A stretch of DNA of 64,000 bases from Candidatus Kapaibacterium sp. (lineage in GTDB: Bacteria; Bacteroidota; Ignavibacteria; Kapaibacteriales; UBA2268): assembly GCA_963665665.1 (NCBI GenBank), contig OY762428.1:1920001-1984000 (forward strand), written 5' to 3'. Of the stretch, positions 1-64,000 are shown in pieces. How positions within the stretch are numbered: the stretch's first letter is position 1; every line of letters begins with the position of its first letter. Under the pieces are notes generated by a model, which saw only the letters and a list, made by a program, of their open reading frames with translations, searched no databases and was not told the DNA's origin. Made by a program: the position numbers and the translations under genes.

Positions 1-103
1 AAAACTTCTCGGGCTATATTAGTGCTTCCGTTTGAAAAATCACTATTAATATTTGTTATACGTTTTAATATTTCAGCAGGGATTACTATTTCATGCATTA
101 TTA

Positions 104-118
104 TGGCATTAAATTTGT
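104..118 (+). promoter_or_regulatory. Possible sigma54 -24/-12 promoter of the TPR gene
   Basis: TGGCAT-TAAAT-TTGT vs consensus TGGCAC-N5-TTGC. Confidence 0.35.
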
Positions 119-206
119 GATAAATATTTTGCTAATATTAATAAAATTTATGAAATATTCATAAATTTTATATTTTAGAAGAAATGAATGAACCAGGGCG
201 GTAGTA

Positions 207-2147
207 GTGAAAATAAAAAAGTCAATAGATCAGAAGGAATACCTGAAGGAAGACCTGAAATTCAATAGTAAGCTGACAACAGCAAATAGTATTGAAGATG
301 ACGGGCTTGATAATCTTGAAGGACTAACCAAAAAGATCCGAAAGGAATACGATCAAGCACTGCTGATTTCCGAAGGCCCGAATTTTGAGCAATCTATTGA
401 AATGTTCGAATCGATTCTTGAAGCCCTGCCAAGGCATTATCCTGCACTGTACAAGCTGGCATGGGTGAAGCTGAAAATGAATTACAGGGCCGAGTCACTT
501 AAAATTTGTAATAAACTTGTTGAGATCCTTCCTACCCATGCAGAGACCTTCAACCTTCAGGGGACGGTATTTGCTCTTGATAAAGATTATTACCAGGCAA
601 TTATTTCTTTCAGGAAATCCATTGATATTGACGGCGAATATTTCGATGCTTTCAGAAATCTCGGCGTTGTTTACTCTTCGGTAAAGAAATATAAAGACAG
701 CAATGTGTGTTTTGCAAAATGCCTTAAGCTCGATCCTAAACACGCACTTTCGTATTTCAATATTGGCTATAATCATTATTTTCTTGGCAACTATGCTAAA
801 GCAGTTGAAGCTTTCAAAAAAACAATAAGTTTCAATGATAAATTTACCAACGCCTACCACAATCTTTTTCTGACTTATTATAAAATGGGTGATTTTGACA
901 GGGCTATTGATACGCTTGACAGAATAATGATGCTGAATCCAAAATACCCAAAGAAGGATTTTAAATATGGCCTTTGCAATTATAATCTCAGCAATTTTTC
1001 GAAAGCCTCAGATCTTTTCAGAAAATCAGTAGAAATTGATGCCAATGATGAAGATGCGCAATATCTTCTTGCAAAATCATTATTCAAGCAAAATAAATAT
1101 GAAGAAGCTATAAAAGAATTTGACGAACTGCGGCTGATGAATCCTGATACAAGGGAAGGAATGATTGAAACGGCAGTTTGCTACTGGTATCTTGGCGATG
1201 TGGATAAAGGCATTGACGTATTACTGGATATTGTCAGCGTTGACAGCAAATCCTATATTGCACATATATGGCTTGGGGTGATGTATATAACAAAGAAAGA
1301 TTATGCCAACTCTCTGAATTCTTTTAAAAGAGCGCGGGCAGTTAATCCTGAGATTGTGGATGCACATATCGGTATAGGCATATTGCATATTATGCACGAC
1401 AGGTTCCTGGATGCCATTCAATCTTTCCAATATGCTTCCACACTCGATCCATCATTGGCGGTTGCCTATTTCGGCCTGGGCGAAGCACATCTGAGAATTG
1501 CGCAGGAATCAGGATCAAAGTATGAATGTACGGTAGCTATCCTTGCATTTAAAGAAGTACTCAGATTTAATTCCGGGAATGCCTCGGCACTTATCAAAAT
1601 TGGTATGGCTTATGACAAAATGCAGCAGTATAACAAGGCTATTGAATTTTTCCTGAAAGCAAAGGACCTTCAGCCGGATAATTCCGAGGCGGATCTTCAG
1701 CTCGGGCTGGCATGTGCTCACAACGGACGTTATCAGGCAGCTCTCAGATATTTAAAAGCAGCTGTAACCAAGAATCCTGATAATCCTTCTGCACTATTCC
1801 ATTATGGCCTTATGCTTGGGTATCTGGAACGAAACAATGAGGCAATTGCTGCCCTGGAAAAAAGTATTCGCCTGGTACCCGATTTCGCTGAAGCATACAG
1901 CAGCCTTGGTAAAGTATTCCAGAATACAGAGGACTACAACCAGGCAGTTGGTTTCTTTACAAAAGCAATAGAACTCAGGCCCGACCTTGCAATCGCATTA
2001 TATAATCTTGGAGTTGCCTACCTGGAAATGGATATGCTGAAAGAAGCATTACAGAAATATGAGGATTTGAAATTTATTGATCAGGAAACAGCAGACTTAT
2101 TAAATACTAAGATTGAAATATACCGCCAGAAGAAAAAGAAAAAATGA
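207..2147 (+). CDS. Large tetratricopeptide repeat protein
   Basis: 646 aa of consecutive ~34-aa TPR units (e.g. AEAYSSLGKVF...YNQAVGFFTKAIELRPDL). Confidence 0.9.
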   Translation: MKIKKSIDQKEYLKEDLKFNSKLTTANSIEDDGLDNLEGLTKKIRKEYDQALLISEGPNFEQSIEMFESILEALPRHYPALYKLAWVKLKMNYRAESLKICNKLVEILPTHAETFNLQGTVFALDKDYYQAIISFRKSIDIDGEYFDAFRNLGVVYSSVKKYKDSNVCFAKCLKLDPKHALSYFNIGYNHYFLGNYAKAVEAFKKTISFNDKFTNAYHNLFLTYYKMGDFDRAIDTLDRIMMLNPKYPKKDFKYGLCNYNLSNFSKASDLFRKSVEIDANDEDAQYLLAKSLFKQNKYEEAIKEFDELRLMNPDTREGMIETAVCYWYLGDVDKGIDVLLDIVSVDSKSYIAHIWLGVMYITKKDYANSLNSFKRARAVNPEIVDAHIGIGILHIMHDRFLDAIQSFQYASTLDPSLAVAYFGLGEAHLRIAQESGSKYECTVAILAFKEVLRFNSGNASALIKIGMAYDKMQQYNKAIEFFLKAKDLQPDNSEADLQLGLACAHNGRYQAALRYLKAAVTKNPDNPSALFHYGLMLGYLERNNEAIAALEKSIRLVPDFAEAYSSLGKVFQNTEDYNQAVGFFTKAIELRPDLAIALYNLGVAYLEMDMLKEALQKYEDLKFIDQETADLLNTKIEIYRQKKKKK

Positions 2148-2172
2148 TATTTTTAAATTTATTGATATACAT

Positions 2173-2204
2173 AAGCCCGGAAATTCGAATATCCGGGCTT
2201 TTCT
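2173..2204 (+). terminator. Intrinsic terminator
   Basis: aagcccgga...tccgggctt followed by T-rich tract. Confidence 0.75.
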
Positions 2205-2472
2205 TGTTTATTCAAAAACTGTAATCTTCCAAATCAAGTGGTTTCTGGATTTCTGTAATTATTAATTCCAACCAAAAACAGACATACCCGGCTTATAAAA
2301 TTGTAATTTTTTAAAAAAGCAATTTGATTTTTTATGATTAATAATGTAAATTAGAGTTTGGTAGTGTGTGCGCTAATCTCTTTATTTAATTAAAGATAAA
2401 AATTGCGCCGCCAAAACGCAGCAAAAAGAGATTGTTTAATATATTTAATGCCTATTGGCATGTGGGGGAAAG

Positions 2473-3456
2473 ATGAAAAAGATTCTGCTTCTTGCATTTT
2501 CCGTATTCCTTATATCTAACCTTTTTTCAAAGGCACAGTCGCCTGACGACCTGATTGCCGACTATCTTAAGCTGGTTGCAACCGGCCGTGTTGACGAAGT
2601 GAAAATGGCTCTGCCGGACTTACTGGCAGCATATCCCGAAGACCCGGGTGTAAACCTGGTTCACGGAGTAGTTATCGAGGACGCATTCAGGGCACTTGAT
2701 ATTTACAAAAGGATTATTAATGATTATCCTGACAGTAAATGGGCAGACGATGCTTACTGGCGCGTTGTTCAGTTCTACGCGGTGCTTGGGGATACAACAC
2801 AGGCAAGGATATCTCTTCATAAATTCCGGCAGAACTATCCCGATTCGGAATATATTGGCCCGGCAGCCGATGTTGTTCGATCATCGGTAGGGTTGGCCCG
2901 CAGCGGAAAGAAATCAACAACGAACAGCTACAGGCCTGAGTACAAACCTAAAGAAAGAGTTGTCAGGCATGAAGAGGATGACCTTGTTGATCCTTCTACC
3001 CAGCCGGTAACAAGGATTCAGCGAAAAAAGGAGAAACCTGTTTTTAAATACGAACCTAAAGAAAATACAAACACTATACCTAAAGAAGAGCAGCCGGCTT
3101 CACGCCCTGTGATCACACAGCCGGAAGAAAAATCTGCTGAGCCTGTGAAAACTGACAAAACGCTTGCTAATGTAGAACCTACCCCGGAAACGCAGGTTAA
3201 TAATTCTGAGCCGTCCGGCGAATCAACCGGCTGGGGGCTTCAGGTGGGTATTTATAGCAGTAAAGACGCCGCAGAGGCCGAAATGAGGAAATTCCTGCGC
3301 CAGCGTATGCGTACCGAAGTTTTTCAGAAAGTTATAAACAATGAAATGCTTTATGCAGTTGTTATAGGTAATTATAATTCCAAGGAATCAGCCGAGGCTG
3401 CTAAGCAGATCGTTCAGCAGCAATGCAGTTGCACACCGATTGTTTTTAAAAAATAA
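2473..3456 (+). CDS. SPOR-domain protein with N-terminal TPR-like region
   Basis: Signal peptide MKKILLLAF; helical YPDSKWADDA repeats; Pro/Glu/Lys linker; C-terminal WGLQVGIYSSKDAAE...YAVVIGNYNSKESAE SPOR pattern. Confidence 0.85.
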   Translation: MKKILLLAFSVFLISNLFSKAQSPDDLIADYLKLVATGRVDEVKMALPDLLAAYPEDPGVNLVHGVVIEDAFRALDIYKRIINDYPDSKWADDAYWRVVQFYAVLGDTTQARISLHKFRQNYPDSEYIGPAADVVRSSVGLARSGKKSTTNSYRPEYKPKERVVRHEEDDLVDPSTQPVTRIQRKKEKPVFKYEPKENTNTIPKEEQPASRPVITQPEEKSAEPVKTDKTLANVEPTPETQVNNSEPSGESTGWGLQVGIYSSKDAAEAEMRKFLRQRMRTEVFQKVINNEMLYAVVIGNYNSKESAEAAKQIVQQQCSCTPIVFKK

Positions 3457-3486
3457 TTTATTTGATAAATCTATAGCTTTTTAATT

Positions 3487-3518
3487 AAAAGGGTATTCTG
3501 CCGGGAATACCCTTTTTG
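3487..3518. terminator. Bidirectional terminator between convergent genes
   Basis: aaaagggtattc-tgccgg-gaataccctttt. Confidence 0.8.
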
Positions 3519-3555
3519 TGCTCATAATTTCTATACTTAGTATGGATAAAGTTTA

Positions 3556-4020
3556 TCAATTAAACGACGGGAATGAGCCCTTTACACAGATTGGAACTTT
3601 AGTAATTACACCAATATCCATCACGCTGTTGTCTTTTATCAGCGCGGCATCCCAGTATGTAAACAGCATATAACCCATATACAATCCTGTTTGCAGGCCG
3701 AATTTCACATCGAGGTCTTCTTTCCGGATAAGCGCAGCCCCGCCAAGCTTTGCCCCGGCAAGCAGAAATGATGTTTCCAGGCAGGCCGATACCTTAATAT
3801 CCTTGTTCATTATGTCAATATTCACTACGCCGCCATATATAAATGTAATATCATCATAAGCTGTCAGGCTGATTTCCGGGCCGTACATAAAATCAACTTC
3901 TCCCGCGCCGAGCCTCCAGCCGAATTTCATTCCCACATTCAAAAACATATCCCTTTGGGCTATCATATTGGTAGTTGAAAATAATAACAGGATTAAGGGT
4001 AACAATATCAGTTTTTTCAT
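3556..4020 (-). CDS. Exported hypothetical protein, small beta-barrel-like
   Basis: Signal peptide; amphipathic Gly/aromatic strands; paralog of 4075-4533. Confidence 0.7.
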   Translation of the reverse strand: MKKLILLPLILLLFSTTNMIAQRDMFLNVGMKFGWRLGAGEVDFMYGPEISLTAYDDITFIYGGVVNIDIMNKDIKVSACLETSFLLAGAKLGGAALIRKEDLDVKFGLQTGLYMGYMLFTYWDAALIKDNSVMDIGVITKVPICVKGSFPSFN

Positions 4021-4074
4021 TGTTTTTTTCTCTGTAATATTTAAAGAAAATAGTTAAATTTTGATAAAATTGAA

Positions 4075-4533
4075 TTACATGTGTGGCAGGCTGCCGGACA
4101 ATCTCAACGGGGCTTTCAGTATCCCGCCCCAGTCCTCTACCGTAATTTTATTACCGAAAAAAGCTTTCTCCCAGTATATATAAGCCAATAGTCCTGTATA
4201 AACACCTGTTTGCAGGCCGAAGTTCAAATCTAAATCCTTTTTCCTTATTAGCATAGCGCCTCCGAGTTTAGCGCCGATAATGAAAAATGAGCCTTGTAAG
4301 CTGGTCGAAATTTTTATATGCTCATTCATAATGTCAATATTAAAGACGCCGCCCAGAGATGCGAACGAGCCTTTCGTCAGGCTGATCTCAGGGCCGTACA
4401 TAAAATCAACTTCTTTTGTGCCCAGCCGCCAGCCGAATTTTACTCCGATGTTGAGAAAAAGAGGTTCTTCAGCAAATAATTCCGCTGATGATAATAGTAA
4501 TAGAAATAATGGTATTATAAATAACTTTTTAAT
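4075..4533 (-). CDS. Paralog of 3556-4020 with ATT in place of the start ATG
   Basis: Frame extends upstream of the ORF-track start: IKKLFIIPLFLLLLSSAELFAEEPLFLNIGVKFGWRLGTKEVDFMYGPEIS aligns with the paralog; in-frame TAA lies just upstream. Confidence 0.7.
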   Translation of the reverse strand: MKKLFIIPLFLLLLSSAELFAEEPLFLNIGVKFGWRLGTKEVDFMYGPEISLTKGSFASLGGVFNIDIMNEHIKISTSLQGSFFIIGAKLGGAMLIRKKDLDLNFGLQTGVYTGLLAYIYWEKAFFGNKITVEDWGGILKAPLRLSGSLPHM

Positions 4534-4554
4534 TGTTTCTTACCTTCTATTATT

Positions 4555-5166
4555 TTAAATTTTGAATTTAATATATATGTACAAAAATTGAGGCCATTCC
4601 TTATCGGCAGAATTTAGCGACGAGCCCCCCACATTAAAATCCAGGCTAACATTATCAATTGCCCTATATGATAATCCGATCAATTTCGAATCGCTAAGCC
4701 TATATACCAGTTCTATTCCTAAATCCACTGCTCCATAAAATCTGTTTTGAACTGTTAACGCCATACCCAGGTGAAAAGCCATCCCTATATTCTCACTATC
4801 TGAAAGCTTCATCGAGTTAACTTTTAATGATAACGAATGAATAATACCTGAATAATATTCATCATTCAATTTCCAATAATTTCTGTCAGCGTGTTTATTA
4901 TTGTCTTTTGCAGCGTACCAGTTAAAATTCATCAATTCAAAAGATATTAGAGAGTTGTCAGAGGGGAAATATTCGAGTCCTAAAAGAATGGAAGCGCCGG
5001 GGGAAAATGGCCAATCATGATTTGTTAGAATGGCTCCAGCCCCTGCGGAAACAAATAGTCCGTCATTTATTTCAATTGTATCCTTAGTATTTGCAGCATT
5101 CGCTTCTTTTGCACAGAAAATAATAAATAGAATTAGTGTGAAGTAAGGCAAGCACTCTTTTTTCAT
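4555..5166 (-). CDS. Outer-membrane beta-barrel-like hypothetical protein
   Basis: Signal peptide; C-terminal YIYIKFKI; shares NWYAAK and YRLS/N motifs with 5451-6098. Confidence 0.7.
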   Translation of the reverse strand: MKKECLPYFTLILFIIFCAKEANAANTKDTIEINDGLFVSAGAGAILTNHDWPFSPGASILLGLEYFPSDNSLISFELMNFNWYAAKDNNKHADRNYWKLNDEYYSGIIHSLSLKVNSMKLSDSENIGMAFHLGMALTVQNRFYGAVDLGIELVYRLSDSKLIGLSYRAIDNVSLDFNVGGSSLNSADKEWPQFLYIYIKFKI

Positions 5167-5179
5167 ATCAAATCCGGAA

Positions 5180-5443
5180 AAATATTACAATGATTTAATC
5201 GGTAAAACTATTATTTACAACATCTTATTCATATGCTTCTTAGCAGTAAGAATCTGTATTATATCCGCTCGACTCAAAATAATCATAATTGTCAGTAATA
5301 CTCTCCAATTATTTGCTGAATTGTGATTTCAATAAATTATATGCTTCTATTGTAATTCTTGAGTGAACGTACTTGTTATCATGTGCATGTATCGTGTTAT
5401 ACACCAAAAATATTTGTGATAAAGGCAATAAAAATAATTTCAT
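5180..5443 (-). pseudogene. Degraded remnant of a secreted-protein gene
   Basis: ATG 5443 gives MKLFLLPLSQIFLVYNTIHAHDNKYVHSRITIEAYNLL, stop at 5309, then multiple stops. Confidence 0.35.
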
Positions 5444-5450
5444 AACTTTT

Positions 5451-6098
5451 TCATATTTTAAACCTGTAATAGCAATTAATCATATAAAGGTCGGGAACAT
5501 AGCTCGTGCTGCTGCAACCAGCCGGGCAAAAATGAAAATCAAACATCCTTCTGTAAGTGAGAGAAAGTTGAAAGCGTTTATTAAGCCTGTAATATACAGC
5601 GCCGCCGAAATCCAGGTCCCTATAATCATTATCGCTTGCAAACAGAGGGAAGCCAAAGTGAAGTGAAAGCCTGACCGGCCATTCCCGGGGCAACAGATAT
5701 ACTTTTGGGGCAAGAAAGACAGCCCACGCTGAATAGATGTCAGAAGAAACATGAGTATAAGTACTAAGATTATACTCTTTGGCACCCTCTCTTTTTGCGG
5801 CATACCAGTTGTGGCCGTATATTTCGAAAGCGGCATAGTGAGATGAAAACACCGGTATTTCGAAGCCCAGGGCGGCCGCTATTCCGGCTTTCATTGTCCT
5901 GCCGTAAACATCCTTATCATTTGCTATACCAAGTCCGGCGATTGCCACAAGGTAGTAATCATCAGGCAATATTTCCGATGGCCTTTTCTGCGGCTCCGTT
6001 TTACGGAGTTCTGATAATGTCTTCGGGGCATCGCCGGTTTCCCGGGAAAAGGAACAGCCGAACCCAAAAAAGAATATGGCAATTACCATGAATTTCAT
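5451..6098 (-). CDS. Outer-membrane beta-barrel-like protein, paralog of 4555-5166
   Basis: Signal peptide, NWYAAK motif, C-terminal CYYRFKI. Confidence 0.7.
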   Translation of the reverse strand: MKFMVIAIFFFGFGCSFSRETGDAPKTLSELRKTEPQKRPSEILPDDYYLVAIAGLGIANDKDVYGRTMKAGIAAALGFEIPVFSSHYAAFEIYGHNWYAAKREGAKEYNLSTYTHVSSDIYSAWAVFLAPKVYLLPREWPVRLSLHFGFPLFASDNDYRDLDFGGAVYYRLNKRFQLSLTYRRMFDFHFCPAGCSSTSYVPDLYMINCYYRFKI

Positions 6099-8125
6099 TT
6101 TATTAACTTGTAATAATAAATTTTATTTGTTTTTGTTTTTACAACCACAATACCAGGCTGTTGGGTTAAATTTGAATACATATCCTCTACAGAAAGACAG
6201 GTGCCGGTTAAAATGCCATCAATGGAGTATATGTTAATTGATTCAATATCTAAGGAGTTGATATCAGGCAATCTATCCGGAGTTCCGGAATAATTTAATT
6301 CTTCTACCGAAGTAACTTTGTCACATTTCCAGAGTCTGCCTCTATCATCAAGGTAATAGACAATATTATCAATATTAATTATTTCATAAATTGATCGAGG
6401 ATTGGTCGCCACATGGATTGGAATCTTTGTAATATCAGTTAATTGCACATCATCAATATCTTTTACAAAATATATATTTTCATTGGCAGAAACTAACAAG
6501 TCGTCTCCATATTTTTCAAAACACCCAGTTGCATAAAAAAAATCTATTCGTCTAAATAAAATATTTTCAATTTCAAGATTTTCAGAATCTATTAGTTGAA
6601 TATCACTTCCACGCGGATTTATGATTAAATCATTACCATTGAACAAATATGAATTGGTTATTATATATTCGTGATATATTGGATTGTCCAGGTTTTTGAT
6701 TTCGTTATTATAATCATATGAACATAGATTGAAGGTATTACCCTCTATTCTCTTAAAAAATAAAATTTTATCATCAGTAGCTTTTATTATACGGAAACAT
6801 TTATCCACATAATATCCTCTAAGAATTTCCAAAGAATTGAAATCCAGTTCCATAACACTATTTTCTGTTGAACACCAAATCGAATTCGTTGAAGAGGAAT
6901 AATGTATACTTGAAAGGGTTTCTCCGAAATCATGTTTTAGTGATAAATTATTTTCAATATCATAAATAACAATCTGATTTGTGATTTCCTGATAGATAAG
7001 ACCTCTGGGATAAACAGAATAAGCGTTTTGAGCTGATATATATATATAATTTAATGGTTCGTTATCAACGGTTTGTATCAACATTCTTGGCGGATCAGAA
7101 TAATTTTGATTATAGAGAATTCCGAGATAACCGTTAATGTTAATCATTGTTCTCGGACATGTTATATTGCTCATATTGATTAAGTATTCTGCCTTACCTT
7201 CAATGATGGTATAAATACTCGGCCCAATAGAATAAACAATTTGGGAATTCCCATAAATATGTAAAGCCAAAGTGCCAATATTTGCTGTTTCTTTTGTTTC
7301 AAGGTTGTATGTATTTACTTCTCTGTTCTCATCACGATAATATATCAGGTTGTCTTTGAATCCAATTTTAAAGCTAAAGTAATATCCTGTCGGGACTTCT
7401 GTTTCTTCTTTTTTGTTTACATCATAAATATGCATTTTGGAAAACGATCCGTTTTCATAATATCGGAAAATGATATAATCATTACCATTGTAGCGATAAT
7501 GATAAAAGTCTTCTAAATCTATGGATGTTAGCTCTTTAATCAATTTGAGCTCGCCGTTAATGAATTGATAAACATCACTGTTCCTTAACAAAATGAAAAG
7601 GTTGTTTTCATCAACAGCAAATACTTTTTCAATTGTAGAGCCGTCAGGCAATGAAAAGAAATCGGAATATTTTTTCAGGGTTTCTTTGTTTTTATAATCA
7701 TATAGGATAATATGATAGTTGCTGTAAAATAATAAATTATCGTTGCAGTAGATAATTGACTTAAAGCCTTCTAATCTCGGGTCCTGATAAATTCTCCTTT
7801 CATTTGTTTCATAATTCAGATATAATATCTTATCTTCACAAATTGATAACCATAAGTTGTTCTCATCATTCAGGCATGAGCCACCCCCTAAGTTCAATAC
7901 ATCGTCATCAATATCTTTGAAAAGAAGATAATTAAAGTTCATAATCAATTTATTTTTTCGAAATAACCAGACTTCATCGCCAGCATTGACTTCGACAATA
8001 CTCTCATCCGCATTTACTGAATTTGAACGTAGTTCAGCCGAAGGATATACAGACACTAATTCGCTTCCACGGGATTGAATAATTGCGGAAAAAAGTATAA
8101 GCAGAATAAATATTGATCTTTTCAT
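6095..8125 (-). CDS. Secreted beta-propeller-like protein with degenerate T9SS-type CTD
   Basis: Signal peptide; repeated short beta strands; C-terminus INIYSIDG...PGIVVVK...KLIK. Confidence 0.7.
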   Translation of the reverse strand: MKRSIFILLILFSAIIQSRGSELVSVYPSAELRSNSVNADESIVEVNAGDEVWLFRKNKLIMNFNYLLFKDIDDDVLNLGGGSCLNDENNLWLSICEDKILYLNYETNERRIYQDPRLEGFKSIIYCNDNLLFYSNYHIILYDYKNKETLKKYSDFFSLPDGSTIEKVFAVDENNLFILLRNSDVYQFINGELKLIKELTSIDLEDFYHYRYNGNDYIIFRYYENGSFSKMHIYDVNKKEETEVPTGYYFSFKIGFKDNLIYYRDENREVNTYNLETKETANIGTLALHIYGNSQIVYSIGPSIYTIIEGKAEYLINMSNITCPRTMININGYLGILYNQNYSDPPRMLIQTVDNEPLNYIYISAQNAYSVYPRGLIYQEITNQIVIYDIENNLSLKHDFGETLSSIHYSSSTNSIWCSTENSVMELDFNSLEILRGYYVDKCFRIIKATDDKILFFKRIEGNTFNLCSYDYNNEIKNLDNPIYHEYIITNSYLFNGNDLIINPRGSDIQLIDSENLEIENILFRRIDFFYATGCFEKYGDDLLVSANENIYFVKDIDDVQLTDITKIPIHVATNPRSIYEIINIDNIVYYLDDRGRLWKCDKVTSVEELNYSGTPDRLPDINSLDIESINIYSIDGILTGTCLSVEDMYSNLTQQPGIVVVKTKTNKIYYYKLIK

Positions 8126-8354
8126 TTTGGGCTTACTCCGTTTTTAATAATTAAAGGTAATATAAAAAGTGTTCGAAGAATACAATATACAAAAACTGTA
8201 TAAGAATAGAACAATTACCATGAATTTCATTTTCCTGAATATTTCACTGCCTTCCACTTTTTTTTTGCCCCCATCCTATAAAGCGCTTCATTGGTAATTC
8301 CTTACGTTTTAATCGTATATTTAGTAATAGCGCTTGCCAATAAGCATATATATA

Positions 8355-9017
8355 CTAACGGATTATTTGATTCATAACTTTTTGTATCAGCCCGTAAGGG
8401 ATTTTAAAGTGATTCTCATTTCCCCATAAATCTATAAGTAGATTCTCCGGCTCGGAATTTGGCTCCCATGAATCGCTTTCTTCGTGATTATCCGCATAAA
8501 TGCCATTTCCAAGATTGTAACCGTAGTTGAATTCTGTTACCCAGGGGAAAAGGCATGTCAAATCTTCTTTTTCACCTTCAATATAAATGATCGCCCTGTT
8601 GGAAACAAAGCCAATAACAGGTTCTTCAATATGGCTGGATATTTTTCCCGTGGGGAAATCCTTATCCACCAAAAGAATAAACCCGGCCCCCAATGATGAA
8701 GGCGGCATGTTGGTACAAGCCAGTGTTGGCGGATAATCTTTGAATTCAACCAGGAAGGTCATATTTTCCCAATCGATATCTCCTTCGCCCCAAACAAAAA
8801 CATGATCCTCGGCTGATACGGTTACAGCCCATGCAATCACTACCTTAGCGTCAGGTGGTATATCCCGATTGTTGGGATTTTGGATTTTGCCGGATACTTT
8901 ATAAATAACTTCTTTAACATCGTTATTGTTGTCATCGTCATTTTCGGTAATAGTGGTTGCATCGTTGCAAGAAATCAAGGTAATGATAAGAACTAATAGA
9001 ACTGATATTTTCTTCAT
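8355..9017 (-). CDS. CxDATT-family lipoprotein (group A body)
   Basis: Lipobox LISC-NDATT; SGKIQNPNNRDIPPDAK motif. Confidence 0.8.
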   Translation of the reverse strand: MKKISVLLVLIITLISCNDATTITENDDDNNNDVKEVIYKVSGKIQNPNNRDIPPDAKVVIAWAVTVSAEDHVFVWGEGDIDWENMTFLVEFKDYPPTLACTNMPPSSLGAGFILLVDKDFPTGKISSHIEEPVIGFVSNRAIIYIEGEKEDLTCLFPWVTEFNYGYNLGNGIYADNHEESDSWEPNSEPENLLIDLWGNENHFKIPYGLIQKVMNQIIR

Positions 9018-9036
9018 ATTTTATTCCTCTGTTAAA

Positions 9037-9636
9037 TTAAAACCAATATGGAAAAGAGGGCATTGGATTATCCGCAATTAATTGTATCAATAAATTGTTT
9101 TTATCATCATACTGTTCCCAATACCCGTTAACTTCATCGGTATAAACTGCCGAAGCAAAATTATAGCCATTTTTGAAAGAAGCAGTCCATGGAAGAAGAT
9201 TTTTTAGTTCGCTTCTGTCGCCGGCAATATAAATAATTGCCCTGTCCGACAAAAAACCTAAATAGTCGTCTTCATTGGGCTCGCTGAATTTTCCTTTTGG
9301 AAAGTCATTTGTTACAAACATTAAATAGCCGACTGCAATCTGCGCGTTGCCAAAAGTATTAATCACTTCCTGGTCAGGTATGGATTCCATGGGTATTTTG
9401 AAAGATAGATCGGAAAAATTTATATTAAAATCTCCGCTGGAATAAAGGTACTGTTCGGAATTATCAATAACAAGCCATACCAGCGCTAATTTACTATCGC
9501 CGGGAACGGAGCGGTTATTGGGGTTTTCAATCTTACCTTTTAAAACAAACATATCAGCGTCAGGGTCTGTTGTCGCATCATTGCACGAGAACAAAGAAAT
9601 AGAGCCGAAAAGGAATAATATTAGGAGCTTCTTCAT
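9037..9636 (-). CDS. CxDATT-family lipoprotein (group A body)
   Basis: Lipobox LFSC-NDATTDP; GKIENPNNRSVPGDSK. Confidence 0.8.
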   Translation of the reverse strand: MKKLLILFLFGSISLFSCNDATTDPDADMFVLKGKIENPNNRSVPGDSKLALVWLVIDNSEQYLYSSGDFNINFSDLSFKIPMESIPDQEVINTFGNAQIAVGYLMFVTNDFPKGKFSEPNEDDYLGFLSDRAIIYIAGDRSELKNLLPWTASFKNGYNFASAVYTDEVNGYWEQYDDKNNLLIQLIADNPMPSFPYWF

Positions 9637-9694
9637 TTACAAACCTTCTTTTATATCCAATTAAAATCATTATTTACCTGATGAATAATACACT

Positions 9695-10465
9695 CTAATT
9701 CTTCACATTAAAGGGATAATAGTAGCTGTTGCCGTTGTTGGAATATTTCATGATATAAAAGCCGTTATCAAGATCCCCGCCGTTGAATGAATAAACTTGT
9801 GGTCCGACAGGATATACTCCGCTATATACTGTTTTTACATTAGTAAATTCCGAATCTGCTTTATGTATGCTTACCATTAATGGATCGGTACTTTCTACCT
9901 GATATTGTATCGTTCCCACTTCTTTAACCGGTTGTGGCCTAATAGCCATATTTGATTTTTGTTGTGTCAGGTCAAAAACAAGCTTTGTATCATAGTCGTC
10001 CATCAAATTGAGATAGTAATTGCCACCTTCCATCCAATCCGGCGCTATTCCGTATTTGTAAAGGAACCTGTCCTTGTCCTGGTAAATCAGATCATATTCA
10101 AGAACTGTGAATGTATCGGTTTCGAAAGTAATTTCATCGCCTATCGAGGCCCGTATTTTGTAATTGATATTTTTTTCGGCATTAGAAAATACAAAGAAGC
10201 CGTCCAGAGTATCAGAGGACTTTGTATTAGTTGTGGCTGCTATATTACCGCCTTCAATCAGTTCCAGCTTAATATCCGAAAACCCCTTATACTGCAAATA
10301 ATTACCTACAAATTGGCCGTTGTCCAGTATGGAGTCGCATTTGAAAGTTATCAGCCCGATAATATTGATACCATTATTTTCGCTGTTATCCGGTTTTGTA
10401 GTTGCATCAGGGCAGCCCGCCAATGCAAACATGCATAATAAGATAATAATTGATAGTTTTTTCAT
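9695..10465 (-). CDS. CxDATT-family lipoprotein with T9SS-CTD/FlgD-Ig-like C-terminus
   Basis: Lipobox LAGC-PDATTKP; C-terminal IRPQPV...IQYQV...LDNGFYIMK. Confidence 0.75.
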   Translation of the reverse strand: MKKLSIIILLCMFALAGCPDATTKPDNSENNGINIIGLITFKCDSILDNGQFVGNYLQYKGFSDIKLELIEGGNIAATTNTKSSDTLDGFFVFSNAEKNINYKIRASIGDEITFETDTFTVLEYDLIYQDKDRFLYKYGIAPDWMEGGNYYLNLMDDYDTKLVFDLTQQKSNMAIRPQPVKEVGTIQYQVESTDPLMVSIHKADSEFTNVKTVYSGVYPVGPQVYSFNGGDLDNGFYIMKYSNNGNSYYYPFNVKN

Positions 10466-10474
10466 GATATTTTT

Positions 10475-10879
10475 TTATTCAGTTATTGAAATATTTTTAT
10501 TTACTAAAGAAGTTTGGCCCTTATTTTCAACCATTGCAGTAATTTGAACATCTCCCGCAATTATTGCTTTAAAGGCCGATATTGCAGAATACCTGTTATC
10601 ATCTTCCGAGCTGTTTGTAGTAAAACTTATAGCCATTTTCCCAATATCGTTGTTGGCATATTTGTATTCAATTTTAACATCGGCATATACGAGTTTTTTG
10701 TTTGATTGAATTTCTACAATTATTGAATCCTGGATTGAAAAACTTGATTTGTTCGTTTTTTCAGAATCGAGATAGGTAAGAATTCCGATTTCAAAATCTT
10801 GTTCCGGATTTGTTGTAGCATCATCACATGAAATTATTGCAAACATGCTTAATAAGATAATAATTGATAGTTTTTTCAT
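10475..10879 (-). CDS. CxDATT-family lipoprotein (small Ig-like body)
   Basis: Lipobox IISC-DDATTNP. Confidence 0.75.
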   Translation of the reverse strand: MKKLSIIILLSMFAIISCDDATTNPEQDFEIGILTYLDSEKTNKSSFSIQDSIIVEIQSNKKLVYADVKIEYKYANNDIGKMAISFTTNSSEDDNRYSAISAFKAIIAGDVQITAMVENKGQTSLVNKNISITE

Positions 10880-10904
10880 TGTATTCTCTTAGTACTATGT
10901 ATTT

Positions 10905-12080
10905 TCAATATTCCCACAGGGGCTTCTTAGATATATGCCAACCTGTTCCGTTATCAGCTTCCACCAAAATTTTCCCGTCATCTGTTGATAAAATTAACGG
11001 CTTCCAATACATATCAAAAAACAATACCTGCTCTTTTGTTTGTCCATTATCTGATGATTTGTAAAAACCTTCGGATTTCACGGAATCTGCCTCGATTTCT
11101 GTTCGCACAAAGTATATATTGTTTGTATTGTCCACATCAATATAATCCAAATTACAGTTGTTGTCCGGATTATTATTATCCAAATATTGTATGTCCCGTT
11201 CATCCCATATTATGCCACCATCCGAAAAATAAGTAGTTGATCCGACTTTCGGTATATACGCCCATTGTCCGTTCATGCATTCTTTAACTGTAAATGATTC
11301 ATCAGGATAATGGTCATAATTTATTCCACTTACATTCTCAAGAGATTTTGATGTCATATTGTCAGAGAAATAAAATCCCTTATAAGTAAATATTATCAAC
11401 TTATCGTTTATCATTTCCATTTCACATCCAAATATTTCACTGGTTTTCTGCCATTCGGCGCTGAATGATTCCTTATAAAATAAATCATACCAGCCCGCTC
11501 CGAGATCCACCGAAATTAAAATTTCCCCCTTATTGTTTACAAAACCGTTATTGATCTTATAAACTATCTGCTTTGGATTGCTTGCCGTCCAGATGACAGG
11601 CATATCGATACTTATCCATTTATTACCATTTGCATTGTACATAACAATACAACTTGAGTCGCTAATTTCCGCAGAAGAATTATTTACAACATTCCTGCCG
11701 AAGATATAATACATATTATCATTCTTGTCTTTAGCAAATTTCCTGAAATAAATACCGTATTCTTCTGAACTTGTATATTTCAGCGGTTTTTCAATAGTGG
11801 TTTCCCATGTTGAATTAAACTCATCAAATTTGTAAATGTATAAATCCCGGTCTCTCTTTTTATCATCATTGTCAACTCCGTTGCCCCAAATTTCATCATT
11901 TATTTTTGTTACTGAAATAATATTTTTTTCACACTTTATCGCTGTAAAATTGTTTAGAATTTCAGTTTCATAGTCATAGCCGTATAAATTATTATCATTA
12001 TCATCAGGAGTTACTGTCGCATCTTCGCAGGAAATAAATGCAAAAAAAGCAGATAGAAGAATGATGGATATTAGTTTCAT
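10905..12080 (-). CDS. CxDATT-family lipoprotein (BNR/Asp-box propeller-like body)
   Basis: Lipobox FISC-EDATVTP; Asp-box-like YFSDGGIIW and YKSSDNGQT. Confidence 0.75.
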   Translation of the reverse strand: MKLISIILLSAFFAFISCEDATVTPDDNDNNLYGYDYETEILNNFTAIKCEKNIISVTKINDEIWGNGVDNDDKKRDRDLYIYKFDEFNSTWETTIEKPLKYTSSEEYGIYFRKFAKDKNDNMYYIFGRNVVNNSSAEISDSSCIVMYNANGNKWISIDMPVIWTASNPKQIVYKINNGFVNNKGEILISVDLGAGWYDLFYKESFSAEWQKTSEIFGCEMEMINDKLIIFTYKGFYFSDNMTSKSLENVSGINYDHYPDESFTVKECMNGQWAYIPKVGSTTYFSDGGIIWDERDIQYLDNNNPDNNCNLDYIDVDNTNNIYFVRTEIEADSVKSEGFYKSSDNGQTKEQVLFFDMYWKPLILSTDDGKILVEADNGTGWHISKKPLWEY

Positions 12081-12103
12081 TTCGTCACCAGTTATTATTA
12101 TTA

Positions 12104-12751
12104 TTAATTTTTCGGTTTCCAGTCGGGATAACGTTTTTCATTTTCATCCCAAAGCTTGCCCAGGTCAATTACAATATCAGATTCTGAACTGCTTATGCTC
12201 CAGCCTTCCAAACCTGTTTGAGCATTTGTTGTGTAATCGGCGCTTCCCAAACTAAAGCCTGCTGAAAATCTATCTACCCAGGGCATTGACATACTGATAA
12301 TTCCTTTTTCTCCTTCTATAAAGATCAAAGCATTATCTGTTACCGTACCAATTTTCGCCCCATAGATGTCGTTCCAGGAATCATATTTGCCGAGTGGATA
12401 ACTTTCCTTAACAAGCATAATATATGCAACCCCGAGTTTCCCGGAATTATAGGCGTTAATACATGTATCTGACGGTAACTCACTAAGGTCAATATGAAAA
12501 GTCATATCTGACTTATTAAAAGTACCTTCATGAGAAACCCAGGCATAAGACGGAGATGCTTTATATACATGCCACAACAGTACTGCTTTAGCATCCTCAG
12601 GGATAAAATTTTTATTTGGATTTAATACCTTTCCACTGATTTCTTTCAGATTCTCCCAAGTGTTTGTTTTAGGGTCAGGTTTTGTAGTAGCGTCCTTGCA
12701 GCTAATGAATGCAAAAATGCCGAGAAAGAAAATGATTGATAGTTTTTTCAT
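12104..12751 (-). CDS. CxDATT-family lipoprotein (group A body)
   Basis: Lipobox FISC-KDATTKP; SGKVLNPNKNFIPEDAK. Confidence 0.8.
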   Translation of the reverse strand: MKKLSIIFFLGIFAFISCKDATTKPDPKTNTWENLKEISGKVLNPNKNFIPEDAKAVLLWHVYKASPSYAWVSHEGTFNKSDMTFHIDLSELPSDTCINAYNSGKLGVAYIMLVKESYPLGKYDSWNDIYGAKIGTVTDNALIFIEGEKGIISMSMPWVDRFSAGFSLGSADYTTNAQTGLEGWSISSSESDIVIDLGKLWDENEKRYPDWKPKN

Positions 12752-12762
12752 GCTAATTCCTT

Positions 12763-13392
12763 TTATTTCCAGTTTGGAAATTTAATTTTAATATCATCAG
12801 TTTGGTCTTCTTCTAACATTAGTTCAATGTTATCAGTATCCGAATCAGGAATCCAATTGTCATGAACTTCGTTTGTATAAACACCTTCAGCCCAGTTGTA
12901 ATTCTCTGCCATATCATTTAGCCAGGGGTAATATTCCACAAAATTAGTCATATCTCCTGAAGTAAATATTATAGAATGACTTGAAACCGCTCCAATCAAT
13001 TTCGGGGCGTGTATTTCATCATCCCAGACACCTGTTTGAAAATCTTTTTGAACCAGAAATAAATAATTTACGCAAAAACTATTATTTCCATCAAGAGTTA
13101 ATGATAACGAATCCGGAATTGTCGATAAATCAACATCAAAAGACAAATTTGATTTTTTAAATTCAAACTCTCCCCATGTGTAAGCATAATCTCCGTTATT
13201 TTCTGATTGAACTAATGAATATAGAACAATTTTAGCATCGGTTGGAATATCCCTGTTGTTTGGATTTAATACTTTACCGCTTATTTTGAATAAGCTTCTA
13301 TCACCATTGTTGTTAACGGGACTTGTTGTTGCATCATCACAGGAAATGATTATAAAAAGGCTTAATAAGAATAAAATCGATAGTTTTTTCAT
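12763..13392 (-). CDS. CxDATT-family lipoprotein (group A body)
   Basis: Lipobox IISC-DDATTSP; SGKVLNPNNRDIPTDAK. Confidence 0.8.
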   Translation of the reverse strand: MKKLSILFLLSLFIIISCDDATTSPVNNNGDRSLFKISGKVLNPNNRDIPTDAKIVLYSLVQSENNGDYAYTWGEFEFKKSNLSFDVDLSTIPDSLSLTLDGNNSFCVNYLFLVQKDFQTGVWDDEIHAPKLIGAVSSHSIIFTSGDMTNFVEYYPWLNDMAENYNWAEGVYTNEVHDNWIPDSDTDNIELMLEEDQTDDIKIKFPNWK

Positions 13393-13443
13393 AGTTTGTT
13401 TCCTTGAGATTAGAAGTAAAAAATTTATTTACAATATTCTATC

Positions 13444-13575
13444 GGAGCTGTCCCAAAAATTCGAAAAGCTATTATTCTGAGTGCAGCGAAGAATCAATAA
13501 CCCGCATGAATACTGGATTCTTCACTTCGTTCAGAATGACAAATCGTAAAATATTTCATATCATAGAGACATCAC
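13444..13575. repeat. MITE/REP-like palindromic element, copy A
   Basis: Ends ctgtcccaaaa...gagacatc; inner arms ttctgagtgcagcgaagaatc / gattcttcacttcgttcagaatgac. Confidence 0.75.
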
Positions 13576-13588
13576 CTATTTTTTGTAC

Positions 13589-14773
13589 CTAAAAATTCAG
13601 CATAATTCCATAGTTCAAACTGATCTTGCCCGATAATTCATAGTTGCCGTTGTACCTGTATCCAAGTGCCGAACCTTCAATGGCAGCATAGAGTTTGATA
13701 ATTGTTTCCGGTTTCCAGATCAGGCCCAGCCTGGTTTTTACAAAAGGCCCAACGTTTGTTCCGCCTATGATGTTTTCAGAAAAGAATAAAACTGTCGGCA
13801 TTTTTTCATAATCAGCAAACTCATGCTTATATTTTAAGCCATATAAATTAAGGGATTTATTCAAATTCAGCTCATCGTTCCGGGCAATAAAAATATCATA
13901 GGTTTCCCTGCCCGCTTCAAATCCAAGGTAATCATTCTCATCCAGTTTCAGGCTTATTCCTACAGTGAAATTATTCAGGGTGTTGTCGAAGCTTGCGATT
14001 TGCAGCCTTTTCGGGAAAAGGTATATTCCTGTAATATTCGAGCTTGAAAGTTCAAATCCTGACAGAAAGCGCAATAAACCGGATTTCTTTTTGCCAATTA
14101 TGCCCGGCTCATTAATTGTGAGAGTAGCAGCATTGATAAAGTCAGTATCATTATATGTATAGCTGCCAATTGGAATGTTATTATTTTCCATTGCGATGTA
14201 TGCAATTTCAATTTCAGGGATTTTATCTACAGGAACTTCTTCATTTTCAATTTTTTCCGAAATGGTTTCATTTTTACTTAGTGAAACAATGCTATTTTCA
14301 ATAAATCTCTCTTCCTTTACCTTAGCAACAGGAGAGGAATAAGAAATCATCTGATCATTTTGCGATTTTGCTTTTTCTTCAATTGCCTTGGCTTCAATAT
14401 TATTTTCCGGCAGTAAAGTTGCATATTCCAGCGTAACATTTGAAGCATTCGAATCCTCGTCGGATAGAATTCCGTTGGCAAGGAATCCAAGGATAAACAC
14501 TGAAGCGAATATGCCGAATCTGAGTAAATAGGAAAGAATTGGCCCGGACTGATATATCCCTGCCGCCTTAAACAGTTTGGATTTACTGCTGGCATCAGGC
14601 ACAGCACGAATATTATCTTTAACAACCCCATTGTGGAACAGCATAAGCTCATGGAACTCATCCTGAAGCTCAGGGTTCCCGGCCAGGCCGTTAAACAGTT
14701 CCGACCTTTCGCCGGGAGTTGTTTCGCCGTCTTTAAAAACGTATAGCAAATCTATTAGTCGTTCATTTTCCAT
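13589..14773 (-). CDS. Anti-sigma factor, probable dual-membrane-spanning type
   Basis: Downstream of ECF sigma; N-terminal DGETTPGERSELF (Cys-less anti-sigma-like); TM at about residues 79-103; Glu/Lys/Ser-rich linker; amphipathic strands ending YGIMLNF. Confidence 0.7.
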   Translation of the reverse strand: MENERLIDLLYVFKDGETTPGERSELFNGLAGNPELQDEFHELMLFHNGVVKDNIRAVPDASSKSKLFKAAGIYQSGPILSYLLRFGIFASVFILGFLANGILSDEDSNASNVTLEYATLLPENNIEAKAIEEKAKSQNDQMISYSSPVAKVKEERFIENSIVSLSKNETISEKIENEEVPVDKIPEIEIAYIAMENNNIPIGSYTYNDTDFINAATLTINEPGIIGKKKSGLLRFLSGFELSSSNITGIYLFPKRLQIASFDNTLNNFTVGISLKLDENDYLGFEAGRETYDIFIARNDELNLNKSLNLYGLKYKHEFADYEKMPTVLFFSENIIGGTNVGPFVKTRLGLIWKPETIIKLYAAIEGSALGYRYNGNYELSGKISLNYGIMLNF

Positions 14774-14873
14774 TTCTAATTCTGCTTAGTAAAAATTACA
14801 AAATGATAATATTATCTGATATTTCTGATAAAGGCCTTCCCACCATATCCGGATGAACGGCTTTAGAAGCTTC

Positions 14874-15024
14874 GGAGGCTGTCTCAAAAGGTAGAATAAC
14901 TGTCATTCTGAGCGCAGCGAAGAATCTATAAACCTCATAAATACTGGATTCTTCACTTCGTTCAGCCTGCCCTCGATTAATCGGGGAATGACAACACACC
15001 AAAATTCTGAATAAAGAGACATCC
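14874..15024. repeat. MITE/REP-like palindromic element, copy B, with 21-nt internal insertion
   Basis: Ends ggctgtctcaaaa...gagacatcc; inner gtcattctgagcgcagcgaagaatc / gattcttcacttcgttcag[insert]aatgac. Confidence 0.75.
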
Positions 15025-15101
15025 AGTGGGGTGGGGTCGGGGAGACTAAAATCAATTAGTTTTCTCAGAATATCTATTTTTGCCAGTAAGCTATTCATTT
15101 T

Positions 15102-15653
15102 TCAACTCGCTTCCGTTTGATAGGATTTGATATATTCCCTGACTTCCCGTTTAGCCCTTACAACCCTGTTGCGCACTGTGCTAATCGGGATATCAAGTAT
15201 ATTTGCAATTTCTTTGTATGAGAAACCTTCAAAAACCTGAAGAATAAAAGCTTCCTTGTGTTCAACAGGAATTTTATTCAGTGCATGTTCAATAATTGAA
15301 TTCAATTCTATGCTTTCCATATTATTTTCAGTACAAACAAGATGCGATTCTTCAAGCTCAACATTTTTTGTTTTCCCGGATCTCCTTCTATTCAGGCATG
15401 TATTTTTTGCAATCCTGAAAAGAAGGCCGCTTATGTTATTTATTTCCCTGTTTTCTTTTATATAAAGCAGAAATTTCATCATAGCCTCCTGGAAGGCGTC
15501 TTCAGCTTCTGTTTTATCTCCCATAAACTTCAGGCAATAAGTATAGATTTGTGAAGAGTACAATTCATACACTCTTTCAAATGCTTTTTTATACTTACCT
15601 TTCCGGATGTATTTTATTATTTCCGTTTCACTATTTTCTGCTTTTATCGCCAT
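15102..15653 (-). CDS. ECF RNA polymerase sigma factor
   Basis: Region 2 AEDAFQEAMMK...LFRIAKNTCLN; region 4 FSYKEIANILDIPISTVRNRVVRAK. Confidence 0.93.
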   Translation of the reverse strand: MAIKAENSETEIIKYIRKGKYKKAFERVYELYSSQIYTYCLKFMGDKTEAEDAFQEAMMKFLLYIKENREINNISGLLFRIAKNTCLNRRRSGKTKNVELEESHLVCTENNMESIELNSIIEHALNKIPVEHKEAFILQVFEGFSYKEIANILDIPISTVRNRVVRAKREVREYIKSYQTEAS

Positions 15654-15664
15654 TCATTAACTAA

Positions 15665-15690
15665 GGCACATTAAAATTCAATTTGTTTCA
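15665..15690 (-). promoter_or_regulatory. Putative autoregulatory ECF promoter
   Basis: Minus strand TGAAAC-N16-TGCC ending 11 nt before the sigma ATG. Confidence 0.5.
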
Positions 15691-15728
15691 AAAATAATTA
15701 AAAAATTATGATGGGGACAAAACTTCTC

Positions 15729-15865
15729 TTGTGAACTATAGCAGCACGGAAAATTTACCTCATTTCCCAAACACTATTCTATCCGTATTATTACCCGCCA
15801 AAGCAGGGGCTTTGGCAGGAGGGGATAAACGATTTCTTCTCTATCCAAGACACCTGCCTGGGATA
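15729..15865. repeat. ~138-bp repeat unit downstream of the NYN gene
   Basis: ttgtgaactatagca...tacccgccaaagcaggggctttggcagg...cctgggata, matching 16714-16925. Confidence 0.85.
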
Positions 15866-15869
15866 ACAT

Positions 15870-16481
15870 CTAATTCCATTCGTTCGGTTTGGTAATCAAC
15901 AGGCCATCTTTTATTAAAAAGGAATGTTCTAATTGGCTGTTTCGTATATTATTTTCACTAATTGTAAAGTAACCATCCGATATATACCTTAATTCAAAAG
16001 ATGACCTTTTCGGAGGAAAAACAGAAATAAATCTTTTTGTCGGAAATAGTTCTTTGGCTCTTCTAATTGCCGGAACAAGGTCGCTATCCCCTGAAATTAT
16101 CAGAGCTGTATCATAGTTATCATTTACAGCATCAGTAAGAATTTCAACTGCAATATTAACGTCTGTTTCTTTCTCCGAAGGTAAATTTATGATGGATTGG
16201 CATTTCGGACATTTAATATGATTGGTATGATATTTTCCAAAATATATTTGAATATTATCTTTCGCCTTCAAAGCTTCAAGATATTTATTCTGTCTTTTTC
16301 TTTTATCTTCAGGATTTTCAATACGGGATGTAAAATACTTTACACTGATTAGTTCCTGCCCTTTTTTCAATAACCTGCAGGACAACTTATACAGATCAAG
16401 CCAATAATATTTCCTGCCATATTTATCCTTTAAGCCAAAATACAGGTTGAATCCGTCAATATATGTAATAACTTTTTTCAT
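15870..16481 (-). CDS. NYN-domain (LabA/DUF88, PIN-like) nuclease
   Basis: YIDGFNLY, EKETDVNIA, ISGDSDLVPA motifs; CPKC insert. Confidence 0.9.
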   Translation of the reverse strand: MKKVITYIDGFNLYFGLKDKYGRKYYWLDLYKLSCRLLKKGQELISVKYFTSRIENPEDKRKRQNKYLEALKAKDNIQIYFGKYHTNHIKCPKCQSIINLPSEKETDVNIAVEILTDAVNDNYDTALIISGDSDLVPAIRRAKELFPTKRFISVFPPKRSSFELRYISDGYFTISENNIRNSQLEHSFLIKDGLLITKPNEWN

Positions 16482-16713
16482 TTAATTGAATTATCAGCTT
16501 GACTTATATCTAAAATTATTTTATTTTGGTATAAAATATAACCCCGCAAAGGATAGTATCCTTTGCCTGACGCTTTCTGCAAAGAAAGCGTTTCTTTATT
16601 AAATTCAATTAAATATAAAAAATACTCAAGATATAATCAAAAGGAAAAATTTAATTTAGTCTTCTTCAACTTTTAATAATATATTGATATATCACTAAGC
16701 AATAATATCTAAT

Positions 16714-16925
16714 TTCTACCCGCCAAAGCAGGGGCTTTGGCAGGAGGCGGTAAACAATTTCTTCTCTGTCCCAAGCCCTGCCTGGGATAGTTGTGAACTA
16801 TAGCAACCCTGTCAATTTGCCTCATTTTCTCACACACTATTCTATTCGGATTTCTACCCGCCAAAGCAGGGGCTTTGGCAGCAGGGGATAAAGGATTTCT
16901 TCTCTGTCCCAAGCCCTGTCTGTGA
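16714..16925. repeat. ~1.5 tandem copies of the 138-bp hairpin-containing repeat
   Basis: tacccgccaaagcaggggctttggcag at 16717 and 16855. Confidence 0.85.
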
Positions 16926-17116
16926 TAGCCACCTCCCATCTGCTGAATGACTCCGAATATTCCTGACAATTTTCTCATGCATTCTGTCAATAAATAGCAT
17001 ACTTTTTTCCTTTATCATGAAAAATTTAGTAATTTGTAATATCATTGCATATCAGGCAATAATTTCAGGATTAATAGTCTATATTTGACAAGAGGAATAA
17101 CAACAGAGAGAAAACA

Positions 17117-19153
17117 ATGGCTTTTAAAAAAATTATATCAATTATATTAGTAGCAATATCTGCTTATTTAATTTTCGGCTGTGCCGAAGAGAATGAAAAT
17201 CTTGTAAACCCGCCCTCGGCAAGCTCACTTATTCAGATCAGGGTTGTAAATGTTAACAGCGACGGGAAAACGAGGAAACTTGATTTTGAAGGGCTTGGCG
17301 AGTCAGGAGAGGCTGCTCCATTTGCATCTACCGATTTAAAGAATCCTCCTGCCGATTCAACTTATGTTACAGTACTTGCTTCGGGAACAGAGGAGTTCAC
17401 CACTTACAAAAGGGAACGTTTCATACGAAACATTTTTTATTCTTATGTTCCGCTTCCCCCACAAAACTCTGCGGATACCAAAACAGATACTCTGAAAAGA
17501 ATACAAAGCTCATCAACAATCCCTGATGACAGTAAATCGGCTTTTGTAAAATTCTTTAACGCATATCCGGATACAACCGTTACTTTTTCAGTCCGCTCGG
17601 GATGCCAGAACGGTTCTGTTCTGATGTATGCAACCGAATACGGCAGCCAGGTGGCAAGCAAGGAAGTCAGGCCCAAAGATTTTACTTTCACCCTGATGAG
17701 ATATAATAAAGCCGACAGCACGGAAGATGTAGTCGGTTTATATAAGATAGATAACCTTGTAGCAAGGGGTCAGTACTCCCTGATCGTAGCAAAAAATGGG
17801 GATAATACTGAACTGTATTTATTGGATCTGATAAATAGCCAACCTCTTGAAAAACTTGAAGCAGAAGTAAACACTACTGCTAATCTGAAAATAATAAATA
17901 TTGCCAAAAGGGATATTGATTTTAAAATTTCCGATTCAACTATCGTAGAAAACCTGCCTGATCAGACATTGAGTAAAAGTAATGAAATAACAGTTTGTGC
18001 ATCGCTTGATATGGACGAGCTAATGACATATACAAGCGGAACTTCCAATACTTTTGGCAACATGATGTATTCTTTCGAAGTTCTGAAAGATTACACTGGA
18101 ATTGTCTATGATTCAACCGGTAATGGCGACGGGGCGCTTATTATGCTGGAACCGATTTACCTTGAAGATGAGATGGGCGATAACGCTATGGTTCGCGTTG
18201 TAAATACTTCCCTGCATAAGGATATGATAACTGTTTCCCTTGGTGCAAGGATAGACACCAACAGCGTTCTTGAATTCAGGGCAGGGGACATATTTGCCGA
18301 ACAATTAAGTTTCGGTGAGGTTTCCGATGCCATGCTCGTAAAAAGCGGTATTGCCCCGATAGCGGTTTTCACAGGATACGACCCCCGGAAATTATTATAT
18401 ACTTCATATAGTAAAATTGAAGCCGGCAAGGAATATATTGTTATTATTACCGACGACGAAAACGGAGATTATGAGTTAATAATGATAGAGGATAAATTTG
18501 AAAGCAATGACCAAATACTGAATCCTCTTGATGAAGGGATTTTCACCCAGGTGATGAATGCCCTGCCGGGAATTGACGAGGTATCAATTTCAATAACCAA
18601 TTCAGAGGGCATCCAGATTGACGGAGCCATTGCTCACCTGACTGAATCACTTACCACTGTAATTCCTCAGGGACAATCCACTATCAATATAAACGGTAAC
18701 CCAATTGAAGTTGAAGCCGAGGCAGGCAAAAGGCTTATGATTATTGCTGCGGGCCATCCGGATGATATTGATTTGCTGGAATTTAAGTATAGTCCCATTA
18801 CTTCCGATATATCGCAATTGCGGAGAAGATACATAAACGCATCAACGGGCGTTGCCGAGATGAGTGTAAAAATCAATTCCAATGATACTTTAACAGATCC
18901 TGAGGTTGATTATATTTCTTACAGTCAGAGTTCAGGAATAGTCAGTATCGACAGAGATGCAAAAATATCAATGTTCTTTATAGACGCAATTCTGGATGAG
19001 CAGGTGAAACATGACCCTGATGCAGAAGTACGCGAAAGTTCCACGAAAGCTATGCTGGCAGACATCAGCCTTCCATTGGGCAAAGGCTATACTATCATCT
19101 TTTTCGGCGATGAGGAAAACGGTTATAATGCCGTTATTCAGCAGGAATTTTGA
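17117..19153 (+). CDS. Lipoprotein with repeated DUF4397-like domains
   Basis: Lipobox IFGC; repeated IRVVN / VKFFNA / VRVVNT / RYINAS strand motifs. Confidence 0.7.
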   Translation: MAFKKIISIILVAISAYLIFGCAEENENLVNPPSASSLIQIRVVNVNSDGKTRKLDFEGLGESGEAAPFASTDLKNPPADSTYVTVLASGTEEFTTYKRERFIRNIFYSYVPLPPQNSADTKTDTLKRIQSSSTIPDDSKSAFVKFFNAYPDTTVTFSVRSGCQNGSVLMYATEYGSQVASKEVRPKDFTFTLMRYNKADSTEDVVGLYKIDNLVARGQYSLIVAKNGDNTELYLLDLINSQPLEKLEAEVNTTANLKIINIAKRDIDFKISDSTIVENLPDQTLSKSNEITVCASLDMDELMTYTSGTSNTFGNMMYSFEVLKDYTGIVYDSTGNGDGALIMLEPIYLEDEMGDNAMVRVVNTSLHKDMITVSLGARIDTNSVLEFRAGDIFAEQLSFGEVSDAMLVKSGIAPIAVFTGYDPRKLLYTSYSKIEAGKEYIVIITDDENGDYELIMIEDKFESNDQILNPLDEGIFTQVMNALPGIDEVSISITNSEGIQIDGAIAHLTESLTTVIPQGQSTININGNPIEVEAEAGKRLMIIAAGHPDDIDLLEFKYSPITSDISQLRRRYINASTGVAEMSVKINSNDTLTDPEVDYISYSQSSGIVSIDRDAKISMFFIDAILDEQVKHDPDAEVRESSTKAMLADISLPLGKGYTIIFFGDEENGYNAVIQQEF

Positions 19154-19263
19154 TCGGAATTGTGAGTTTATATTTACGATAAAAGCCCGTCCTTGCACTA
19201 AGCCGTTTTTTACTGCGACGACATGTAGTCGGGGTTCATGCACGATCGGCAGAGCAGCAAAGT

Positions 19264-19485
19264 ATGTTCGAAAAAGCCGCTTTTCCTGGCGGATACAGGA
19301 ATCTGACAGATTTTGTAATAGCTGCCGTAAGGGATAAAGCAAATGAAATAATTGAAAAGAATGAAAGCATAATTGCCTCGGAAAGAGACAAGGAAATATT
19401 CTTCAGCGCTTTAATGAAACCGCCGAAACCGAACAAAGAACTTTTGGCAGCAAAAGAAGAGTATGATAATCTGGTTTTGGCATAA
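19264..19485 (+). pseudogene. DUF1778 (TacA-like RHH) antitoxin, N-terminally truncated and orphan
   Basis: FEKAA..GGYRNLTDFVI.A...A..II...SERD.EIFF.ALM.PPKPN..L..A pattern; no intact GNAT toxin downstream. Confidence 0.7.
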
Positions 19486-19698
19486 ATTGGTTCAATATCC
19501 TGAGAATACAATATTTATAACTACATAGGTTTCGTAAATGAAAATCCTTCTGATAGGAATAATAATTGGCATTACAACATCGAAAACCAGACAGGATTAA
19601 TTATATTCCCTTACGGGCAAATAATATTTCCATGGCAGCGAAATTATGCTTATTTTTGTAAGTTTATTATACTATTGTAGAATTTTGCGAATGTTTCT

Positions 19699-20574
19699 AT
19701 GCTAAAAAGTATGACCGGCTTCAGTAGGTGTGAAGCAAAAGAAAACGGAATTACAGCTACAGTCGAGGTGAAAACTTTGAACGGCAGGTATCTTGAGTTC
19801 AATTGCAGGCTGCCCAGGCAGATAACCCACAAAGAACTCGAAATACGAGAGCAGGTAAGAAAAGTAATGGAAAGAGGCTCGGTTACGATCATGGTAAATA
19901 TCGAAACTGATGATTCTCAGGTTCCATTCGATATAAACATGGACGCTGCCGCCCATGCTTTGGAAAGCCTCGGCGAGCTAAAAAAGAAACTGAAAATTCG
20001 CGAGACAATTAAATTCGATCATATCCTGCATTTTTCCAATCATCTTATGCAGAAAGATGATGATACTGACATCGAAGTGCAATGGAAAGTTGTTAAAAAA
20101 GCTTTGATCAATGCACTTAAGGACGTTGATAAAATGAGGAAAAAGGAAGGCCAGCAAATTGGCAAGGATATTACTGCACGCATGGCAAAGATGCAGGAAG
20201 TCGTTGATGAAATCGAGGGACTCGGACTTGACAGAATCCCTGATGAACGTGAAAGACTGCGTCAGCGTGTAGCTCAGCTCTTCGAAAGTGACGAGATTGA
20301 CGAACAGCGTCTGCAAATGGAAATGGTACTCCTTGCCGACAAATTGGATATCTCGGAAGAGTGTGTGCGTTTGAATTCACATTTCAAATTCTTTGAAGAA
20401 TCAATAATATCTAAAACTCCTTCGGGGAAGAAACTAAACTTTCTTCTTCAGGAAATGCACAGAGAAATCAATACTATTGGCTCCAAAGCCAATGATGCTA
20501 AAATTTCTCAGCTCGTTGTGGATGTTAAAGAAGAATTGGAAAAAGTCCGCGAACAGGTTCAAAACATTGAATAG
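19699..20574 (+). CDS. yicC: YicC/YloC family endoribonuclease
   Basis: MLKSMTGF start; DISEECVRL; GKKLNFLLQEMHREINTIGSK; EKVREQVQNIE end. Confidence 0.93.
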   Translation: MLKSMTGFSRCEAKENGITATVEVKTLNGRYLEFNCRLPRQITHKELEIREQVRKVMERGSVTIMVNIETDDSQVPFDINMDAAAHALESLGELKKKLKIRETIKFDHILHFSNHLMQKDDDTDIEVQWKVVKKALINALKDVDKMRKKEGQQIGKDITARMAKMQEVVDEIEGLGLDRIPDERERLRQRVAQLFESDEIDEQRLQMEMVLLADKLDISEECVRLNSHFKFFEESIISKTPSGKKLNFLLQEMHREINTIGSKANDAKISQLVVDVKEELEKVREQVQNIE

Positions 20575-20602
20575 TTATATTCCTATTCATAAGCGAATTT
20601 TC

Positions 20603-20632
20603 AAAAAAACTGTCCATGTGGACAGTTTTTTT
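20603..20632. terminator. Intrinsic terminator (bidirectional)
   Basis: aaaaaaactgtcca-tg-tggacagtttttt. Confidence 0.75.
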
Positions 20633-20712
20633 GCTTTAAGGTCAGATAAAAGTATGGCCCGCTTGAATGGCGGGCCTGTTTCAGGTATTTATTGTCTTTA
20701 TAGTAGTAATTT

Positions 20713-20898
20713 CTAAAATCCCATACCAAATGGATTTTTCTTGGAATCCTTTTTTATCCAGTTATTTAGCACCCTCATAGCCGAGTCGTGGTTTTTTGTA
20801 ATTGCATCGCCAAGATTTTTCTGGATTTTTTTGTCAATCACGGATACTGATGCCAGTTTATCTGTTTCTGATTTTCTTTTAAAAGCTGAATTTCTCAT
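20713..20898 (-). CDS. Small basic hypothetical protein (61 aa)
   Basis: Strong AGGAGG RBS before ATG 20898; MRNSAFKRKSE...AMRVLNNWIKKD. Confidence 0.55.
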   Translation of the reverse strand: MRNSAFKRKSETDKLASVSVIDKKIQKNLGDAITKNHDSAMRVLNNWIKKDSKKNPFGMGF

Positions 20899-21324
20899 AA
20901 TGAACCTCCTTGTTTTTAAAATATTAATGTCCTTACTATATTTATCGGCACTTATATGAAAAGTTTTAGAAAAAATTAAGCTTTTATGAATTATTAATAA
21001 CAAAAAGTGAATTGTCAAAGTTCGATTGATTATCAGTTTATTGTAATTATATTGAATGCATATTTTGTATTTTATAACAGCATCGTATTATCAAAGGCTA
21101 TGGCACTCCGTTTGGCTCAAAACAGAACCCATATTTAATTTAACCTAATAATAATTTTTAATTTACGTATAAAATGATTATCTTTGTACTCTTAATTGGT
21201 TATCCGGTTTACTAACCCGATATAAACTTCTCTCGGGATATTGCTTATTGCTAAAGCGGTTGTAGTTATTGCCGGTTTCCAATATTCTTTGATAAATGGT
21301 AGTAAATTAAAATCGGAGTTTGAT

Positions 21325-23514
21325 ATGTTTTACCACAGAAAGATTGAGGGTATTGATATTACCGAAGGGGCTGAATTAATATTGTCAGACCTGCTGAATG
21401 AAAATCCAAAGCTAAAGCAAATATTTGATAATGCTAAAGATAAAGAACAGGTAAACGGCGAGATAAAAAAATGGGCCGAAGAAGAACTGAAAAAAAATCC
21501 TGATGCCGAAAATTTCTATAACTCCGATAAACCAGACAGAGAAGATTATGACAAACTGATGTGGAAAGATTTTGCCACTATCAGAATACTTGACTACGTT
21601 GAAAACTCCGGCCGTGAATTTGAAAACCCCAATCTGCGCGGCGATATGATCATTAATAATCCTTTTGCAAATCTTTGGCTTGAATATAATAATTCAGCAA
21701 AAGCAGTAAATGTAAATTTCATGAAAGATATGCTGAATTTGTTCAGGCAGTTCAGGGACAATTCAAAGCCTCACCTTCCGAAAAAAGAAACTGTAATGAA
21801 ATGGATGGACCGCCATCACTCCGGATTGGACAAAGACATAATAAAAATTCATGAGGACAACAGGGACAGAATTCTTAATCTGATAATTGACAAAATCGAT
21901 TCAGGCGAGATCGACGATCGAAATTATAAATTTAAAGAAGGAATTTCGCAAGAGGAAAAATTCCGGACAGCTCTGCTATGGTGGCAGGAACCAAAATTTC
22001 ATTTGCGTTTCGCTATCAGGAATGCTGACAGGCTTAATGAATTTCTGGGAAACAACCTTGACGACGAAACAATGGATATCCTTCATGAGGCCGAAAAGCT
22101 CGGGATTCCAATTTTTGTTAATCCATATTATCTTTCTCTGCTGCTTGTAGATTCTGACGATCCTGAAAAAAATTATGACTGGGCTGTAAGGAGTTATATA
22201 CTTTACAGCCGTGAACTGATTCAGGAATATGGACATATAATGGCATGGGAAAAAGAAGACATTGTAAAAGAGGGCGAGCCTAATGCTGCCGGCTGGCTTG
22301 TTCCCGGCAACCACTGCGTTCACAGGCGTTATCCTGAAGTAGCAATACTGATACCTGAAACAATGGGCAGAGCTTGTGCAGGCCTTTGTTCCTCTTGCCA
22401 GAGAATGTACGATTTCCAAAGCGGCCACTTGAACTTCAACTTAGACAAACTAAGGCCTAAGGAAACATGGAAAGAAAAACTTCAAAGGCTACTCAGGTAT
22501 TGGGAGGAAGATTCACAACTTAGAGATATTCTGATTACAGGTGGCGACGCACTCATGAGCTCGGATAAATCCCTGAAGCAGGTTCTCGATGAAGTCTATA
22601 ATATGGCTGAAAGAAAGAAACAGGCAAATAAGAGCAGGCCGGACGGCGAAAAGTACGCCGAACTTCTTCGGGTAAGGCTTGGAACAAGGCTGCCGGCATA
22701 CCTGCCTCAACGTATTGATGAAAATCTTGCAAATATCCTGAAAGATTTTAAAAACAAAGCTTCCAAACTCGGAGTCAGGCAATTTGTAATTCAAACCCAT
22801 TTCGAATCCCCTCTTGAAATTACACCCGAATCAAAAAGAGCCATTGATCTTTTGATTTCTGCCGGATGGATGGTAACGAATCAACATGTTTTTACTGCAG
22901 CATCTTCCCGAAAGGGCCACGCCGCCAAGCTGCGCTCGGTACTTAATCAGATAGGGATTGTTAACTACTACAATTTTACTGTAAAAGGCTTCATGGAAAA
23001 TCATAATAATTTTGCAACGAATGCCAGAGCTGTACAGGAACAACTTGAGGAAAAAAGATTTGGCATCCTGAATGAAGATTTCTACGAGAGGCTGAAAGCA
23101 CTTCCTGACCACAGCGAGGATATTGTAGCTAATATCGAAAAAATTAAAAATGATGCTGACCTGCCTTTTCTTGCAACTGACAGAAATGTATTGAACCTTC
23201 CCGGTGTTGGCAAAAGCCTGACATTCAGGACTGTAGGTATAACTATGCTTGGCCGCAGAATACTTGAATTTGACCACGATGCAACAAGAAATCACAGCCC
23301 GATTATCAATAAGATGGGTAAAGTGATAATTATTGAATCCAAGGCAATTGGTGAATACCTGGCACAACTTGAAGCAATGGGCGATAATATTGAAGAATAT
23401 AAGGATCTTTGGGGCTATTCAATCGGCAATACCGAACCCAGGATGCCAATTTATGAATATCCGGATTATGATTTCGATATAACCCCGGAATATTCCAATC
23501 TTCAGATTGATTGA
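21325..23514 (+). CDS. Long KamA-family radical SAM (lysine 2,3-aminomutase-like) protein
   Basis: HRRYP; CAGLCSSC (CX3CX2C); RDILITGGDAL; RLGTRLP; PGVGK putative PLP lysine. Confidence 0.88.
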   Translation: MFYHRKIEGIDITEGAELILSDLLNENPKLKQIFDNAKDKEQVNGEIKKWAEEELKKNPDAENFYNSDKPDREDYDKLMWKDFATIRILDYVENSGREFENPNLRGDMIINNPFANLWLEYNNSAKAVNVNFMKDMLNLFRQFRDNSKPHLPKKETVMKWMDRHHSGLDKDIIKIHEDNRDRILNLIIDKIDSGEIDDRNYKFKEGISQEEKFRTALLWWQEPKFHLRFAIRNADRLNEFLGNNLDDETMDILHEAEKLGIPIFVNPYYLSLLLVDSDDPEKNYDWAVRSYILYSRELIQEYGHIMAWEKEDIVKEGEPNAAGWLVPGNHCVHRRYPEVAILIPETMGRACAGLCSSCQRMYDFQSGHLNFNLDKLRPKETWKEKLQRLLRYWEEDSQLRDILITGGDALMSSDKSLKQVLDEVYNMAERKKQANKSRPDGEKYAELLRVRLGTRLPAYLPQRIDENLANILKDFKNKASKLGVRQFVIQTHFESPLEITPESKRAIDLLISAGWMVTNQHVFTAASSRKGHAAKLRSVLNQIGIVNYYNFTVKGFMENHNNFATNARAVQEQLEEKRFGILNEDFYERLKALPDHSEDIVANIEKIKNDADLPFLATDRNVLNLPGVGKSLTFRTVGITMLGRRILEFDHDATRNHSPIINKMGKVIIIESKAIGEYLAQLEAMGDNIEEYKDLWGYSIGNTEPRMPIYEYPDYDFDITPEYSNLQID

Positions 23515-23550
23515 ATTTGATCCTTTTGCACTTTTGGGAGAAAAGATTTT

Positions 23551-23590
23551 AAGCCGGCATAATTTTCAGTGCCGGCTTATTTTTTTTTTA
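23551..23590 (+). terminator. Intrinsic terminator
   Basis: aagccggca...tgccggctt followed by a T run. Confidence 0.8.
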
Positions 23591-23699
23591 TCAGTTTAAT
23601 AAAAATCAATTATTTTTGAATTTTGAAAAAATATCTGAGACCTTTTACTGCTTTTAGTGTTTATACTAATTATTTGAAAATATTTGAAAAGAGGAAATT

Positions 23700-26600
23700 G
23701 TGGGTAATAAAATATTTTATATAACTATGTTGATAGTAATTAATACTTATCTTTCTTCAGCACAGATAGTGATCAATGAAGTATGCCCGAACAACTATGA
23801 AACTTATTACGATGAAGATTATGATACGCCCGACTGGATTGAAATTTATAACAGCGGAGATGAGGATATTAGTATCAAGGATTATCGTATTTCCGATAAA
23901 GATAATTTTACCGAAGCATGGATATTGCCTGATACGATTATTCCCGCCAAAGGCTATATTACAGTTTTTGCATCCGCTAAGGAAAGAAATTCTTCCGATA
24001 ATCTGATCCTTGAAACATCAGGCGAAGGAATGTATTATTCAAGCCACCCAAAAAGTTTTTCTTTCTTATATAATGAATTTGAAGGTGATATCTGTTTGGA
24101 TTTACAGGTTCTATCACTGAGAAATGAATCGGTTGCAGCAGCGGCAGGGCTTGTTATCAGAAATTCACTCGATGACGATTCTGATTTCTGGGGTGTTTTC
24201 ACCATGTCCGACCACAGGTCGTTCGGAGATTATGCATGGATAATCAAGGACGACGGAGGCGTGGTTAATATCGGAAATGAATATCCCGAATGTTATCTGA
24301 GGCTTGAAAAATCCGGCAATATTATTAAGGCTAATATTGTCGATTCTAAAGGCCTGGTTATATCTTCAACCATTTTCGAGGGAAATATATCCGACACTTT
24401 TTATGCAGGAGCAGCTGTTTTCAGTTTCAATAAGAATCAGCTTTCCCAAAACTGTGTAAATAATTTCAGGATAAATGGCAAAGATGTTGAAATTGATTCT
24501 ATGATTTATCAGGATTTTAACTGCCATTTGCCCGGGAATACTTTTTATTCCGAAGAAATACACACTAATTTTAAACTTAGCAAAGACGGAGATGCTGTTT
24601 TCTTATGGAACGATGAGGGACAATTGATTGATAATATTAATTTTAACTACCTTCCGGCTAATGTATCCTTTGGCAGGTTTCCGGACGGCAGTTCAGAAAA
24701 GTATTGTTTTTCTCCGTCAACTCCCGACAATTCAAACCAGAACAACTACCTGGGAATTTCCCCTTTACCTAAATTCTCGATTGCCGCCGGATATTATGAA
24801 AACGGACAAAATGTATCATTATCTGGCGAATTACCAACAGACAAAATTTATTACACGCTGGACGGTGCTGAGCCTGATACAACGAAAGAATTATTTGATA
24901 CTCCTATCTATATTGACACAACAACCGTCATAAAAGCTACATTGGTAAGAGACAGCTATGTCAGCCGGCAATCAATATCCAAAACCTATATTATCGGGCA
25001 AAATTCCAGCCTGCCGGTAATATCATTCACAATTGACCCTTATGATTTGAATAATGAAGATAACGGGATGTTTGTTCACTTGTTCAGCAAATACGAAAAA
25101 AAATCAAGCATCGAATTCTTCGACGATTCATTTTCCGGATATTATTTTTCTAATGCAGGGGTAAAGCCCCACGGACACGGTCCGGCAATAGGTTTTCCAC
25201 AGCATTCAATCAGATTTTATGCCAGGGACAAATACGACAATGACCGGTTTGAATATCCTTTCTTCGGTAATGATCATGCCAGGGATTTTGATAAATTATT
25301 ATTCCGAAACGGAGGCAACGAATGGGGATACTCTCTTATCAGAAATTCCTATTATTCAAGGCTCCTGGAAACAATGGATATTGTTAATGTGGAAGCTCCG
25401 CTTTGCAGGCTGGTAGCATCATACCTGAATGGTGATTATTTTGGCATTTACAGCATGATGGAAAGAGTTGACGAAGAACTGATAAGGGACAATCATAATA
25501 TTCGCAAAGATGATATAAATTTACTTGAAGATCAGGAAAGGCTGCTACACGGCGATAAATTTGATTATATAAAAATGTATGACAGAATATTGGCGCTCGA
25601 TATGGATGCCGCCACTTCTTATAATATTATCGACAGTTTGATAGATATTTATAATTTCATTGATTATATGATATTTAATATTTATGCTGCTAACCACGAC
25701 TGGCCTGAACATAATCGTAAATTCTGGAACGCTCCCGAAACGGGATTCAAATGGCAATGGTATTTAACCGATCTTGACTGGACTACTTCATTTGACTATT
25801 TAACTCAGCCTAACGCAAAAAAACTGCATAGAATATTTTCTAATGCCGATACCTGTTCTGATCCCGAAAACTTCAGGTTTTCCAGGTTCTTTATTCAGCT
25901 ATTGAACAACGAACAATTCAAAAACTTATATATTAACAGAACTGCCGACTTGCTAAATACGATATTAGAATTCGATAATATGGATAAGCTTCTTACTGAG
26001 ATGGCCAATGAAATAAAAGATGAAATCCCCCGGCATCAGGAAAGATGGGAAAATTCAGCAGTTGATTGGGAAAAGTCAATAAAAGATATGAGGATATTTT
26101 TTGATTTGCGGGATAAATATTTAATTGATAATTATATTGAGCATTTTGGCCTGACGGACAGGTCTCATGTAGAGCTGAATATCGACCCGCCCGATGCCGG
26201 AAGAATTCAGGTATCTACAATTACTCCTGATAAATATCCATGGAAGGGCATTTATTTCAGGGACGTGCCCCTTCCAGTAAAAGCAATACCAAACAGCGGA
26301 TATAAATTTCATTCCTGGTCCTTAGCACAGTATAATAATGATAATTTTCACATCCTGCTTCCGGATTCTATAACTATTACTGCTGTCTTCGAAAAAACGT
26401 CCGTAGTTGAAAAATCAGTTGTGATAAATGAAATCATGTATAAAAATAGCGAAAATTGCGACTCTGATGACTGGTTTGAATTATATAATGCCGGGAATAA
26501 TACAATATATCTTAGCGGTTGGAGTTTTACTGACGAAAAAAGCGACCATATTTTTAAATTCGAAGATAATGATACAATCGCTCCCGGCGGGTTCATTGTT

Positions 26601-27179
26601 GTTTGTAGAAACAAAAATAAATTTTCCGGCCAGTATCCTTCGATTACAAATATCAAAGGCAATTTTGATTTTGGCCTCGGCACTGAAGATGCTATACATC
26701 TATACCGTCCCGATGGAAGTACCGGTGATTTAGTAAGCTATACTGATAAAAGCCCCTGGCCTGCAAATAGTAAGGGAACAGGCAATTCCATAGAATTAAT
26801 CTCGGCAGATATGAATAATAACGATGGCAATAACTGGAGATCGTCAGCTTATCTGTATGGCAGCCCGGGATATGCCAATCCCGGAACATACGTTGAAGAG
26901 CAATCCATATCGGATGTTGATAATCTGAAATGCTTTCCCAATCCGGCAAATGACAAAATTAATATCATCTTTTCCTGTAAGGATTTTATCCCGACGAAAA
27001 TTGTATTATGCGATTTGTCGGGAAAAGAGGTATTATGCGGATATTATGCGGTTTCAAATAAGGGATTGAATGAAAGGGAAATTGATATAAGCGCTCTGTC
27101 TCCAGGAGTATACATAGCCCGGATTATCCGCAGCAGCGACAATAGGATATGTGCTAATATAAAATTTGTAAAAAGATAA
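23700..27179 (+). CDS. CotH kinase-family protein with lamin-tail domains and T9SS CTD
   Basis: VINEV...DWIEIYN (LTD); IYYTLDGAEP; LFRNGGNEW; NHDWPEHN, WQWYLTDLD (CotH); CFPNPA...PGVYIARI. Confidence 0.88.
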   Translation: MGNKIFYITMLIVINTYLSSAQIVINEVCPNNYETYYDEDYDTPDWIEIYNSGDEDISIKDYRISDKDNFTEAWILPDTIIPAKGYITVFASAKERNSSDNLILETSGEGMYYSSHPKSFSFLYNEFEGDICLDLQVLSLRNESVAAAAGLVIRNSLDDDSDFWGVFTMSDHRSFGDYAWIIKDDGGVVNIGNEYPECYLRLEKSGNIIKANIVDSKGLVISSTIFEGNISDTFYAGAAVFSFNKNQLSQNCVNNFRINGKDVEIDSMIYQDFNCHLPGNTFYSEEIHTNFKLSKDGDAVFLWNDEGQLIDNINFNYLPANVSFGRFPDGSSEKYCFSPSTPDNSNQNNYLGISPLPKFSIAAGYYENGQNVSLSGELPTDKIYYTLDGAEPDTTKELFDTPIYIDTTTVIKATLVRDSYVSRQSISKTYIIGQNSSLPVISFTIDPYDLNNEDNGMFVHLFSKYEKKSSIEFFDDSFSGYYFSNAGVKPHGHGPAIGFPQHSIRFYARDKYDNDRFEYPFFGNDHARDFDKLLFRNGGNEWGYSLIRNSYYSRLLETMDIVNVEAPLCRLVASYLNGDYFGIYSMMERVDEELIRDNHNIRKDDINLLEDQERLLHGDKFDYIKMYDRILALDMDAATSYNIIDSLIDIYNFIDYMIFNIYAANHDWPEHNRKFWNAPETGFKWQWYLTDLDWTTSFDYLTQPNAKKLHRIFSNADTCSDPENFRFSRFFIQLLNNEQFKNLYINRTADLLNTILEFDNMDKLLTEMANEIKDEIPRHQERWENSAVDWEKSIKDMRIFFDLRDKYLIDNYIEHFGLTDRSHVELNIDPPDAGRIQVSTITPDKYPWKGIYFRDVPLPVKAIPNSGYKFHSWSLAQYNNDNFHILLPDSITITAVFEKTSVVEKSVVINEIMYKNSENCDSDDWFELYNAGNNTIYLSGWSFTDEKSDHIFKFEDNDTIAPGGFIVVCRNKNKFSGQYPSITNIKGNFDFGLGTEDAIHLYRPDGSTGDLVSYTDKSPWPANSKGTGNSIELISADMNNNDGNNWRSSAYLYGSPGYANPGTYVEEQSISDVDNLKCFPNPANDKINIIFSCKDFIPTKIVLCDLSGKEVLCGYYAVSNKGLNEREIDISALSPGVYIARIIRSSDNRICANIKFVKR

Positions 27180-27339
27180 ATAATATAAAAAAAATGCCGG
27201 CGGCTGCATAACCCGGCATTCTTAATTTTTTTATACTTTACGGATTTGATAAATATTATTTATTTTTATAGCTTGTAAAAAGGTTTGAGACATTTCTATT
27301 ATTAATGTGTCATTACTATGATTGTTTAACCAGTTTTAG

Positions 27340-30300
27340 ATGACTATGAAAAGCATTGCTCAATTTTTAATTATTTTACTTTCTTTCGGAAGCCTGTCAG
27401 CAGAACTTAAAATTAATGAAATAATGGCTGCCAACGGAAATGCACACCATGACGAAGATTTTGATACGCCGGACTGGATAGAGATTTATAATGATTCCGA
27501 TGATGAAATTAACCTCGGGGATTATTATGTTTCGGATAAATACGATTTTAGCAAAGCATGGAAATTACCGCAAAGAAATTTGCCGGGGAAATCATACCAG
27601 CTTGTTTATGCCTCGGATAAAAACAGGTATGGAACGGATCATTTTACTACTGCTGCGTCTGGATTCCATTTAGGATCCTGGGCAAAAGACGATGGATTCA
27701 GGTTCAATTATATTCCTGTTGACGGCGATTTTGATATTGAGTTCGAAATTTTCTCGGTCAGGGAGTATTATTACGGAACGACTATCGGGCTGATGGTAAG
27801 AGATGAATTAACCCAGAAAAGCCCTTACGCAGCATTTTTTGTGAACAGCCCGGTAAGGTATAATACAATTTTTCTGCTTCGTCCGGAAATTGATGCTACT
27901 TTCCTTTGGAAAGGCACATCGATAGAATTGAAGAACTCTCAGGCAAAGATAAGGCTTCAGAGAACCGGGGACACTGTTGTATCATACTATTATTCAAATA
28001 ATTATTACTGGAAAGAAACCGCCCGATTCTATTACCCGCCGAAGAGTACCGATTATATGGGTATTGCCTATTGTTCAGGCGAAACACAGGGGCTTTCGGT
28101 ATTTAATTTTGCAGATATCAAAGTAAACGGAATTTCAAAAACACTTGATGATTTCCAATCCGAAGAAATTAACACGACCATTCAGGGCTGGCAAAAGCAG
28201 GCCGACGAGATTCATACAAACTTTAAACTCAATGCTGATGGCGAAGGTTTTTATATCTGGGATAAAGACGGGAACATTGTTGATGAAATGACTTTCGGCC
28301 CTCAGGTTGATAATATCTCTTTTGCCAGGTTCAAGGATGGCGAAGGAAGCTTTGGCCTGTCATATCCTTCAACACCGGGAAAACCGAATGATAACGTTTA
28401 TTCCAAAATTTCATCGGATGTTATTTTTTCTCATAATACGGGATTTTATAATTCGCCAATAGAAGTTGAGCTCAGCGGGCGGCAAATTAACGGTAAAATA
28501 TATTATTCCACAGACGGTTCAACCCCTACGGATACATCTGCCGTATATGACGAGCCAATAATGATTGACCATACTTGCATGCTGAGAGCAGTAATTTACG
28601 AAGACGGCAGGATACCCGGAAAGGAAAAGTTTGCATCTTATGTTGTTGGTGTTGATACAGAACTGCCGGTGGTTGTTGTGGGGCTTGATTCTCTCCTTCT
28701 CTGGGACAAATGGACAGGGCTTTTCGTTGACATTAATAACTATATGCACTTCGAGGTACCCGCAAAATTTTCTTTCTGCTTTGATGACGGGGATTACAGC
28801 CAGGCCGGAGGCATGAGGCTTCACGGCGGAGCAACAAGAATATATCCGCAAAAGTCTTTCAGGTTTTACGCCCGGGGTGAATATGGCGTTACGAAGTTCG
28901 AATATCCTTTTTTCGGGAAAGAATCCCAGCCGGAATATGACAATATATTGCTGAGGAACGGCGGGCAGGACTGGAATTATAGCATGATGCGCGACGGTAT
29001 TGTATCCAACCTGTTCAAGCCATTAAAAAAACTTGATGTTTGTGCCTATCGCCCGGCGCTTTGCTTTATTAACGGAGAATTCTACGGAATGAATAATATT
29101 CGCGAAAGAGTTGATGATGATTTCATTGCAATAAAGTACGGCCTGGATGATAAGAATATTAATATTATCGAACATCCCAACAGATTGCTAAATGGTGACT
29201 TCGCAGCATACAGAGCTTTCTTCGACAGTTTGCTGGCAATGGATATGTCCGTAGATGAAAATTACAGGAAAATTGAAGCAGGCCTGGCCATTGATAATTT
29301 TATCGATTACGTTATCAGCGAGTTGTTTATTGTTAATTATGACTGGCCGTTTAACAATCTGAAGTTCTGGAGTTCAGATGATTATGACGGTAAATGGCGT
29401 ATGGTTTCGTTCGATCACGACCTGTCAATTGGGTTTATATCAGCCACACCGGACAGGAACCATATTTCATACCTGCTTGGCCATGAACTTGAATTTTCCC
29501 GAATTTTCGGTACTATTATGCAAAACAGCCATTTCAGAAATAGTTTTATAAACCGCAGTGCCGATCTTTTAAACACCGTTTTCCTGCCCGACAGGCTGAT
29601 TTCAATTACCGACAGCCTGGCAGCTAACATCAGAAATGAAATTCATTGGCAGCAGTCAAGATGGGACAGCTCCGGGAAGGACTGGGAAAACCAGATTGTA
29701 CTGATAAAAGATTTTGCAAGGCGAAGGCCGGCATTTATGAGAATGAATTATGTTGATCAATTCGGACTCGCGGACACGTCGGTTGTGGAACTTTACAGCC
29801 ATCCTGACAAGGGCGGACAGATCAGAATAAGCACTATAGAGCAGCCTGCAAATCCCTGGCGCGGAATATATTTCCGGGATGTGCCGGTCAGGATAGAAGC
29901 AATTGCAGCTCAGGGTTATAAATTCGAGGGATGGTCCTTGCCTGGCTTAAAGGATTCCGCTTCTGTTGCACATATTTTGCTCGATTCAATGAATTATATT
30001 GAAGCATACTTTGAAAAAACCGGCCAGGACATTCCGAAGATAGTTATAAACGAGATAATGTATAATCCCGGGAACGAAAACAATTGCGGGCAGTGGTTTG
30101 AGATATATAATAATGATGCTGATGCTTTTTCTACTTCTGATATTGAAATATTCATCGATAATTTTAAAATTCTGCCGGATAAGAATTTCGACCTGCATCC
30201 GGACAACTATCTTGTTTTCTGCAATAACCAGGAAAAATTTTCCGCTATTTACAACATGGATACCATGAATTTATCAGTAAATGATTTTACTCTTAGCAAT

Positions 30301-30795
30301 ACCTCGAGGATTACGGTTTATTACCGGGAAGAAATTGCCGCAGATTATGTTCACTACAGGAATAATGCTCCATGGCCGGCGGCAGCAGACGGAAGCGGAA
30401 ACAGCCTTGAGCTGATAAGCCCCGACAGGGACAACAGGCTGGCAGTAAACTGGACTGGCAACGGAGCCATGCAGGGGTCTCCCGGAGGGCCTAATACTCC
30501 TGTTACATCAGTTAGTGAAGACTGTAGTAATATTAAAATGAGTGGTATCTATCCCAACCCGGCTGCGGATAAAATTAATATTCAATTTATTTGTGAAGAT
30601 ATTATCCCCGTATCTATCAACTTTTATGATCTCTTAGGAAATCAGGTCCTGTCCGGTTCTAAAGCAATTTCCAATAATGGATTCAATAACAGGAAAATTG
30701 ACATTAGCAGTTTATCTCCTGGAGTTTATATTGCCAGAATAATCCGGGGCAGCGACAATAAGGTATGTGCTAATATGAAATTTGTGAAGAGATGA
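27340..30795 (+). CDS. CotH kinase-family protein paralog with LTD and T9SS CTD
   Basis: INEIMA..DWIEIYN; LLRNGGQDW; NYDWPFNN; WRMVSFDHD; IYPNPA...PGVYIARI. Confidence 0.88.
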   Translation: MTMKSIAQFLIILLSFGSLSAELKINEIMAANGNAHHDEDFDTPDWIEIYNDSDDEINLGDYYVSDKYDFSKAWKLPQRNLPGKSYQLVYASDKNRYGTDHFTTAASGFHLGSWAKDDGFRFNYIPVDGDFDIEFEIFSVREYYYGTTIGLMVRDELTQKSPYAAFFVNSPVRYNTIFLLRPEIDATFLWKGTSIELKNSQAKIRLQRTGDTVVSYYYSNNYYWKETARFYYPPKSTDYMGIAYCSGETQGLSVFNFADIKVNGISKTLDDFQSEEINTTIQGWQKQADEIHTNFKLNADGEGFYIWDKDGNIVDEMTFGPQVDNISFARFKDGEGSFGLSYPSTPGKPNDNVYSKISSDVIFSHNTGFYNSPIEVELSGRQINGKIYYSTDGSTPTDTSAVYDEPIMIDHTCMLRAVIYEDGRIPGKEKFASYVVGVDTELPVVVVGLDSLLLWDKWTGLFVDINNYMHFEVPAKFSFCFDDGDYSQAGGMRLHGGATRIYPQKSFRFYARGEYGVTKFEYPFFGKESQPEYDNILLRNGGQDWNYSMMRDGIVSNLFKPLKKLDVCAYRPALCFINGEFYGMNNIRERVDDDFIAIKYGLDDKNINIIEHPNRLLNGDFAAYRAFFDSLLAMDMSVDENYRKIEAGLAIDNFIDYVISELFIVNYDWPFNNLKFWSSDDYDGKWRMVSFDHDLSIGFISATPDRNHISYLLGHELEFSRIFGTIMQNSHFRNSFINRSADLLNTVFLPDRLISITDSLAANIRNEIHWQQSRWDSSGKDWENQIVLIKDFARRRPAFMRMNYVDQFGLADTSVVELYSHPDKGGQIRISTIEQPANPWRGIYFRDVPVRIEAIAAQGYKFEGWSLPGLKDSASVAHILLDSMNYIEAYFEKTGQDIPKIVINEIMYNPGNENNCGQWFEIYNNDADAFSTSDIEIFIDNFKILPDKNFDLHPDNYLVFCNNQEKFSAIYNMDTMNLSVNDFTLSNTSRITVYYREEIAADYVHYRNNAPWPAAADGSGNSLELISPDRDNRLAVNWTGNGAMQGSPGGPNTPVTSVSEDCSNIKMSGIYPNPAADKINIQFICEDIIPVSINFYDLLGNQVLSGSKAISNNGFNNRKIDISSLSPGVYIARIIRGSDNKVCANMKFVKR

Positions 30796-30809
30796 TCGCT
30801 ATAACAGAG

Positions 30810-30838
30810 ACGAGCCACAATTTTGTATTGTGGCTCGT
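30810..30838. terminator. Hairpin between convergent cotH and era
   Basis: acgagccacaa...ttgtggctcgt. Confidence 0.7.
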
Positions 30839-30853
30839 TCTTATGAAATAAAA

Positions 30854-31747
30854 TTAATAGCCGTAATGTTTTAGCATTGTAGGATTATCGCGCCATTTAT
30901 CCCTTACTTTCACGAACAATTCCAAAAATACCGGCATTTGCAGATGTTCTTCAATATCAGCCCTTGCTCTTTGGCCAATATCTTTTATCTTGGCGCCCTT
31001 CTTTCCGATAATAATGATCTTCTGGGATTTCCTTTCAACAATTATCTCGGCATGAATAAACCACTTGCCCTCTTCTCTTTCTTTGAATTCGATAATATTA
31101 ACTTCTGTGGAATAAGGTATTTCCTTTGAGTACCCCTTAAAAACATGCTCTCTGATTATTTCCGACACGAAAAACCTTTCCGGCTGCGTGCTGAGCATTT
31201 CCGGATCGTAGTAAAATGGTGATTCGGGCATATATTTCTTCAGAACATTAAGGTAAGTATCAATATTGCTGTTTTTAAGTGCCGAGATCGGTATGATTTC
31301 ATCAAATATTCCCAGCTTGTTCATCTCATCAACAAGAGGAAGCATCTTTTTAATATCAGCATCCAGATCGATTTTATTCAGCAGCAATATTTTAGGAGCC
31401 TTGTTTTTCTTCAGCAGGTTGATAATATATTCATTGGGTACGTCATAGCCTTTCTTCATCGCATCGGAATCTATGATAACCGTTATAATATCAGTTTCAA
31501 CAACCGCTTCTTCAACATAATTCATCATAGAGCGGTGCATTTGGTATTTGGGTTTTACTATGCCGGGAGTATCAACAAAAACAGCCTGAAAGTCATCTGC
31601 TGAATAAATCCCTTTTACTCTTTTCCTTGTTGTCTGGGGCTTATTCGTAACAATAGAAAGCTTTTCGCCCATAATGGCATTCATAAGTGTTGATTTGCCC
31701 GAATTCGGCTTTCCTATCAAAGCAACAAAACCAGCTTTTGTATTCAT
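30854..31747 (-). CDS. era: GTPase Era
   Basis: GKPNSGKSTL, PQTTR, DTPG, NKID, KH-domain IIIGKKG. Confidence 0.96.
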   Translation of the reverse strand: MNTKAGFVALIGKPNSGKSTLMNAIMGEKLSIVTNKPQTTRKRVKGIYSADDFQAVFVDTPGIVKPKYQMHRSMMNYVEEAVVETDIITVIIDSDAMKKGYDVPNEYIINLLKKNKAPKILLLNKIDLDADIKKMLPLVDEMNKLGIFDEIIPISALKNSNIDTYLNVLKKYMPESPFYYDPEMLSTQPERFFVSEIIREHVFKGYSKEIPYSTEVNIIEFKEREEGKWFIHAEIIVERKSQKIIIIGKKGAKIKDIGQRARADIEEHLQMPVFLELFVKVRDKWRDNPTMLKHYGY

Positions 31748-31841
31748 GTAATAATCGATCCTGTTCTGAAAAAAAACAGCCATTCTATCCGGCACTTTAA
31801 TTTGAGCAGAGATAAAATGGCAAAATTTATTTTAAATAATA

Positions 31842-32150
31842 TCAGTCCTCTTTCTTATAATATTTTAGTATTGCAAATGGAATGATAACACAATATCCAA
31901 TTACAAGTACTACCGGGGCCACTGAAACAGCCCAAGGATTATTCCAGGTTCCGTCAATGGCAGCAGGGCCGTCGCTAAGGCCGGTTGCCATCAGGGCATA
32001 ACCCACGATAATAACAAGAATACCGATCAGGGCAATTTTAATATTTTTCCCGGATAAAGGAAATTCCCATTTTACAGTATTTTTATTTTTGATACTTCTT
32101 TTGGCCGCTACAGGATTTTTTCTGACTTTTTTTGATGCTGTTTTTGCCAT
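31842..32150 (-). CDS. DUF3098-like small membrane protein
   Basis: Two TM helices; GYALM...VAPVVLVIGY pattern. Confidence 0.75.
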   Translation of the reverse strand: MAKTASKKVRKNPVAAKRSIKNKNTVKWEFPLSGKNIKIALIGILVIIVGYALMATGLSDGPAAIDGTWNNPWAVSVAPVVLVIGYCVIIPFAILKYYKKED

Positions 32151-32516
32151 TATCTGCCTTTATAACTAATTAGTGTTTATATCTTATATCTATTTAACTA
32201 CAAATTTAATAAATTCAAGACAATTGCCAATACTATTAGGCGTATTATTCAAATTAATATTATGAATAATTTTAAAATTTGATAAGTTAGTCAAACCAGA
32301 TACAGGGCAACCCTAAATGCAGCAAATGTCCATAATTTTTAAATCTATCTTCCAGATGGATTTGAAAACTGTTTACTAAAAAAATATATATAATAAAATT
32401 TTCAATTGCAATGCAAAGCATTCAGAAAATAAGAATATCTTAAATTTGAGTACTAAAAGTATAATATTTTGTAAATTAGCAATAATTACTGACGGAAATA
32501 AATCAGGGAATAGTAA

Positions 32517-33458
32517 TTGTATTCGTTTTTAGAAAAAAAATGCCCGAAACTTTACAAGATCATTTTTCGGATAGATGATTTCTTTGAACGTGTATCAGAA
32601 CATCACGTTTATCTGATCGGGGCCGGTATTGCTTTCAATATTTTTCTTTATCTGATCCCGCTTTTCCTTTTGGCTGTTTATGTTGTCAGTTTGCTGTTTG
32701 GCCAGGAACTGATGAACAACACGCTCGAAACAGCAATGACGGATCTTTTCCCCCCGACTGATACCGCGCGAAACCTGATCTCTGCAATTCTGAACGAAGT
32801 GTATTTTATAACCGAGCATAGCAACTGGGCAGGATGGATTGGCCTTGGTATTTTGTTATGGCTGTCATCCACTCTGTTCAATTCATTGCGCACGGGGCTG
32901 AACGCGGTTTACGAAATAGAAACACCCAAAATATTTATTTTCTACCGCCTGAAGGATATGTTCCTTGCGGTAATACTTGCTGTTTTGATATTACTATCCT
33001 CCTATGCCGTACCAATATATTCTTTTATAATATCTATCCTGGAACGTGCCCTGCCGAGTACTTTCGAACCTTTCATCTCGGGTTTTGTTTTAACAGGCGG
33101 TTCCATGCTAATGTCCTTTGTGTTTTTCTACCTTCTTTTTCGTTTCGTTCCCAACAAGCGTGTTGAACGATACCCCCGTCTGATAAGCACTGCTATGAGC
33201 GTTATCCTGATAGAAGTTTCCAGAAATCTCTTTGCATGGTATCTGACCAGCCTGAGCAATTACGGCCGTTTTTATGGCACTTATGCTGCCCTTGTATCCA
33301 TGGCGCTCTGGGTATATTATTTCACTCTGATAATTTTGATTTCAGCAGAAGCCGGCTATTATATTAATGAATTGAGAAAAGCCGGAAAAGAAAAAAAATC
33401 AAAAGCAGAGCAAACAAAAACAGAAGAAACACAGCTTAGTAATTCCGACAACCCCTGA
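32517..33458 (+). CDS. YihY/virulence factor BrkB family membrane protein
   Basis: Multi-TM; GLNAVYE; LFRFVPN; YGRFYGTYAAL...WVYY. Confidence 0.88.
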   Translation: MYSFLEKKCPKLYKIIFRIDDFFERVSEHHVYLIGAGIAFNIFLYLIPLFLLAVYVVSLLFGQELMNNTLETAMTDLFPPTDTARNLISAILNEVYFITEHSNWAGWIGLGILLWLSSTLFNSLRTGLNAVYEIETPKIFIFYRLKDMFLAVILAVLILLSSYAVPIYSFIISILERALPSTFEPFISGFVLTGGSMLMSFVFFYLLFRFVPNKRVERYPRLISTAMSVILIEVSRNLFAWYLTSLSNYGRFYGTYAALVSMALWVYYFTLIILISAEAGYYINELRKAGKEKKSKAEQTKTEETQLSNSDNP

Positions 33459-33559
33459 TTCTTCAACATAGATTATCACGGTTAGAAATATGCGATAGAA
33501 ACAAAAGTGTATAAAAACATTTATAAGCTCTAAAACTATGTGCCGAAGCAGGATACGAT

Positions 33560-33790
33560 ATTATAAAATTTAATAGCCCGATTAATAATACGCAATATAT
33601 AGTAAGTATTGTCCTATTGATAATATTTCAAGTTCATAGTGAATACTACTGATATAAAGGTCGGCAATGATGAGATTGAAATTAGCCTTAAAAAGAAGAG
33701 AAACCTTCCGTTGTTATTGGTGGTAATGTCTGATTTCAAACGTCAGGATTATGGGTGGTTGGGAAATAAAAAGTTATATTCTCCGGTAAA
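33560..33790 (+). pseudogene. Possible transposase C-terminal remnant
   Basis: Fragment KFIVNTTDIKVGNDEIEISLKKKRNLPLLL...WLGNKKL recalls C-termini of some transposases; no intact ORF. Confidence 0.35.
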
Positions 33791-33837
33791 GTTATTCCTG
33801 ATTTACGCACGGCTGTTTATGTGACAATCTGTGCTCA

Positions 33838-33872
33838 TAAAAAAAAAGGCCGCCGTTTGGCAGCCTTTTTTT
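33838..33872. terminator. dnaK terminator (bidirectional)
   Basis: aaaaaaaggc-cgcc-gttt-ggca-gccttttttt. Confidence 0.75.
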
Positions 33873-33893
33873 CAAATCTTAGCTAAAGACTTA

Positions 33894-35831
33894 TTATTTG
33901 TCGTCGTCAACTACTGTGTAGTCGGCTTCTTCAACGTTGCCGTCTTTCTTGTTATTGTCCTGTGCGCCGCCGGCATTCTGCTGCTGTGCATTGGGGTCGA
34001 AACCTTCTGCACCGGGCTGGCCCTGCGGACCCTGCTGCTGGTACATGTTCGTGGAAGCTTCGCTCCATACGGCATTCAGTGCATCCATTGCCGGCTGAAT
34101 ATCGGCAGCATTTTCTTTAACTGCTTTTGCAAGACGTTCCTTGGCTTCCTCGATTTTCTTCTTGTGTTCTTCGGGGATCTTGTCGCCAAGTTCTTTAAGC
34201 TGTTTCTCTGTTGAATAAACCAGGTTGTCAGCTTTATTTCTTGTTTCAATATCGTCCTTGCGTTTTTTATCTTCAGCCGAATTGTCCTCAGCCTGTTTTT
34301 TCATATTTTCGATCTCTTCTTTCGAGAGTCCGCTCGAAGATTCAATCCTGATATTCTGCTCTTTGTTTGTTGCTTTATCTTTTGCAGCAACACCAAGAAT
34401 ACCGTTAGCATCGATATCGAATGTTACTTCAACCTGCGGGATACCGCGTGGTGCCGGCGGAATTCCGTCAAGGTGGAAACGTCCGAGCGACCTGTTATCC
34501 CTTGCCATGGGGCGTTCGCCCTGGAGAACGTGAATCTCTACCGATGTCTGGTTGTCCGTGGCTGTCGAGAAAATCTCTGTTTTGCGTGTAGGTATTGTAG
34601 TGTTTGCCGGAATCATAGGAGTCATAACACCGCCGAGTGTTTCAATACCGAGAGTCAGCGGAGTTACGTCGAGAAGAAGAACGTCTTCCACGTCGCCGGA
34701 AAGAACACCGCCCTGAATTGCTGCGCCGATTGCAACAACTTCATCGGGGTTAACGCCTTTTGAAGGCTCTTTGCCAAAGAAGTTTTTCACGAGATCCTGG
34801 ATTTTTGGAATCCTTGTAGAACCACCAACAAGAATGATATCGTCAATCTGGTTGGGTGAAAGTTTTGCATCGTTCAAAGCCTGCTCTACAGGCCTTAGTG
34901 TTTTTTCAAACAGGTCAGCACAAAGTGACTCGAAAGTTGCACGTGTAATATTTATGTTAAGGTGCTTTGGCCCGTCCTGTGTAGCTGTAATAAACGGCAG
35001 GTTCACGTCGGTTGAAAGCATCTGTGAAAGTTCTGTTTTTGCTTTTTCGGCAGCTTCGCGAAGCCTCTGGAGCGCCATCGGGTCTTTCCTGAGGTCTATG
35101 CTTTCCTGCTTGTTGAACTCGTCGGCAAGATAATCAATAAGTTTCTGGTCGAAGTTATCGCCGCCAAGGTGTGTATCACCGTTAGTTGACTTCACTTCAA
35201 ATACGCCGTCGCCAATTTCAAGGATAGAGATATCAAATGTACCGCCGCCAAGGTCATAAACTGCAACTGTCATGTTTTTGCCTTTTTTATCAAGGCCGTA
35301 AGCAAGGGCTGCTGCCGTTGGTTCGTTGATAATCCTTCTTACTTTAAGGCCTGCAATCTCGCCGGCATCTTTTGTTGCCTGGCGCTGAGAGTCATTAAAG
35401 TATGCAGGAACAGTGATAACGGCTTCTTCAATTTTTGTTCCGAGGTAATCTTCAGCTGTCTGTTTCATTTTCTGGAGAACCATTGCTGAAATTTCGGGCG
35501 GAGAGTACTGACGTCCGTCGATATTAACACGAGCTGTGTTGCCATCTCCCGAGCCGACTACTTCATAAGGTACCATTGAAGTCTCTTCGCCAACTTCACC
35601 CATCCTGCGGCCCATGAACCTCTTGATTGAATAAACCGTGTTGTTCGGATTTGTAACTGCCTGGCGTTTAGCTGCCTGGCCCACGAGCCTTTCGCCATTC
35701 TTGGCGAAGCCAACCATCGAGGGAGTTGTCCTTGCACCTTCGCTGTTAGCAATAACTGTCGGGTTTGAACCTTCCATTACTGCAACGCATGAGTTGGTTG
35801 TTCCAAGGTCAATTCCAATAATTTTTCCCAT
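33894..35831 (-). CDS. dnaK: Molecular chaperone DnaK
   Basis: [36 protein letters not shown]. Confidence 0.98.
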
Positions 35832-36222
35832 AATATTACTCCTTTTCAATAAATTCTGTTATGTGATAAATATTAATTTTTTCTTCAATAGTAATTTGAT
35901 TTATTGTCTTTCCGAGCTCCTCAAATCCCTCAGGAAGAGGATATTTGCATCTTAGCCCTTCCCTTAGGGGAGGGTTGGGAGAGGTCGAAAAATATTTCTT
36001 TTATTCTTTGCTCGTCTGGATTTCCATATCCCTACTTATAATAGGGAAAGGATTTCCCAATCCATCTTTCTTTCGGATAAGATATCCGAAAGAGACTTTT
36101 TCCAACATTATCGTCAATAATATTTCGTATATCTTAAAACAACTGTCTTTTAAAAGATAAATGTATGTCATTCAAACTCTATAAAAGAAAATTCCTGCCT
36201 CAGGAAATGGCAATTAAATAAC

Positions 36223-36321
36223 GGGGAATTCCCCTCCTGCGGAGGGGTGCCCGAAGGGCGGGGTGGTGAATAAATTAAAGATTAATAAAACCACCCCTTT
36301 AATCCCCTCCAGCGGAGGGGA
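36223..36321. repeat. REP-like GC-rich inverted repeat pair
   Basis: ttcccctcctgcggaggggtgcccgaagggcggggtggt ... accacccctttaatcccctccagcggagggga; related motifs near 35920-35985 and 51586-51670. Confidence 0.7.
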
Positions 36322-36486
36322 ATACCATTTAAACAAGCTTCCTTTTAATTCAAATTTTCAAAGTTCGTTTTAACCATTTCAAATATTCTTTTTAAGTATG
36401 ACAGCAAGAAAGGGATTCTTTCCTGCTGCCGGTGTTCCATAATCTATAGCTTACAAAATTAACACATATTTTTATATTTTATATGC

Positions 36487-36924
36487 TTATGCAATATTTA
36501 TTTCAATTTCTTTCGGTTTTTCCGGTTCAATCTTGTCAATTTTCAGTTCAAGAATACCATTATTGAAAGATGCGGAAACACTTTCGCGATTCACTTTATC
36601 TGTTAGTTGTATCTGGCGGCTGAAATCACCGAACATTCTTTCATTGCGGATGCAGCAAACTTCCTGGTCGCCTTCGGGACGCTGTTTTTTACCTTTTAGG
36701 GTAAGTACATTTTCTTCACTCACGCTGAGTTTCACATCTTCCTTTGCCACACCGGGAATTTCAAATTTAATATATACTGATTTTTCATCTTCCAGGATAT
36801 CCATGCGGGGCGAAAATCCGCCGAATTCAAAGTTTACGCCTTTTTCCATTTCGCCGGCAATATCGCTCATACGTTTTGTGATTGAACCAAAGCTTCTGTA
36901 GGGATCAAATCTTAACATAGCCAT
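36487..36924 (-). CDS. Hsp20/alpha-crystallin small heat shock protein
   Basis: PRMDI.E...EIPGV.KEDV...ERMFGDFSR...FNNGILEL. Confidence 0.92.
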   Translation of the reverse strand: MAMLRFDPYRSFGSITKRMSDIAGEMEKGVNFEFGGFSPRMDILEDEKSVYIKFEIPGVAKEDVKLSVSEENVLTLKGKKQRPEGDQEVCCIRNERMFGDFSRQIQLTDKVNRESVSASFNNGILELKIDKIEPEKPKEIEINIA

Positions 36925-36973
36925 TTTATTACTCCTTAAATTTTATTTTCAATTTATTTATTTTTATTCTTTT

Positions 36974-37060
36974 TGTCATTCTGAGCGCAGCGAAGAATCC
37001 ATTCTTAATTTTTTAACCGGGAAATTCATGGATTCTTCAGTCGCTTCGCTCCATCAGAAT
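36974..37060. repeat. REP-like palindrome, copy C of the gtcattctgagcgcagcgaagaatc family
   Basis: Same left arm as 14901; right arm gattcttcagtcgcttcgctccatcagaat. Confidence 0.75.
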
Positions 37061-37090
37061 TATATAGTTTTTTCAAAGTTCTAATCAGTT

Positions 37091-37528
37091 TTACGAAATC
37101 TCAACATTTATTTCTTTCGGTTTTTCCGGTTCTTTCTTGGCAAGCGAAATTTCAAGAACGCCATTTACAAATTTTGCTTTTATGCTGTCGTCATCAATAT
37201 TTTCCGGGAGAACGAAAGCCCTTGTAAATTCGCCTGCGCCTCTTTCGGATTTAACAACTCTCATGCCTTCGGCAAGTTCTTCATTTTTCTTTGCGCCCTG
37301 GATAGTTAGCACTTTGTCTTCATTCACACTGATCTTTACATCTTCTTTACTGAGGCCGGGAAGTTCCACATTAACAAGAACTGAATTATCATCTTCGGTT
37401 ATGTCCACCCTGGGAGTAAAGCCTCCGGTTTCAAAGCTGAAGCCTTTGTCGAAATCGCTAAGGAAGTTATTCATTCTGCGGTTCAGGCCTTCAAAGCCTC
37501 TGAAAGGATCAAATTTTACGAGTGTCAT
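37091..37528 (-). CDS. Hsp20/alpha-crystallin small heat shock protein
   Basis: PRVDITE...ELPGLSKEDV...ERGAGEFTRAFVLP...NGVLEI. Confidence 0.93.
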   Translation of the reverse strand: MTLVKFDPFRGFEGLNRRMNNFLSDFDKGFSFETGGFTPRVDITEDDNSVLVNVELPGLSKEDVKISVNEDKVLTIQGAKKNEELAEGMRVVKSERGAGEFTRAFVLPENIDDDSIKAKFVNGVLEISLAKKEPEKPKEINVEIS

Positions 37529-37863
37529 ATCAAATCTCCATTAAAATATTTATAAATTCTGTAGTAGTTTATTTTTCAATTTCCGTTCTTGATTAGCCAA
37601 TACACGAAAAGTGTGCCAAACTTAAAAACCTGAAATTATTACAGTTAATACTGATTTAATGGCATGATGCATGGCAGAACATACTGACAAAATGAACACC
37701 TGATTGCGACATTGCGACATAATGACAGAATTAATGACAATATGGCTATTGTAGAATCAGGGCAAAAATATACTATACATTTTGACGAATTATCAAGATT
37801 TTTATAAACAAACATAAATTCGTAAATTATAGCAAACGTTATTTATCATAGAGGACTGCTATT

Positions 37864-40113
37864 ATGAAAGCCGTAACCCTGATCATCATTTTATTTGTTT
37901 CTATTGCTGTTACTATTGCCAATGACGATGTGGTGTGGATAAAATCCGGGGGGAGATATGGAAGCACAGCATCAAACTATAAAATTGCGGGAAACAATAA
38001 GTATTTCATATTTGAAGAAAACAATGCTACCAATTACATTGATATTAAAACCGGTAACCTGGTAAAAACCTATACAAATTCCATTAGTGATGACGATTAT
38101 TTTGATAATCGAATTTTTGAAGATTTTATTGATGATTCAATTCTTGTTCAGGTATATAGGGATACAATCAACTATTTGAATTTCTATACCAATGAGATTA
38201 AAAAGCAAATAATTCATAATGGTGATTATATTGGTTTCGGAGAATTTGGTTTTGCTGATTATTATGAGGAAAAAAGTTTTTATTCAGAAAAATATAATGC
38301 TCTTATTACAACCAGCAATTCTAAAAGTATCGGAATATGGTATTTTGATACCGGAGTAATTGAAGAATATGAAGGACGCTCAAAAATCATGGGATTGAAC
38401 TATTTGGAGAAAACATCAGAAATAATATTTAGTGATGATGTTAAAATTTACGTATATGATATTGAACAAAAAAAAATAACTCGTGAGTGTATGGTAACAG
38501 AAGGCTGTCCTAATAAAGCAGCCTATAATATTGTTTTATCTCCGGACGAAAGCCTGTTTGCTTTTCAGACATACGATTATTATAACGGATCGTACCTGTA
38601 TATTTATAATTCAAAAACATTGGAAAGAATTAATGTTTTTGAATGCAGGTGGTTTTCCTGCCAGGCATCCATAAGCTTTGATAATAAAGATATAGCTTTT
38701 CCTGATAAAAACGGAAATATTAAAATACTTGATATTGAAACAGGAGAAATAAAGTTTGATTATGATCCAATTGACATTTTGTCCCAGGTATTTTTCTATA
38801 ATAATGATAAAAGTCTCATAGCCGTAAATCAATATACCGGAGTCACTTTGATGTTCGATATTGAAACGGAAGAACAAGTTAAAACATTGGTTGTTAACGA
38901 CGATGAAACTGATATTTTAAAATTGTCCGATAACGGGGAATATCTTGTTGCTTATGGCTATGGTTATGGCAGAATGAAAATCATCAACAGCGAGACGGGA
39001 AATCTTGAACAACTTTGGGTGCTAAGCGGCGCTTTTGGCGACAATGAGTTTTTCCAGGTTGATTTCCACGATGACCTGATATTATGCTGCAATCAGTCCA
39101 AAAGAATTTACCTGATTGACAGGTTCGAAGGAATCCTCGGAAGGTATGATATGGATGAGGAAATTTGGGACGTTGCTTTTGCCCCGGACGGTAATACATT
39201 TTTGTCGGGAAGTGTTGACGGGAAGATAAGAATACACAACACATTGAACGGCATAGTAATTAACGAATTGAATGAACAAGATGGTTTAACCATTTCACAC
39301 TTATCATACTCGGATGATCCTTCAATTGTTTATGTAATATCATTGGATCAGAATGCTGATTCATACGGCAAATATCATCATTGTAAATTTTCAACTAATC
39401 AATTGATTTTTCAGTATCAGGGGTTTGAAAAAATATATTACAGATGGTCACGGGATATAATAAATAACAGGTATTTTAAAACTCTTGGAAAGATATTTGA
39501 TCTTAAACAACAAAAATATATTTTGGACATGGATTTGGAATATTCTGTTGTAAATTTAGATATATCAAAAAACAATAAATATGTTGCGTTTGGAAATCCG
39601 AGCCATCAGTTTTTTGAAAGAGAATATTTTGATTTATTCAACTTTGAAACCAATAAATTAGCATATAGGTATTATATCCCTGACTACTGGACTCGGGTAA
39701 TAGAAAAGAATTTTCGGGGCAGATTTGGTATTCCCTCGTCTGTTGCGATTTCGCCGGATAATAAATACATATATACAGGCTTAAATAACGGTACGATTAT
39801 GAAACTTAAGCTGAAAGATACTCTCGGCACAGACGTAACAGAAGAATATAATCGGGAGGAAGGACTTTTAGCTTATCCCAACCCGCTAACCGACAGGATA
39901 ATAATTGAAAACCGGGCCGACGATAAAATAATTAGTGGCCTTTGCCTGGCGGATATCTTCGGAAACGAGATTGTATCGTACTCTGGTATTGAACTTAGCA
40001 GTTCGAATAATAATATTGAAATAAATTCATTAAATCTGCCAGCCGGAACATATCTCCTTATTGTCCGCTATTCGGACGGAGGGCAGGCGGTTAAAAAACT
40101 GATTAAGTATTGA
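37864..40113 (+). CDS. WD40/beta-propeller protein with T9SS CTD
   Basis: Signal peptide; IWDVAFAPDGNTFLSGSVDGKIRI; AYPNP...LPAGTYLL...KKLIKY. Confidence 0.85.
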   Translation: MKAVTLIIILFVSIAVTIANDDVVWIKSGGRYGSTASNYKIAGNNKYFIFEENNATNYIDIKTGNLVKTYTNSISDDDYFDNRIFEDFIDDSILVQVYRDTINYLNFYTNEIKKQIIHNGDYIGFGEFGFADYYEEKSFYSEKYNALITTSNSKSIGIWYFDTGVIEEYEGRSKIMGLNYLEKTSEIIFSDDVKIYVYDIEQKKITRECMVTEGCPNKAAYNIVLSPDESLFAFQTYDYYNGSYLYIYNSKTLERINVFECRWFSCQASISFDNKDIAFPDKNGNIKILDIETGEIKFDYDPIDILSQVFFYNNDKSLIAVNQYTGVTLMFDIETEEQVKTLVVNDDETDILKLSDNGEYLVAYGYGYGRMKIINSETGNLEQLWVLSGAFGDNEFFQVDFHDDLILCCNQSKRIYLIDRFEGILGRYDMDEEIWDVAFAPDGNTFLSGSVDGKIRIHNTLNGIVINELNEQDGLTISHLSYSDDPSIVYVISLDQNADSYGKYHHCKFSTNQLIFQYQGFEKIYYRWSRDIINNRYFKTLGKIFDLKQQKYILDMDLEYSVVNLDISKNNKYVAFGNPSHQFFEREYFDLFNFETNKLAYRYYIPDYWTRVIEKNFRGRFGIPSSVAISPDNKYIYTGLNNGTIMKLKLKDTLGTDVTEEYNREEGLLAYPNPLTDRIIIENRADDKIISGLCLADIFGNEIVSYSGIELSSSNNNIEINSLNLPAGTYLLIVRYSDGGQAVKKLIKY

Positions 40114-40238
40114 TATTTAAATGTATTCCTCACCCGATCGCTTGAAGTCATCGGTTGAGTTTTTTTCTTCATATTTTTATAAACAAACATAAATTCGTAA
40201 ATTATACCAAACGTTATTTATCATAGAGGACTGCTATT

Positions 40239-42449
40239 ATGAAAGCTATTGCCCTGTTCATCTTCTTGTTTGTATCAATTATTTCCGAAACTATTGCCAA
40301 TGACGACGTGGCCTGGATCAAGTCTGGTGGAAATATTGGAGTGGAAAATATTATCGAGGCTAAAGTATCTAAGAATCCAAAATATTTTATTCTAAGAGAG
40401 CATGAAGCAACCAAATTTATTGATATTGAATCCGGTAATTTAATTAAAACATATACCAACTATGGCGGTATAGATTTCAGAGTTTATGAGGATTTCGTTA
40501 GTGATTCTCTAATAATACTGGTTAAGCGGGATACTATAAGATATATTAATTTCTATACTGATGAAATTGAGAAAGAACTCATTGATGTCGGAGCAGCTAT
40601 TGGTGGTCGCAGGCTGGGATTTTCAGATTACAGGGAAATGAAGAACTATTATTCTGAAAAATTAAATGCTTTAATCTCAACAGTCAGTGAAACCGAAATT
40701 GGTGTGTGGTACTTTGATGAAGCAAGAATTGAAAAATTTGGAAAAAATTCAGGAATTCTGGGTGTAAACTACCTTGAGAAAAGTGGAAATATAATATTCT
40801 CGGACTTGTTTGGGACATACTTATATAGTATTGAACAGAAAAAAATAATTAATCAGTGTGATATTTCCGGATATAACATTGTTCTTTCTCCGGACGAGAG
40901 CCTTTTTGCGATACAGACTTACGATTACTACGATGGTTCATATATTCATATCTATAGCAGCTTGAATATGCAAAAAATAAAAACTTATGAATGTAACAGC
41001 TATCCCTGTGAAGCTTCAATAAGTAGTGATAATAAATTTATTGCATTTACTGCTGAAGATTGGAATATTAAAGTTGTTGAAATTGAAACAGATAATATAA
41101 TTTTTGATTATGATCCAATTGACATTTTATCCCAGGTATTTTTCTGTAATAGCGACAAAAATCTTATAGCCGTAAATCAATATACCGGCGTTACTTTGGT
41201 GTATGATATTGAGACAGAAGAACAAGTTAAAACATTAGTTATTAACGACGATGAAACTGATATTTTAAAATTGTCCGATAACGGGGAATATCTTGTTGCT
41301 TATGGTTATGGTTATGGCAGAATGAAAATCATCAACAGCGAGACGGGAAATCTTGAACAACTTTGGGTGCTAAGCGGCGCTTTTGGCGATAATGAGTTTT
41401 TCCAGGTTGATTTCCATGATGATCTGATATTGTGCTGCAACCAGTCTAAAAGAATATACCTGATTGACAGGTTCAAAGGAATTCTCGGCAGGTATGATAT
41501 GGATGAGGAAATTTGGGACGTGGCTTTTGCTCCGGACGGTAATACATTCGTCTCAGGCAGTGCAAATGGTAATCTTAGAGTCCATAACACCGGCAGTGGA
41601 GAGGTTATTAAAGAGATAATTGATGATAATATGCAAGCTGTTCCATTAATATCTTACTCGGATGATCCTTCCGTGGTTTACTATATTTCAGCAGATATGG
41701 AATCTTCTCATATTGGCAGATTTTATCATTGGAACCTTGAAACGAATACTTTGAAATATCAAAACCAGGAATTTTATGACATTTATCCAAGCAGAGCCAA
41801 AGATATAATAAACAGGAGATATTTTACCTATCGCGATTACATTTTTGATTTAAAAGAAATGAAAATAATTTACCATGATTTTCTTGAATATTATTCGGCA
41901 AATATTGATATATCCGATAACGGAAAATATATAGCTTACGGCCATAATTCAAATCAGGAATATTTTGACTTGTATAATCTTGAAAATATGGAGATTGCTT
42001 ACAGATATTCTATTAAAAATTATTGGAAAAGGGTTATTCTTACAGATTACTTTCTTTATCGTGGGATACCCAAATCGATATGTATTTCTCCTGACAATAG
42101 ATATTTATATGTCGGGTTGAATCCCGGCGAGATTATGAAACTTAAGCTGAAAGATACTCTCGGCACAGACATAGCAGAAGAGTATAATCGGGAGGGCGGA
42201 CTTTTAGCTTATCCCAACCCGCTAACCGACAGGATAATAATTGAAAACCGGGCCGACAATAAAATAATTACCGGCCTTTGCCTGGCAGATATTTTCGGGA
42301 ATGAAATTGTATCTAAATCTGCTAACGAATTATACAGTTCGGATAATAAATTTGAAGTGAATTCTTTAAACCTGCCAGCCGGAACATATTTCCTTATTGT
42401 CCGCTATTCGTACGGAGGGCACGCGGTTAAAAAACTGATTAAGTATTGA
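40239..42449 (+). CDS. WD40/beta-propeller T9SS protein, tandem paralog
   Basis: Same architecture; near-identical central block and CTD. Confidence 0.85.
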   Translation: MKAIALFIFLFVSIISETIANDDVAWIKSGGNIGVENIIEAKVSKNPKYFILREHEATKFIDIESGNLIKTYTNYGGIDFRVYEDFVSDSLIILVKRDTIRYINFYTDEIEKELIDVGAAIGGRRLGFSDYREMKNYYSEKLNALISTVSETEIGVWYFDEARIEKFGKNSGILGVNYLEKSGNIIFSDLFGTYLYSIEQKKIINQCDISGYNIVLSPDESLFAIQTYDYYDGSYIHIYSSLNMQKIKTYECNSYPCEASISSDNKFIAFTAEDWNIKVVEIETDNIIFDYDPIDILSQVFFCNSDKNLIAVNQYTGVTLVYDIETEEQVKTLVINDDETDILKLSDNGEYLVAYGYGYGRMKIINSETGNLEQLWVLSGAFGDNEFFQVDFHDDLILCCNQSKRIYLIDRFKGILGRYDMDEEIWDVAFAPDGNTFVSGSANGNLRVHNTGSGEVIKEIIDDNMQAVPLISYSDDPSVVYYISADMESSHIGRFYHWNLETNTLKYQNQEFYDIYPSRAKDIINRRYFTYRDYIFDLKEMKIIYHDFLEYYSANIDISDNGKYIAYGHNSNQEYFDLYNLENMEIAYRYSIKNYWKRVILTDYFLYRGIPKSICISPDNRYLYVGLNPGEIMKLKLKDTLGTDIAEEYNREGGLLAYPNPLTDRIIIENRADNKIITGLCLADIFGNEIVSKSANELYSSDNKFEVNSLNLPAGTYFLIVRYSYGGHAVKKLIKY

Positions 42450-42513
42450 TATTTAAATGTATTCCTCACCCGATCACTTGGAGCGATCGGGTGAGTTGTA
42501 ACTATAAAGAATT

Positions 42514-44688
42514 TTACCTTACTTCAGCGCCAAGGCCGATTTCCGGATTCTCCGGAGTCATCACGCAGAGCTTGCCTTCCTCGTTGCTCGCGGCAAGTAT
42601 CATTCCCTGGCTTTCCACGCCCATCAGTTTGGCCGGTTTCAGGTTTACAACCACCGAAACAACCTTGCCGATTAGTTCTTCCGGTTTGTAGTGTTCTGCT
42701 ATTCCGGCAACTATCTGCCTTTGTTCCGCTCCAAAGTCCACCTGGAGTTTGAACAGCTTCTTTGATTTCTTGATCTTCTCGGCGCTGATAATTTTTCCGG
42801 TACGAATTTTTACTTTCATAAAATCGTCGAATTCTATCAGTTCGTAAACCGGTTTTTCCGGCGCATTCTTCTCGCCGAGCTTGGCTGTTTGCTCTTCAAC
42901 AAGTTTGTCCTCAATCTTTCCGAAAAGTATTTCAGGTTTGTTTATCTCCCTGCCTGATTCCAACTTCGGTAGAATAGCGGCATTAAATACATCCATACCT
43001 GGAACGCCGTTGTTTGGTAAGCCTGTTACTGCTTCCTCGTTGATCAGGCGGAAAGTTCTATCCATGCTGAAAGGCAGTATCGGAGCAAACAGAACTGCAA
43101 GCGAGCGGACAAGCTGAGCACAAACATACATGGTTTTGCCGCATTTGTCTTTATCGGTCTTGCCTGATTTCCAGGGTTCCTCGTCGTTGAAATACTTATT
43201 TGCTGCGCGGGCTATGTTCATTGTCTCGGTTATAGCGTCGCGGAAGCGGAAACGACTGTAGTTATTGTTTATCTTATTTATTCCGGAAGCTAATGAACGG
43301 AAAAGAAGAAGATCGTTTTCATTCAGCCCGGAATAATCAGCCAAATTAATTTCAGCATCAGGTTTCTCGCAGAAAATGCCGGTAAGTTTTTCCCAGCTAT
43401 CATTCAAATTTTTATAATCGCCGCTGAGTTCCGGTACTTTTCCATCAAAATTCTTATGGATGAAATGTACCGAGCGGTTAACGAAATTGCCAAGAATGGC
43501 TGCAAGTTCGTTATTGTTCCTTGCCTGGAAGTCCTTCCATGTAAAATCGGAATCCTTTGTTTCCGGGAAGTTCATTGCCAGGGTGTAGCGCAGCGCGTCG
43601 ATATATTGCGGCTCCGGCAGGTCGGCAATGAAATCTTGCAGGTCGATGCTCCAGTTGCGGGACTTGGAGAATTTCTGCCCTTCCAGGTTCAGGAATTCAT
43701 TCGCCGGAACGTTATCAGGCATAATATATCCGCCTCTGGCATGAAGAAGCGCCGGGAATATCAATGTATGAAAAACAATATTATCCTTGCCGATGAAAGC
43801 GATATATCTTGTTTCTTCATCCTGCCACCATTTTTTCCAGTCTTCGGCCCTGTCCAGTGATGCCATTAATTGCTTAGTAGCTGAAATATATCCCAGAACG
43901 GCTTCGAACCAAACGTAAAGAGCTTTACCTTCGGCTTTTTCGTCAGGTACGCCCTTAATATCATTAATCTTTACGCCCCATGTCAGGTCGCGCGTAATGG
44001 CTCTTTCTGCCAGCCCCTGTTTCAGCCAGCTTCTGGTTTGCTGGAGTACGTTGTCTTTCCAGTCTTTGGCATGGCTCTCGATATAATTTTCAAGGTATTC
44101 CTGAAATTCATTGAATTTCATATACCAGTGAACAGTTTTCCTTGCTTCGGGGGTTTTACCGGAAACAAGGCTGATCGGATTTTTCAGTTCCGTCTGGTTG
44201 TAGTATGCACCGCAGGCATCACACTGGTCGCCGCGTGCACCAGTAGTTCCGCAATTAGGGCATTCGCCCTCCACGTACCTGTCCGGCAGGAACATATTTG
44301 CTCCGGGGTCGAAGAATTGTTCTTCCTCTTTTTCAATCAGCAGGTTCTTAGCAAGCAGATCGGCAAAGAATTCGCGGGCTGTTTCGTGGTGTTCGGCAAT
44401 AGAAGTCCTGGAATAAATATCAAAAGACATCCCGAACTTCGCGAAAGCTTCTTTATTGGCATTATGGTATTTATCAATAATATCCTGAGGCTTAACTTTT
44501 TCTTTTTCTGCGGCAATAGTAATAGCCACTCCGTGCTCGTCCGAACCGCATACCCATATCATTTCCCCGCCCGAAAGCCTTGTTTTACGTGCATAAATAT
44601 CGGCTGGCAGGTAAGCACCGGCACAATGCCCAAGGTGCAGGAAACCGTTGGCATACGGCAGAGCTGAAGTTATCAATGTTCTTTTCAT
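42514..44688 (-). CDS. metG: Methionine--tRNA ligase
   Basis: ITSALPYANG.LHLGH, zinc knuckle CPNC/CDAC, KFSKS, C-terminal tRNA-binding OB domain. Confidence 0.97.
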   Translation of the reverse strand: MKRTLITSALPYANGFLHLGHCAGAYLPADIYARKTRLSGGEMIWVCGSDEHGVAITIAAEKEKVKPQDIIDKYHNANKEAFAKFGMSFDIYSRTSIAEHHETAREFFADLLAKNLLIEKEEEQFFDPGANMFLPDRYVEGECPNCGTTGARGDQCDACGAYYNQTELKNPISLVSGKTPEARKTVHWYMKFNEFQEYLENYIESHAKDWKDNVLQQTRSWLKQGLAERAITRDLTWGVKINDIKGVPDEKAEGKALYVWFEAVLGYISATKQLMASLDRAEDWKKWWQDEETRYIAFIGKDNIVFHTLIFPALLHARGGYIMPDNVPANEFLNLEGQKFSKSRNWSIDLQDFIADLPEPQYIDALRYTLAMNFPETKDSDFTWKDFQARNNNELAAILGNFVNRSVHFIHKNFDGKVPELSGDYKNLNDSWEKLTGIFCEKPDAEINLADYSGLNENDLLLFRSLASGINKINNNYSRFRFRDAITETMNIARAANKYFNDEEPWKSGKTDKDKCGKTMYVCAQLVRSLAVLFAPILPFSMDRTFRLINEEAVTGLPNNGVPGMDVFNAAILPKLESGREINKPEILFGKIEDKLVEEQTAKLGEKNAPEKPVYELIEFDDFMKVKIRTGKIISAEKIKKSKKLFKLQVDFGAEQRQIVAGIAEHYKPEELIGKVVSVVVNLKPAKLMGVESQGMILAASNEEGKLCVMTPENPEIGLGAEVR

Positions 44689-44858
44689 TAAAATCCACAA
44701 TCAAATATTTGTTACATTTTTTTCAATTTCAACATTTTTTTCAATTTCAATCATATTCAAATCCAATAAGTATAAGAACTACAAAGATAAGCTATTCGGA
44801 CGGATAATGAAAATCCGAGCTTTATACTGAATTGGGTGTGAATGGTTTTCTATAATAT

Positions 44859-45776
44859 TTATTCTCCGCCTGCTCCCGGTTTGCCTTCTTTCTTGTTGTA
44901 GTAATAGCGGGTTGTAGGATATGCAAAATCTATATCGTCATGTTTTGCAAAGCCATCCAGCAAATCCTCCCATACTATCTGGTGACTGTCCCGGCGGGCT
45001 TTTATATTGCAGGGATAACGGGCGGTAAGCATAACCCCGCTATCCTTAACTGATGTATATACAACCGGCATAATATTCTGATCCAGCAATAAATATTCCC
45101 CGGAAAGTTTCTCAAGTTCCCCGGCTGCTTCAAGGCTAAGGTCCATTGCATGGCGGTTTACCACAGCCTCGATTATTTCCTTGGCTTTTTTCCAGTTGCT
45201 TTCGAATGTTACAAGTACGCCAATTTCATTCCACACAAAGCTGAAACCCTTATTATAATTATATTGCATTTCAAGGAATACTTTACCATTGGGTATCATT
45301 ATCATTCTGCCTGTATGCTGGTCTGCGTCAACCCAATTACCAATTTCCATTACCGTGAACTGGAAAATTCGCTGATCGATAATATCACCTGAAACATCCC
45401 CGATCTGAACCCTGTCCCCAACAGCGAATGGTTTGCGCCAGATGATAAAAAGCCATCCGGCAAGGTTTACAAGCGGATCTTTCAATGCAATTGCTATACC
45501 TGCCGAAAGCAAACCTACAAATGTACCGACAGAACGTGCCTCCTCGGACCATATTCCTGCAACGATAACGATGCCAACAGCCACAAAAATATAAGTAGTA
45601 TATTTCCTCCAGTTATATATTATCCTGGATTCGTGAGACTGGCGCCGGACAATTCTCAGAATAATCCAGCGTATCAGCACAAGTATTAAAATAAAAACAA
45701 CAGATGTCAGTAGGTTTGCAGCGAGCTGAGAAGTCAGTAATAGTTCATAATCAGCAAAAGAATTTAATTTATCCAT
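44859..45776 (-). CDS. MscS-family mechanosensitive channel
   Basis: GIAIALKD...NLAGW...PFAVGDRVQIG...IPN; FAYPT. Confidence 0.9.
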   Translation of the reverse strand: MDKLNSFADYELLLTSQLAANLLTSVVFILILVLIRWIILRIVRRQSHESRIIYNWRKYTTYIFVAVGIVIVAGIWSEEARSVGTFVGLLSAGIAIALKDPLVNLAGWLFIIWRKPFAVGDRVQIGDVSGDIIDQRIFQFTVMEIGNWVDADQHTGRMIMIPNGKVFLEMQYNYNKGFSFVWNEIGVLVTFESNWKKAKEIIEAVVNRHAMDLSLEAAGELEKLSGEYLLLDQNIMPVVYTSVKDSGVMLTARYPCNIKARRDSHQIVWEDLLDGFAKHDDIDFAYPTTRYYYNKKEGKPGAGGE

Positions 45777-45903
45777 AGATCACCGGAATAGCTAATTCAG
45801 AAAACAAAGTTGCATTTATTGAAAAATAGTAAAAAACATTATTCTACCAAAGAAAATCCCCTCCGGATATTTGCCGGAAGGGAGTGATTTTTTAAACACA
45901 ATC

Positions 45904-46341
45904 TTATGATACCTTACCGCTTATGTAATCATAAAGATACTTCTTCTCGTCGCGGACCTGTGTAAGAAGCGACTTAACAACATCGCCTATAGAAATCATA
46001 CCAACAAGGCGTTTTTCACTAAGAATAGGCAGGTGGCGGATGTGATTGCTTGTCATTACTGATTCAACATACTCAATATCGTCTTCGGGTTCGGCAATAA
46101 TTAGTTTTTCGGTCATTATTTTGTTAACCGGAAAATTCCGAAATTCATCGGGGAATTCATGCCCTGCTTTTAGAATGTCCCTTTCAGTAATAATTCCTAC
46201 CATTCTGCCTTCGGCGTTTAGAACAAGTAGGGCGCCGATATTATTAACCACCATTACTTCCCTGGCATCGGCTACTGTTTTTTCGTCACCAATAGTCATA
46301 ACCTGGGGGCCTTTTGCTTTCAGAATGTCTTTTACTTTCAT
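45904..46341 (-). CDS. CBS-domain pair protein
   Basis: MKVKDIL; GIITERD; IRHLPI...GMISIGDVVK. Confidence 0.92.
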   Translation of the reverse strand: MKVKDILKAKGPQVMTIGDEKTVADAREVMVVNNIGALLVLNAEGRMVGIITERDILKAGHEFPDEFRNFPVNKIMTEKLIIAEPEDDIEYVESVMTSNHIRHLPILSEKRLVGMISIGDVVKSLLTQVRDEKKYLYDYISGKVS

Positions 46342-46828
46342 AATATCTCCATAAGTATATTTATTATTTTGGTTTATATTGTATTTATTAATCGAATCAA
46401 GAGACAATTTATTTTTAATGTTACCCGGATACCAAATATAAACTTCATCGATTAGTTCCACTTGAAAAAACTATAAAAGTTGAGAATAAAATAGTATCAA
46501 TATATTATTGAAAGGCATAGGTATAAATTGGTTATTGGGGAATTACAATATAATATCCGTATTAGCGTTGCCTAATTATATTGTTCGTTGACAATAATAT
46601 TATAGATGTACCGGAATATTATATTCTGGATCAAAAATGTCATCCTCTGATTATTTTTAAAACATCACTACTGATAATTCCTGTAAAAAAGGTATCCCCG
46701 GAATTTGTTTTATAAAAAAACATTCCTTTAAAAAAAATTATATCTTTTTTATTACTCCAAAGGAATGTGTATAGTCAAGGCTTTTACAATGTTAAATTGC
46801 CATGAAATAAATGAATACAATATTTTTT

Positions 46829-46854
46829 TGAAACCCTCTTGATGAATTATCGTA
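46829..46854 (+). promoter_or_regulatory. ECF-type promoter
   Basis: TGAAAC-N16-CGTA upstream of the HMA-like gene. Confidence 0.55.
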
Positions 46855-46911
46855 TTTCCAAGTAGAACTTGAATTTAGAAACAATGTAACACTTAACATA
46901 CAGGAGCAGAC

Positions 46912-47277
46912 ATGACAAGCAGGATTACAAAACTTTTCGCAGCAGCAGCAGTAGTAATGGTTCTTTTCGCCGGATATTCATTCGCGGCAGATAAAGTTCA
47001 GAAAGAAACTACAATCAAAACATCAGCTTTCACATGGGAAAGCAAGAACTCTCTTGAAAACGAGATCAACGATATTGAAGGTGTAACAGATGCATACCTC
47101 GACATCGACGAGCAGGTTTTCACAATAACATACGACGGTGAGAAAGTTTCAGCAGACCAGTTAGTTTACACAATAACAGACCTTGGATATACGGCAGAAG
47201 TAATGGAAACAAAAGACCTGAAAAAGAAAGACGACAATAAAGCATCGGCAAAGATCAAAGAACCGAGCATGAACTAA
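46912..47277 (+). CDS. Exported HMA-fold protein lacking the CxxC motif
   Basis: Signal peptide; IKTSAFTWESK...IEGV.DA.LD...ITYD...LGY.AE pattern. Confidence 0.75.
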   Translation: MTSRITKLFAAAAVVMVLFAGYSFAADKVQKETTIKTSAFTWESKNSLENEINDIEGVTDAYLDIDEQVFTITYDGEKVSADQLVYTITDLGYTAEVMETKDLKKKDDNKASAKIKEPSMN

Positions 47278-47300
47278 CTGATGATAGGCATAAGTTAAAG

Positions 47301-47328
47301 AAACCGGCTTGCGAGCCGGTTTTTTTTA
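47301..47328 (+). terminator. Intrinsic terminator
   Basis: aaaccggct-tgcg-agccggttttttt. Confidence 0.85.
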
Positions 47329-47445
47329 TGCACATATATTCATTGTTCTAAGTGCATAAATAAAAAATAAAGGCAAACCGAAGTCTGCCTCTATTTTTAG
47401 TTGCTTTATTGCAACTCGTGGGGGGGGGATGTTATTTTATTGGCT

Positions 47446-47568
47446 TTATAGTAAAAACAGCGCCGAAAATGTTGCAGCAGAGATCGATACTGCATACAGC
47501 AGAAGCAGTACGTTTTCTTTCTTCAGCGGTTTTTCTTCTATACTTATTTTAATCGTTCCGTTATTCAT
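47446..47568 (-). CDS. Small membrane protein (40 aa), not in the ORF track
   Basis: GGAGG RBS; MNNGTIKISIEEKPLKKENVLLLLYAVSISAATFSALFLL; sigma54-like promoter upstream; hairpin downstream. Confidence 0.6.
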   Translation of the reverse strand: MNNGTIKISIEEKPLKKENVLLLLYAVSISAATFSALFLL

Positions 47569-47612
47569 ATATTCCTCCGTTCAAATTTCCATTATCAAAT
47601 ACACAATACTTA

Positions 47613-47630
47613 TATCAATTGCCGTGCCAA
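47613..47630 (-). promoter_or_regulatory. Sigma54-type promoter
   Basis: Minus strand TTGGCACG-GCAA-TTGA. Confidence 0.6.
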
Positions 47631-47791
47631 ATATGGCGCAATAGCAACTCTTGTGTTTATATATAATTATGGGCATCCAAATCTAAGGTAGGGCGCAATT
47701 CTTTCAATTTCAGGCGTTATTACCACTGGCTTGAACCTCGAAAAAACTTTGGAAACATATACGGCAACAGCCTGCTTTTTTCCAATCTAAC

Positions 47792-48172
47792 TTATTCTTC
47801 CGAATTAACAAGAATTCTGAATCCTCCGTAGGCCATTCTGTCGGCGTTAAAAATCAATTTTTCGGGATTGGTAAGTGGCGCTATTATTTCTGCCATTCTC
47901 AGGTCTGTGGGTACTTTTTCGTTGGCCGAATCGCGTATCTCCTTTGAAGGAAACACAACCCAGCCAAAAACGATCAGCTCATCTTCTTTTGCAGCAACAG
48001 CTTCTATGAAGGATTTAGTACCTTATAATTACATGTCATCACCAACGAATTCGTAGTAGGCAATAGCGCCATACTCTTTCCAAATTTCAGCAACTTTTTC
48101 AGCCGCCTTTTTGTATTCGTCTATATAAATCCGTGGTATCGATAGAATGAAGCCGTCTATGTAGTTTGTCAT
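47792..48172 (-). pseudogene. DUF1428 (YbaA-like) gene with two in-frame stops
   Basis: YIDGF...W.EYGA..Y.E.VGDDM*L*GT.SF...VFGWVVFPSKE.RD.AN...RMAYGGF. Confidence 0.85.
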
Positions 48173-48508
48173 AATTTTATCTTCAGTGTTCATGTTTTGT
48201 GTGGGTTGGTGGGTGATTGTAGAAACAGTTAAATTATCATAAATCATAATATTAATCAAGATTCGAATCACAACCCCTATTTTATCTCCAATACATTTAT
48301 CATGATGAGCGGAGCAAATCTTGCAAAAACATAATAAAACTTAATATACAAATAAATCTGATAATATTCAGCTTATCCTTCTGTTTTTATTTGTTTTTAC
48401 GATTAATAAAAATCATCCTCTAAGCTTCTTTTACGGAACTTATTTGCAGAAATTCAGTTAATATTGTAGGTGTTAATGTATTTTTGAAATTGTCTGAGTG
48501 GAGTTAAC

Positions 48509-49420
48509 GTGCGTTTTATCATTTTTGTATTAATTGTTGTACTTGCAAACACCTACTATTTATTTGGCCAGGAAATTGAAGAAGTTACTATCGGCTCGCA
48601 AACCTGGATGGCTAAGAACCTTGATGTGGTAACTTACCGAAATGGCGACACTATCCCCAGGGTTACTGATCCGAAAGCTCTTTACACCAGAACTTACGGA
48701 GCCTGGATGTATTACAATAATGATCCTGCGAATGGAGAAATCTATGGTAAAATATATAACGGATATGCTGTTCTTGACCCAAGGGGCCTGGCGCCGGAGG
48801 GCTGGCATATTCCGCTTAATAAAGAATGGAAAACACTCGAGATTTATTTAGGAATGAGTCAGGAAGAAGCTGACAAAACCGGCTATCATAGAGGTACAAA
48901 TGAGGGATCGAAACTTGCCGGAGGATCTAATCTGTGGATTGACGGGGATCTGAAGAATAATAATGAATTCGGAAAAAGTTCGTTTAACGGCCTCCCCGGA
49001 GGATACCAGTTATATAAATCCAGGAATTTAGGAGAAACCGCTATGTGGTGGTCTTCTTCATTGAAACTGTCATCTGATTCAGTTCTTTCTATCAGGCATT
49101 TGGAAGCTACTGACAGCAGCATTGTCAGCGATGCCATATTTTTATTTGCCGGTTGCTATGTACGCTGTATAAAAGGGCCGCCCCTTAGCGTAAATTGTAA
49201 TAACCCCGGTGATATTAACATAAAAATTTACCCCAACCCGGCACAGGACGAAATCCATATCTTAAAATATGAAGGCCGGATAGCTATCTTCAATTCCCTC
49301 GGTATTGAAGTCTGGAATGGCTATGTTCAGGAAGGCGCTTCAATTGATATTTCCGGATTCGCCGAAGGCTGCTATATTGTAAGAATGAAAGATAGGATCG
49401 CTAAGTTTATCAAGTGGTGA
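48509..49420 (+). CDS. FISUMP (Fibrobacter succinogenes major paralogous) domain protein with T9SS CTD
   Basis: VTIGSQTWMAKNL, YGKIYN, APEGWHIP...EW, GLPGG, WWSS, YVRCIK; IYPNPA CTD. Confidence 0.9.
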   Translation: MRFIIFVLIVVLANTYYLFGQEIEEVTIGSQTWMAKNLDVVTYRNGDTIPRVTDPKALYTRTYGAWMYYNNDPANGEIYGKIYNGYAVLDPRGLAPEGWHIPLNKEWKTLEIYLGMSQEEADKTGYHRGTNEGSKLAGGSNLWIDGDLKNNNEFGKSSFNGLPGGYQLYKSRNLGETAMWWSSSLKLSSDSVLSIRHLEATDSSIVSDAIFLFAGCYVRCIKGPPLSVNCNNPGDINIKIYPNPAQDEIHILKYEGRIAIFNSLGIEVWNGYVQEGASIDISGFAEGCYIVRMKDRIAKFIKW

Positions 49421-49437
49421 TCTGATTAAGTAGTTTA

Positions 49438-49779
49438 TTACTTGAAATATTTCAGGATACGCTCTCTGTTCTCAAGCGCTTTTTGTGATTTGTGGTATAA
49501 TTCAATAAAGACAATTCTGTTCTCTTCTTCGAACCAGGCATATACTAACCTGAATCCCGACTGTACGCCCTTGCCTTTGAAACTTTTACTGGCAATCTTA
49601 TTCACTTTGATCGTGCAACTTTCTATGCCAAGATCGCTGATCCGGTAACTGAACGGAGGCCTTGCATCCGGTTTTACTTTTAGAACCTTCTTTACTACTT
49701 CAACGTCGTCGTATATGGTTTTGTATTTTTTTGAAAGTTTCTTTATATCTTTCCGGTATTCTTTTAGCTCTTCAAACAT
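49438..49779 (-). CDS. RelE/ParE-like toxin
   Basis: Basic 113 aa; KDIKKL.KKY; KGKG.QSGFRLVY...FIELYHK. Confidence 0.7.
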   Translation of the reverse strand: MFEELKEYRKDIKKLSKKYKTIYDDVEVVKKVLKVKPDARPPFSYRISDLGIESCTIKVNKIASKSFKGKGVQSGFRLVYAWFEEENRIVFIELYHKSQKALENRERILKYFK

Positions 49780-49781
49780 TA

Positions 49782-50570
49782 TCAGCCATTATCTCCGGAA
49801 TCGTTATAATTTCTTGCTGAAAAAGGCTCTTCACGGTAAAAAGCCAGTTCATAGTCAATTATTTCGCCGTCTTCGGAGGCCAGCCAGGGCATATCTTTGT
49901 GGGAGTATTCGCTGATCTTTGCTGCTGTCCAGTCTGAATATTTTTCGATTACTTTATCAAGAACATCTTTCTCATGCGCCCGAAGTTTTCTGAGATCAGC
50001 TTCCTGAAGCGCTATATGCCTTGTTTGCGGGTAAGAAAGAAATTGCGTTTCAAATCGTAGAATTTGCCCCTGTTTTACCATATAATTCAATATGCTTTCA
50101 ATATCTTCCGGTACCGGTCCGTAAGGTAGTTTTTTATATATTGCCCCGCTCAGGTGTTCTTCATAAATTTCATAGAAATCAAAATCAGAAAAATAGAGTA
50201 TCTTGTTTAGAACTGTTTTGCCAAAGTTAGCCTTTCCTCCACACTTGTTTAGGATGTAGAGCAGAATGTTTTTGAATTTATCCATATCCATTGTTGGCAC
50301 AGAAATCCTTGTATCATCTTTACTTTCAGAATTTTCTTCAAATTTTATCTCAGGCGCTTTAAATTCATCAGCAAGAATTTTCTCAATGGAAATTTCAAGA
50401 ATATCAGTAATTTTTCTCAATTCTATTGCTTTCAGGTTTCTATTCCCTAACTCAATCTGGGTCATGGTAGATCTTTTCATATCCAATAATGCAGCCAATT
50501 GTTCCTGGGATAGTCCCCTGTTCTGACGAATCCCGGATATTCTTTTTCCAATTTCTTTTTCTGTTATCAT
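49782..50570 (-). CDS. XRE-HTH plus Panacea (DUF4065/SocA-like) antitoxin
   Basis: RQNRGLSQEQLA...IELGNR; LNKILYFSDF; YGPVP; ISEYSHKDMPW. Confidence 0.85.
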   Translation of the reverse strand: MITEKEIGKRISGIRQNRGLSQEQLAALLDMKRSTMTQIELGNRNLKAIELRKITDILEISIEKILADEFKAPEIKFEENSESKDDTRISVPTMDMDKFKNILLYILNKCGGKANFGKTVLNKILYFSDFDFYEIYEEHLSGAIYKKLPYGPVPEDIESILNYMVKQGQILRFETQFLSYPQTRHIALQEADLRKLRAHEKDVLDKVIEKYSDWTAAKISEYSHKDMPWLASEDGEIIDYELAFYREEPFSARNYNDSGDNG

Positions 50571-50902
50571 ATTTTCTCCTGTTCTTTTATGCTAAAATAC
50601 ATAATGTTATATTTTCATACAATATATTGTTGCATTATCTAACAGTAAAACGAAATATGTATGTTTTTCTTGTGATATGATTTGAATTAAATAACTTTAT
50701 AACTGCCATATTAAGTTCAAAATAAAATACTAATATTTTGATAATTGCTGAAAAATGAATATATTATACGTAGTATAATGAGGTGTTTTATAGTTTTGCC
50801 AAATCATCATTCTGGTATTCCATGGTGAAAATGCAATAATTGAATAGTTGAGATTTATAATAAATATTTTGATAAAATTAATGTTTTCTTATAAGGTGAG
50901 AT

Positions 50903-51430
50903 ATGAAAAGAATGATACTGTTTATTGCAATTTTATTATTTGTTTGGGGAATTTCCGGCTTGCAGGCTGCTTCAAAAATTGAAGTATTCGACCAGGCAAA
51001 GGAATCAGTAGTTAAGATTAAAACATTTTCAAAACCGAAATTTACCGGATTTCAGGCTGTTGGCCAGGGCAGCGGTTATGTTATTGATCCCGATGGTTAT
51101 ATTATTACTAATTATCATGTAGTTGAAGACGCACTGGGAATAATTGTTTACCATAGTGATAATTCAGAAGAAGATACTCTTGCCGCCCGGGTGATAGTCA
51201 GCAACGAGGATATTGATATCGCTGTTTTAAAAGTTGAGAAGAATAATATGAAAGCACTGAAAGTTGCTGACAGTGCTGATATACGGCAGGGGCAGGAAAT
51301 ACTTGTGCTTGGCTATCCCGCGGCTGCAAAAAATTCCGATCTGATAAAAGTAACATGGGGAATAGCAGAATACAGGAATGCTGTTAACGAGTGGTCAAGC
51401 TTCAATATCGGAGCAGGTGTTTTCCTGTAA
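50903..51430 (+). pseudogene. Truncated trypsin-like (HtrA-type) serine protease
   Basis: GSGYVI..DGYIITNYHVV (His), DIAVLKV (Asp), LGYP; the GNSGG serine motif is absent. Confidence 0.75.
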
Positions 51431-51722
51431 TAGTCCGGGCACTGATTTTTGTTTCGAATTTCAGCTTTTGGCTCGGGAATGAAAAATCATGTGCTTATTA
51501 GAATAACGCCGTAAATTAATATTTCATTATATTAATTATTATAATTTAGAAATATATCTAAACTTGTAAATAATATATGGTTTGACCTCTCCAAGCCCGC
51601 CCTGTCCAGGACTTGTCGGGATCCGAAGGAGGGGCTAACTGCAAAGCCCTCCCCTTCCGCGAGGGGTCGGAAACAGAATTAGAATACTCAAATAATATCC
51701 ATAAATTATTGAAAACAAAAAT

Positions 51723-52412
51723 ATGACCAAAATAAAAATACCATGCGTACAGATAGCCGGCTGCCTTGATAAAAAGGAGGCCCAATTGATGTCCCGTTCC
51801 GGGGTAGACTATATCGGGTTCCCGTTCAGGCTTGATTTTCATGCTGAGGATACAAGTGAGGAAGAAGCAGCTGACATTATTCTATCCCTCCCGAAACAAA
51901 CGCAGCCTGTATTAATTACCTACCTGAACAAGGCAGAGGATATCCGGCTCTTAATGGATAAAATGCATTGTAATGTTGTTCAGCTTCACGGGGATATTGA
52001 TTTGCCTGAGTTGAAGAAATTGAGGGCACAGGACAGCGATATAGCTGTAATAAAAAGCATAATTATCAATAACGATGATATTGACGTTTACAAAAGGCAG
52101 GTTGATATATTTGCAGGGCTGGCAGATGCATACATAACAGATACATTTGATCCCGCTACTGGTGCAAAAGGGGCTACCGGAAAAACGCACAACTGGGATA
52201 TCAGCGCCGCGATAAGAGAATACAGCCCCCAACCGCTGATACTTGCAGGCGGAATAACCCCGGATAACGTCTATGCCGCAATTAAACATGTGAAACCCGC
52301 CGGGATAGACTGCCACACAGGTGTAGAAGATTCTACGGGCAGAAAAGATAAAGCCTTTGTGGAAAAATTTGTGAACAGAGCAAGAAAAGCGTTTGAGTCA
52401 GAAATATTTTGA
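51723..52412 (+). CDS. trpF: Phosphoribosylanthranilate isomerase
   Basis: QIAG, VQLHG, GATGKTHNW, ILAGGITPDNV, GID.HTGVE. Confidence 0.88.
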   Translation: MTKIKIPCVQIAGCLDKKEAQLMSRSGVDYIGFPFRLDFHAEDTSEEEAADIILSLPKQTQPVLITYLNKAEDIRLLMDKMHCNVVQLHGDIDLPELKKLRAQDSDIAVIKSIIINNDDIDVYKRQVDIFAGLADAYITDTFDPATGAKGATGKTHNWDISAAIREYSPQPLILAGGITPDNVYAAIKHVKPAGIDCHTGVEDSTGRKDKAFVEKFVNRARKAFESEIF

Positions 52413-52508
52413 ATTTTTATACTATAATACGGCTTCCTGATAAAAAAATCAGCAAAAAAAAACGGGAAAACTAAACTTTCCCGTTTTTAAAAAGTAATAT
52501 TTACGATT

Positions 52509-53540
52509 CTACTTGAGCCAGGAATGTTCACCATCCAGGAATTGTTGTAATTCATCAATATTTTCAGCGCTGCCTGCAAAAAACGGAACTCGCATGTGAA
52601 TATTATCGGGCTTAATATCAAGGATATTATTGCCCCGGCCATCCACACCCTTGCCTCCTGCCTGCTCGACAATAAATGATAATGGAGCAGCTTCATACAT
52701 CAGCCTGATTTTACCGTTTGGACGTTTTGAATCCATTGGATACATGAACACTCCGCCTGTGATTAGAGTTCTGTGGATATCACCTACAGCAGCGGCAACA
52801 TAACGTGATGTAAAAGGCCTGCGTTTGTCTTTCGATGTTTCTTTCACGTACTGAAGGTATTTCTGAAGATTTTCCGGCCAGCGCGGAGCATAAGCTTCAT
52901 TAACACTGTAGTATGAACCGTAAAGAGGAATTTTAAGATTTTCATAAGTCAGAAGGAATTCTCCTATAGTAGGGTCGTAAGTAAATACATTAACCCCATG
53001 CCCGGTGGTATAAACCAGCTGGGTACTGTTGCTGTAAAGAATATAACCGGCAGCCTGAAGCTGATGCCCGGTCTGGAGCACATCTTCCGGCTTTGCATCA
53101 CTGTTATCATCAGCGCTTTGCCTTTTGTAAAGGGAAAATATCGTCCCGATAGGGCAGTTTACGTCAACATTCGAAGAGCCGTCGAGAGGATCGAATGCAA
53201 GTATATACTTGCCTTTTTTATAATCTTTCGGAATAGCTATCACTTCTTCGTTTTCCTCGGAGATCATAGCGCAAAGCTGTCCGCCGTGACTCATTGCCCT
53301 GATAATAACCTCATTGGCATATTCATCAATCTTCTTTACTTTTTCCCCGTGTACGTTTGTATTCGATGTCATACCAAGGATATCATTAATACCTGCCCTG
53401 CGGACTTCCCGCGCGATAATCCTTATGGCAAAGGTCAGATCGTGTAATACTCTGGTAAATTCTCCTGTAGCGTCGGGGTATTTTCTTTCCTCTTCGGTAA
53501 TATGCCTGTCAATAGTATATAATTTTGATGTTTGAATCAT
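52509..53540 (-). CDS. fbp: Class 1 fructose-1,6-bisphosphatase
   Basis: FDPLDGSSNVD, SRYV, DIHRTL..GG.F.YP, GKIRLMYEA. Confidence 0.95.
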   Translation of the reverse strand: MIQTSKLYTIDRHITEEERKYPDATGEFTRVLHDLTFAIRIIAREVRRAGINDILGMTSNTNVHGEKVKKIDEYANEVIIRAMSHGGQLCAMISEENEEVIAIPKDYKKGKYILAFDPLDGSSNVDVNCPIGTIFSLYKRQSADDNSDAKPEDVLQTGHQLQAAGYILYSNSTQLVYTTGHGVNVFTYDPTIGEFLLTYENLKIPLYGSYYSVNEAYAPRWPENLQKYLQYVKETSKDKRRPFTSRYVAAAVGDIHRTLITGGVFMYPMDSKRPNGKIRLMYEAAPLSFIVEQAGGKGVDGRGNNILDIKPDNIHMRVPFFAGSAENIDELQQFLDGEHSWLK

Positions 53541-53760
53541 ATTGTAGATACTCCGCAAAAAAAAAACCGAATTAATCGGCAAAAAAGTGTTGTCTGTTAT
53601 TGCCAAACTTCGGATTAAAATTTAAGAAAGATTAAGTTCTTAGGCAAGAAAGATTTTCCTATTGACACTTTTATATTGATTATTTTTTGATTATTCCCTT
53701 TGAAGTATAAATATATTGGCTGAGTCCAATATTTATTAAAAGTTTAAGGATGATAAATTA

Positions 53761-54585
53761 TCAAAACTTTATGGAAATACTTATGCCACTCCTGTAAACG
53801 TCCGGCAGGATTGTAAGCTCTTTGCCGCCAATCTCAATTTTCTTATTCACATTCAGAACCGCAAGGGCTGATAAAGTTCCCACGCTTGCCCCTGCTATCA
53901 CATCGGACAGGAAGTGCTGATTAAGGTAAATCCTTGACCATGCGACTAATCCGGCAGTAGCATATAATGGGACTGTAGCCCACCAGCGGTCTATTTCACC
54001 GGCAAGAATTGTTGCAACACAGAATGCAACTGTTGAATGGCCCGAAGGCATAGCCTGGAAATCATTGCTCATTTCAAAAAAGCGGTAATCATTCAGGTGT
54101 TCAGCACGCCAGGGACGTGCCTTGCCAAGAATAACTTTGAAAGAACCGGTGATAATTCCCGACAAAGTCATGGCAGTAATCAACTTCAACCCGGTTCTTC
54201 TTATCCTGTCAGTACCTGAAACAAGACCTCCAAAATAGACTCCGGCGGCGAAAAGTCCGATATACTCCCGCTTAGCCAATGATGAAATACTTTTATATTT
54301 CTCATAAGTAACATCATTCATTCTTTCAACGTTCCAGTCCCGTATTTCCATTTCGGGTATTGAACTTAAAGCTATTCCGCCAAGGAGTGAAGCTGCAAGA
54401 ATCATTTCATCGCTGCCGAGATGAAATATTCCCTTTCCGATATCTATGAAATTATCTTCCATTGTAAGAATATCTTCGCCAATGGTATAAATGAAGCATT
54501 TGCTGCTGTAAGAGTCTGAAGACAACATGAGAAAAGGTGAAAGAACAAATATTAAAATAAGAACTATAATATGATTTTTCTTCAA
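53761..54585 (-). CDS. PAP2-family phosphatase
   Basis: KVILGKARP, PSGH, SRIYLNQHFLSD. Confidence 0.9.
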   Translation of the reverse strand: MKKNHIIVLILIFVLSPFLMLSSDSYSSKCFIYTIGEDILTMEDNFIDIGKGIFHLGSDEMILAASLLGGIALSSIPEMEIRDWNVERMNDVTYEKYKSISSLAKREYIGLFAAGVYFGGLVSGTDRIRRTGLKLITAMTLSGIITGSFKVILGKARPWRAEHLNDYRFFEMSNDFQAMPSGHSTVAFCVATILAGEIDRWWATVPLYATAGLVAWSRIYLNQHFLSDVIAGASVGTLSALAVLNVNKKIEIGGKELTILPDVYRSGISISIKF

Positions 54586-54595
54586 TTATACACCG

Positions 54596-55414
54596 TTAGA
54601 ATTTATAGCAAAAATTAACCCCAACCGGATAAACGCTAATCGATAATGATTGAGCCTTACTTTCATTATTCCTGTCGTTTGCGTAAATTACAGCGTAAGC
54701 CCCGCCAATACCAACCAGCGCACCCATAAAAACATCGCTTATAAAATGCTGATCGTAATTAAGCCTGGATAGCGGTGTAATCGATGCAATTCCGAAAAAA
54801 AGGGGCCATCCCCACCACCTGTCCACCTGGTGCGCAAGCACTGTTGCCATAGAAAATGCAACAGTGGTGTGTCCGGAAGGGAAAGACTGGTAATCCTCAG
54901 TAAACTGCATAAATTTGAACTTTGTTACTCCCTCCTCCATATAGGGCCTTGCCCTGCCAAAACCAATCCTCATGGCCATAACGGCAGTTCCCGATACTGC
55001 CAGGGCTTCAAACATAAGCCTGCCGGTTTCCCTTATATCCTCGCATCCGGAAAACAGACCTGTTAAATATATCCCGCCGCTAAACATCTCGGCATAAGCT
55101 ATTCTGCCCATATCATCGCCGATCTTAAAAAAGTCGTCACTTTCCGCAGTTCGAATCTCCTGGAAATAATCCCTTGCCGGCCTGTCAACGGAAAACAAGG
55201 CAGCAGTAATGCCGGTATAAATTCCTGCCCGGAGAAGGTCATCGCCGTCAATTCTTCCGATTGAAGCGCCAATCTCGTAAAAATCATTTCCGGCTGATTT
55301 AATATCATCCCAGAAAACTTCATATACAGCAGGACTTGATGTTTTAACAGTATCCTCTGCTATTAAATTAAGGCAATTAAATCCAAATATTACAAATATG
55401 ATAACAAATTTCAT
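54596..55414 (-). CDS. PAP2-family phosphatase paralog
   Basis: RIGFGRARP, FPSGH, SRLNYDQHFISD. Confidence 0.9.
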   Translation of the reverse strand: MKFVIIFVIFGFNCLNLIAEDTVKTSSPAVYEVFWDDIKSAGNDFYEIGASIGRIDGDDLLRAGIYTGITAALFSVDRPARDYFQEIRTAESDDFFKIGDDMGRIAYAEMFSGGIYLTGLFSGCEDIRETGRLMFEALAVSGTAVMAMRIGFGRARPYMEEGVTKFKFMQFTEDYQSFPSGHTTVAFSMATVLAHQVDRWWGWPLFFGIASITPLSRLNYDQHFISDVFMGALVGIGGAYAVIYANDRNNESKAQSLSISVYPVGVNFCYKF

Positions 55415-55609
55415 CGATCACGATTTACATGTAAGACCAAAATGATAAAATATTAATACTGTTGCATTAATCAAATTCTGATTGTTCTATTCATTATAAT
55501 TAAATATTGACTAAGATATTTTCAGAACATGAACAAATATTAGAAGCACAGTATTACCAAATTTTTAAAAAAATTATTACTGCAAAAAATCAGATTGCTA
55601 TTTAAAAAA

Positions 55610-57160
55610 CTATCTTCCGCCCCTAAGAACATTTGGTATTTCACGTGTTCCGTCGTAGTCCTGTTTCATTGGTACAAGGAAATAAAAAGTAGATCCTTTT
55701 TCAAGTTTGCTCCTTACCCATACTTTTCCTTTGTGTGCTTCAATTAGTTTTTTAACAATCCATAATCCAAGTCCGGATGAAGGTTCTCCTGCAGTTGGCC
55801 GGGCTGTAAGTTTAGATCCTCGTTTGAATGCTTTCTTAACATCGTTTTCCGAAAGTCCCGGGCCATTATCACTAACGCCAACAACAATAACCCCGTTGTC
55901 CTTTTGGGTTTTAATCATTACTTTGCTTTTAGGATTGGAAAACTTAATGGCGTTTGAAATCAAGTTATCCAGAACTTCTTCAATTTTCTGGGGGTCAACT
56001 TCAGCATCCGGAAGGTTTTCTTCAAGCTCTACCAGTAATTCAATCGATTTATCCCTGGCCCTTGCACTGTTTGTATGTGCAATATCTTTTACAATTTCAT
56101 TAATTGATACCGGTTCCATATCCAATACCAGTTTGCTTCCTTCCAGGGCAAGTATCCTTGAAACTTCCTGTGAAAGGAAAACAATTTTATTCGTTGTTGC
56201 AAAAATATCTTCCATTACTTCCTGTTGCTCAGTAGCAGTCAGGTCGTAAGATCTAAGAAGTTCCACCAGGCTTTTTATCAATGCGGCCGGATTCTTGATA
56301 TCGTGAATTATCATGGCAAAAAGGTCGTCCTTCTGAGTTTGCAGGTCTTCAAGTTCCCCTTTTTTGCTTTGAAGTTTTGCAACTTTTTCCTGTAATTCCT
56401 TGTTTTGTTTCATTAGTTCCGATCTTCGTGATTGCATGTTATCAATCTGTCCGCGAAGAGCAGCTATTTCGGAAAGAAGCTTTTCATTTTCTGCTTTCAG
56501 TTGAACTGGATCAAGAGTGTCATTACCAGCCTGGTTCATATTTTGGTTCCTGGTTTGTTTTGATTTTTTTATAATAAAAAGAAGTATTATTATCATAAAA
56601 ATTGCAATGCCGGCAATGCCTGCTATCAAAAATAATAACGGGATATGAATAGTTCCTGACTGGCCACTAAGTTCGCTGTTCAGGGATTTCACCGTACTGT
56701 CCTGCACTGCCGAATGTTTTCTCAGGGAGTCGAGTTCACTGTGCATAGCAGCCCGGGCATTATTTACCGCAAAATCGAGCCGCGCATGTGAAGCCATCCA
56801 TTGCTTTCCCGGATCGAAAGCCTCTATCACAAGTGAATAATTATCTTCAGCCATTTGTTTGTATTTCAGGGTTGTTCTTCTGTCGGTATGATTGGATGAA
56901 TCGACAGAATTTGAAAGCTTTATCCTGAACAGAAAAGGAGTTCGTTCCCCTCCGTTTATCTTGCAGGAATATTTAATGATCACAGAATCGCTCGTAGAAA
57001 GAACGATATTAGAGTATTCGCCTGTTTTATAGACCTTTTTACCAACAATAACCGAATCGATTACTGTTTTTCTGTCTTCTGCCAAAGTTTCGGAAAAATT
57101 CGATAAAACAAAAGCGAAAACTAAAGCAGTTAGTAGAAGTTGTATTTTAAAATATTTCAT
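55610..57160 (-). CDS. Membrane sensor histidine kinase
   Basis: Signal peptide, periplasmic domain, TM, coiled coil, HDIKNP, NLISNAIKF, DNGPG, GLGL, GSTF. Confidence 0.92.
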   Translation of the reverse strand: MKYFKIQLLLTALVFAFVLSNFSETLAEDRKTVIDSVIVGKKVYKTGEYSNIVLSTSDSVIIKYSCKINGGERTPFLFRIKLSNSVDSSNHTDRRTTLKYKQMAEDNYSLVIEAFDPGKQWMASHARLDFAVNNARAAMHSELDSLRKHSAVQDSTVKSLNSELSGQSGTIHIPLLFLIAGIAGIAIFMIIILLFIIKKSKQTRNQNMNQAGNDTLDPVQLKAENEKLLSEIAALRGQIDNMQSRRSELMKQNKELQEKVAKLQSKKGELEDLQTQKDDLFAMIIHDIKNPAALIKSLVELLRSYDLTATEQQEVMEDIFATTNKIVFLSQEVSRILALEGSKLVLDMEPVSINEIVKDIAHTNSARARDKSIELLVELEENLPDAEVDPQKIEEVLDNLISNAIKFSNPKSKVMIKTQKDNGVIVVGVSDNGPGLSENDVKKAFKRGSKLTARPTAGEPSSGLGLWIVKKLIEAHKGKVWVRSKLEKGSTFYFLVPMKQDYDGTREIPNVLRGGR

Positions 57161-57168
57161 TTCGATTT

Positions 57169-57894
57169 CTATTCAATTTCAAAAGCTTTTTTTCTTTTCA
57201 ACGCAGCCTGGTGTCGGGTGCGAATTTTATTTTTTTTCACGGCATTTTCAAGGATTCTCCTTACATCAAAGAAAGTATGGTAAGGATAATGCGGCAGCCT
57301 TTTTTCGTTACAATATGCAGCAAGGTCTTTCTTTGCAAAAATAATATCAGCATGCTCGGCAGCGCAAAAATCAGAGAACCCGTCGCCAATAAGAACGTAT
57401 ATCACATCTGGTGAAGTGTACGAAAGCATCGAGTTTCTTTTGCAGGAAGCACAGGTACAATCACAGGATTCACTTGCCCCCGGAAAATACGGCTGTGGCG
57501 GCAATCCTTCCCTGAAGATCATTTTATTGCAGAATACCCTGGTATCAGTGGCCCCGGCCCTTTCCAGAACACGGTTTATATAAACGTCATAACCGTCGCT
57601 TAGTATTGTAAGTTCAAAATCATTTTGCCTGCAGAAATCAGCAAAAGCCCCGAAATAGGGATCAACTTCAATGCTGTCGGTGAATTTTTCAATATTTTCC
57701 TTTGTTGCATCCGGACGAAGTTTCGAGCATACTATACGCCAGTATTCATCAATTTTCAGTTCGCCATTTCTTAGCATACTGTGCCATGGTTCAAATTCGC
57801 CGAACTCCTGAAACAGCACATCACCTATATCTTTATGGGTAATTGTGCCGTCAAAATCTGTAAATATACTGAGTTGTTTCTTTTCCTTCCCCAT
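57169..57894 (-). CDS. MtnX-like HAD-IB phosphatase
   Basis: DFDGTIT, LSDG, CK, IGDGFSD.CAA. Confidence 0.85.
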   Translation of the reverse strand: MGKEKKQLSIFTDFDGTITHKDIGDVLFQEFGEFEPWHSMLRNGELKIDEYWRIVCSKLRPDATKENIEKFTDSIEVDPYFGAFADFCRQNDFELTILSDGYDVYINRVLERAGATDTRVFCNKMIFREGLPPQPYFPGASESCDCTCASCKRNSMLSYTSPDVIYVLIGDGFSDFCAAEHADIIFAKKDLAAYCNEKRLPHYPYHTFFDVRRILENAVKKNKIRTRHQAALKRKKAFEIE

Positions 57895-58170
57895 TTTTGC
57901 CGGTTTTCTTTTTCGATAATAACTAAATATTCCGCTAACAAATTTAATCATCCATCAGGAATATATTACGATTTTTTCACATAGCAAACAATAAAATTTT
58001 GTTCTGAAAGATTTCAAAGAACATAACTATACAATATTCTTATCGGTAATAAAGTACTATTCTTTATTAGTGAAAATCAAATTTTATCCTGCCTTGTTCA
58101 TGGAATTACCGGATTACTACTTTAAATAAAAATGAACAACAAATAATCAAAAAATACCTAAAACAGGGTA

Positions 58171-58199
58171 TTGACTTTTTAGGATAAATGGTGTAATAT
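58171..58199 (+). promoter_or_regulatory. Sigma70-like promoter of yraN
   Basis: TTGACT-N17-TAATAT. Confidence 0.45.
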
Positions 58200-58231
58200 A
58201 TCTTTATTTCAATATTTTATCCGGAGGGGTA

Positions 58232-58594
58232 ATGTCTGGTTCAAACAACAGAGAGGTAGGCCAAAAAGGAGAGGAAGAAGCTGCAAAATTCCTTGTTGAC
58301 AATGGATATAAAATTATTAAGAAAAACTTTCATTTCGGCAAAACCGGAGAAATTGACATCATAGCAGAGAAGGATGATATACTTGTGTTTGTAGAAGTAA
58401 AAACCCGCTACAACGATAAATATGGCGATCCATTACTTTCAATTACCTACCGAAAGCAAAAATCAATTCGTAAAGTTGCAGAAGGATATTTGTATATAAA
58501 TAAAATCCGGGATCAAGAATGCCGATTTGATGTGATCATAGTGGATAAACGGCCGGGAATAAATGAAATTTTTCAGATGGAAAACGCATTTTAA
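58232..58594 (+). CDS. yraN: YraN (UPF0102) family protein
   Basis: G..GEE.A..FL...GY, GEIDII, FVEVKTR, RFDVI. Confidence 0.92.
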   Translation: MSGSNNREVGQKGEEEAAKFLVDNGYKIIKKNFHFGKTGEIDIIAEKDDILVFVEVKTRYNDKYGDPLLSITYRKQKSIRKVAEGYLYINKIRDQECRFDVIIVDKRPGINEIFQMENAF

Positions 58595-58610
58595 TATTAT
58601 TCTGGTTTTC

Positions 58611-60353
58611 TTATGCCTTGTATCCGTTATGAAGGATTTCTCTTATATCATTCATACAAAATGCATTCAAGGCTTTTCCGGCAATTCTTTTTGAACGTGT
58701 CATGTCTGTATTTCTTATTCTGCTTTTTAGTTCAAGCAGCACGGAAGGCGGAACAGAAAGTTCCTCGATCCCCATGCCGATAAGTAATTCAGTGGCAGCT
58801 GCATGGCTGGCGATCTCGCCACAAAGCCCCACCTTTACATTGTTGGCTTTTGCAGCATCAATCACAGATTTGATCATTCTCAGCACTGCCGGATGGAAAG
58901 GGTCAAAAATATCTGCAACCAGTTCATTTGTTCTGTCAGCGGCAAGTGTGTATTGTGTCAGGTCGTTAGTTCCGATACTGAAATAATCCACATGGCATGC
59001 TATGTCCGGTGCCAGCATAACAGCCGCAGGTGTTTCTATCATAATACCAATCGGGAGATTATGGTCATAATGGATCCCTTTGGCATCAAGTTCAACTTTG
59101 CATTTTTCTACCAGGTCAATGGATTCAAGTACTTCACCGATATTTGATATCATTGGAAGCAACAGCCTGACATTTTTGTTTTTTGAAGCCCGGAGAATAG
59201 CTTTAACCTGTATCTCGAACAGATCTTTCCTGGACAGTAAGAACCTTATTCCCCTGAAACCGAGCGCCGGGTTATCCTCGTGTTTGGGAATACCTTCGGC
59301 ATATTTATCGCTGCCAACATCAAAAACACGAATAGTTACAGGATGCGGGTAAATCCTTTCAGAGAGTTTGTTGTACCAGTCGTATTGTTCTTCAATAGAC
59401 GGAAACACTTTTACCGGGAATATCATGTGCTCGGTTCTGACCAGGCCTATTCCCTCTGCTCCAACTTTCACGGCATTTTCAACTTCGCGGGTAAAATCAA
59501 TATTTGCCAGGAGGTGGATCTTTTTCCCGTCCTTGGTTTCCGAGGGCAGTTTAACCAGCTTGCCAAGCTTCCTTTTATATTTAATTTCGTCGGCTTTCTT
59601 CTTCCTGTAAGCCAAACGGGTTTCATCAGAAGGATTGGTAATAACAGTACCGGTAAATCCGTTCATTACAATATTTTTGCCGTTTTTTATTCCGGAAGTG
59701 GCATTTTTTACACCAATAACTGCCGGAATTTCAAGTGACCTTGCAAGAATGGAAACATGTCCGGCAATCCCCCCGACTTCAGTTACTAATCCGGCAATGC
59801 CGATTTCTTTGAAGTGAACAATGTCAGTTGGAGTTAAAGAATTAGCAACCACAATTGAATCCTTGCAGGCAGAGTGGAATATATTTCTGTTCCTCAAAGC
59901 TGCAAGCAGCCTTTCCTTCAGGTGGTCAAGTTCGGCGGCCTTTTCCCGGAGTATCCTGTCGTTGGAATGTTTGAAGAACTTCATTTGGGCGTCGAATGAT
60001 TGAATAACAGCACTTTCCGCCGCAATAGATGTTTTAATTATATTCTGAACCGATTCAATGAAAAACGGATCCTTCAGTATAATAATATTGGCGCTAATAA
60101 TATCCCCGACTTCTTTTGGCTGCTGGCCAACTTTTCCCAGGGCCTGATCAAATTCTTTGATAAGCTCCTCGGTAGATGAAGCAAAGCGCTCAAGCTCTGA
60201 ATCAATTTCAGATTCGGATATCTTTACTGTCGGGACTACAACTTTTTCGGGTTTGATAACAAATGATTTTCCAACGGCTGTTCCGGGAGAGGATGGAATA
60301 CCTTTCAATAACTTTTCTTTTTGGGTTGTACCTGTTCGGGAAACGCTTTTCAT
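58611..60353 (-). CDS. ptsI: PTS enzyme I (PEP-protein phosphotransferase)
   Basis: GG.AGHVSILARS, GIGLVRTE, NPALGFRGIR, MIETPAA, SIGTNDLTQY, GLCGE. Confidence 0.95.
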   Translation of the reverse strand: MKSVSRTGTTQKEKLLKGIPSSPGTAVGKSFVIKPEKVVVPTVKISESEIDSELERFASSTEELIKEFDQALGKVGQQPKEVGDIISANIIILKDPFFIESVQNIIKTSIAAESAVIQSFDAQMKFFKHSNDRILREKAAELDHLKERLLAALRNRNIFHSACKDSIVVANSLTPTDIVHFKEIGIAGLVTEVGGIAGHVSILARSLEIPAVIGVKNATSGIKNGKNIVMNGFTGTVITNPSDETRLAYRKKKADEIKYKRKLGKLVKLPSETKDGKKIHLLANIDFTREVENAVKVGAEGIGLVRTEHMIFPVKVFPSIEEQYDWYNKLSERIYPHPVTIRVFDVGSDKYAEGIPKHEDNPALGFRGIRFLLSRKDLFEIQVKAILRASKNKNVRLLLPMISNIGEVLESIDLVEKCKVELDAKGIHYDHNLPIGIMIETPAAVMLAPDIACHVDYFSIGTNDLTQYTLAADRTNELVADIFDPFHPAVLRMIKSVIDAAKANNVKVGLCGEIASHAAATELLIGMGIEELSVPPSVLLELKSRIRNTDMTRSKRIAGKALNAFCMNDIREILHNGYKA

Positions 60354-60380
60354 AAATTTCTCAATTTTTTAAAAAATTGA

Positions 60381-60647
60381 TCAGGGTTCACCGAATCCTG
60401 ATGCGAACAATTCCTTCAAGGCGTTTTCAGCATCTTTTTCATCTTCGCCGTCACATTGCAATTGGAGCGAGCAACCCTGCTCAGCCGCAAGAGTCATTAC
60501 GCCAATAATACTCTTTGCATTAATAGAAAACCCGTCCCTGATAAGATATATCTCGGAACTGAATTTCGATGCTGTTTTTACAAGCTCTGCGGCAGGCCTT
60601 GTGTGGAGCCCCGCCCTGTTTACTATTTTTACCTCGCTTTCGAGCAT
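60381..60647 (-). CDS. ptsH: Phosphocarrier protein HPr
   Basis: GLHTRPA (His15), NAKSIIGV (Ser46). Confidence 0.95.
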   Translation of the reverse strand: MLESEVKIVNRAGLHTRPAAELVKTASKFSSEIYLIRDGFSINAKSIIGVMTLAAEQGCSLQLQCDGEDEKDAENALKELFASGFGEP

Positions 60648-61050
60648 TCAAACTATCCAATATCAAAACATAAAAGATTACTAATATACGAATGTTTTCC
60701 ATATTTTTCAAAAATTTAGATCGGTTGCTGTTATATAAATACAAATTTCATTGAATAATGATGTATGCTGGTATTTCCGGACACTGCGCAAAGAACTTAT
60801 GCCGACAAGTTAATATTTAAAATATATCTTTCTGCCCTCCTGAACCTTTTTCGCCAATAATTCTTATGAATTTGTACATTAGCAAAATATTCCTTTCAGG
60901 CCCAAATTTAAATGGACTTTGCAATTTTTCCGGATTAGCTGATTAGCTGTGCCCGGTATTAATTTAAAAAACAGATCAAAGTATGCGAAATTATCGGATA
61001 ATTATCTTAATTTTGAAAAAAATAATTACACGATTTAAAGGAGCTGTTTC

Positions 61051-62760
61051 ATGGCAGACAACAACAAAACTGAAAATGAAGAAAATGCTAACAAGCCTTC
61101 CAACTTTATCAAGTCGATAATCAGGGAAGACCTTAAAAATAATAAAAATGATGGCAGGGTGCACACTCGTTTCCCACCGGAACCAAACGGCTACCTGCAT
61201 ATTGGCCATGCCAAATCCATCTGCCTGAACTTTGGGCTGGCAAATGAGTTCGGCGGCAAAACCAACCTCAGGTTCGACGATACCAACCCGAGCAAGGAAG
61301 AAACCGAATACGTAGAATCGATAATGGAAGACGTACACTGGCTGGGATTCGACTGGGAAGACCGCATGTTCTACGCTTCGGATTATTTCGATAAACTTCA
61401 CGCTTATGCTATCCAGCTTATCAAACTTGGCAAAGCGTTCGTATGCGACCTGAATGCCGAGGAAATTCGCGCGCACAGGGGCACGCTAAAGGAACCCGGC
61501 CAGGAAAGTCCCTACCGCAACAGAAGCATCGATGAAAACCTTGATTTATTCGAAAGAATGACAAAAGGCGAATTCCCGGACGGAACCAAAGTACTCAGGG
61601 CAAAAATTGATATGGCCTCGCCAAACCTGAATATGCGCGACCCCGTTATTTACAGGATAATGCACCGCGAACACCACAGGACAGGCGATAAATGGTGCGT
61701 TTACCCGATGTACGACTGGGCGCACGGACTCAGCGATTCTATTGAGGGGATAACACACTCAGTTTGTACTCTTGAGTTTGAAGACCACAGGCCGCTTTAT
61801 GACTGGTGCTTAGAGCAGCTTGGTGTTTTCCATCCACAGCAGATTGAGTTTGCAAGGCTGAACCTAAGCAACACAATAATGAGCAAAAGAAAGCTGCTCC
61901 AGCTTGTTGAAGAAGATATCGTCAGCGGTTGGGACGACCCGAGAATGCCCACAATTTCCGGCTTGCGGCGCAGGGGTTTTACACCCGAATCTATCAGAGA
62001 TTTTGCCGAGAGAATAGGCGTAGCAAAAAAAGACAGCCTTGTTGATTACGCCCTGCTGGAATACTGCGTCCGTGAGGACCTGAATAAGCGCGCACAGAGG
62101 GTAATGGCCGTTCTCAATCCTGTGAAAGTCATCATTGACAACTATCCCGACGATATTGAGGACGAGCTTGATGCCATTAATAATCCTGAAGACGAATCAA
62201 TGGGTAAAAGGAAGGTTCCTTTCTCGAAAGAAATATATATTGAACGAGACGACTTCATGGAAGATCCGCCCAGAAAATTTTTCAGGCTGGCTCCGGGCCG
62301 CGAGGTAAGGTTGCGCTATGCATACCTTGTAACCTGCACCGACGTTGTGAAGGATGAAAACGGTGAAGTAAAAGAAATTCACTGCACTTACGATCCCGAA
62401 TCGCGCGGCGGCAACGCCCCCGACGGAAGAAGAGTGAAGGGCACTATCCACTGGGTATCGGCAAAGCACGGAATCGATGCCGAAGTAAGGCTTTACGAAC
62501 ACCTGCTAACACTGGAAGACCCCGGCGACGCCGAGGAAGGCAAGTCGTTCATGGATTATATTAATACGGACTCCATGCAGACGATCAATGCCAAAGTAGA
62601 GCCTTTCATGCAGGGCAAAGAAGCGGGCTTCCGCTGCCAGTTCGAGCGCAAGGGCTATTTCTGCGTTGATAAGGATAGTACAAATGACAAACTGGTTATT
62701 AACAGGACAACGGGCCTGAGAGATTCCTGGGCAAAGATGCAGCAGAAAAAGAAAAAATAA
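61051..62760 (+). CDS. glnS: Glutamine--tRNA ligase
   Basis: [37 protein letters not shown]. Confidence 0.97.
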
Positions 62761-62785
62761 TTAAAAATACAAAATATATTAGAAT

Positions 62786-62820
62786 ACATCCGATGACTTA
62801 AAGTCATCGGATGTTTTTTT
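62786..62820 (+). terminator. Intrinsic terminator (REP-like hairpin)
   Basis: acatccgatgactt-a-aagtcatcggatgt followed by a T run; similar hairpins at about 40130 and 42465. Confidence 0.85.
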
Positions 62821-63219
62821 ATAAAGTCCTGATAAGTAATATAGTTATAAAATCATAAATACTTGTGAAAAATAATTATGATTATTTGTTTTTTTCTTGC
62901 TTTTTCAATTTCTTTTATTTAAGTTCATGTCAGATCATATTAAGTGTATTTTATAACAGAGCCAATGCTTTTATTAAGCCAAAATTATTGGAGGTTGAGA
63001 TGAACAGAAGCCCGTAGCAGAATATTATCCCCATAACAGCAATAATAAAAAGGCCGGGGAAAGCCCCGACCCCACATTGACTCTACGTTCCCACCGAAAA
63101 GGAATATTATAGAGGACAATGTGCCATATTTTTCAGACGCTCTTGCGTTTGCTGTATTGCGTTGCAGTAAATGCAATGAAATTTTCAAAAAATGTAAAAA
63201 TAACAAAATAGTGTGATAT

Positions 63220-63840
63220 ATGAAAAAGACAATATTTTTAATATTTGCAGTATTAGTGCTTTCGTTTAGTTTAAGCCAAAATGCTGAAGCAGGTTGTTCT
63301 CCTGGATGGGATGAGTATTCAGTATCCGGAACATATTACCACAATGGTACATTGTGCAATTATACTGCTTATTACTGCGTTTTTGTCGATGCTATGGGAA
63401 TGATAAATTCTTATATTGACAGGATTTCTATTGATTACGCATGTATTGATGTTTTTACGGAAGATGGATTTTGGATGAATGTTGAGAATGAAGTTATAAA
63501 TCACTTAATAGAAAATGGTAGTTTCTCTCAATGCCCATTGTCTTCATACAATGTATCAATAAAAAGAAGTCAATGTTGGAAAGTAATAAATATACCCTGC
63601 CAAGGAATCTACGAAATTGTAAATTGCGGTTATGTTGGTGCATGCCAGTATCTATATAAAGTATGTACTGACTATACCCAAAATCCACCGGAAAATCAGT
63701 GGGAAATTGTTTCCAGACAAGCGATCGGAACAGCTGATTGTAACGATCAGGGATTGCCGGACTTACCCCCAGACGGAAAAACAAAAGAAGATGAATGGGA
63801 AACAGATTGTTTTCTGATTGGATGTTTTAATTGTAATTAA
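63220..63840 (+). CDS. Cysteine-rich secreted hypothetical protein
   Basis: Signal peptide ending AEA; 14 Cys in the mature part. Confidence 0.75.
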   Translation: MKKTIFLIFAVLVLSFSLSQNAEAGCSPGWDEYSVSGTYYHNGTLCNYTAYYCVFVDAMGMINSYIDRISIDYACIDVFTEDGFWMNVENEVINHLIENGSFSQCPLSSYNVSIKRSQCWKVINIPCQGIYEIVNCGYVGACQYLYKVCTDYTQNPPENQWEIVSRQAIGTADCNDQGLPDLPPDGKTKEDEWETDCFLIGCFNCN

Positions 63841-63896
63841 TTATTATGCTTCCTTGGCTTATGTCAAGGAAGCAATTTTATTGAAAAGGTGATTTT

Positions 63897-64000
63897 ATGT
63901 TGAAATATTTATTATTTATTTTTTTTCCGATAATTGCTTTCTCTAACGAACTAAATTTCGACTATAAAAGATTGACCATTGATTATTCGGGAATTGCTTC
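63897..64000 (+). CDS. 5' end of a secreted protein (truncated by the window)
   Basis: MLKYLLFIFFPIIAFSNELNFDYKRLTIDYSGIA open to the window end. Confidence 0.55.
   Translation, partial: MLKYLLFIFFPIIAFSNELNFDYKRLTIDYSGIA

Follow-up and report, generated by a model that had tools for sequence, protein, structure and literature searches.

How does an array of genes for exported proteins come to be headed by an ECF sigma factor and an anti-sigma factor that seems to run from the cytoplasm to the outer membrane, and how far along the array would their control reach? The locus lies in a 64,000-nt stretch of DNA from Candidatus Kapaibacterium sp., referred to here as the window. An initial annotation had described an ECF sigma factor and a dual-membrane anti-sigma factor at the head of 12 kb encoding seven lipoproteins, a propeller protein and four small barrel-like proteins, and all 14 genes do lie on the minus strand where it had placed them (Table 1). 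We judge it probable, though far from certain, that sigma factor, anti-sigma factor and lipoprotein genes (8355-15690) form an operon, the core unit of the locus, in which a barrel-tethered anti-sigma factor, by analogy with Dma1, would control the sigma factor and the lipoproteins.

Table 1. Features of the locus, in coordinates of the 64,000-nt window.
Feature	Position	Strand	Basis
Candidate ECF promoter, TGAAAC-N15/16-GTGCCTT	15663..15690	-	Ends 10 nt before sigma start codon
ECF sigma factor, 183 aa	15102..15653	-	Pfam Sigma70_r2 and r4_2; TIGR02937; orthologs L001-L004
Hairpin repeat element, in 328-nt sigma/anti-sigma gap	14895..15005	-	Fold energy; copies of 17-nt core
100-aa ORF across first hairpin repeat, looks spurious	14796-15098	-	No Pfam family
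Anti-sigma factor, 394 aa	13589..14773	-	AlphaFold2 model; Foldseek; predicted complex; 483 relatives
Second hairpin repeat copy, in 196-nt gap before lipoprotein 1	13465..13550	-	Fold energy
Lipoprotein 1, 209 aa, four-copy beta-sandwich family	12763..13392	-	Lipobox IISC, then DDATT
Lipoprotein 2, 215 aa, beta-sandwich family, modelled member	12104..12751	-	AlphaFold2; lipobox
Lipoprotein 3, 391 aa, possibly Asp-box/BNR-type repeat protein	10905..12080	-	Lipobox; weak Asp-box-like match
Lipoprotein 4, 134 aa	10475..10879	-	Lipobox; NCBIfam matches all sub-threshold
Lipoprotein 5, 256 aa	9695..10465	-	Lipobox; orthologs in L001 and L002
Lipoprotein 6, 199 aa, beta-sandwich family	9037..9636	-	Lipobox; identity to family
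Lipoprotein 7, 220 aa, beta-sandwich family	8355..9017	-	Lipobox; identity to family
676-aa secreted protein, possibly T9SS-sorted propeller; neighbour	6095..8125	-	Signal peptide; Atlas lead
215-aa protein, 4-nt overlap with 676-aa gene	5451..6098	-	Remote paralog of 203-aa protein
203-aa protein, possibly OMP-barrel-like	4555..5166	-	Atlas lead
~152-aa protein, ATT where 154-aa paralog has ATG	4075..4533	-	Frame reading; 53% identity to 154-aa protein
154-aa signal-peptide protein	3556..4020	-	Signal peptide
Bidirectional terminator-like hairpin between convergent genes	3486..3515 (about)	both	Folding against shuffles

The sigma factor and the predicted fold of its anti-sigma factor

The sigma factor behaved in profile searches as its annotation had predicted. 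It matched Pfam Sigma70_r4_2 (1.1e-14) and Sigma70_r2 (9e-12) and scored 88.8 bits against NCBIfam TIGR02937 (cut-off 42.9); having regions 2 and 4 only, and a score above the model cut-off, it is by definition an ECF sigma-70 factor. Its best NCBIfam subfamily scores fell below cut-off (TIGR02985, 102.9 vs 126.4; NF058625, 97.4 vs 130). Orthologs at four loci (L001-L004) are 59-64% identical to it, and in all five loci (the window locus and L001-L004) the motif TGAAAC-N15/16-GTGCCTT occupies the same position, with the spacer around it otherwise unconserved. The GTGCCTT form has three copies in the genome, and only the one at the window locus has an ORF of at least 80 aa starting within 99 nt. 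The motif is a candidate autoregulated ECF promoter, judging from its sequence and position.

The AlphaFold2 model of the anti-sigma factor, built from a 64-row alignment, starts with a four-helix domain (helices at 2-70, pLDDT >90), followed by a membrane helix (80-105) and a disordered linker of ~125 residues (about 108-230; pLDDT <50 over 108-177 and low to about 230). It ends in eight long antiparallel strands (240-393, pLDDT >90), the last residues being ...MLNF. The best PDB matches (Foldseek) are eight-strand outer-membrane barrels, namely NspA (2.5e-5), Ail, OmpA and OprF-N, and designed membrane barrels are also among the matches. Structure prediction of 13589-14773, one of the checks proposed with the initial annotation, thus gave a confident eight-strand C-terminal barrel. 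The Dma1/Reo-like architecture described there (a cytoplasmic N-terminus, one membrane helix, a linker, and barrel-like strands ending in Phe) was borne out by the model, in which all four parts are present and the C-terminal part resembles known barrels.

Could the C-terminal region instead be a periplasmic beta domain, making this an ordinary single-pass anti-sigma factor? No barrel family was detected by sequence: the protein had no NCBIfam family and no Pfam family at E<=0.1, PF13568 and other barrel families included, and among 64 relatives PF13568 was found in none at E<=0.01 and PF13505 weakly in one. In addition, the authors of the Dma study point out, in the accessible text of PMC10927553, that the barrel assembly machinery would not usually handle a protein anchored in the inner membrane. 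Nevertheless, the confidence of the eight long strands and their matches to natural and designed membrane barrels argue against a periplasmic domain, as do a linker whose length would suffice to cross the periplasm and a C-terminal ...Y-G-x-x-x-x-F/L signature across the 16 paralogs in the genome (nine end in F and five in L). We give this alternative very little credence.

At the other end of the protein, the predicted complex of the sigma factor with the anti-sigma N-domain scored 0.69 (best control, 0.00). Of 80 solved complexes 58 attained this mark, as did 2 of 110 mismatched pairs. Three runs shared at least 83% of contacts, with partner pLDDT of at least 80, and in the model helix 1 of the anti-sigma factor lies on sigma region 4 and helices 3-4 on region 2. 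Since sigma/anti-sigma complexes have already been solved, the score may reflect likeness to those pairs rather than binding by this copy.

Parallel cassettes and their lipoproteins

Sixteen pairs of an ECF sigma factor and a barrel anti-sigma factor were found in the genome, the window locus included; these parallel cassettes are absent from the initial annotation. The sigma gene is directly upstream of the anti-sigma gene in all 16, and in 10/10 loci from relatives. Right after the pair, 13 of the 16 cassettes have a gene for a protein with a signal peptide plus Cys (nine recognized by lipobox pattern, the other four by eye), at -23 to +47 nt, or 196 nt in the window; the same triad occurs in 7/10 loci from relatives (pattern or by eye). 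The anti-sigma factor has 483 relatives at E<=1e-3, and its family is present in 30 of 31 related genomes; in a sample of the phylum, almost all full-length matches come from the same order. Searched in other classes, the N-terminal profile picks up short anti-sigma factors that adjoin ECF sigma genes (10/12 loci), some of which carry RseA_N or zf-HC2.

At L001-L004 the sigma gene overlaps the anti-sigma gene, with one to three lipoprotein genes of the same families following within 4-20 nt. A family anti-sigma gene is also directly upstream of the beta-sandwich lipoproteins in 9 of 14 further loci. Overall, the synteny check upheld the link between lipoprotein genes and sigma pair, which persists in 13 of 18 loci from relatives; only sigma, anti-sigma and lipoprotein genes stay linked there.

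All seven lipoproteins of the array are as annotated, each with a lipobox Cys (residue 14-15) followed by x-D-A-T-T/V, and their genes are separated by 9-58 nt. Lipoprotein 1 is 34-37% identical to lipoproteins 2, 6 and 7. The mostly beta model of lipoprotein 2 (pLDDT 83.9, pTM 0.78) had no PDB match at E<=1e-3; its best VIA Z was 5.6, to EMC7-type sandwiches, pointing to a CBM/transthyretin-like sandwich. Lipoprotein 3 resembles the others in the signal peptide alone and weakly matches (E 7e-4, Asp-box-like) a BNR/sortilin lipoprotein of another cassette. Lipoprotein 4 had no NCBIfam match above threshold. Lipoprotein 5 has two paralogs elsewhere in the genome, and its orthologs are the last operon genes in L001 and L002.

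In the four of seven array lipoproteins scanned, the best score of the NigD1/NigD2 model (NF051862) was 13.2 bits, where the cut-off is 60, and nothing in the whole genome passed the cut-off, whereas a match was obtained in the B. thetaiotaomicron genome used as control. Structure searches with lipoprotein 2 listed no NigD entry, a result that does not settle the fold. By profile, then, the array lipoproteins are not NigD-like.

Are the lipoproteins the output of the system or part of its sensor? They could be ligand-binding partners that dock on the small barrel, the cassettes being orthogonal three-part sensors whose lipoprotein gives each channel its specificity. The recurrence of the triad is consistent with this, as are the binding-type folds of five of ten scanned cassette lipoproteins (ASH Ig-like, BNR/sortilin, DUF4397, Laminin_G_3 and DUF5050) and the sandwich in the window; an eight-strand barrel also leaves little space for a ligand of its own. 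Seven alternative receptors would then feed one channel at the window locus, its receptor slot having diversified to that number. Going further, the barrel fusion may have arisen here independently of Bacteroides Dma; the sigma tree gives this idea no support but does not reject it. However, a shared operon is equally expected of an autoregulated output, and the NigD2 gene beside the Bacteroides pair is described as a regulon member in the accessible text of PMC10927553. We regard a sensor role as unlikely, and prefer the lipoproteins as output.

Extent of the proposed operon

The window locus has gaps of 328 nt between the sigma and anti-sigma genes and 196 nt between the anti-sigma gene and lipoprotein 1, each holding one copy of a dispersed hairpin repeat whose 17-nt core has 23 copies in the genome. 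The first copy folds at -31.4 kcal/mol (z -2.24) and the second at -25.4 kcal/mol (z -3.67; 0/200 shuffles as good). None of the other 15 cassettes has such gaps with stable hairpins, and a genome motif search found no second copy of the promoter motif before the lipoprotein array. The hairpins could stop transcription before the lipoprotein genes, and pair and array may now be separate transcription units, with the transcript terminated or processed at the hairpins and the array served by another promoter. Against this, neither hairpin is followed by a T-run or was listed by the terminator scanner, and the orthologs in L001-L004 carry the same genes with no gap at the hairpin position. Dispersed hairpin repeats also often sit inside operons. 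Separate units are a rather improbable reading, and a single operon of pair and lipoprotein genes remains the preferred one.

Does the unit extend further, to the genes of the 676-aa and the four small proteins? The whole 12 kb could be a single surface and outer-membrane programme under sigma control, as all of it lies on one strand up to one terminator, and these five proteins are all exported and have no paralogs outside the window locus. The annotated bidirectional terminator is credible: its hairpin folds on both strands (-15.4 and -17.0 kcal/mol; 0/200 shuffles as good), although it is missing from the output of the simple terminator scanner. However, the five genes are absent near the sigma pair in all four orthologous loci, where housekeeping genes come after the lipoprotein genes, and gaps of 229 and 284 nt, with no sigma-type motif in either, separate them from the array and from each other. 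We consider a 12-kb programme very unlikely. Of the claim that the sigma pair heads 12 kb, the part covering the lipoprotein genes is supported by the conserved linkage and the part covering these five genes is not; the 676-aa gene is a neighbour and not demonstrably part of the sigma module.

The fold assignments of these neighbours are leads only. The 676-aa protein had no Pfam or NCBIfam family and no match to models of the T9SS type A sorting domain (PF18962/TIGR04183). Its Atlas feature matches, at 0.90, are T9SS-sorted propeller proteins, with a recognition value below the tool's mark. None of the four small proteins had a Pfam family, and a barrel-like nature is a lead for the 203-aa protein alone (Atlas 0.97 to OMP beta-barrel clusters). 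The 108-aa ORF at 4075-4401 really reads from ATT at 4533, with a signal peptide after the ATT.

How might the proposed operon work? From the observed gene content, conserved linkage and family expansion, and the predicted fold, we infer the following scheme. The cytoplasmic four-helix domain would hold the sigma factor, while the rest of the protein would cross the inner membrane once, span the periplasm with its disordered linker and sit in the outer membrane as an eight-strand barrel. If the system works as Dma1 does, the tether would be cut by proteolysis when the outer membrane or cell surface is disturbed, and the sigma factor would be set free. The freed sigma factor would then fire the TGAAAC...GTGCCTT promoter before its own gene, raising transcription of the pair and, by co-transcription, of the downstream lipoprotein genes. 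The window locus is one of 16 parallel cassettes, which have a sigma factor and a barrel-tailed anti-sigma factor of their own and in most cases a single lipoprotein. At this locus the lipoprotein slot has expanded to seven genes, and hairpin repeats have been inserted at two places between genes.

Comparison with Dma1/Reo, RseA and Fec-type systems

As described in the accessible text of PMC10927553, Dma1/Reo anti-sigma factors have a cytoplasmic N-terminal region that binds the sigma factor, then a single membrane helix and a long disordered linker, and at the C-terminus a barrel of eight strands; in Bacteroides Dma1 this barrel was located in the outer membrane by experiment and is annotated OMP_b-brl_2 (PF13568). 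The partner sigma factor of a Dma protein is, by the same definition, of group ECF21. The window locus resembles Dma1 in that an ECF sigma gene adjoins an anti-sigma gene of the same four-part architecture, with a lipoprotein gene beside the pair (on the Dma side NigD2, BT_4719, numbered next to Das1, BT_4720). It differs in having no PF13568 match, in size (394 aa here vs about 55 kDa), in copy number (16 per genome vs three reported in that text for B. thetaiotaomicron) and in its partner lipoproteins, which are of many folds, none NigD.

As a stand-in for the Dma1 sequence we used eight barrel-type anti-sigma factors from another class, six with PF13568. Against this set hhalign gave a probability of 48% (E 1.8e-4) with only the barrel aligned; the N-terminal domains did not align with those of the set. 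Nor did the sigma tree group the window-type sigma factors with the partners of these proteins: the two barrel-linked sets stand apart, with a single clade not rejected (p-AU 0.456). Because there is no PF13568 match, the profile-profile similarity is weak and the sigma tree is uninformative, sequence membership in Dma is not established; the anti-sigma factor matches Dma1/Reo in its modelled architecture. The accessible text of PMC10927553 states that Dma is restricted to Bacteroidota. Kapaibacterium, the genus named for two of the four loci closest to this one, is placed in that phylum by NCBI taxonomy, and therefore the restriction is not broken; the "different lineage" of the initial annotation is correct at class level but not at phylum level.

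The class I anti-sigma factors of the RseA/sigma-E type offer a second comparison. They share the four-helix N-domain, here predicted between sigma regions 2 and 4, and weak RseA_N matches occur in 4 of 64 members of the anti-sigma family; PDB 1or7 chain C is also matched, at E 0.19. In contrast, RseA ends in a soluble periplasmic domain, while the C-terminus here is a predicted outer-membrane barrel.

In FecA/FecR/FecI and the SusC-linked ECF pairs of Bacteroides, an outer-membrane component signals to an inner-membrane anti-sigma factor and ECF sigma factor, and such systems have multiplied into many parallel channels per genome. The cassettes described here would likewise signal across the envelope to an ECF sigma factor, through many parallel channels. 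The Fec/SusC-type transducer is a separate 22-strand TonB-dependent protein, whereas here a small predicted barrel is fused to the anti-sigma factor itself.

Predicted architecture of the anti-sigma factor

The initial annotation proved largely right in what it observed at this locus. What is new is a family of barrel-tailed anti-sigma factors that is invisible to Pfam, forms 16 sigma/anti-sigma/lipoprotein cassettes in a single genome and is common across the order. The 394-aa anti-sigma factor of the window matches no Pfam or NCBIfam model. Its sequence had been read as an N-terminal cytoplasmic region, one transmembrane helix, a linker and C-terminal strands, and this architecture was borne out by AlphaFold2 and Foldseek. 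The AlphaFold2 model, built on 64 relatives (mean pLDDT 75.7), has four helices in residues 2–70 (pLDDT above 90), a further helix in residues 80–105, a disordered stretch from residue 108 to about 230, and eight long strands in residues 240–393, which form the predicted C-terminal barrel (pLDDT above 90). With the C-terminal part as query, Foldseek returned the eight-strand outer-membrane barrels NspA (2.5e-5), Ail, OmpA and the OprF N-domain, together with designed transmembrane barrels. The protein lacks a signal peptide, and has Lys before the membrane helix and an acidic run after it; on this sequence pattern, an N-in topology fits.

When 1.84 billion representative proteins were scanned in full with HMMER, 483 relatives passed E ≤ 1e-3 and 115 passed E ≤ 1e-10; most are about 400 aa long and match at both ends. 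A word-indexed homolog search returned only the anti-sigma factor itself when this was the sole query, and 34 proteins with a 64-row profile, all unnamed or ‘hypothetical’ and none with a Pfam domain. Cluster look-up of ten matches produced a single informative name, that of a Kapaibacterium MAG protein.

Recognition of the N-terminal domain by sequence was weak (RseA_N in 4 of the 64 relatives, zf-HC2 in one), and the family profile, searched against PDB sequences, retrieved the RseA chain 1or7_C at E 0.19, among chance matches, and nothing else. In other classes, the N-terminal part of the profile found short anti-sigma proteins, which adjoined ECF sigma genes at 10 of the 12 loci examined. 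The predicted complex between the sigma factor and residues 1–78 of the anti-sigma factor had a score of 0.69, and the best of three controls one of 0.00; because such complexes have already been solved, this score expresses likeness to solved complexes and is not proof of binding. Of 80 solved complexes, 58 reach the mark set for the score, as do 2 of 110 mismatched pairs. The runs had at least 83% of contacts in common, with a partner pLDDT of at least 80, and placed helix 1 on sigma region 4 and helices 3 and 4 on region 2.

Loci from other classes of the phylum also carry the same N-terminal domain fused to a trypsin-like protease domain (L031:2481-3578) or to a CBM48/AMPK-type glycogen-binding module (L035:2326-2982, L036:2125-2787 and L038:1807-2517). 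For an anti-sigma factor, sensor ends of these kinds are unusual.

Features of the locus and its surroundings (window positions)
Feature	Coordinates	Strand	Remarks
678-aa DUF4397 protein	17117-19153	plus	beyond NYN-domain gene
NYN-domain gene	15870-16481
~120-nt repeat, three copies	15729-15846, 16688-16771, 16791-16909		both sides of NYN-domain gene
Candidate promoter motif, GTGCCTT form	15663-15689
ECF sigma, 183 aa	15102-15653	minus	Pfam Sigma70_r2 + Sigma70_r4_2; NCBIfam TIGR02937
Hairpin repeat, first copy	14895-15005	minus	in sigma/anti-sigma gap
100-aa ORF	14796-15098
Anti-sigma, 394 aa	13589-14773	minus	AlphaFold2 fold; sigma upstream
Hairpin repeat, second copy	13465-13550	minus	between anti-sigma and first lipoprotein gene
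Seven lipoprotein genes	13392 to 8355	minus
Similar lipoprotein leaders	8928-13422
676-aa signal-peptide protein	6095-8125	minus	starts 229 nt past lipoprotein array
First small paralogous gene	4075-4533	minus	ATT at 4533; ATG at 4401
Second small paralogous gene	3556-4020	minus	starts with ATG
Hairpin at end of block	~3486-3515

Sixteen cassettes and their relatives

The family profile matched 16 proteins of the window's own 5.46-Mb genome by hmmsearch (15 at E ≤ 2.5e-42 and one at 6e-14, with a doubtful match at 1.7e-4 left out). An ECF sigma gene lies directly upstream in all 16 cassettes, and a gene encoding a signal peptide and Cys lies downstream in 13 (nine by lipobox pattern, four read by eye), at a distance between −23 and +47 nt, except in the window's own cassette, where it is 196 nt. 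Of the other three anti-sigma genes, one is followed by nothing, another by an unclear ORF and the third by a gene pair encoding 670 and 1088 aa. This last is the most divergent cassette (E 6e-14; L029, at G000:C1:1233987-1241334), with an exported pair and no small lipoprotein. Ten downstream lipoproteins were scanned against Pfam: five had domains of unrelated folds (ASH-type Ig, BNR/sortilin, DUF4397, Laminin_G_3 and DUF5050) and five had none above cut-off. The DUF4397 lipoprotein of one cassette (L017:2036-2776) shares its domain with the 678-aa protein encoded near the window locus.

Of 31 related genomes, 30 carry the anti-sigma family, each with between 1 and 15 matches. When 301 genomes were sampled from the phylum, 94 had some match, as did each of the 17 others from the same family or order. 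Among the matches listed, both profile ends were covered only in the same family or order and in one genome of the same class; those listed elsewhere covered the N-terminal part only, except for two that covered linker positions only, and 17 further matches in the sample lie outside those listed. Ten loci from relatives had a sigma gene upstream in every case and a lipoprotein-like gene downstream in seven (judged by pattern or by eye); one locus is not independent, since its encoded products are those of the orthologous locus L001, and one ends right after the anti-sigma gene.

The four closest, orthologous loci (L001–L004) were located in named genome records by a related-locus search with a three-row alignment, and come from two Kapaibacterium MAGs, one ‘Chlorobiota’ MAG and one uncultured bacterium. 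Identity to the proteins of the window is 59–64% for the sigma factors and 36–41% for the anti-sigma factors. In all four the sigma and anti-sigma genes overlap, one to three lipoprotein genes of the same families, with a C-x-D/P-A-T-T start, follow within 4–20 nt, and housekeeping genes come next. Neither the 676-aa gene nor the four small genes downstream of the array had a relative at these loci, except that L003 shows a 65-residue match to the 676-aa protein about 7 kb away and on the other strand. Of 81 genomes from the order, 15 carry the four-copy lipoprotein family of the window array. A family anti-sigma gene lies directly upstream of its members in 9 of 14 foreign loci, and none was found within the 1.1–1.5 kb flank examined in the other five. 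The linkage in orthologs and foreign loci therefore defines the conserved module as sigma, anti-sigma and lipoprotein(s), from which the window locus differs by two repeat insertions and expansion to seven lipoprotein genes. Of the 12-kb array that the sigma gene had been proposed to head, the lipoproteins are linked to the pair in relatives, but the 676-aa and small genes are not kept, and synteny does not support control of the array as a whole.

The lipoprotein array, its probable control and the downstream block

The sigma factor scores 88.8 bits against TIGR02937 (NCBIfam cut-off 42.9), and all sizeable ORFs between its start at 15653 and position 3556 are encoded on the minus strand. The motif TGAAAC, 15–16 nt, GTGCCTT is present in all five orthologous loci (L001–L004 and the window's own) and reaches to about 10 nt upstream of the sigma start codon; the spacer is otherwise unconserved. 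Its −35 part is the TGAAAC of well-known ECF promoters such as SigW's. The GTGCCTT form has three copies in the genome, and the copy upstream of the sigma gene is the only one followed within 99 nt by the start of an ORF of at least 80 aa; for one of the remaining two, the distance to an 86-aa ORF downstream is 100 nt. In the genome motif search, neither the lipoprotein array nor the 676-aa gene nor the small genes had a copy upstream. Should this motif serve as the sigma factor's own promoter, the lipoprotein genes would respond by read-through only. No common motif was found among the upstream regions of the paralog sigmas. Most likely, the sigma factor controls its own operon, lipoproteins included.

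Hairpin repeats occupy both the 328-nt gap between sigma and anti-sigma genes and the 196-nt gap before the first lipoprotein gene. They fold at −31.4 and −25.4 kcal/mol, respectively, lack a T-run, have a 17-nt core with 23 copies in the genome, and could weaken or shape read-through into the lipoprotein genes. The 100-aa ORF in the first gap is translated hairpin repeat, belongs to no family and looks spurious. Rfam gave no matches at E ≤ 1 over 3000–17200, hairpin repeat included, and a simple terminator scan showed no enrichment (10 sites found, 9.4 expected). Another repeat, about 120 nt long and with a palindrome inside it, contains a 27-nt piece found just three times in the genome, and one of its copies stops just upstream of the sigma promoter motif. 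This repeat may be a small mobile unit or the footprint of one.

The seven lipoprotein genes are spaced just 9–58 nt apart. All seven products have a lipobox Cys at residue 14–15 followed by x-D-A-T-T/V, in which the acidic residue presumably resembles the Bacteroidota lipoprotein export signal. Four (209, 215, 199 and 220 aa) are paralogs with 34–37% identity; the other three have only the signal peptide and DATT stretch in common with the rest. The leaders (signal peptide and C-x-D-A-T-T tether) share about 70% DNA identity despite unrelated mature domains, and the first 60 nt of the 134-aa and 256-aa genes are almost identical, which suggests a common leader module spread across the array by duplication or gene conversion.

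By sequence model, the lipoproteins of the array are not NigD-like: the NigD1/NigD2 model scored 13.2 bits on the 134-aa lipoprotein against a cut-off of 60, which was exceeded nowhere in the genome but was exceeded in the B. thetaiotaomicron control genome. The model of the 215-aa lipoprotein is confident (pLDDT 83.9, pTM 0.78) and mostly beta. Foldseek found no PDB match to it at E ≤ 1e-3 (best EMC7, 1.7e-3), and VIA ranked EMC7-type sandwiches first (Z 5.6), followed by carbohydrate-binding, transthyretin-like and pilin domains at Z 3–4.6, the common-arrangement range of the tool; no NigD entry appeared among either set of results. These results rise no higher than the level of a generic beta-sandwich. 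The 391-aa lipoprotein has a weak Asp-box-like match (E 7e-4) to the BNR/sortilin lipoprotein of another cassette.

Beyond the array, the 676-aa gene is overlapped by 4 nt by a non-array 215-aa gene; a 203-aa gene and a pair of small paralogs follow after a further 284 nt. This block is without counterpart elsewhere in the genome, and strand and proximity are its only ties to the sigma factor. The hairpin between it and a convergent SPOR/TPR gene folds well on both strands, in agreement with the bidirectional terminator previously placed at the array end. The first small paralog reads from ATT rather than from the downstream ATG; its 53%-identical neighbour has ATG where it has ATT, and its signal peptide is intact. 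The gene may use ATT as its start codon, or it may be a copy that was disabled recently. In the 676-aa protein, inspection by eye and an Atlas lead point to a T9SS-like sorting domain in the last ~50 residues, which no Pfam or NCBIfam model recognized.

Comparison with the Dma anti-sigma factors

According to PMC10927553, Dma1 (BT_4721) is encoded with the ECF21 sigma factor Das1 (BT_4720), which its N-terminus binds; a membrane helix leads into a long disordered region and then an eight-strand barrel, for which the annotation is OMP_b-brl_2. The same paper reports a Dma1 barrel fragment in vesicles and control by Dma1 of NigD1, NigD2 (BT_4719) and BT_1287, and describes the Dma family as restricted to Bacteroidota (PMC10927553). 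Compared with this description, the window anti-sigma factor has the same architecture, feature for feature, and the proposed analogy with Dma is well founded on architecture and gene order. The analogous system had been placed in a different lineage. This holds at the level of class and not of phylum, since NCBI taxonomy places Kapaibacterium within Bacteroidota, in the class Eximiradiia.

The family and Dma may share common descent with deep divergence, or the barrel/anti-sigma fusion may have arisen independently of Dma. As stand-ins for Dma1 we used eight anti-sigma factors of 425–489 aa from another class of the phylum, all adjoining ECF sigma genes and six of them with PF13568. Profile–profile comparison of the family with these stand-ins aligned 122 barrel columns only (48% probability, E 1.8e-4), and hhalign against a single stand-in gave no match (probability 0.4%). 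A 43-row sigma tree groups the sigmas of the stand-ins in a single clade (100/99) that lies among non-barrel ECFs and is separate from the genome's 16 sigmas. An AU test on a rebuilt 41-row tree, which left out two very long rows, did not reject one clade of all 25 barrel-linked sigmas (p-AU 0.456), a group named after the first tree had been seen.

In the literature searched, we found no description of such anti-sigma factors in Kapabacteria or Ignavibacteria, and the supplements of the Dma papers might cover some. The Dma architecture occurs here in a sequence family that no domain model recognizes. The 16 copies offer many natural variants for probing what the barrel senses, with the adjacent lipoprotein as the first candidate for its partner. 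Its multiplication in the genome, with each copy wired to its own sigma factor and, usually, its own lipoprotein, suggests that the design serves signalling in general as a modular device and is not specialised for regulating vesicle formation.

Follow-up and report, generated by a model that had tools for sequence, protein, structure and literature searches.

The seven co-directional lipoprotein ORFs on the minus strand at positions 8355 to 13392 of the 64-kb window (the whole stretch of DNA analyzed, from a marine Bacteroidota-type genome of 5.46 Mb, designated G000) would form the expanded, strain-variable lipoprotein cassette array of one envelope-signaling module. The module would pair an ECF sigma factor with a Dma-like anti-sigma factor, a protein extending from the cytoplasm to an outer-membrane barrel of its own. 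The leader shared by the seven genes, of approximately 26 residues, would open with a type II signal peptide and continue as a short disordered tether, C-x-D-A-T-T-x-P, and would be a property of the locus, neither of a protein family nor of the lipoproteins of the organism in general. It is likely that this module-specific leader and tether doubles as a recombination site for the exchange of cassettes.

The leader and the bodies of the array

All seven genes carry a lipobox followed by C-[NNPDEKD]-D-A-T-[T/V], as the initial annotation had described. Position +6 of the motif is valine in g5 (D-A-T-V), and position +8 is proline in six of the seven genes, g1 having threonine instead. Four genes, all on the minus strand, encode A-type lipoproteins, as follows: g1 (8355-9017, leader 8943-9017), g2 (9037-9636, leader 9559-9636), g6 (12104-12751, leader 12674-12751), and g7 (12763-13392, leader and tether 13315-13392). 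Their bodies are mutually paralogous (30 to 35% identity, E values of 1e-21 to 6e-38), in agreement with the first description of the array. The nearest relatives of the g6 body are G008_a and G127_a (39 to 40%). The AlphaFold2 (AF2) model of g7 (pLDDT of 81.4, pTM of 0.76) presents the body as an all-beta sandwich, and residues 17 to 29, from the lipobox cysteine onward, have a pLDDT below 50.

The remaining three genes, also on the minus strand, are g3 (9695-10465, leader 10388-10465), a C3-type lipoprotein with a C terminus like that of T9SS CTDs, g4 (10475-10879, leader 10802-10879), an orphan of 134 amino acids, and g5 (10905-12080, leader 12003-12080), an orphan of 391 amino acids. With the leaders removed, blastp of g3, g4, and g5 against the four paralogues and against each other retrieved no match at an E value of <0.1, and a profile of the four paralogues aligns with residues 1 to 33, 1 to 28, and 1 to 31 only, respectively, in agreement with the earlier view of these bodies as unrelated. 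The labels that had been given to them fared unevenly. For g3, the C terminus appears related to T9SS sorting domains: although g3 itself has no Pfam match at an E value of ≤1, Por_Secre_tail (cut-off of 27 bits) included, its C-terminal ~85 residues match the C termini of three proteins that score 48.6, 37.2, and 30.9 bits with Por_Secre_tail, and two paralogues of its body, at 807118-808724 of the same genome and with leaders that differ from those of the array, score 25.9 and 16.2 bits. The propeller label of g5 is a lead from language-model features, for which the nearest clusters are BNR/Sortilin-type propellers (score of 0.91); a search of 5.8 billion proteins matched g5 to itself alone, and the sole outside match across 121 family genomes is a stretch of 83 residues (E value of 1.6e-4). 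For g4 no fold is assignable. A word-indexed search retrieved nothing but g4 itself, and the 121 genomes gave leader matches and two weak partial matches (E values of 5e-5 and 2.7e-4) and nothing else; g4 may be very remotely homologous to the A-type sandwich.

The DNA of the leaders is strongly conserved, as had been noted for g3 and g4, which are identical at 38 of 39 nucleotides between 10427-10465 and 10841-10879. Over the first 14 codons the two starts share 41 of 42 nucleotides, and under the codon usage of the genome the probability of identical codons at the 12 common residues is ~2e-5. The sequence GATAGTTTTTTCAT, previously seen at four starts, indeed has four copies in the window, one at each of the g3, g4, g6, and g7 starts (matches in 0 of 100 shuffles), and five copies genome-wide. 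An independent repeat search retrieved a 43-nt family with seven copies, at all seven starts, and an 84-nt family with four copies. The identity begins at the ATG, and the seven stretches of 30 nt that precede the start codons show no likeness. Within the motif the D-A-T-T codons vary among genes (GAT/GAC; GCA/GCT/GCG; ACA/ACT/ACC) and the residues are constant, and these synonymous differences argue for selection on the peptide itself.

The sigma/anti-sigma module and its relatives

The array lies directly downstream of the genes of an ECF sigma factor (Das-like; 15102..15653, minus strand) and an anti-sigma factor (predicted to be Dma-like; 13589..14773, minus strand). The sigma factor scores above the Pfam cut-offs for Sigma70_r4_2 (54.2 bits), Sigma70_r2 (45.1 bits), and Sigma70_ECF (31.2 bits). 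With respect to ECF21, the group expected of the sigma factor in a Das/Dma module, it reaches 102.9 bits with NCBIfam Sig70_bacteroi1 (cut-off of 126.4) and 97.4 bits with sigma_PG0214 (cut-off of 130). The AF2 model of the anti-sigma factor contains helices at residues 2 to 52 (pLDDT of ~85 to 92), a membrane helix at 80 to 102, a disordered stretch at 100 to 234, and eight strands at 240 to 393, with a pLDDT mostly above 90. The best PDB matches in Foldseek are the 8-stranded outer-membrane barrels NspA, Ail, the OmpA transmembrane domain, the OprF N-domain, and OmpW (E values of 4e-5 to 7e-4). The prediction is thus of a cytoplasmic head that a single membrane helix and a disordered tether connect to an outer-membrane barrel of eight strands. 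Among 21 homologues of the anti-sigma factor there is no Pfam match at an E value of ≤0.01, OMP_b-brl_2 included.

A candidate ECF-type promoter, GAAAC-N15-GTGCC (15665..15689, minus strand), ends 11 nt before the start of the sigma gene. The block TGAAACAAA..TTTAATGTGCCTT upstream of the sigma gene occupies the same position in five of five orthologous loci, and the candidate is the sole match to GAAAC-N14-17-[GT]GTGCC in the window, with eight matches genome-wide; this block may work as a sigma-dependent promoter, from which the array genes would be cotranscribed. Against cotranscription, no second copy occurs in the window before g7 or the other array genes, and the sigma gene, the anti-sigma gene, and g7 are set apart by gaps of 196 and 328 nt that contain REP-like elements without assigned strand. 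One of 88 nt with an internal inverted repeat lies between the sigma and anti-sigma genes (14878..14965), and a second copy, 85% identical, lies between the anti-sigma gene and g7 (13447..13534). Blastn matches the element 38 times across the genome, 29 times over at least 40 nt, and the contig depth in its bins is 5 to 12 times the baseline.

This organization is reminiscent of the Das/Dma design reported in Bacteroides in 2024. According to the available portions of two accounts (PMC10927553, PMC13088901), Dma1 and Dma2 combine a cytoplasmic head with a single membrane helix and a long disordered tether and end in an outer-membrane barrel of eight strands. A lipoprotein or unknown gene beside the pair (NigD2 BT_4719; BT_1557) ranks with the most strongly induced genes in these accounts. 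The locus studied here shares with Dma1-Das1 and NigD2 BT_4719, and with the Dma2 operon BT_1557-1559, an ECF sigma gene adjoining the gene of a dual-membrane-type anti-sigma factor, and a lipoprotein or unknown gene directly beside the pair; this likeness is set by gene order and predicted architecture, with no Pfam OMP_b-brl_2 match at this locus. It differs in that the partner is a seven-gene array with five body classes and one leader; the same portions of the two accounts mention no such array and no conserved N terminus of the partner. Unlike NigD2, the array lipoproteins fall outside the NigD family: with model NF051862, g4 scores 13.2 bits (cut-off of 60) and the other six genes give nothing, no protein of the genome exceeds the cut-off while the Bacteroides thetaiotaomicron control was matched, and Pfam NigD matches none of the array genes at an E value of ≤1.

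Of 130 family genomes, five have close orthologues of the anti-sigma factor (E value of ≤1e-40), G000 itself and four members of a sister genus, and the order sigma then anti-sigma is the same in the five loci. Each sister-genus module contains one to three lipoprotein genes; these represent three body classes, and every one carries C-x-[D/P/E]-A-T-T-x-P. Blastp sorts the 16 downstream lipoprotein genes of the five loci into five body classes, and C-x-[D/P/E]-A-T-[T/V] is present in every gene.

The leader would derive from the N terminus of the ancestral partner lipoprotein of the module, a member of the A-type beta-sandwich family. The wider consensus of this family, C-x-E-S-T-V-x-P, is much more widespread than the strict motif. 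Among its 39 best representatives (E value of ≤1e-30), 36 have a lipobox, 26 have proline at +8, and 25 have a relaxed motif that was formulated after the data had been seen and then slightly widened; the G000 background is 17 of 213 for the proline and 1 of 213 for the relaxed motif. Across 27 A-type loci in 301 genomes of the class, the motif occurs in 6 of the 9 that have a Dma barrel no more than 900 nt upstream versus 1 of 17 without one. Three of the nine Dma-linked loci are without the motif, and one A-type gene (at L122) has it with no Dma gene directly upstream. This link of motif and module could reflect shared descent alone, since the loci linked to Dma are at the same time those most closely related to the query. 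The initial annotation had included neither the sigma/anti-sigma module nor the old age of the motif in the ancestral lipoprotein family.

The same association would be expected if the octapeptide served the Dma-like anti-sigma factor as a handle for recognizing its own lipoproteins, as signal inputs or cosensors, and docked them at the barrel or the periplasmic neck. Of about 16 such modules in this genome, 13 have the order sigma, anti-sigma, lipoprotein, as do 25 of the 40 related loci that have room downstream. In ten other modules of the genome the lipoprotein bodies cannot be aligned (1 of 45 pairs at an E value of <1e-3), and the first 12 mature residues share five to eight identities in 11 of the 45 pairs, with the consensus C-[ED]-[DES]-[SP]-L-G-[IL]-[DE]-P-x-V; because these genes are dispersed, their common N termini do not stem from exchange between tandem neighbors. 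Against a handle, the triads were probably duplicated as units, so that both the common N termini and the linkage may be due to common descent, and the neighboring genes in Bacteroides are outputs of the regulon, not inputs, in the available portions of the accounts (PMC10927553, PMC13088901). We regard this explanation as unlikely.

Exchange of bodies behind the leader

Simple descent offers another account of the array: seven tandem duplicates, the bodies of which diverged past recognition while the signal peptide and linker evolved slowly, with neither recombination nor special function. The plain paralogy of four of the seven genes is in keeping with this, as is a second tandem array of the genome (802227-805248), where a CDDSPSGP leader is kept on paralogues that are 32 to 45% identical. 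The g3-type body, in contrast, has full-length homologues with other leaders in the same genome and in other genera. These C3-type homologues outside the module, found in the genome and as single genes elsewhere, begin with CE[NS]T.., CDNSTD.., or CNSATE.., and the g3 leader shares 72% identity with the g4 leader versus 12 to 21% with the leaders of its own body paralogues. Bodies of orthologues that are 97 to 99% identical likewise have leader starts that are 60% identical or cannot be aligned. In the C3 genes of G008 and G074 the DNA of the body is ~99% identical and neither the upstream DNA nor the initial ~15 codons can be aligned, and between G008_a and G127_a the bodies are 88% identical and the leaders 48%. 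The leader goes with the locus rather than with the body.

Contigs from other samples (Logan, aligned at ≥85% likeness) indicate exchange at the array itself. In run X4, a contig of 6790 nt contains 8040-10468 with 96 differences, followed by 1509 other letters and then 10811-13476 with 5 differences. The g4 body is replaced, from the gap between the g4 stop and the g3 start to codon 23 of the g4 leader, and one breakpoint falls at the second T codon of D-A-T-T. In run X7, a contig of 341 nt with ~92% identity joins the 3' end of g4 straight to the start of g6, a different gene order. The breakpoints of replacement and reordering fall inside or beside the leader. The replaced g4 body, with its breakpoint in the leader, and the range of body lengths in the array, from 108 to 365 residues, also speak against simple descent, which appears very improbable. 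Cassette shuffling at the shared leader, one of the two explanations offered at the outset, is instead supported by the g3-type bodies with other leaders, the unalignable 5' halves of leaders, and the X4 and X7 contigs.

Gene conversion between neighbors could also keep the leaders alike with the peptide under no selection. The near-identical starts of g3 and g4 agree with this, as does the closer resemblance of leaders to their neighbors in the same genome than to their orthologues. The synonymous differences in the motif codons of the seven genes, with fixed residues, argue against it, and so does the persistence of the motif in other genera and, in the relaxed form widened after the data had been seen, in 25 of the 36 lipobox-bearing close family representatives; such neutral homogenization has little probability. 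Two processes maintain the leader. Purifying selection acts on the peptide, as the synonymous codon differences and the conservation of the motif across genera show. Homologous recombination within the leader, shown by the mosaic breakpoints, places unrelated bodies (C3, Y, g4, and g5) behind one leader and replaces, adds, deletes, and reorders cassettes between strains.

Comparable designs are known from other bacteria. As far as the available part of their description goes, the Erp lipoproteins of Borrelia burgdorferi (OspE/OspF/Elp, on cp32 prophages) also combine one leader and a short post-cysteine peptide with unrelated bodies, an analogy and not a homology. Erp loci each have their own conserved promoter/operator, whereas the array genes have no common upstream box; Erp copies reside on multiple prophage plasmids of a spirochaete pathogen, whereas the present genes form one chromosomal tandem array that is tied to a sigma/anti-sigma module. 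Phage genes and recombinases are absent from the eight array neighbors that were scanned. In the vsa, vsp, and vlp systems of Mycoplasma a conserved 5' signal-peptide end is joined to variable lipoprotein bodies, through site-specific inversion or phase-variable promoters; the array differs in having all genes in one direction and no recombinase among those eight neighbors. In the lpl tandem lipoprotein cluster of Staphylococcus aureus (Tsuru and Kobayashi 2008), a conserved nucleotide stretch within every ORF is a site of homologous recombination, clusters are rearranged between strains, and the unit inherited together runs from the 3' portion of a gene through the spacer into the 5' portion of the following gene, according to the available portion of that paper (PMC2568036). 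The comparison of G008 and G074 gives the same kind of unit. All lpl genes described there are homologous and their conserved stretch is central, whereas the present array has its conserved stretch in the leader, in front of unrelated bodies.

Distribution of the motif and possible role of the tether

The motif is confined to the locus. It is present in 7 of 7 genes there versus none of the 213 other lipoproteins predicted by regular expression in the whole 5.46-Mb genome, and a six-frame translation of the genome, the search suggested initially, retrieved nine matches to C.DAT[TVSI], of which seven are the array genes and two have no preceding signal peptide. The genome has a dispersed post-cysteine bias of its own, S/D/D/E at +2 to +5 (58, 48, 38, and 36 of 220). 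CSDDD-type N termini are scattered genome-wide on unrelated lipoproteins; of the 17 like pairs outside the locus, 12 have nonhomologous bodies.

These counts bear on the other explanation of the initial annotation, a lineage-specific general surface-export signal that is read by the lipoprotein export machinery, the counterpart of the acidic LES. In the available part of its description (PMC5080379), the LES is loosely defined, contains two or more D/E (minimally K-(D/E)2 or Q-A-(D/E)2, and SDDDD or SDDFE in other genera), and is found on many dispersed surface lipoproteins. The tether resembles it as a short peptide right after the lipidated cysteine, at +2 to +8, with an invariant acidic residue at +3 and ~10 mostly acidic or polar residues following, and in Borrelia Erp a leader and 5-residue sorting sequence are likewise common to unrelated surface lipoproteins, in the portion of that work available (PMC10016077). 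The tether differs in that a single acidic residue is fixed, with A-T-T-x-P after it, and in its restriction to one module. Given that the motif is found at one locus only, that four of the seven genes have a single acidic residue at +2 to +5 and just three an adjacent pair (DD or ED at +2/+3) versus the minimal LES (PMC5080379, available part), and that the dispersed bias and the A-type relatives outside Dma modules (CSDDD-, CDKDED-, or CGDDDD-type) are of another kind, this explanation is hardly credible.

The module-specific tether may instead be a placement signal that keeps these lipoproteins at one or the other face of the outer membrane, unlike a general acidic export signal. More speculatively, and with a low probability in our estimate, the leader could be a portable address, such that any body recombined behind it would come under the control of the sigma factor, receive its lipid, and be retained through the octapeptide at the barrel of the module, which would read the state of its lipoproteins. 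If true, the input sensed by a dual-membrane anti-sigma factor would be identified for the first time, and it would be explained why each such module retains a lipoprotein that is conserved solely in its first 8 to 12 mature residues.

Composition of the array and its leader

The source genome (G000) is a single contig (C1) of 5.46 Mb with a G+C content of 38.6%, of which the window covers positions 1920001 to 1984000, from Kapaibacterium, which is placed in the Bacteroidota by the NCBI taxonomy. Seven successive open reading frames occupy the minus strand between positions 8355 and 13392, separated by gaps of 9 to 58 nt, and are designated g7 (12763 to 13392), g6 (12104 to 12751), g5 (10905 to 12080), g4 (10475 to 10879), g3 (9695 to 10465), g2 (9037 to 9636), and g1 (8355 to 9017). 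All seven proteins start with MK(K)L/I and a hydrophobic stretch leading into a lipobox, and the motif C-x-D-A-T-[T/V] described in the initial annotation is present right after the lipobox in every one of them, with a proline at position +8 in six. Scans of the seven proteins against Pfam and NCBIfam gave no match above any cut-off, and a scan of a collection of genome contigs with the four paralogues among them returned 45 pattern matches, none of which was confirmed.

A repeat search of the window retrieved a 43-nt family whose copies number exactly seven, one per gene start, and an 84-nt family present at four of these starts. The recurrent leader 14-mer noticed earlier occurs four times in the window and five times genome-wide, and in none of 100 shuffles of the window. 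The near identity reported for the starts of g3 and g4 was recovered as 38 of 39 shared nucleotides, and as 41 of 42 across 14 codons; with the codon usage of the genome, the probability that 12 identical residues also use the same codons is about 2e-5. Nine occurrences of C.DAT[TVSI] were found when the genome was translated in six frames, and seven of these are g1 to g7. The likeness of the seven leaders is beyond chance.

The leader had been proposed to be a lineage-specific surface-export signal, with a genome-wide search for type II signal peptides followed by the motif as a check. A regular expression for such signal peptides selected 220 lipoprotein candidates, and the motif was found at the seven array genes and in none of the remaining 213, so that a general export signal is not what the motif represents: it is clustered at one locus. 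Among the 220 candidates, the residues following the cysteine include serine at +2 (58 proteins), aspartate at +3 (48) and +4 (38), and glutamate at +5 (36). This bias matches the acidic type of the Bacteroidota lipoprotein export signal (LES), described with the minimal forms K-(D/E)2 or Q-A-(D/E)2 and with SDDDD and SDDFE in other genera (PMC5080379). Twenty-eight pairs of lipoproteins share at least six of eight residues (the cysteine plus seven), 11 of them within the array locus; the 17 pairs outside it, 12 of which have unrelated bodies, are nearly all of the CSDDD type and are scattered chromosome-wide. In this genome, a sorting signal takes the form of the dispersed CSDDD pattern, and the focal motif is clustered instead. 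On these comparisons of predicted lipoproteins, the leader is shown to belong to the locus. D-A-T-T also does not fit the O-glycosylation sequon D-(S/T)-(A/I/L/V/M/T), because no serine or threonine immediately follows the aspartate.

Four other lipoprotein genes are arrayed in tandem at G000:C1:802227-805248 of the same contig. They have a conserved CDDSPSGP start and are ordinary paralogues, 32 to 45% identical.

Lipoprotein bodies and their exchange

The division of the array into four paralogous and three unrelated bodies stands for the paralogy of g1, g2, g6, and g7 (A-type, 30 to 35% identity); for g3, g4, and g5, what holds is the lack of sequence likeness. Without their leaders, these three gave no blastp match at an E value below 0.1 to the A-type proteins or to one another, and profile comparison of the A-type with g3, g4, and g5 produced alignments limited to residues 1 to 33, 1 to 28, and 1 to 31, respectively. 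The AF2 model of g7 is an all-beta sandwich (pLDDT 81.4, pTM 0.76), in which residues 17 to 29, comprising the motif and the stretch following it, have a pLDDT below 50 and thus constitute a flexible tether in the model. Foldseek retrieved nothing for this model at an E value of 1e-3 or lower, the top match being EMC7 (5.9e-3), and VIA-align likewise ranked the EMC7 lumenal domain first (Z 5.9). These matches indicate only a common beta-sandwich, and neither a NigD-like protein nor another specific solved relative emerged from the fold searches.

The remaining bodies have few relatives. A word search of 5.8 billion proteins returned g5 as the sole match to itself, and the 121 family genomes contain one 83-residue stretch similar to it (E value of 1.6e-4) and otherwise no homologue; in its language-model features, g5 resembles BNR/Sortilin-type propellers (score 0.91), which serves as a lead only. 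The word search for g4 returned g4 alone, the 121 genomes gave matches to its leader plus two weak partial ones, and the top ESM Atlas score of 0.83 was uninformative. For g3, two full-length paralogues were found at G000:C1 807118-808724, and 10 other genomes contain homologues along its whole length. The C-terminal ∼85 residues of g3 are similar to the C termini of large proteins whose scores exceed the Pfam cut-off of 27 bits for the T9SS sorting domain; one g3 paralogue reaches 25.9 bits against this cut-off, and g3 itself gives no match. The g3-type (C3) family carries a type II signal peptide together with a C-terminal domain resembling the T9SS sorting domain, a pairing that is unusual. 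Its members are g3 in the window (9695 to 10465), two genes at locus L109 (219 to 968 and 1076 to 1825), and those of the related loci L070 to L078; most of them are single genes without linkage to a sigma factor.

The codons of the motif vary among the seven genes (GAT/GAC, GCA/GCT/GCG, and ACA/ACT/ACC) and its residues are fixed; at the level of sequence, the leader peptide is shown to be evidently under selection. The g3 leader has 72% identity with the leader of the neighboring g4 and 12 to 21% identity with the leaders of the g3 body paralogues, and C3-type genes outside the module have different starting peptides. In two congeneric genomes, the DNA of the C3 genes is ∼99% identical from about codon 45 and similar from about codon 17; the first codons and all upstream DNA are unalignable, as the two genomes have different upstream neighbors. 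In another orthologous pair, the bodies are 88% and the leaders 48% identical.

Parts of the stretch are present in nine public sequencing runs, none of them listed as an RNA data set, and four of the nine were compared by means of Logan contigs rather than reads. A 6,790-nt contig of run X4 has 96 differences over 8040 to 10468 and 5 over 10811 to 13476, with 1,509 other letters in between, and the body of g4 has therefore been replaced. One breakpoint falls within the 9 nt that separate g4 from g3; the other coincides with the codon for the second T of D-A-T-T, number 23 in the g4 leader. The divergence changes in an abrupt step across the replaced cassette, as would follow from a recombination tract ending there. 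A 341-nt contig of run X7 (∼92% identical) runs straight from the g4 3' end into the start of g6. Runs X6 and X7 share a weaker joint (10883 to 12754) that places a g4-like start after g7; one of its sides comprises just 33 letters, within a stretch over which the leaders are alike, and it was used only for its consistency with the stronger joint. Together the two joints imply the order g7-g4-g6, compared with g7-g6-g5-g4 here; array parts of X6 and X7 without contig cover (e.g., 8436 to 9903) were left out of the interpretation. The comparison of array order across strains suggested at the outset thus yielded a changed order and a replaced body. Cassette shuffling at the shared leader, the other initial proposal, is borne out by the mosaic C3 orthologues and by the X4 breakpoint within the leader, and the comparisons show bodies apparently exchanged at the leader. 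An invertible or phase-variable system was rejected in view of the common orientation of the genes and the lack of a recombinase; neither a recombinase nor a phage gene was found among the eight neighbors scanned.

Downstream of the array, positions 6095 to 8125 encode a 676-residue protein without a Pfam family. Contigs of X1 and X4 have several joints within it (6337 to 6435, 6483 to 6789, 7712 to 7800, and 7925 to 8040), suggestive of variant or repeated segments in the samples.

The sigma/anti-sigma module and its relatives

Upstream of the array are a gene for an ECF sigma factor (15102 to 15653; Pfam Sigma70_r2 and r4_2 above cut-offs) and, directly adjoining the array, one for a 394-residue anti-sigma factor (13589 to 14773) that belongs to no Pfam or NCBIfam family. 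The AF2 model of the latter, built with 21 homologues, presents a helical head (residues 2 to 52), a membrane helix (80 to 102), a disordered region (100 to 234), and eight strands (240 to 393) with pLDDT values mostly above 90. Its top PDB matches are the 8-stranded outer membrane barrels NspA, Ail, OmpA, the OprF N-domain, and OmpW. A profile search against PDB sequences found nothing below an E value of 0.9, and a metagenome contig scan with the anti-sigma alignment gave 337 pattern matches, none confirmed. This predicted architecture is that of Dma, the dual-membrane anti-sigma factors that adjoin ECF21 sigma factors in Bacteroides, and whose deletion leaves the neighboring genes, BT_4719 (NigD2) and BT_1557, among the most induced (PMC10927553, PMC13088901). 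The available text of both papers names neither signals nor direct partners of Dma. The array lipoproteins are not members of the NigD family. Gene order and the model show the array locus to be part of a putative Dma-type module. Complex prediction for the barrel region (195 to 394) with mature g7 (18 to 209) returned ipSAE values of 0.00 and 0.00 and was counted neither way.

A block TGAAACAAA..TTTAATGTGCCTT at 15665 to 15689, just 5' of the sigma gene, is conserved in all five orthologous loci and occurs once in the window. It is a candidate sigma-dependent promoter; TGAAACAAA-N-TTTAATGTGCCTT ends about 11 nt before the sigma start codon, and were it to act as the promoter, the mRNA would be nearly leaderless. 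A metagenome contig scan with a DNA pattern derived from it gave two matches, both on contigs without a related gene, and a sigma-70 promoter and terminator scan of 8000 to 16200 gave nothing usable (6 terminator-like sites versus 5.8 expected). The array may be cotranscribed with the sigma factor gene of the module or be under its control. Farther upstream lie genes for an NYN-domain protein (15870 to 16481) and a DUF4397 protein (17117 to 19153). The anti-sigma gene is bordered on either side by an 88-nt REP-like element that contains an inverted repeat (13447 to 13534 and 14878 to 14965). The two copies are 85% identical, with 38 blastn matches in the genome and a contig depth of 5 to 12 times baseline in the corresponding bins; only in this genome do they separate the sigma gene from the anti-sigma gene and the latter from g7, the sister genus having tight packing without the element.

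Close anti-sigma orthologues (E value of 1e-40 or lower) occur in 5 of 130 family genomes, namely, the source genome and four of one other genus. Arrays in the latter are composed of A, A, and C3; A, Y (an additional body class), and C3; A and a truncated Y; and Y alone, and C-x-[D/P/E]-A-T-[T/V] is present in all 16 array genes of the five genomes. The leaderless A-type profile also retrieves the lipoproteins encoded downstream in 11 more distant modules. In an alignment of 18 A-type members, the cysteine alone is invariant and the proline at +8 nearly so, and in many members the tether and the sandwich are separated by an additional domain of ∼100 residues. Among 1.84 billion representatives searched, 683 are A-type members at an E value of 1e-3 or lower. 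The best 39 of these include 36 with a lipobox, 25 with the relaxed motif, and 26 with the proline; the corresponding numbers for the next 111 are 84, 8, and 27, and 1 and 17 of the 213 other lipoproteins of the genome have the relaxed motif and the proline, the relaxed motif having been defined post hoc from the data and then slightly widened during analysis. Of 27 A-type loci from 301 class genomes, nine have a Dma-type barrel at most 900 nt upstream, six of them with the motif, and 17 have no such barrel, one of them with the motif; the remaining locus has too little upstream DNA for assessment. Genes not linked to a barrel mostly have CSDDD, CDKDED, or CGDDDD starts. The Dma-linked loci are also the closest relatives, and the association of motif and module may therefore reflect shared descent.

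The genome contains about 16 pairs of sigma and Dma-like anti-sigma factors (e.g., loci L095 to L108), and a lipobox gene lies directly 3' of the pair in 13. The lipoproteins of ten modules have unalignable bodies (E value below 1e-3 in 1 of 45 pairs), and 11 of 45 pairs share five to eight of the first 12 mature residues, with the consensus C-[ED]-[DES]-[SP]-L-G-[IL]-[DE]-P-x-V. A conserved post-cysteine peptide joined to a diverged body is therefore a general trait of these modules, beyond the focal array.

Significance of the shared leader

Borrelia Erp lipoproteins likewise combine one leader and a short sorting peptide with bodies of independent origin and frequent recombination (PMC10016077), and a conserved intragenic stretch is described as the recombination site of the tandem lpl lipoprotein cluster of Staphylococcus aureus (PMC2568036). 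The titles and abstract openings of the open-access literature searched contain neither a leader-sharing cassette array on a Dma module nor a conserved partner N terminus. To our knowledge, the principle of a leader as address and recombination site has so far been described chiefly for Borrelia, Staphylococcus, and Mycoplasma, and this locus is a clear case of modular envelope-protein evolution in a nonpathogen. A short, defined lipoprotein address could also aid display or secretion tools in Bacteroidota. The most conserved part of the module's partner lipoprotein is the short peptide beside the lipid anchor, which makes it a concrete candidate to test, and the tether may retain these lipoproteins at the outer membrane by a module-specific means. 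One leader would be both a fixed address and a recombination site at which unrelated bodies are swapped between strains.
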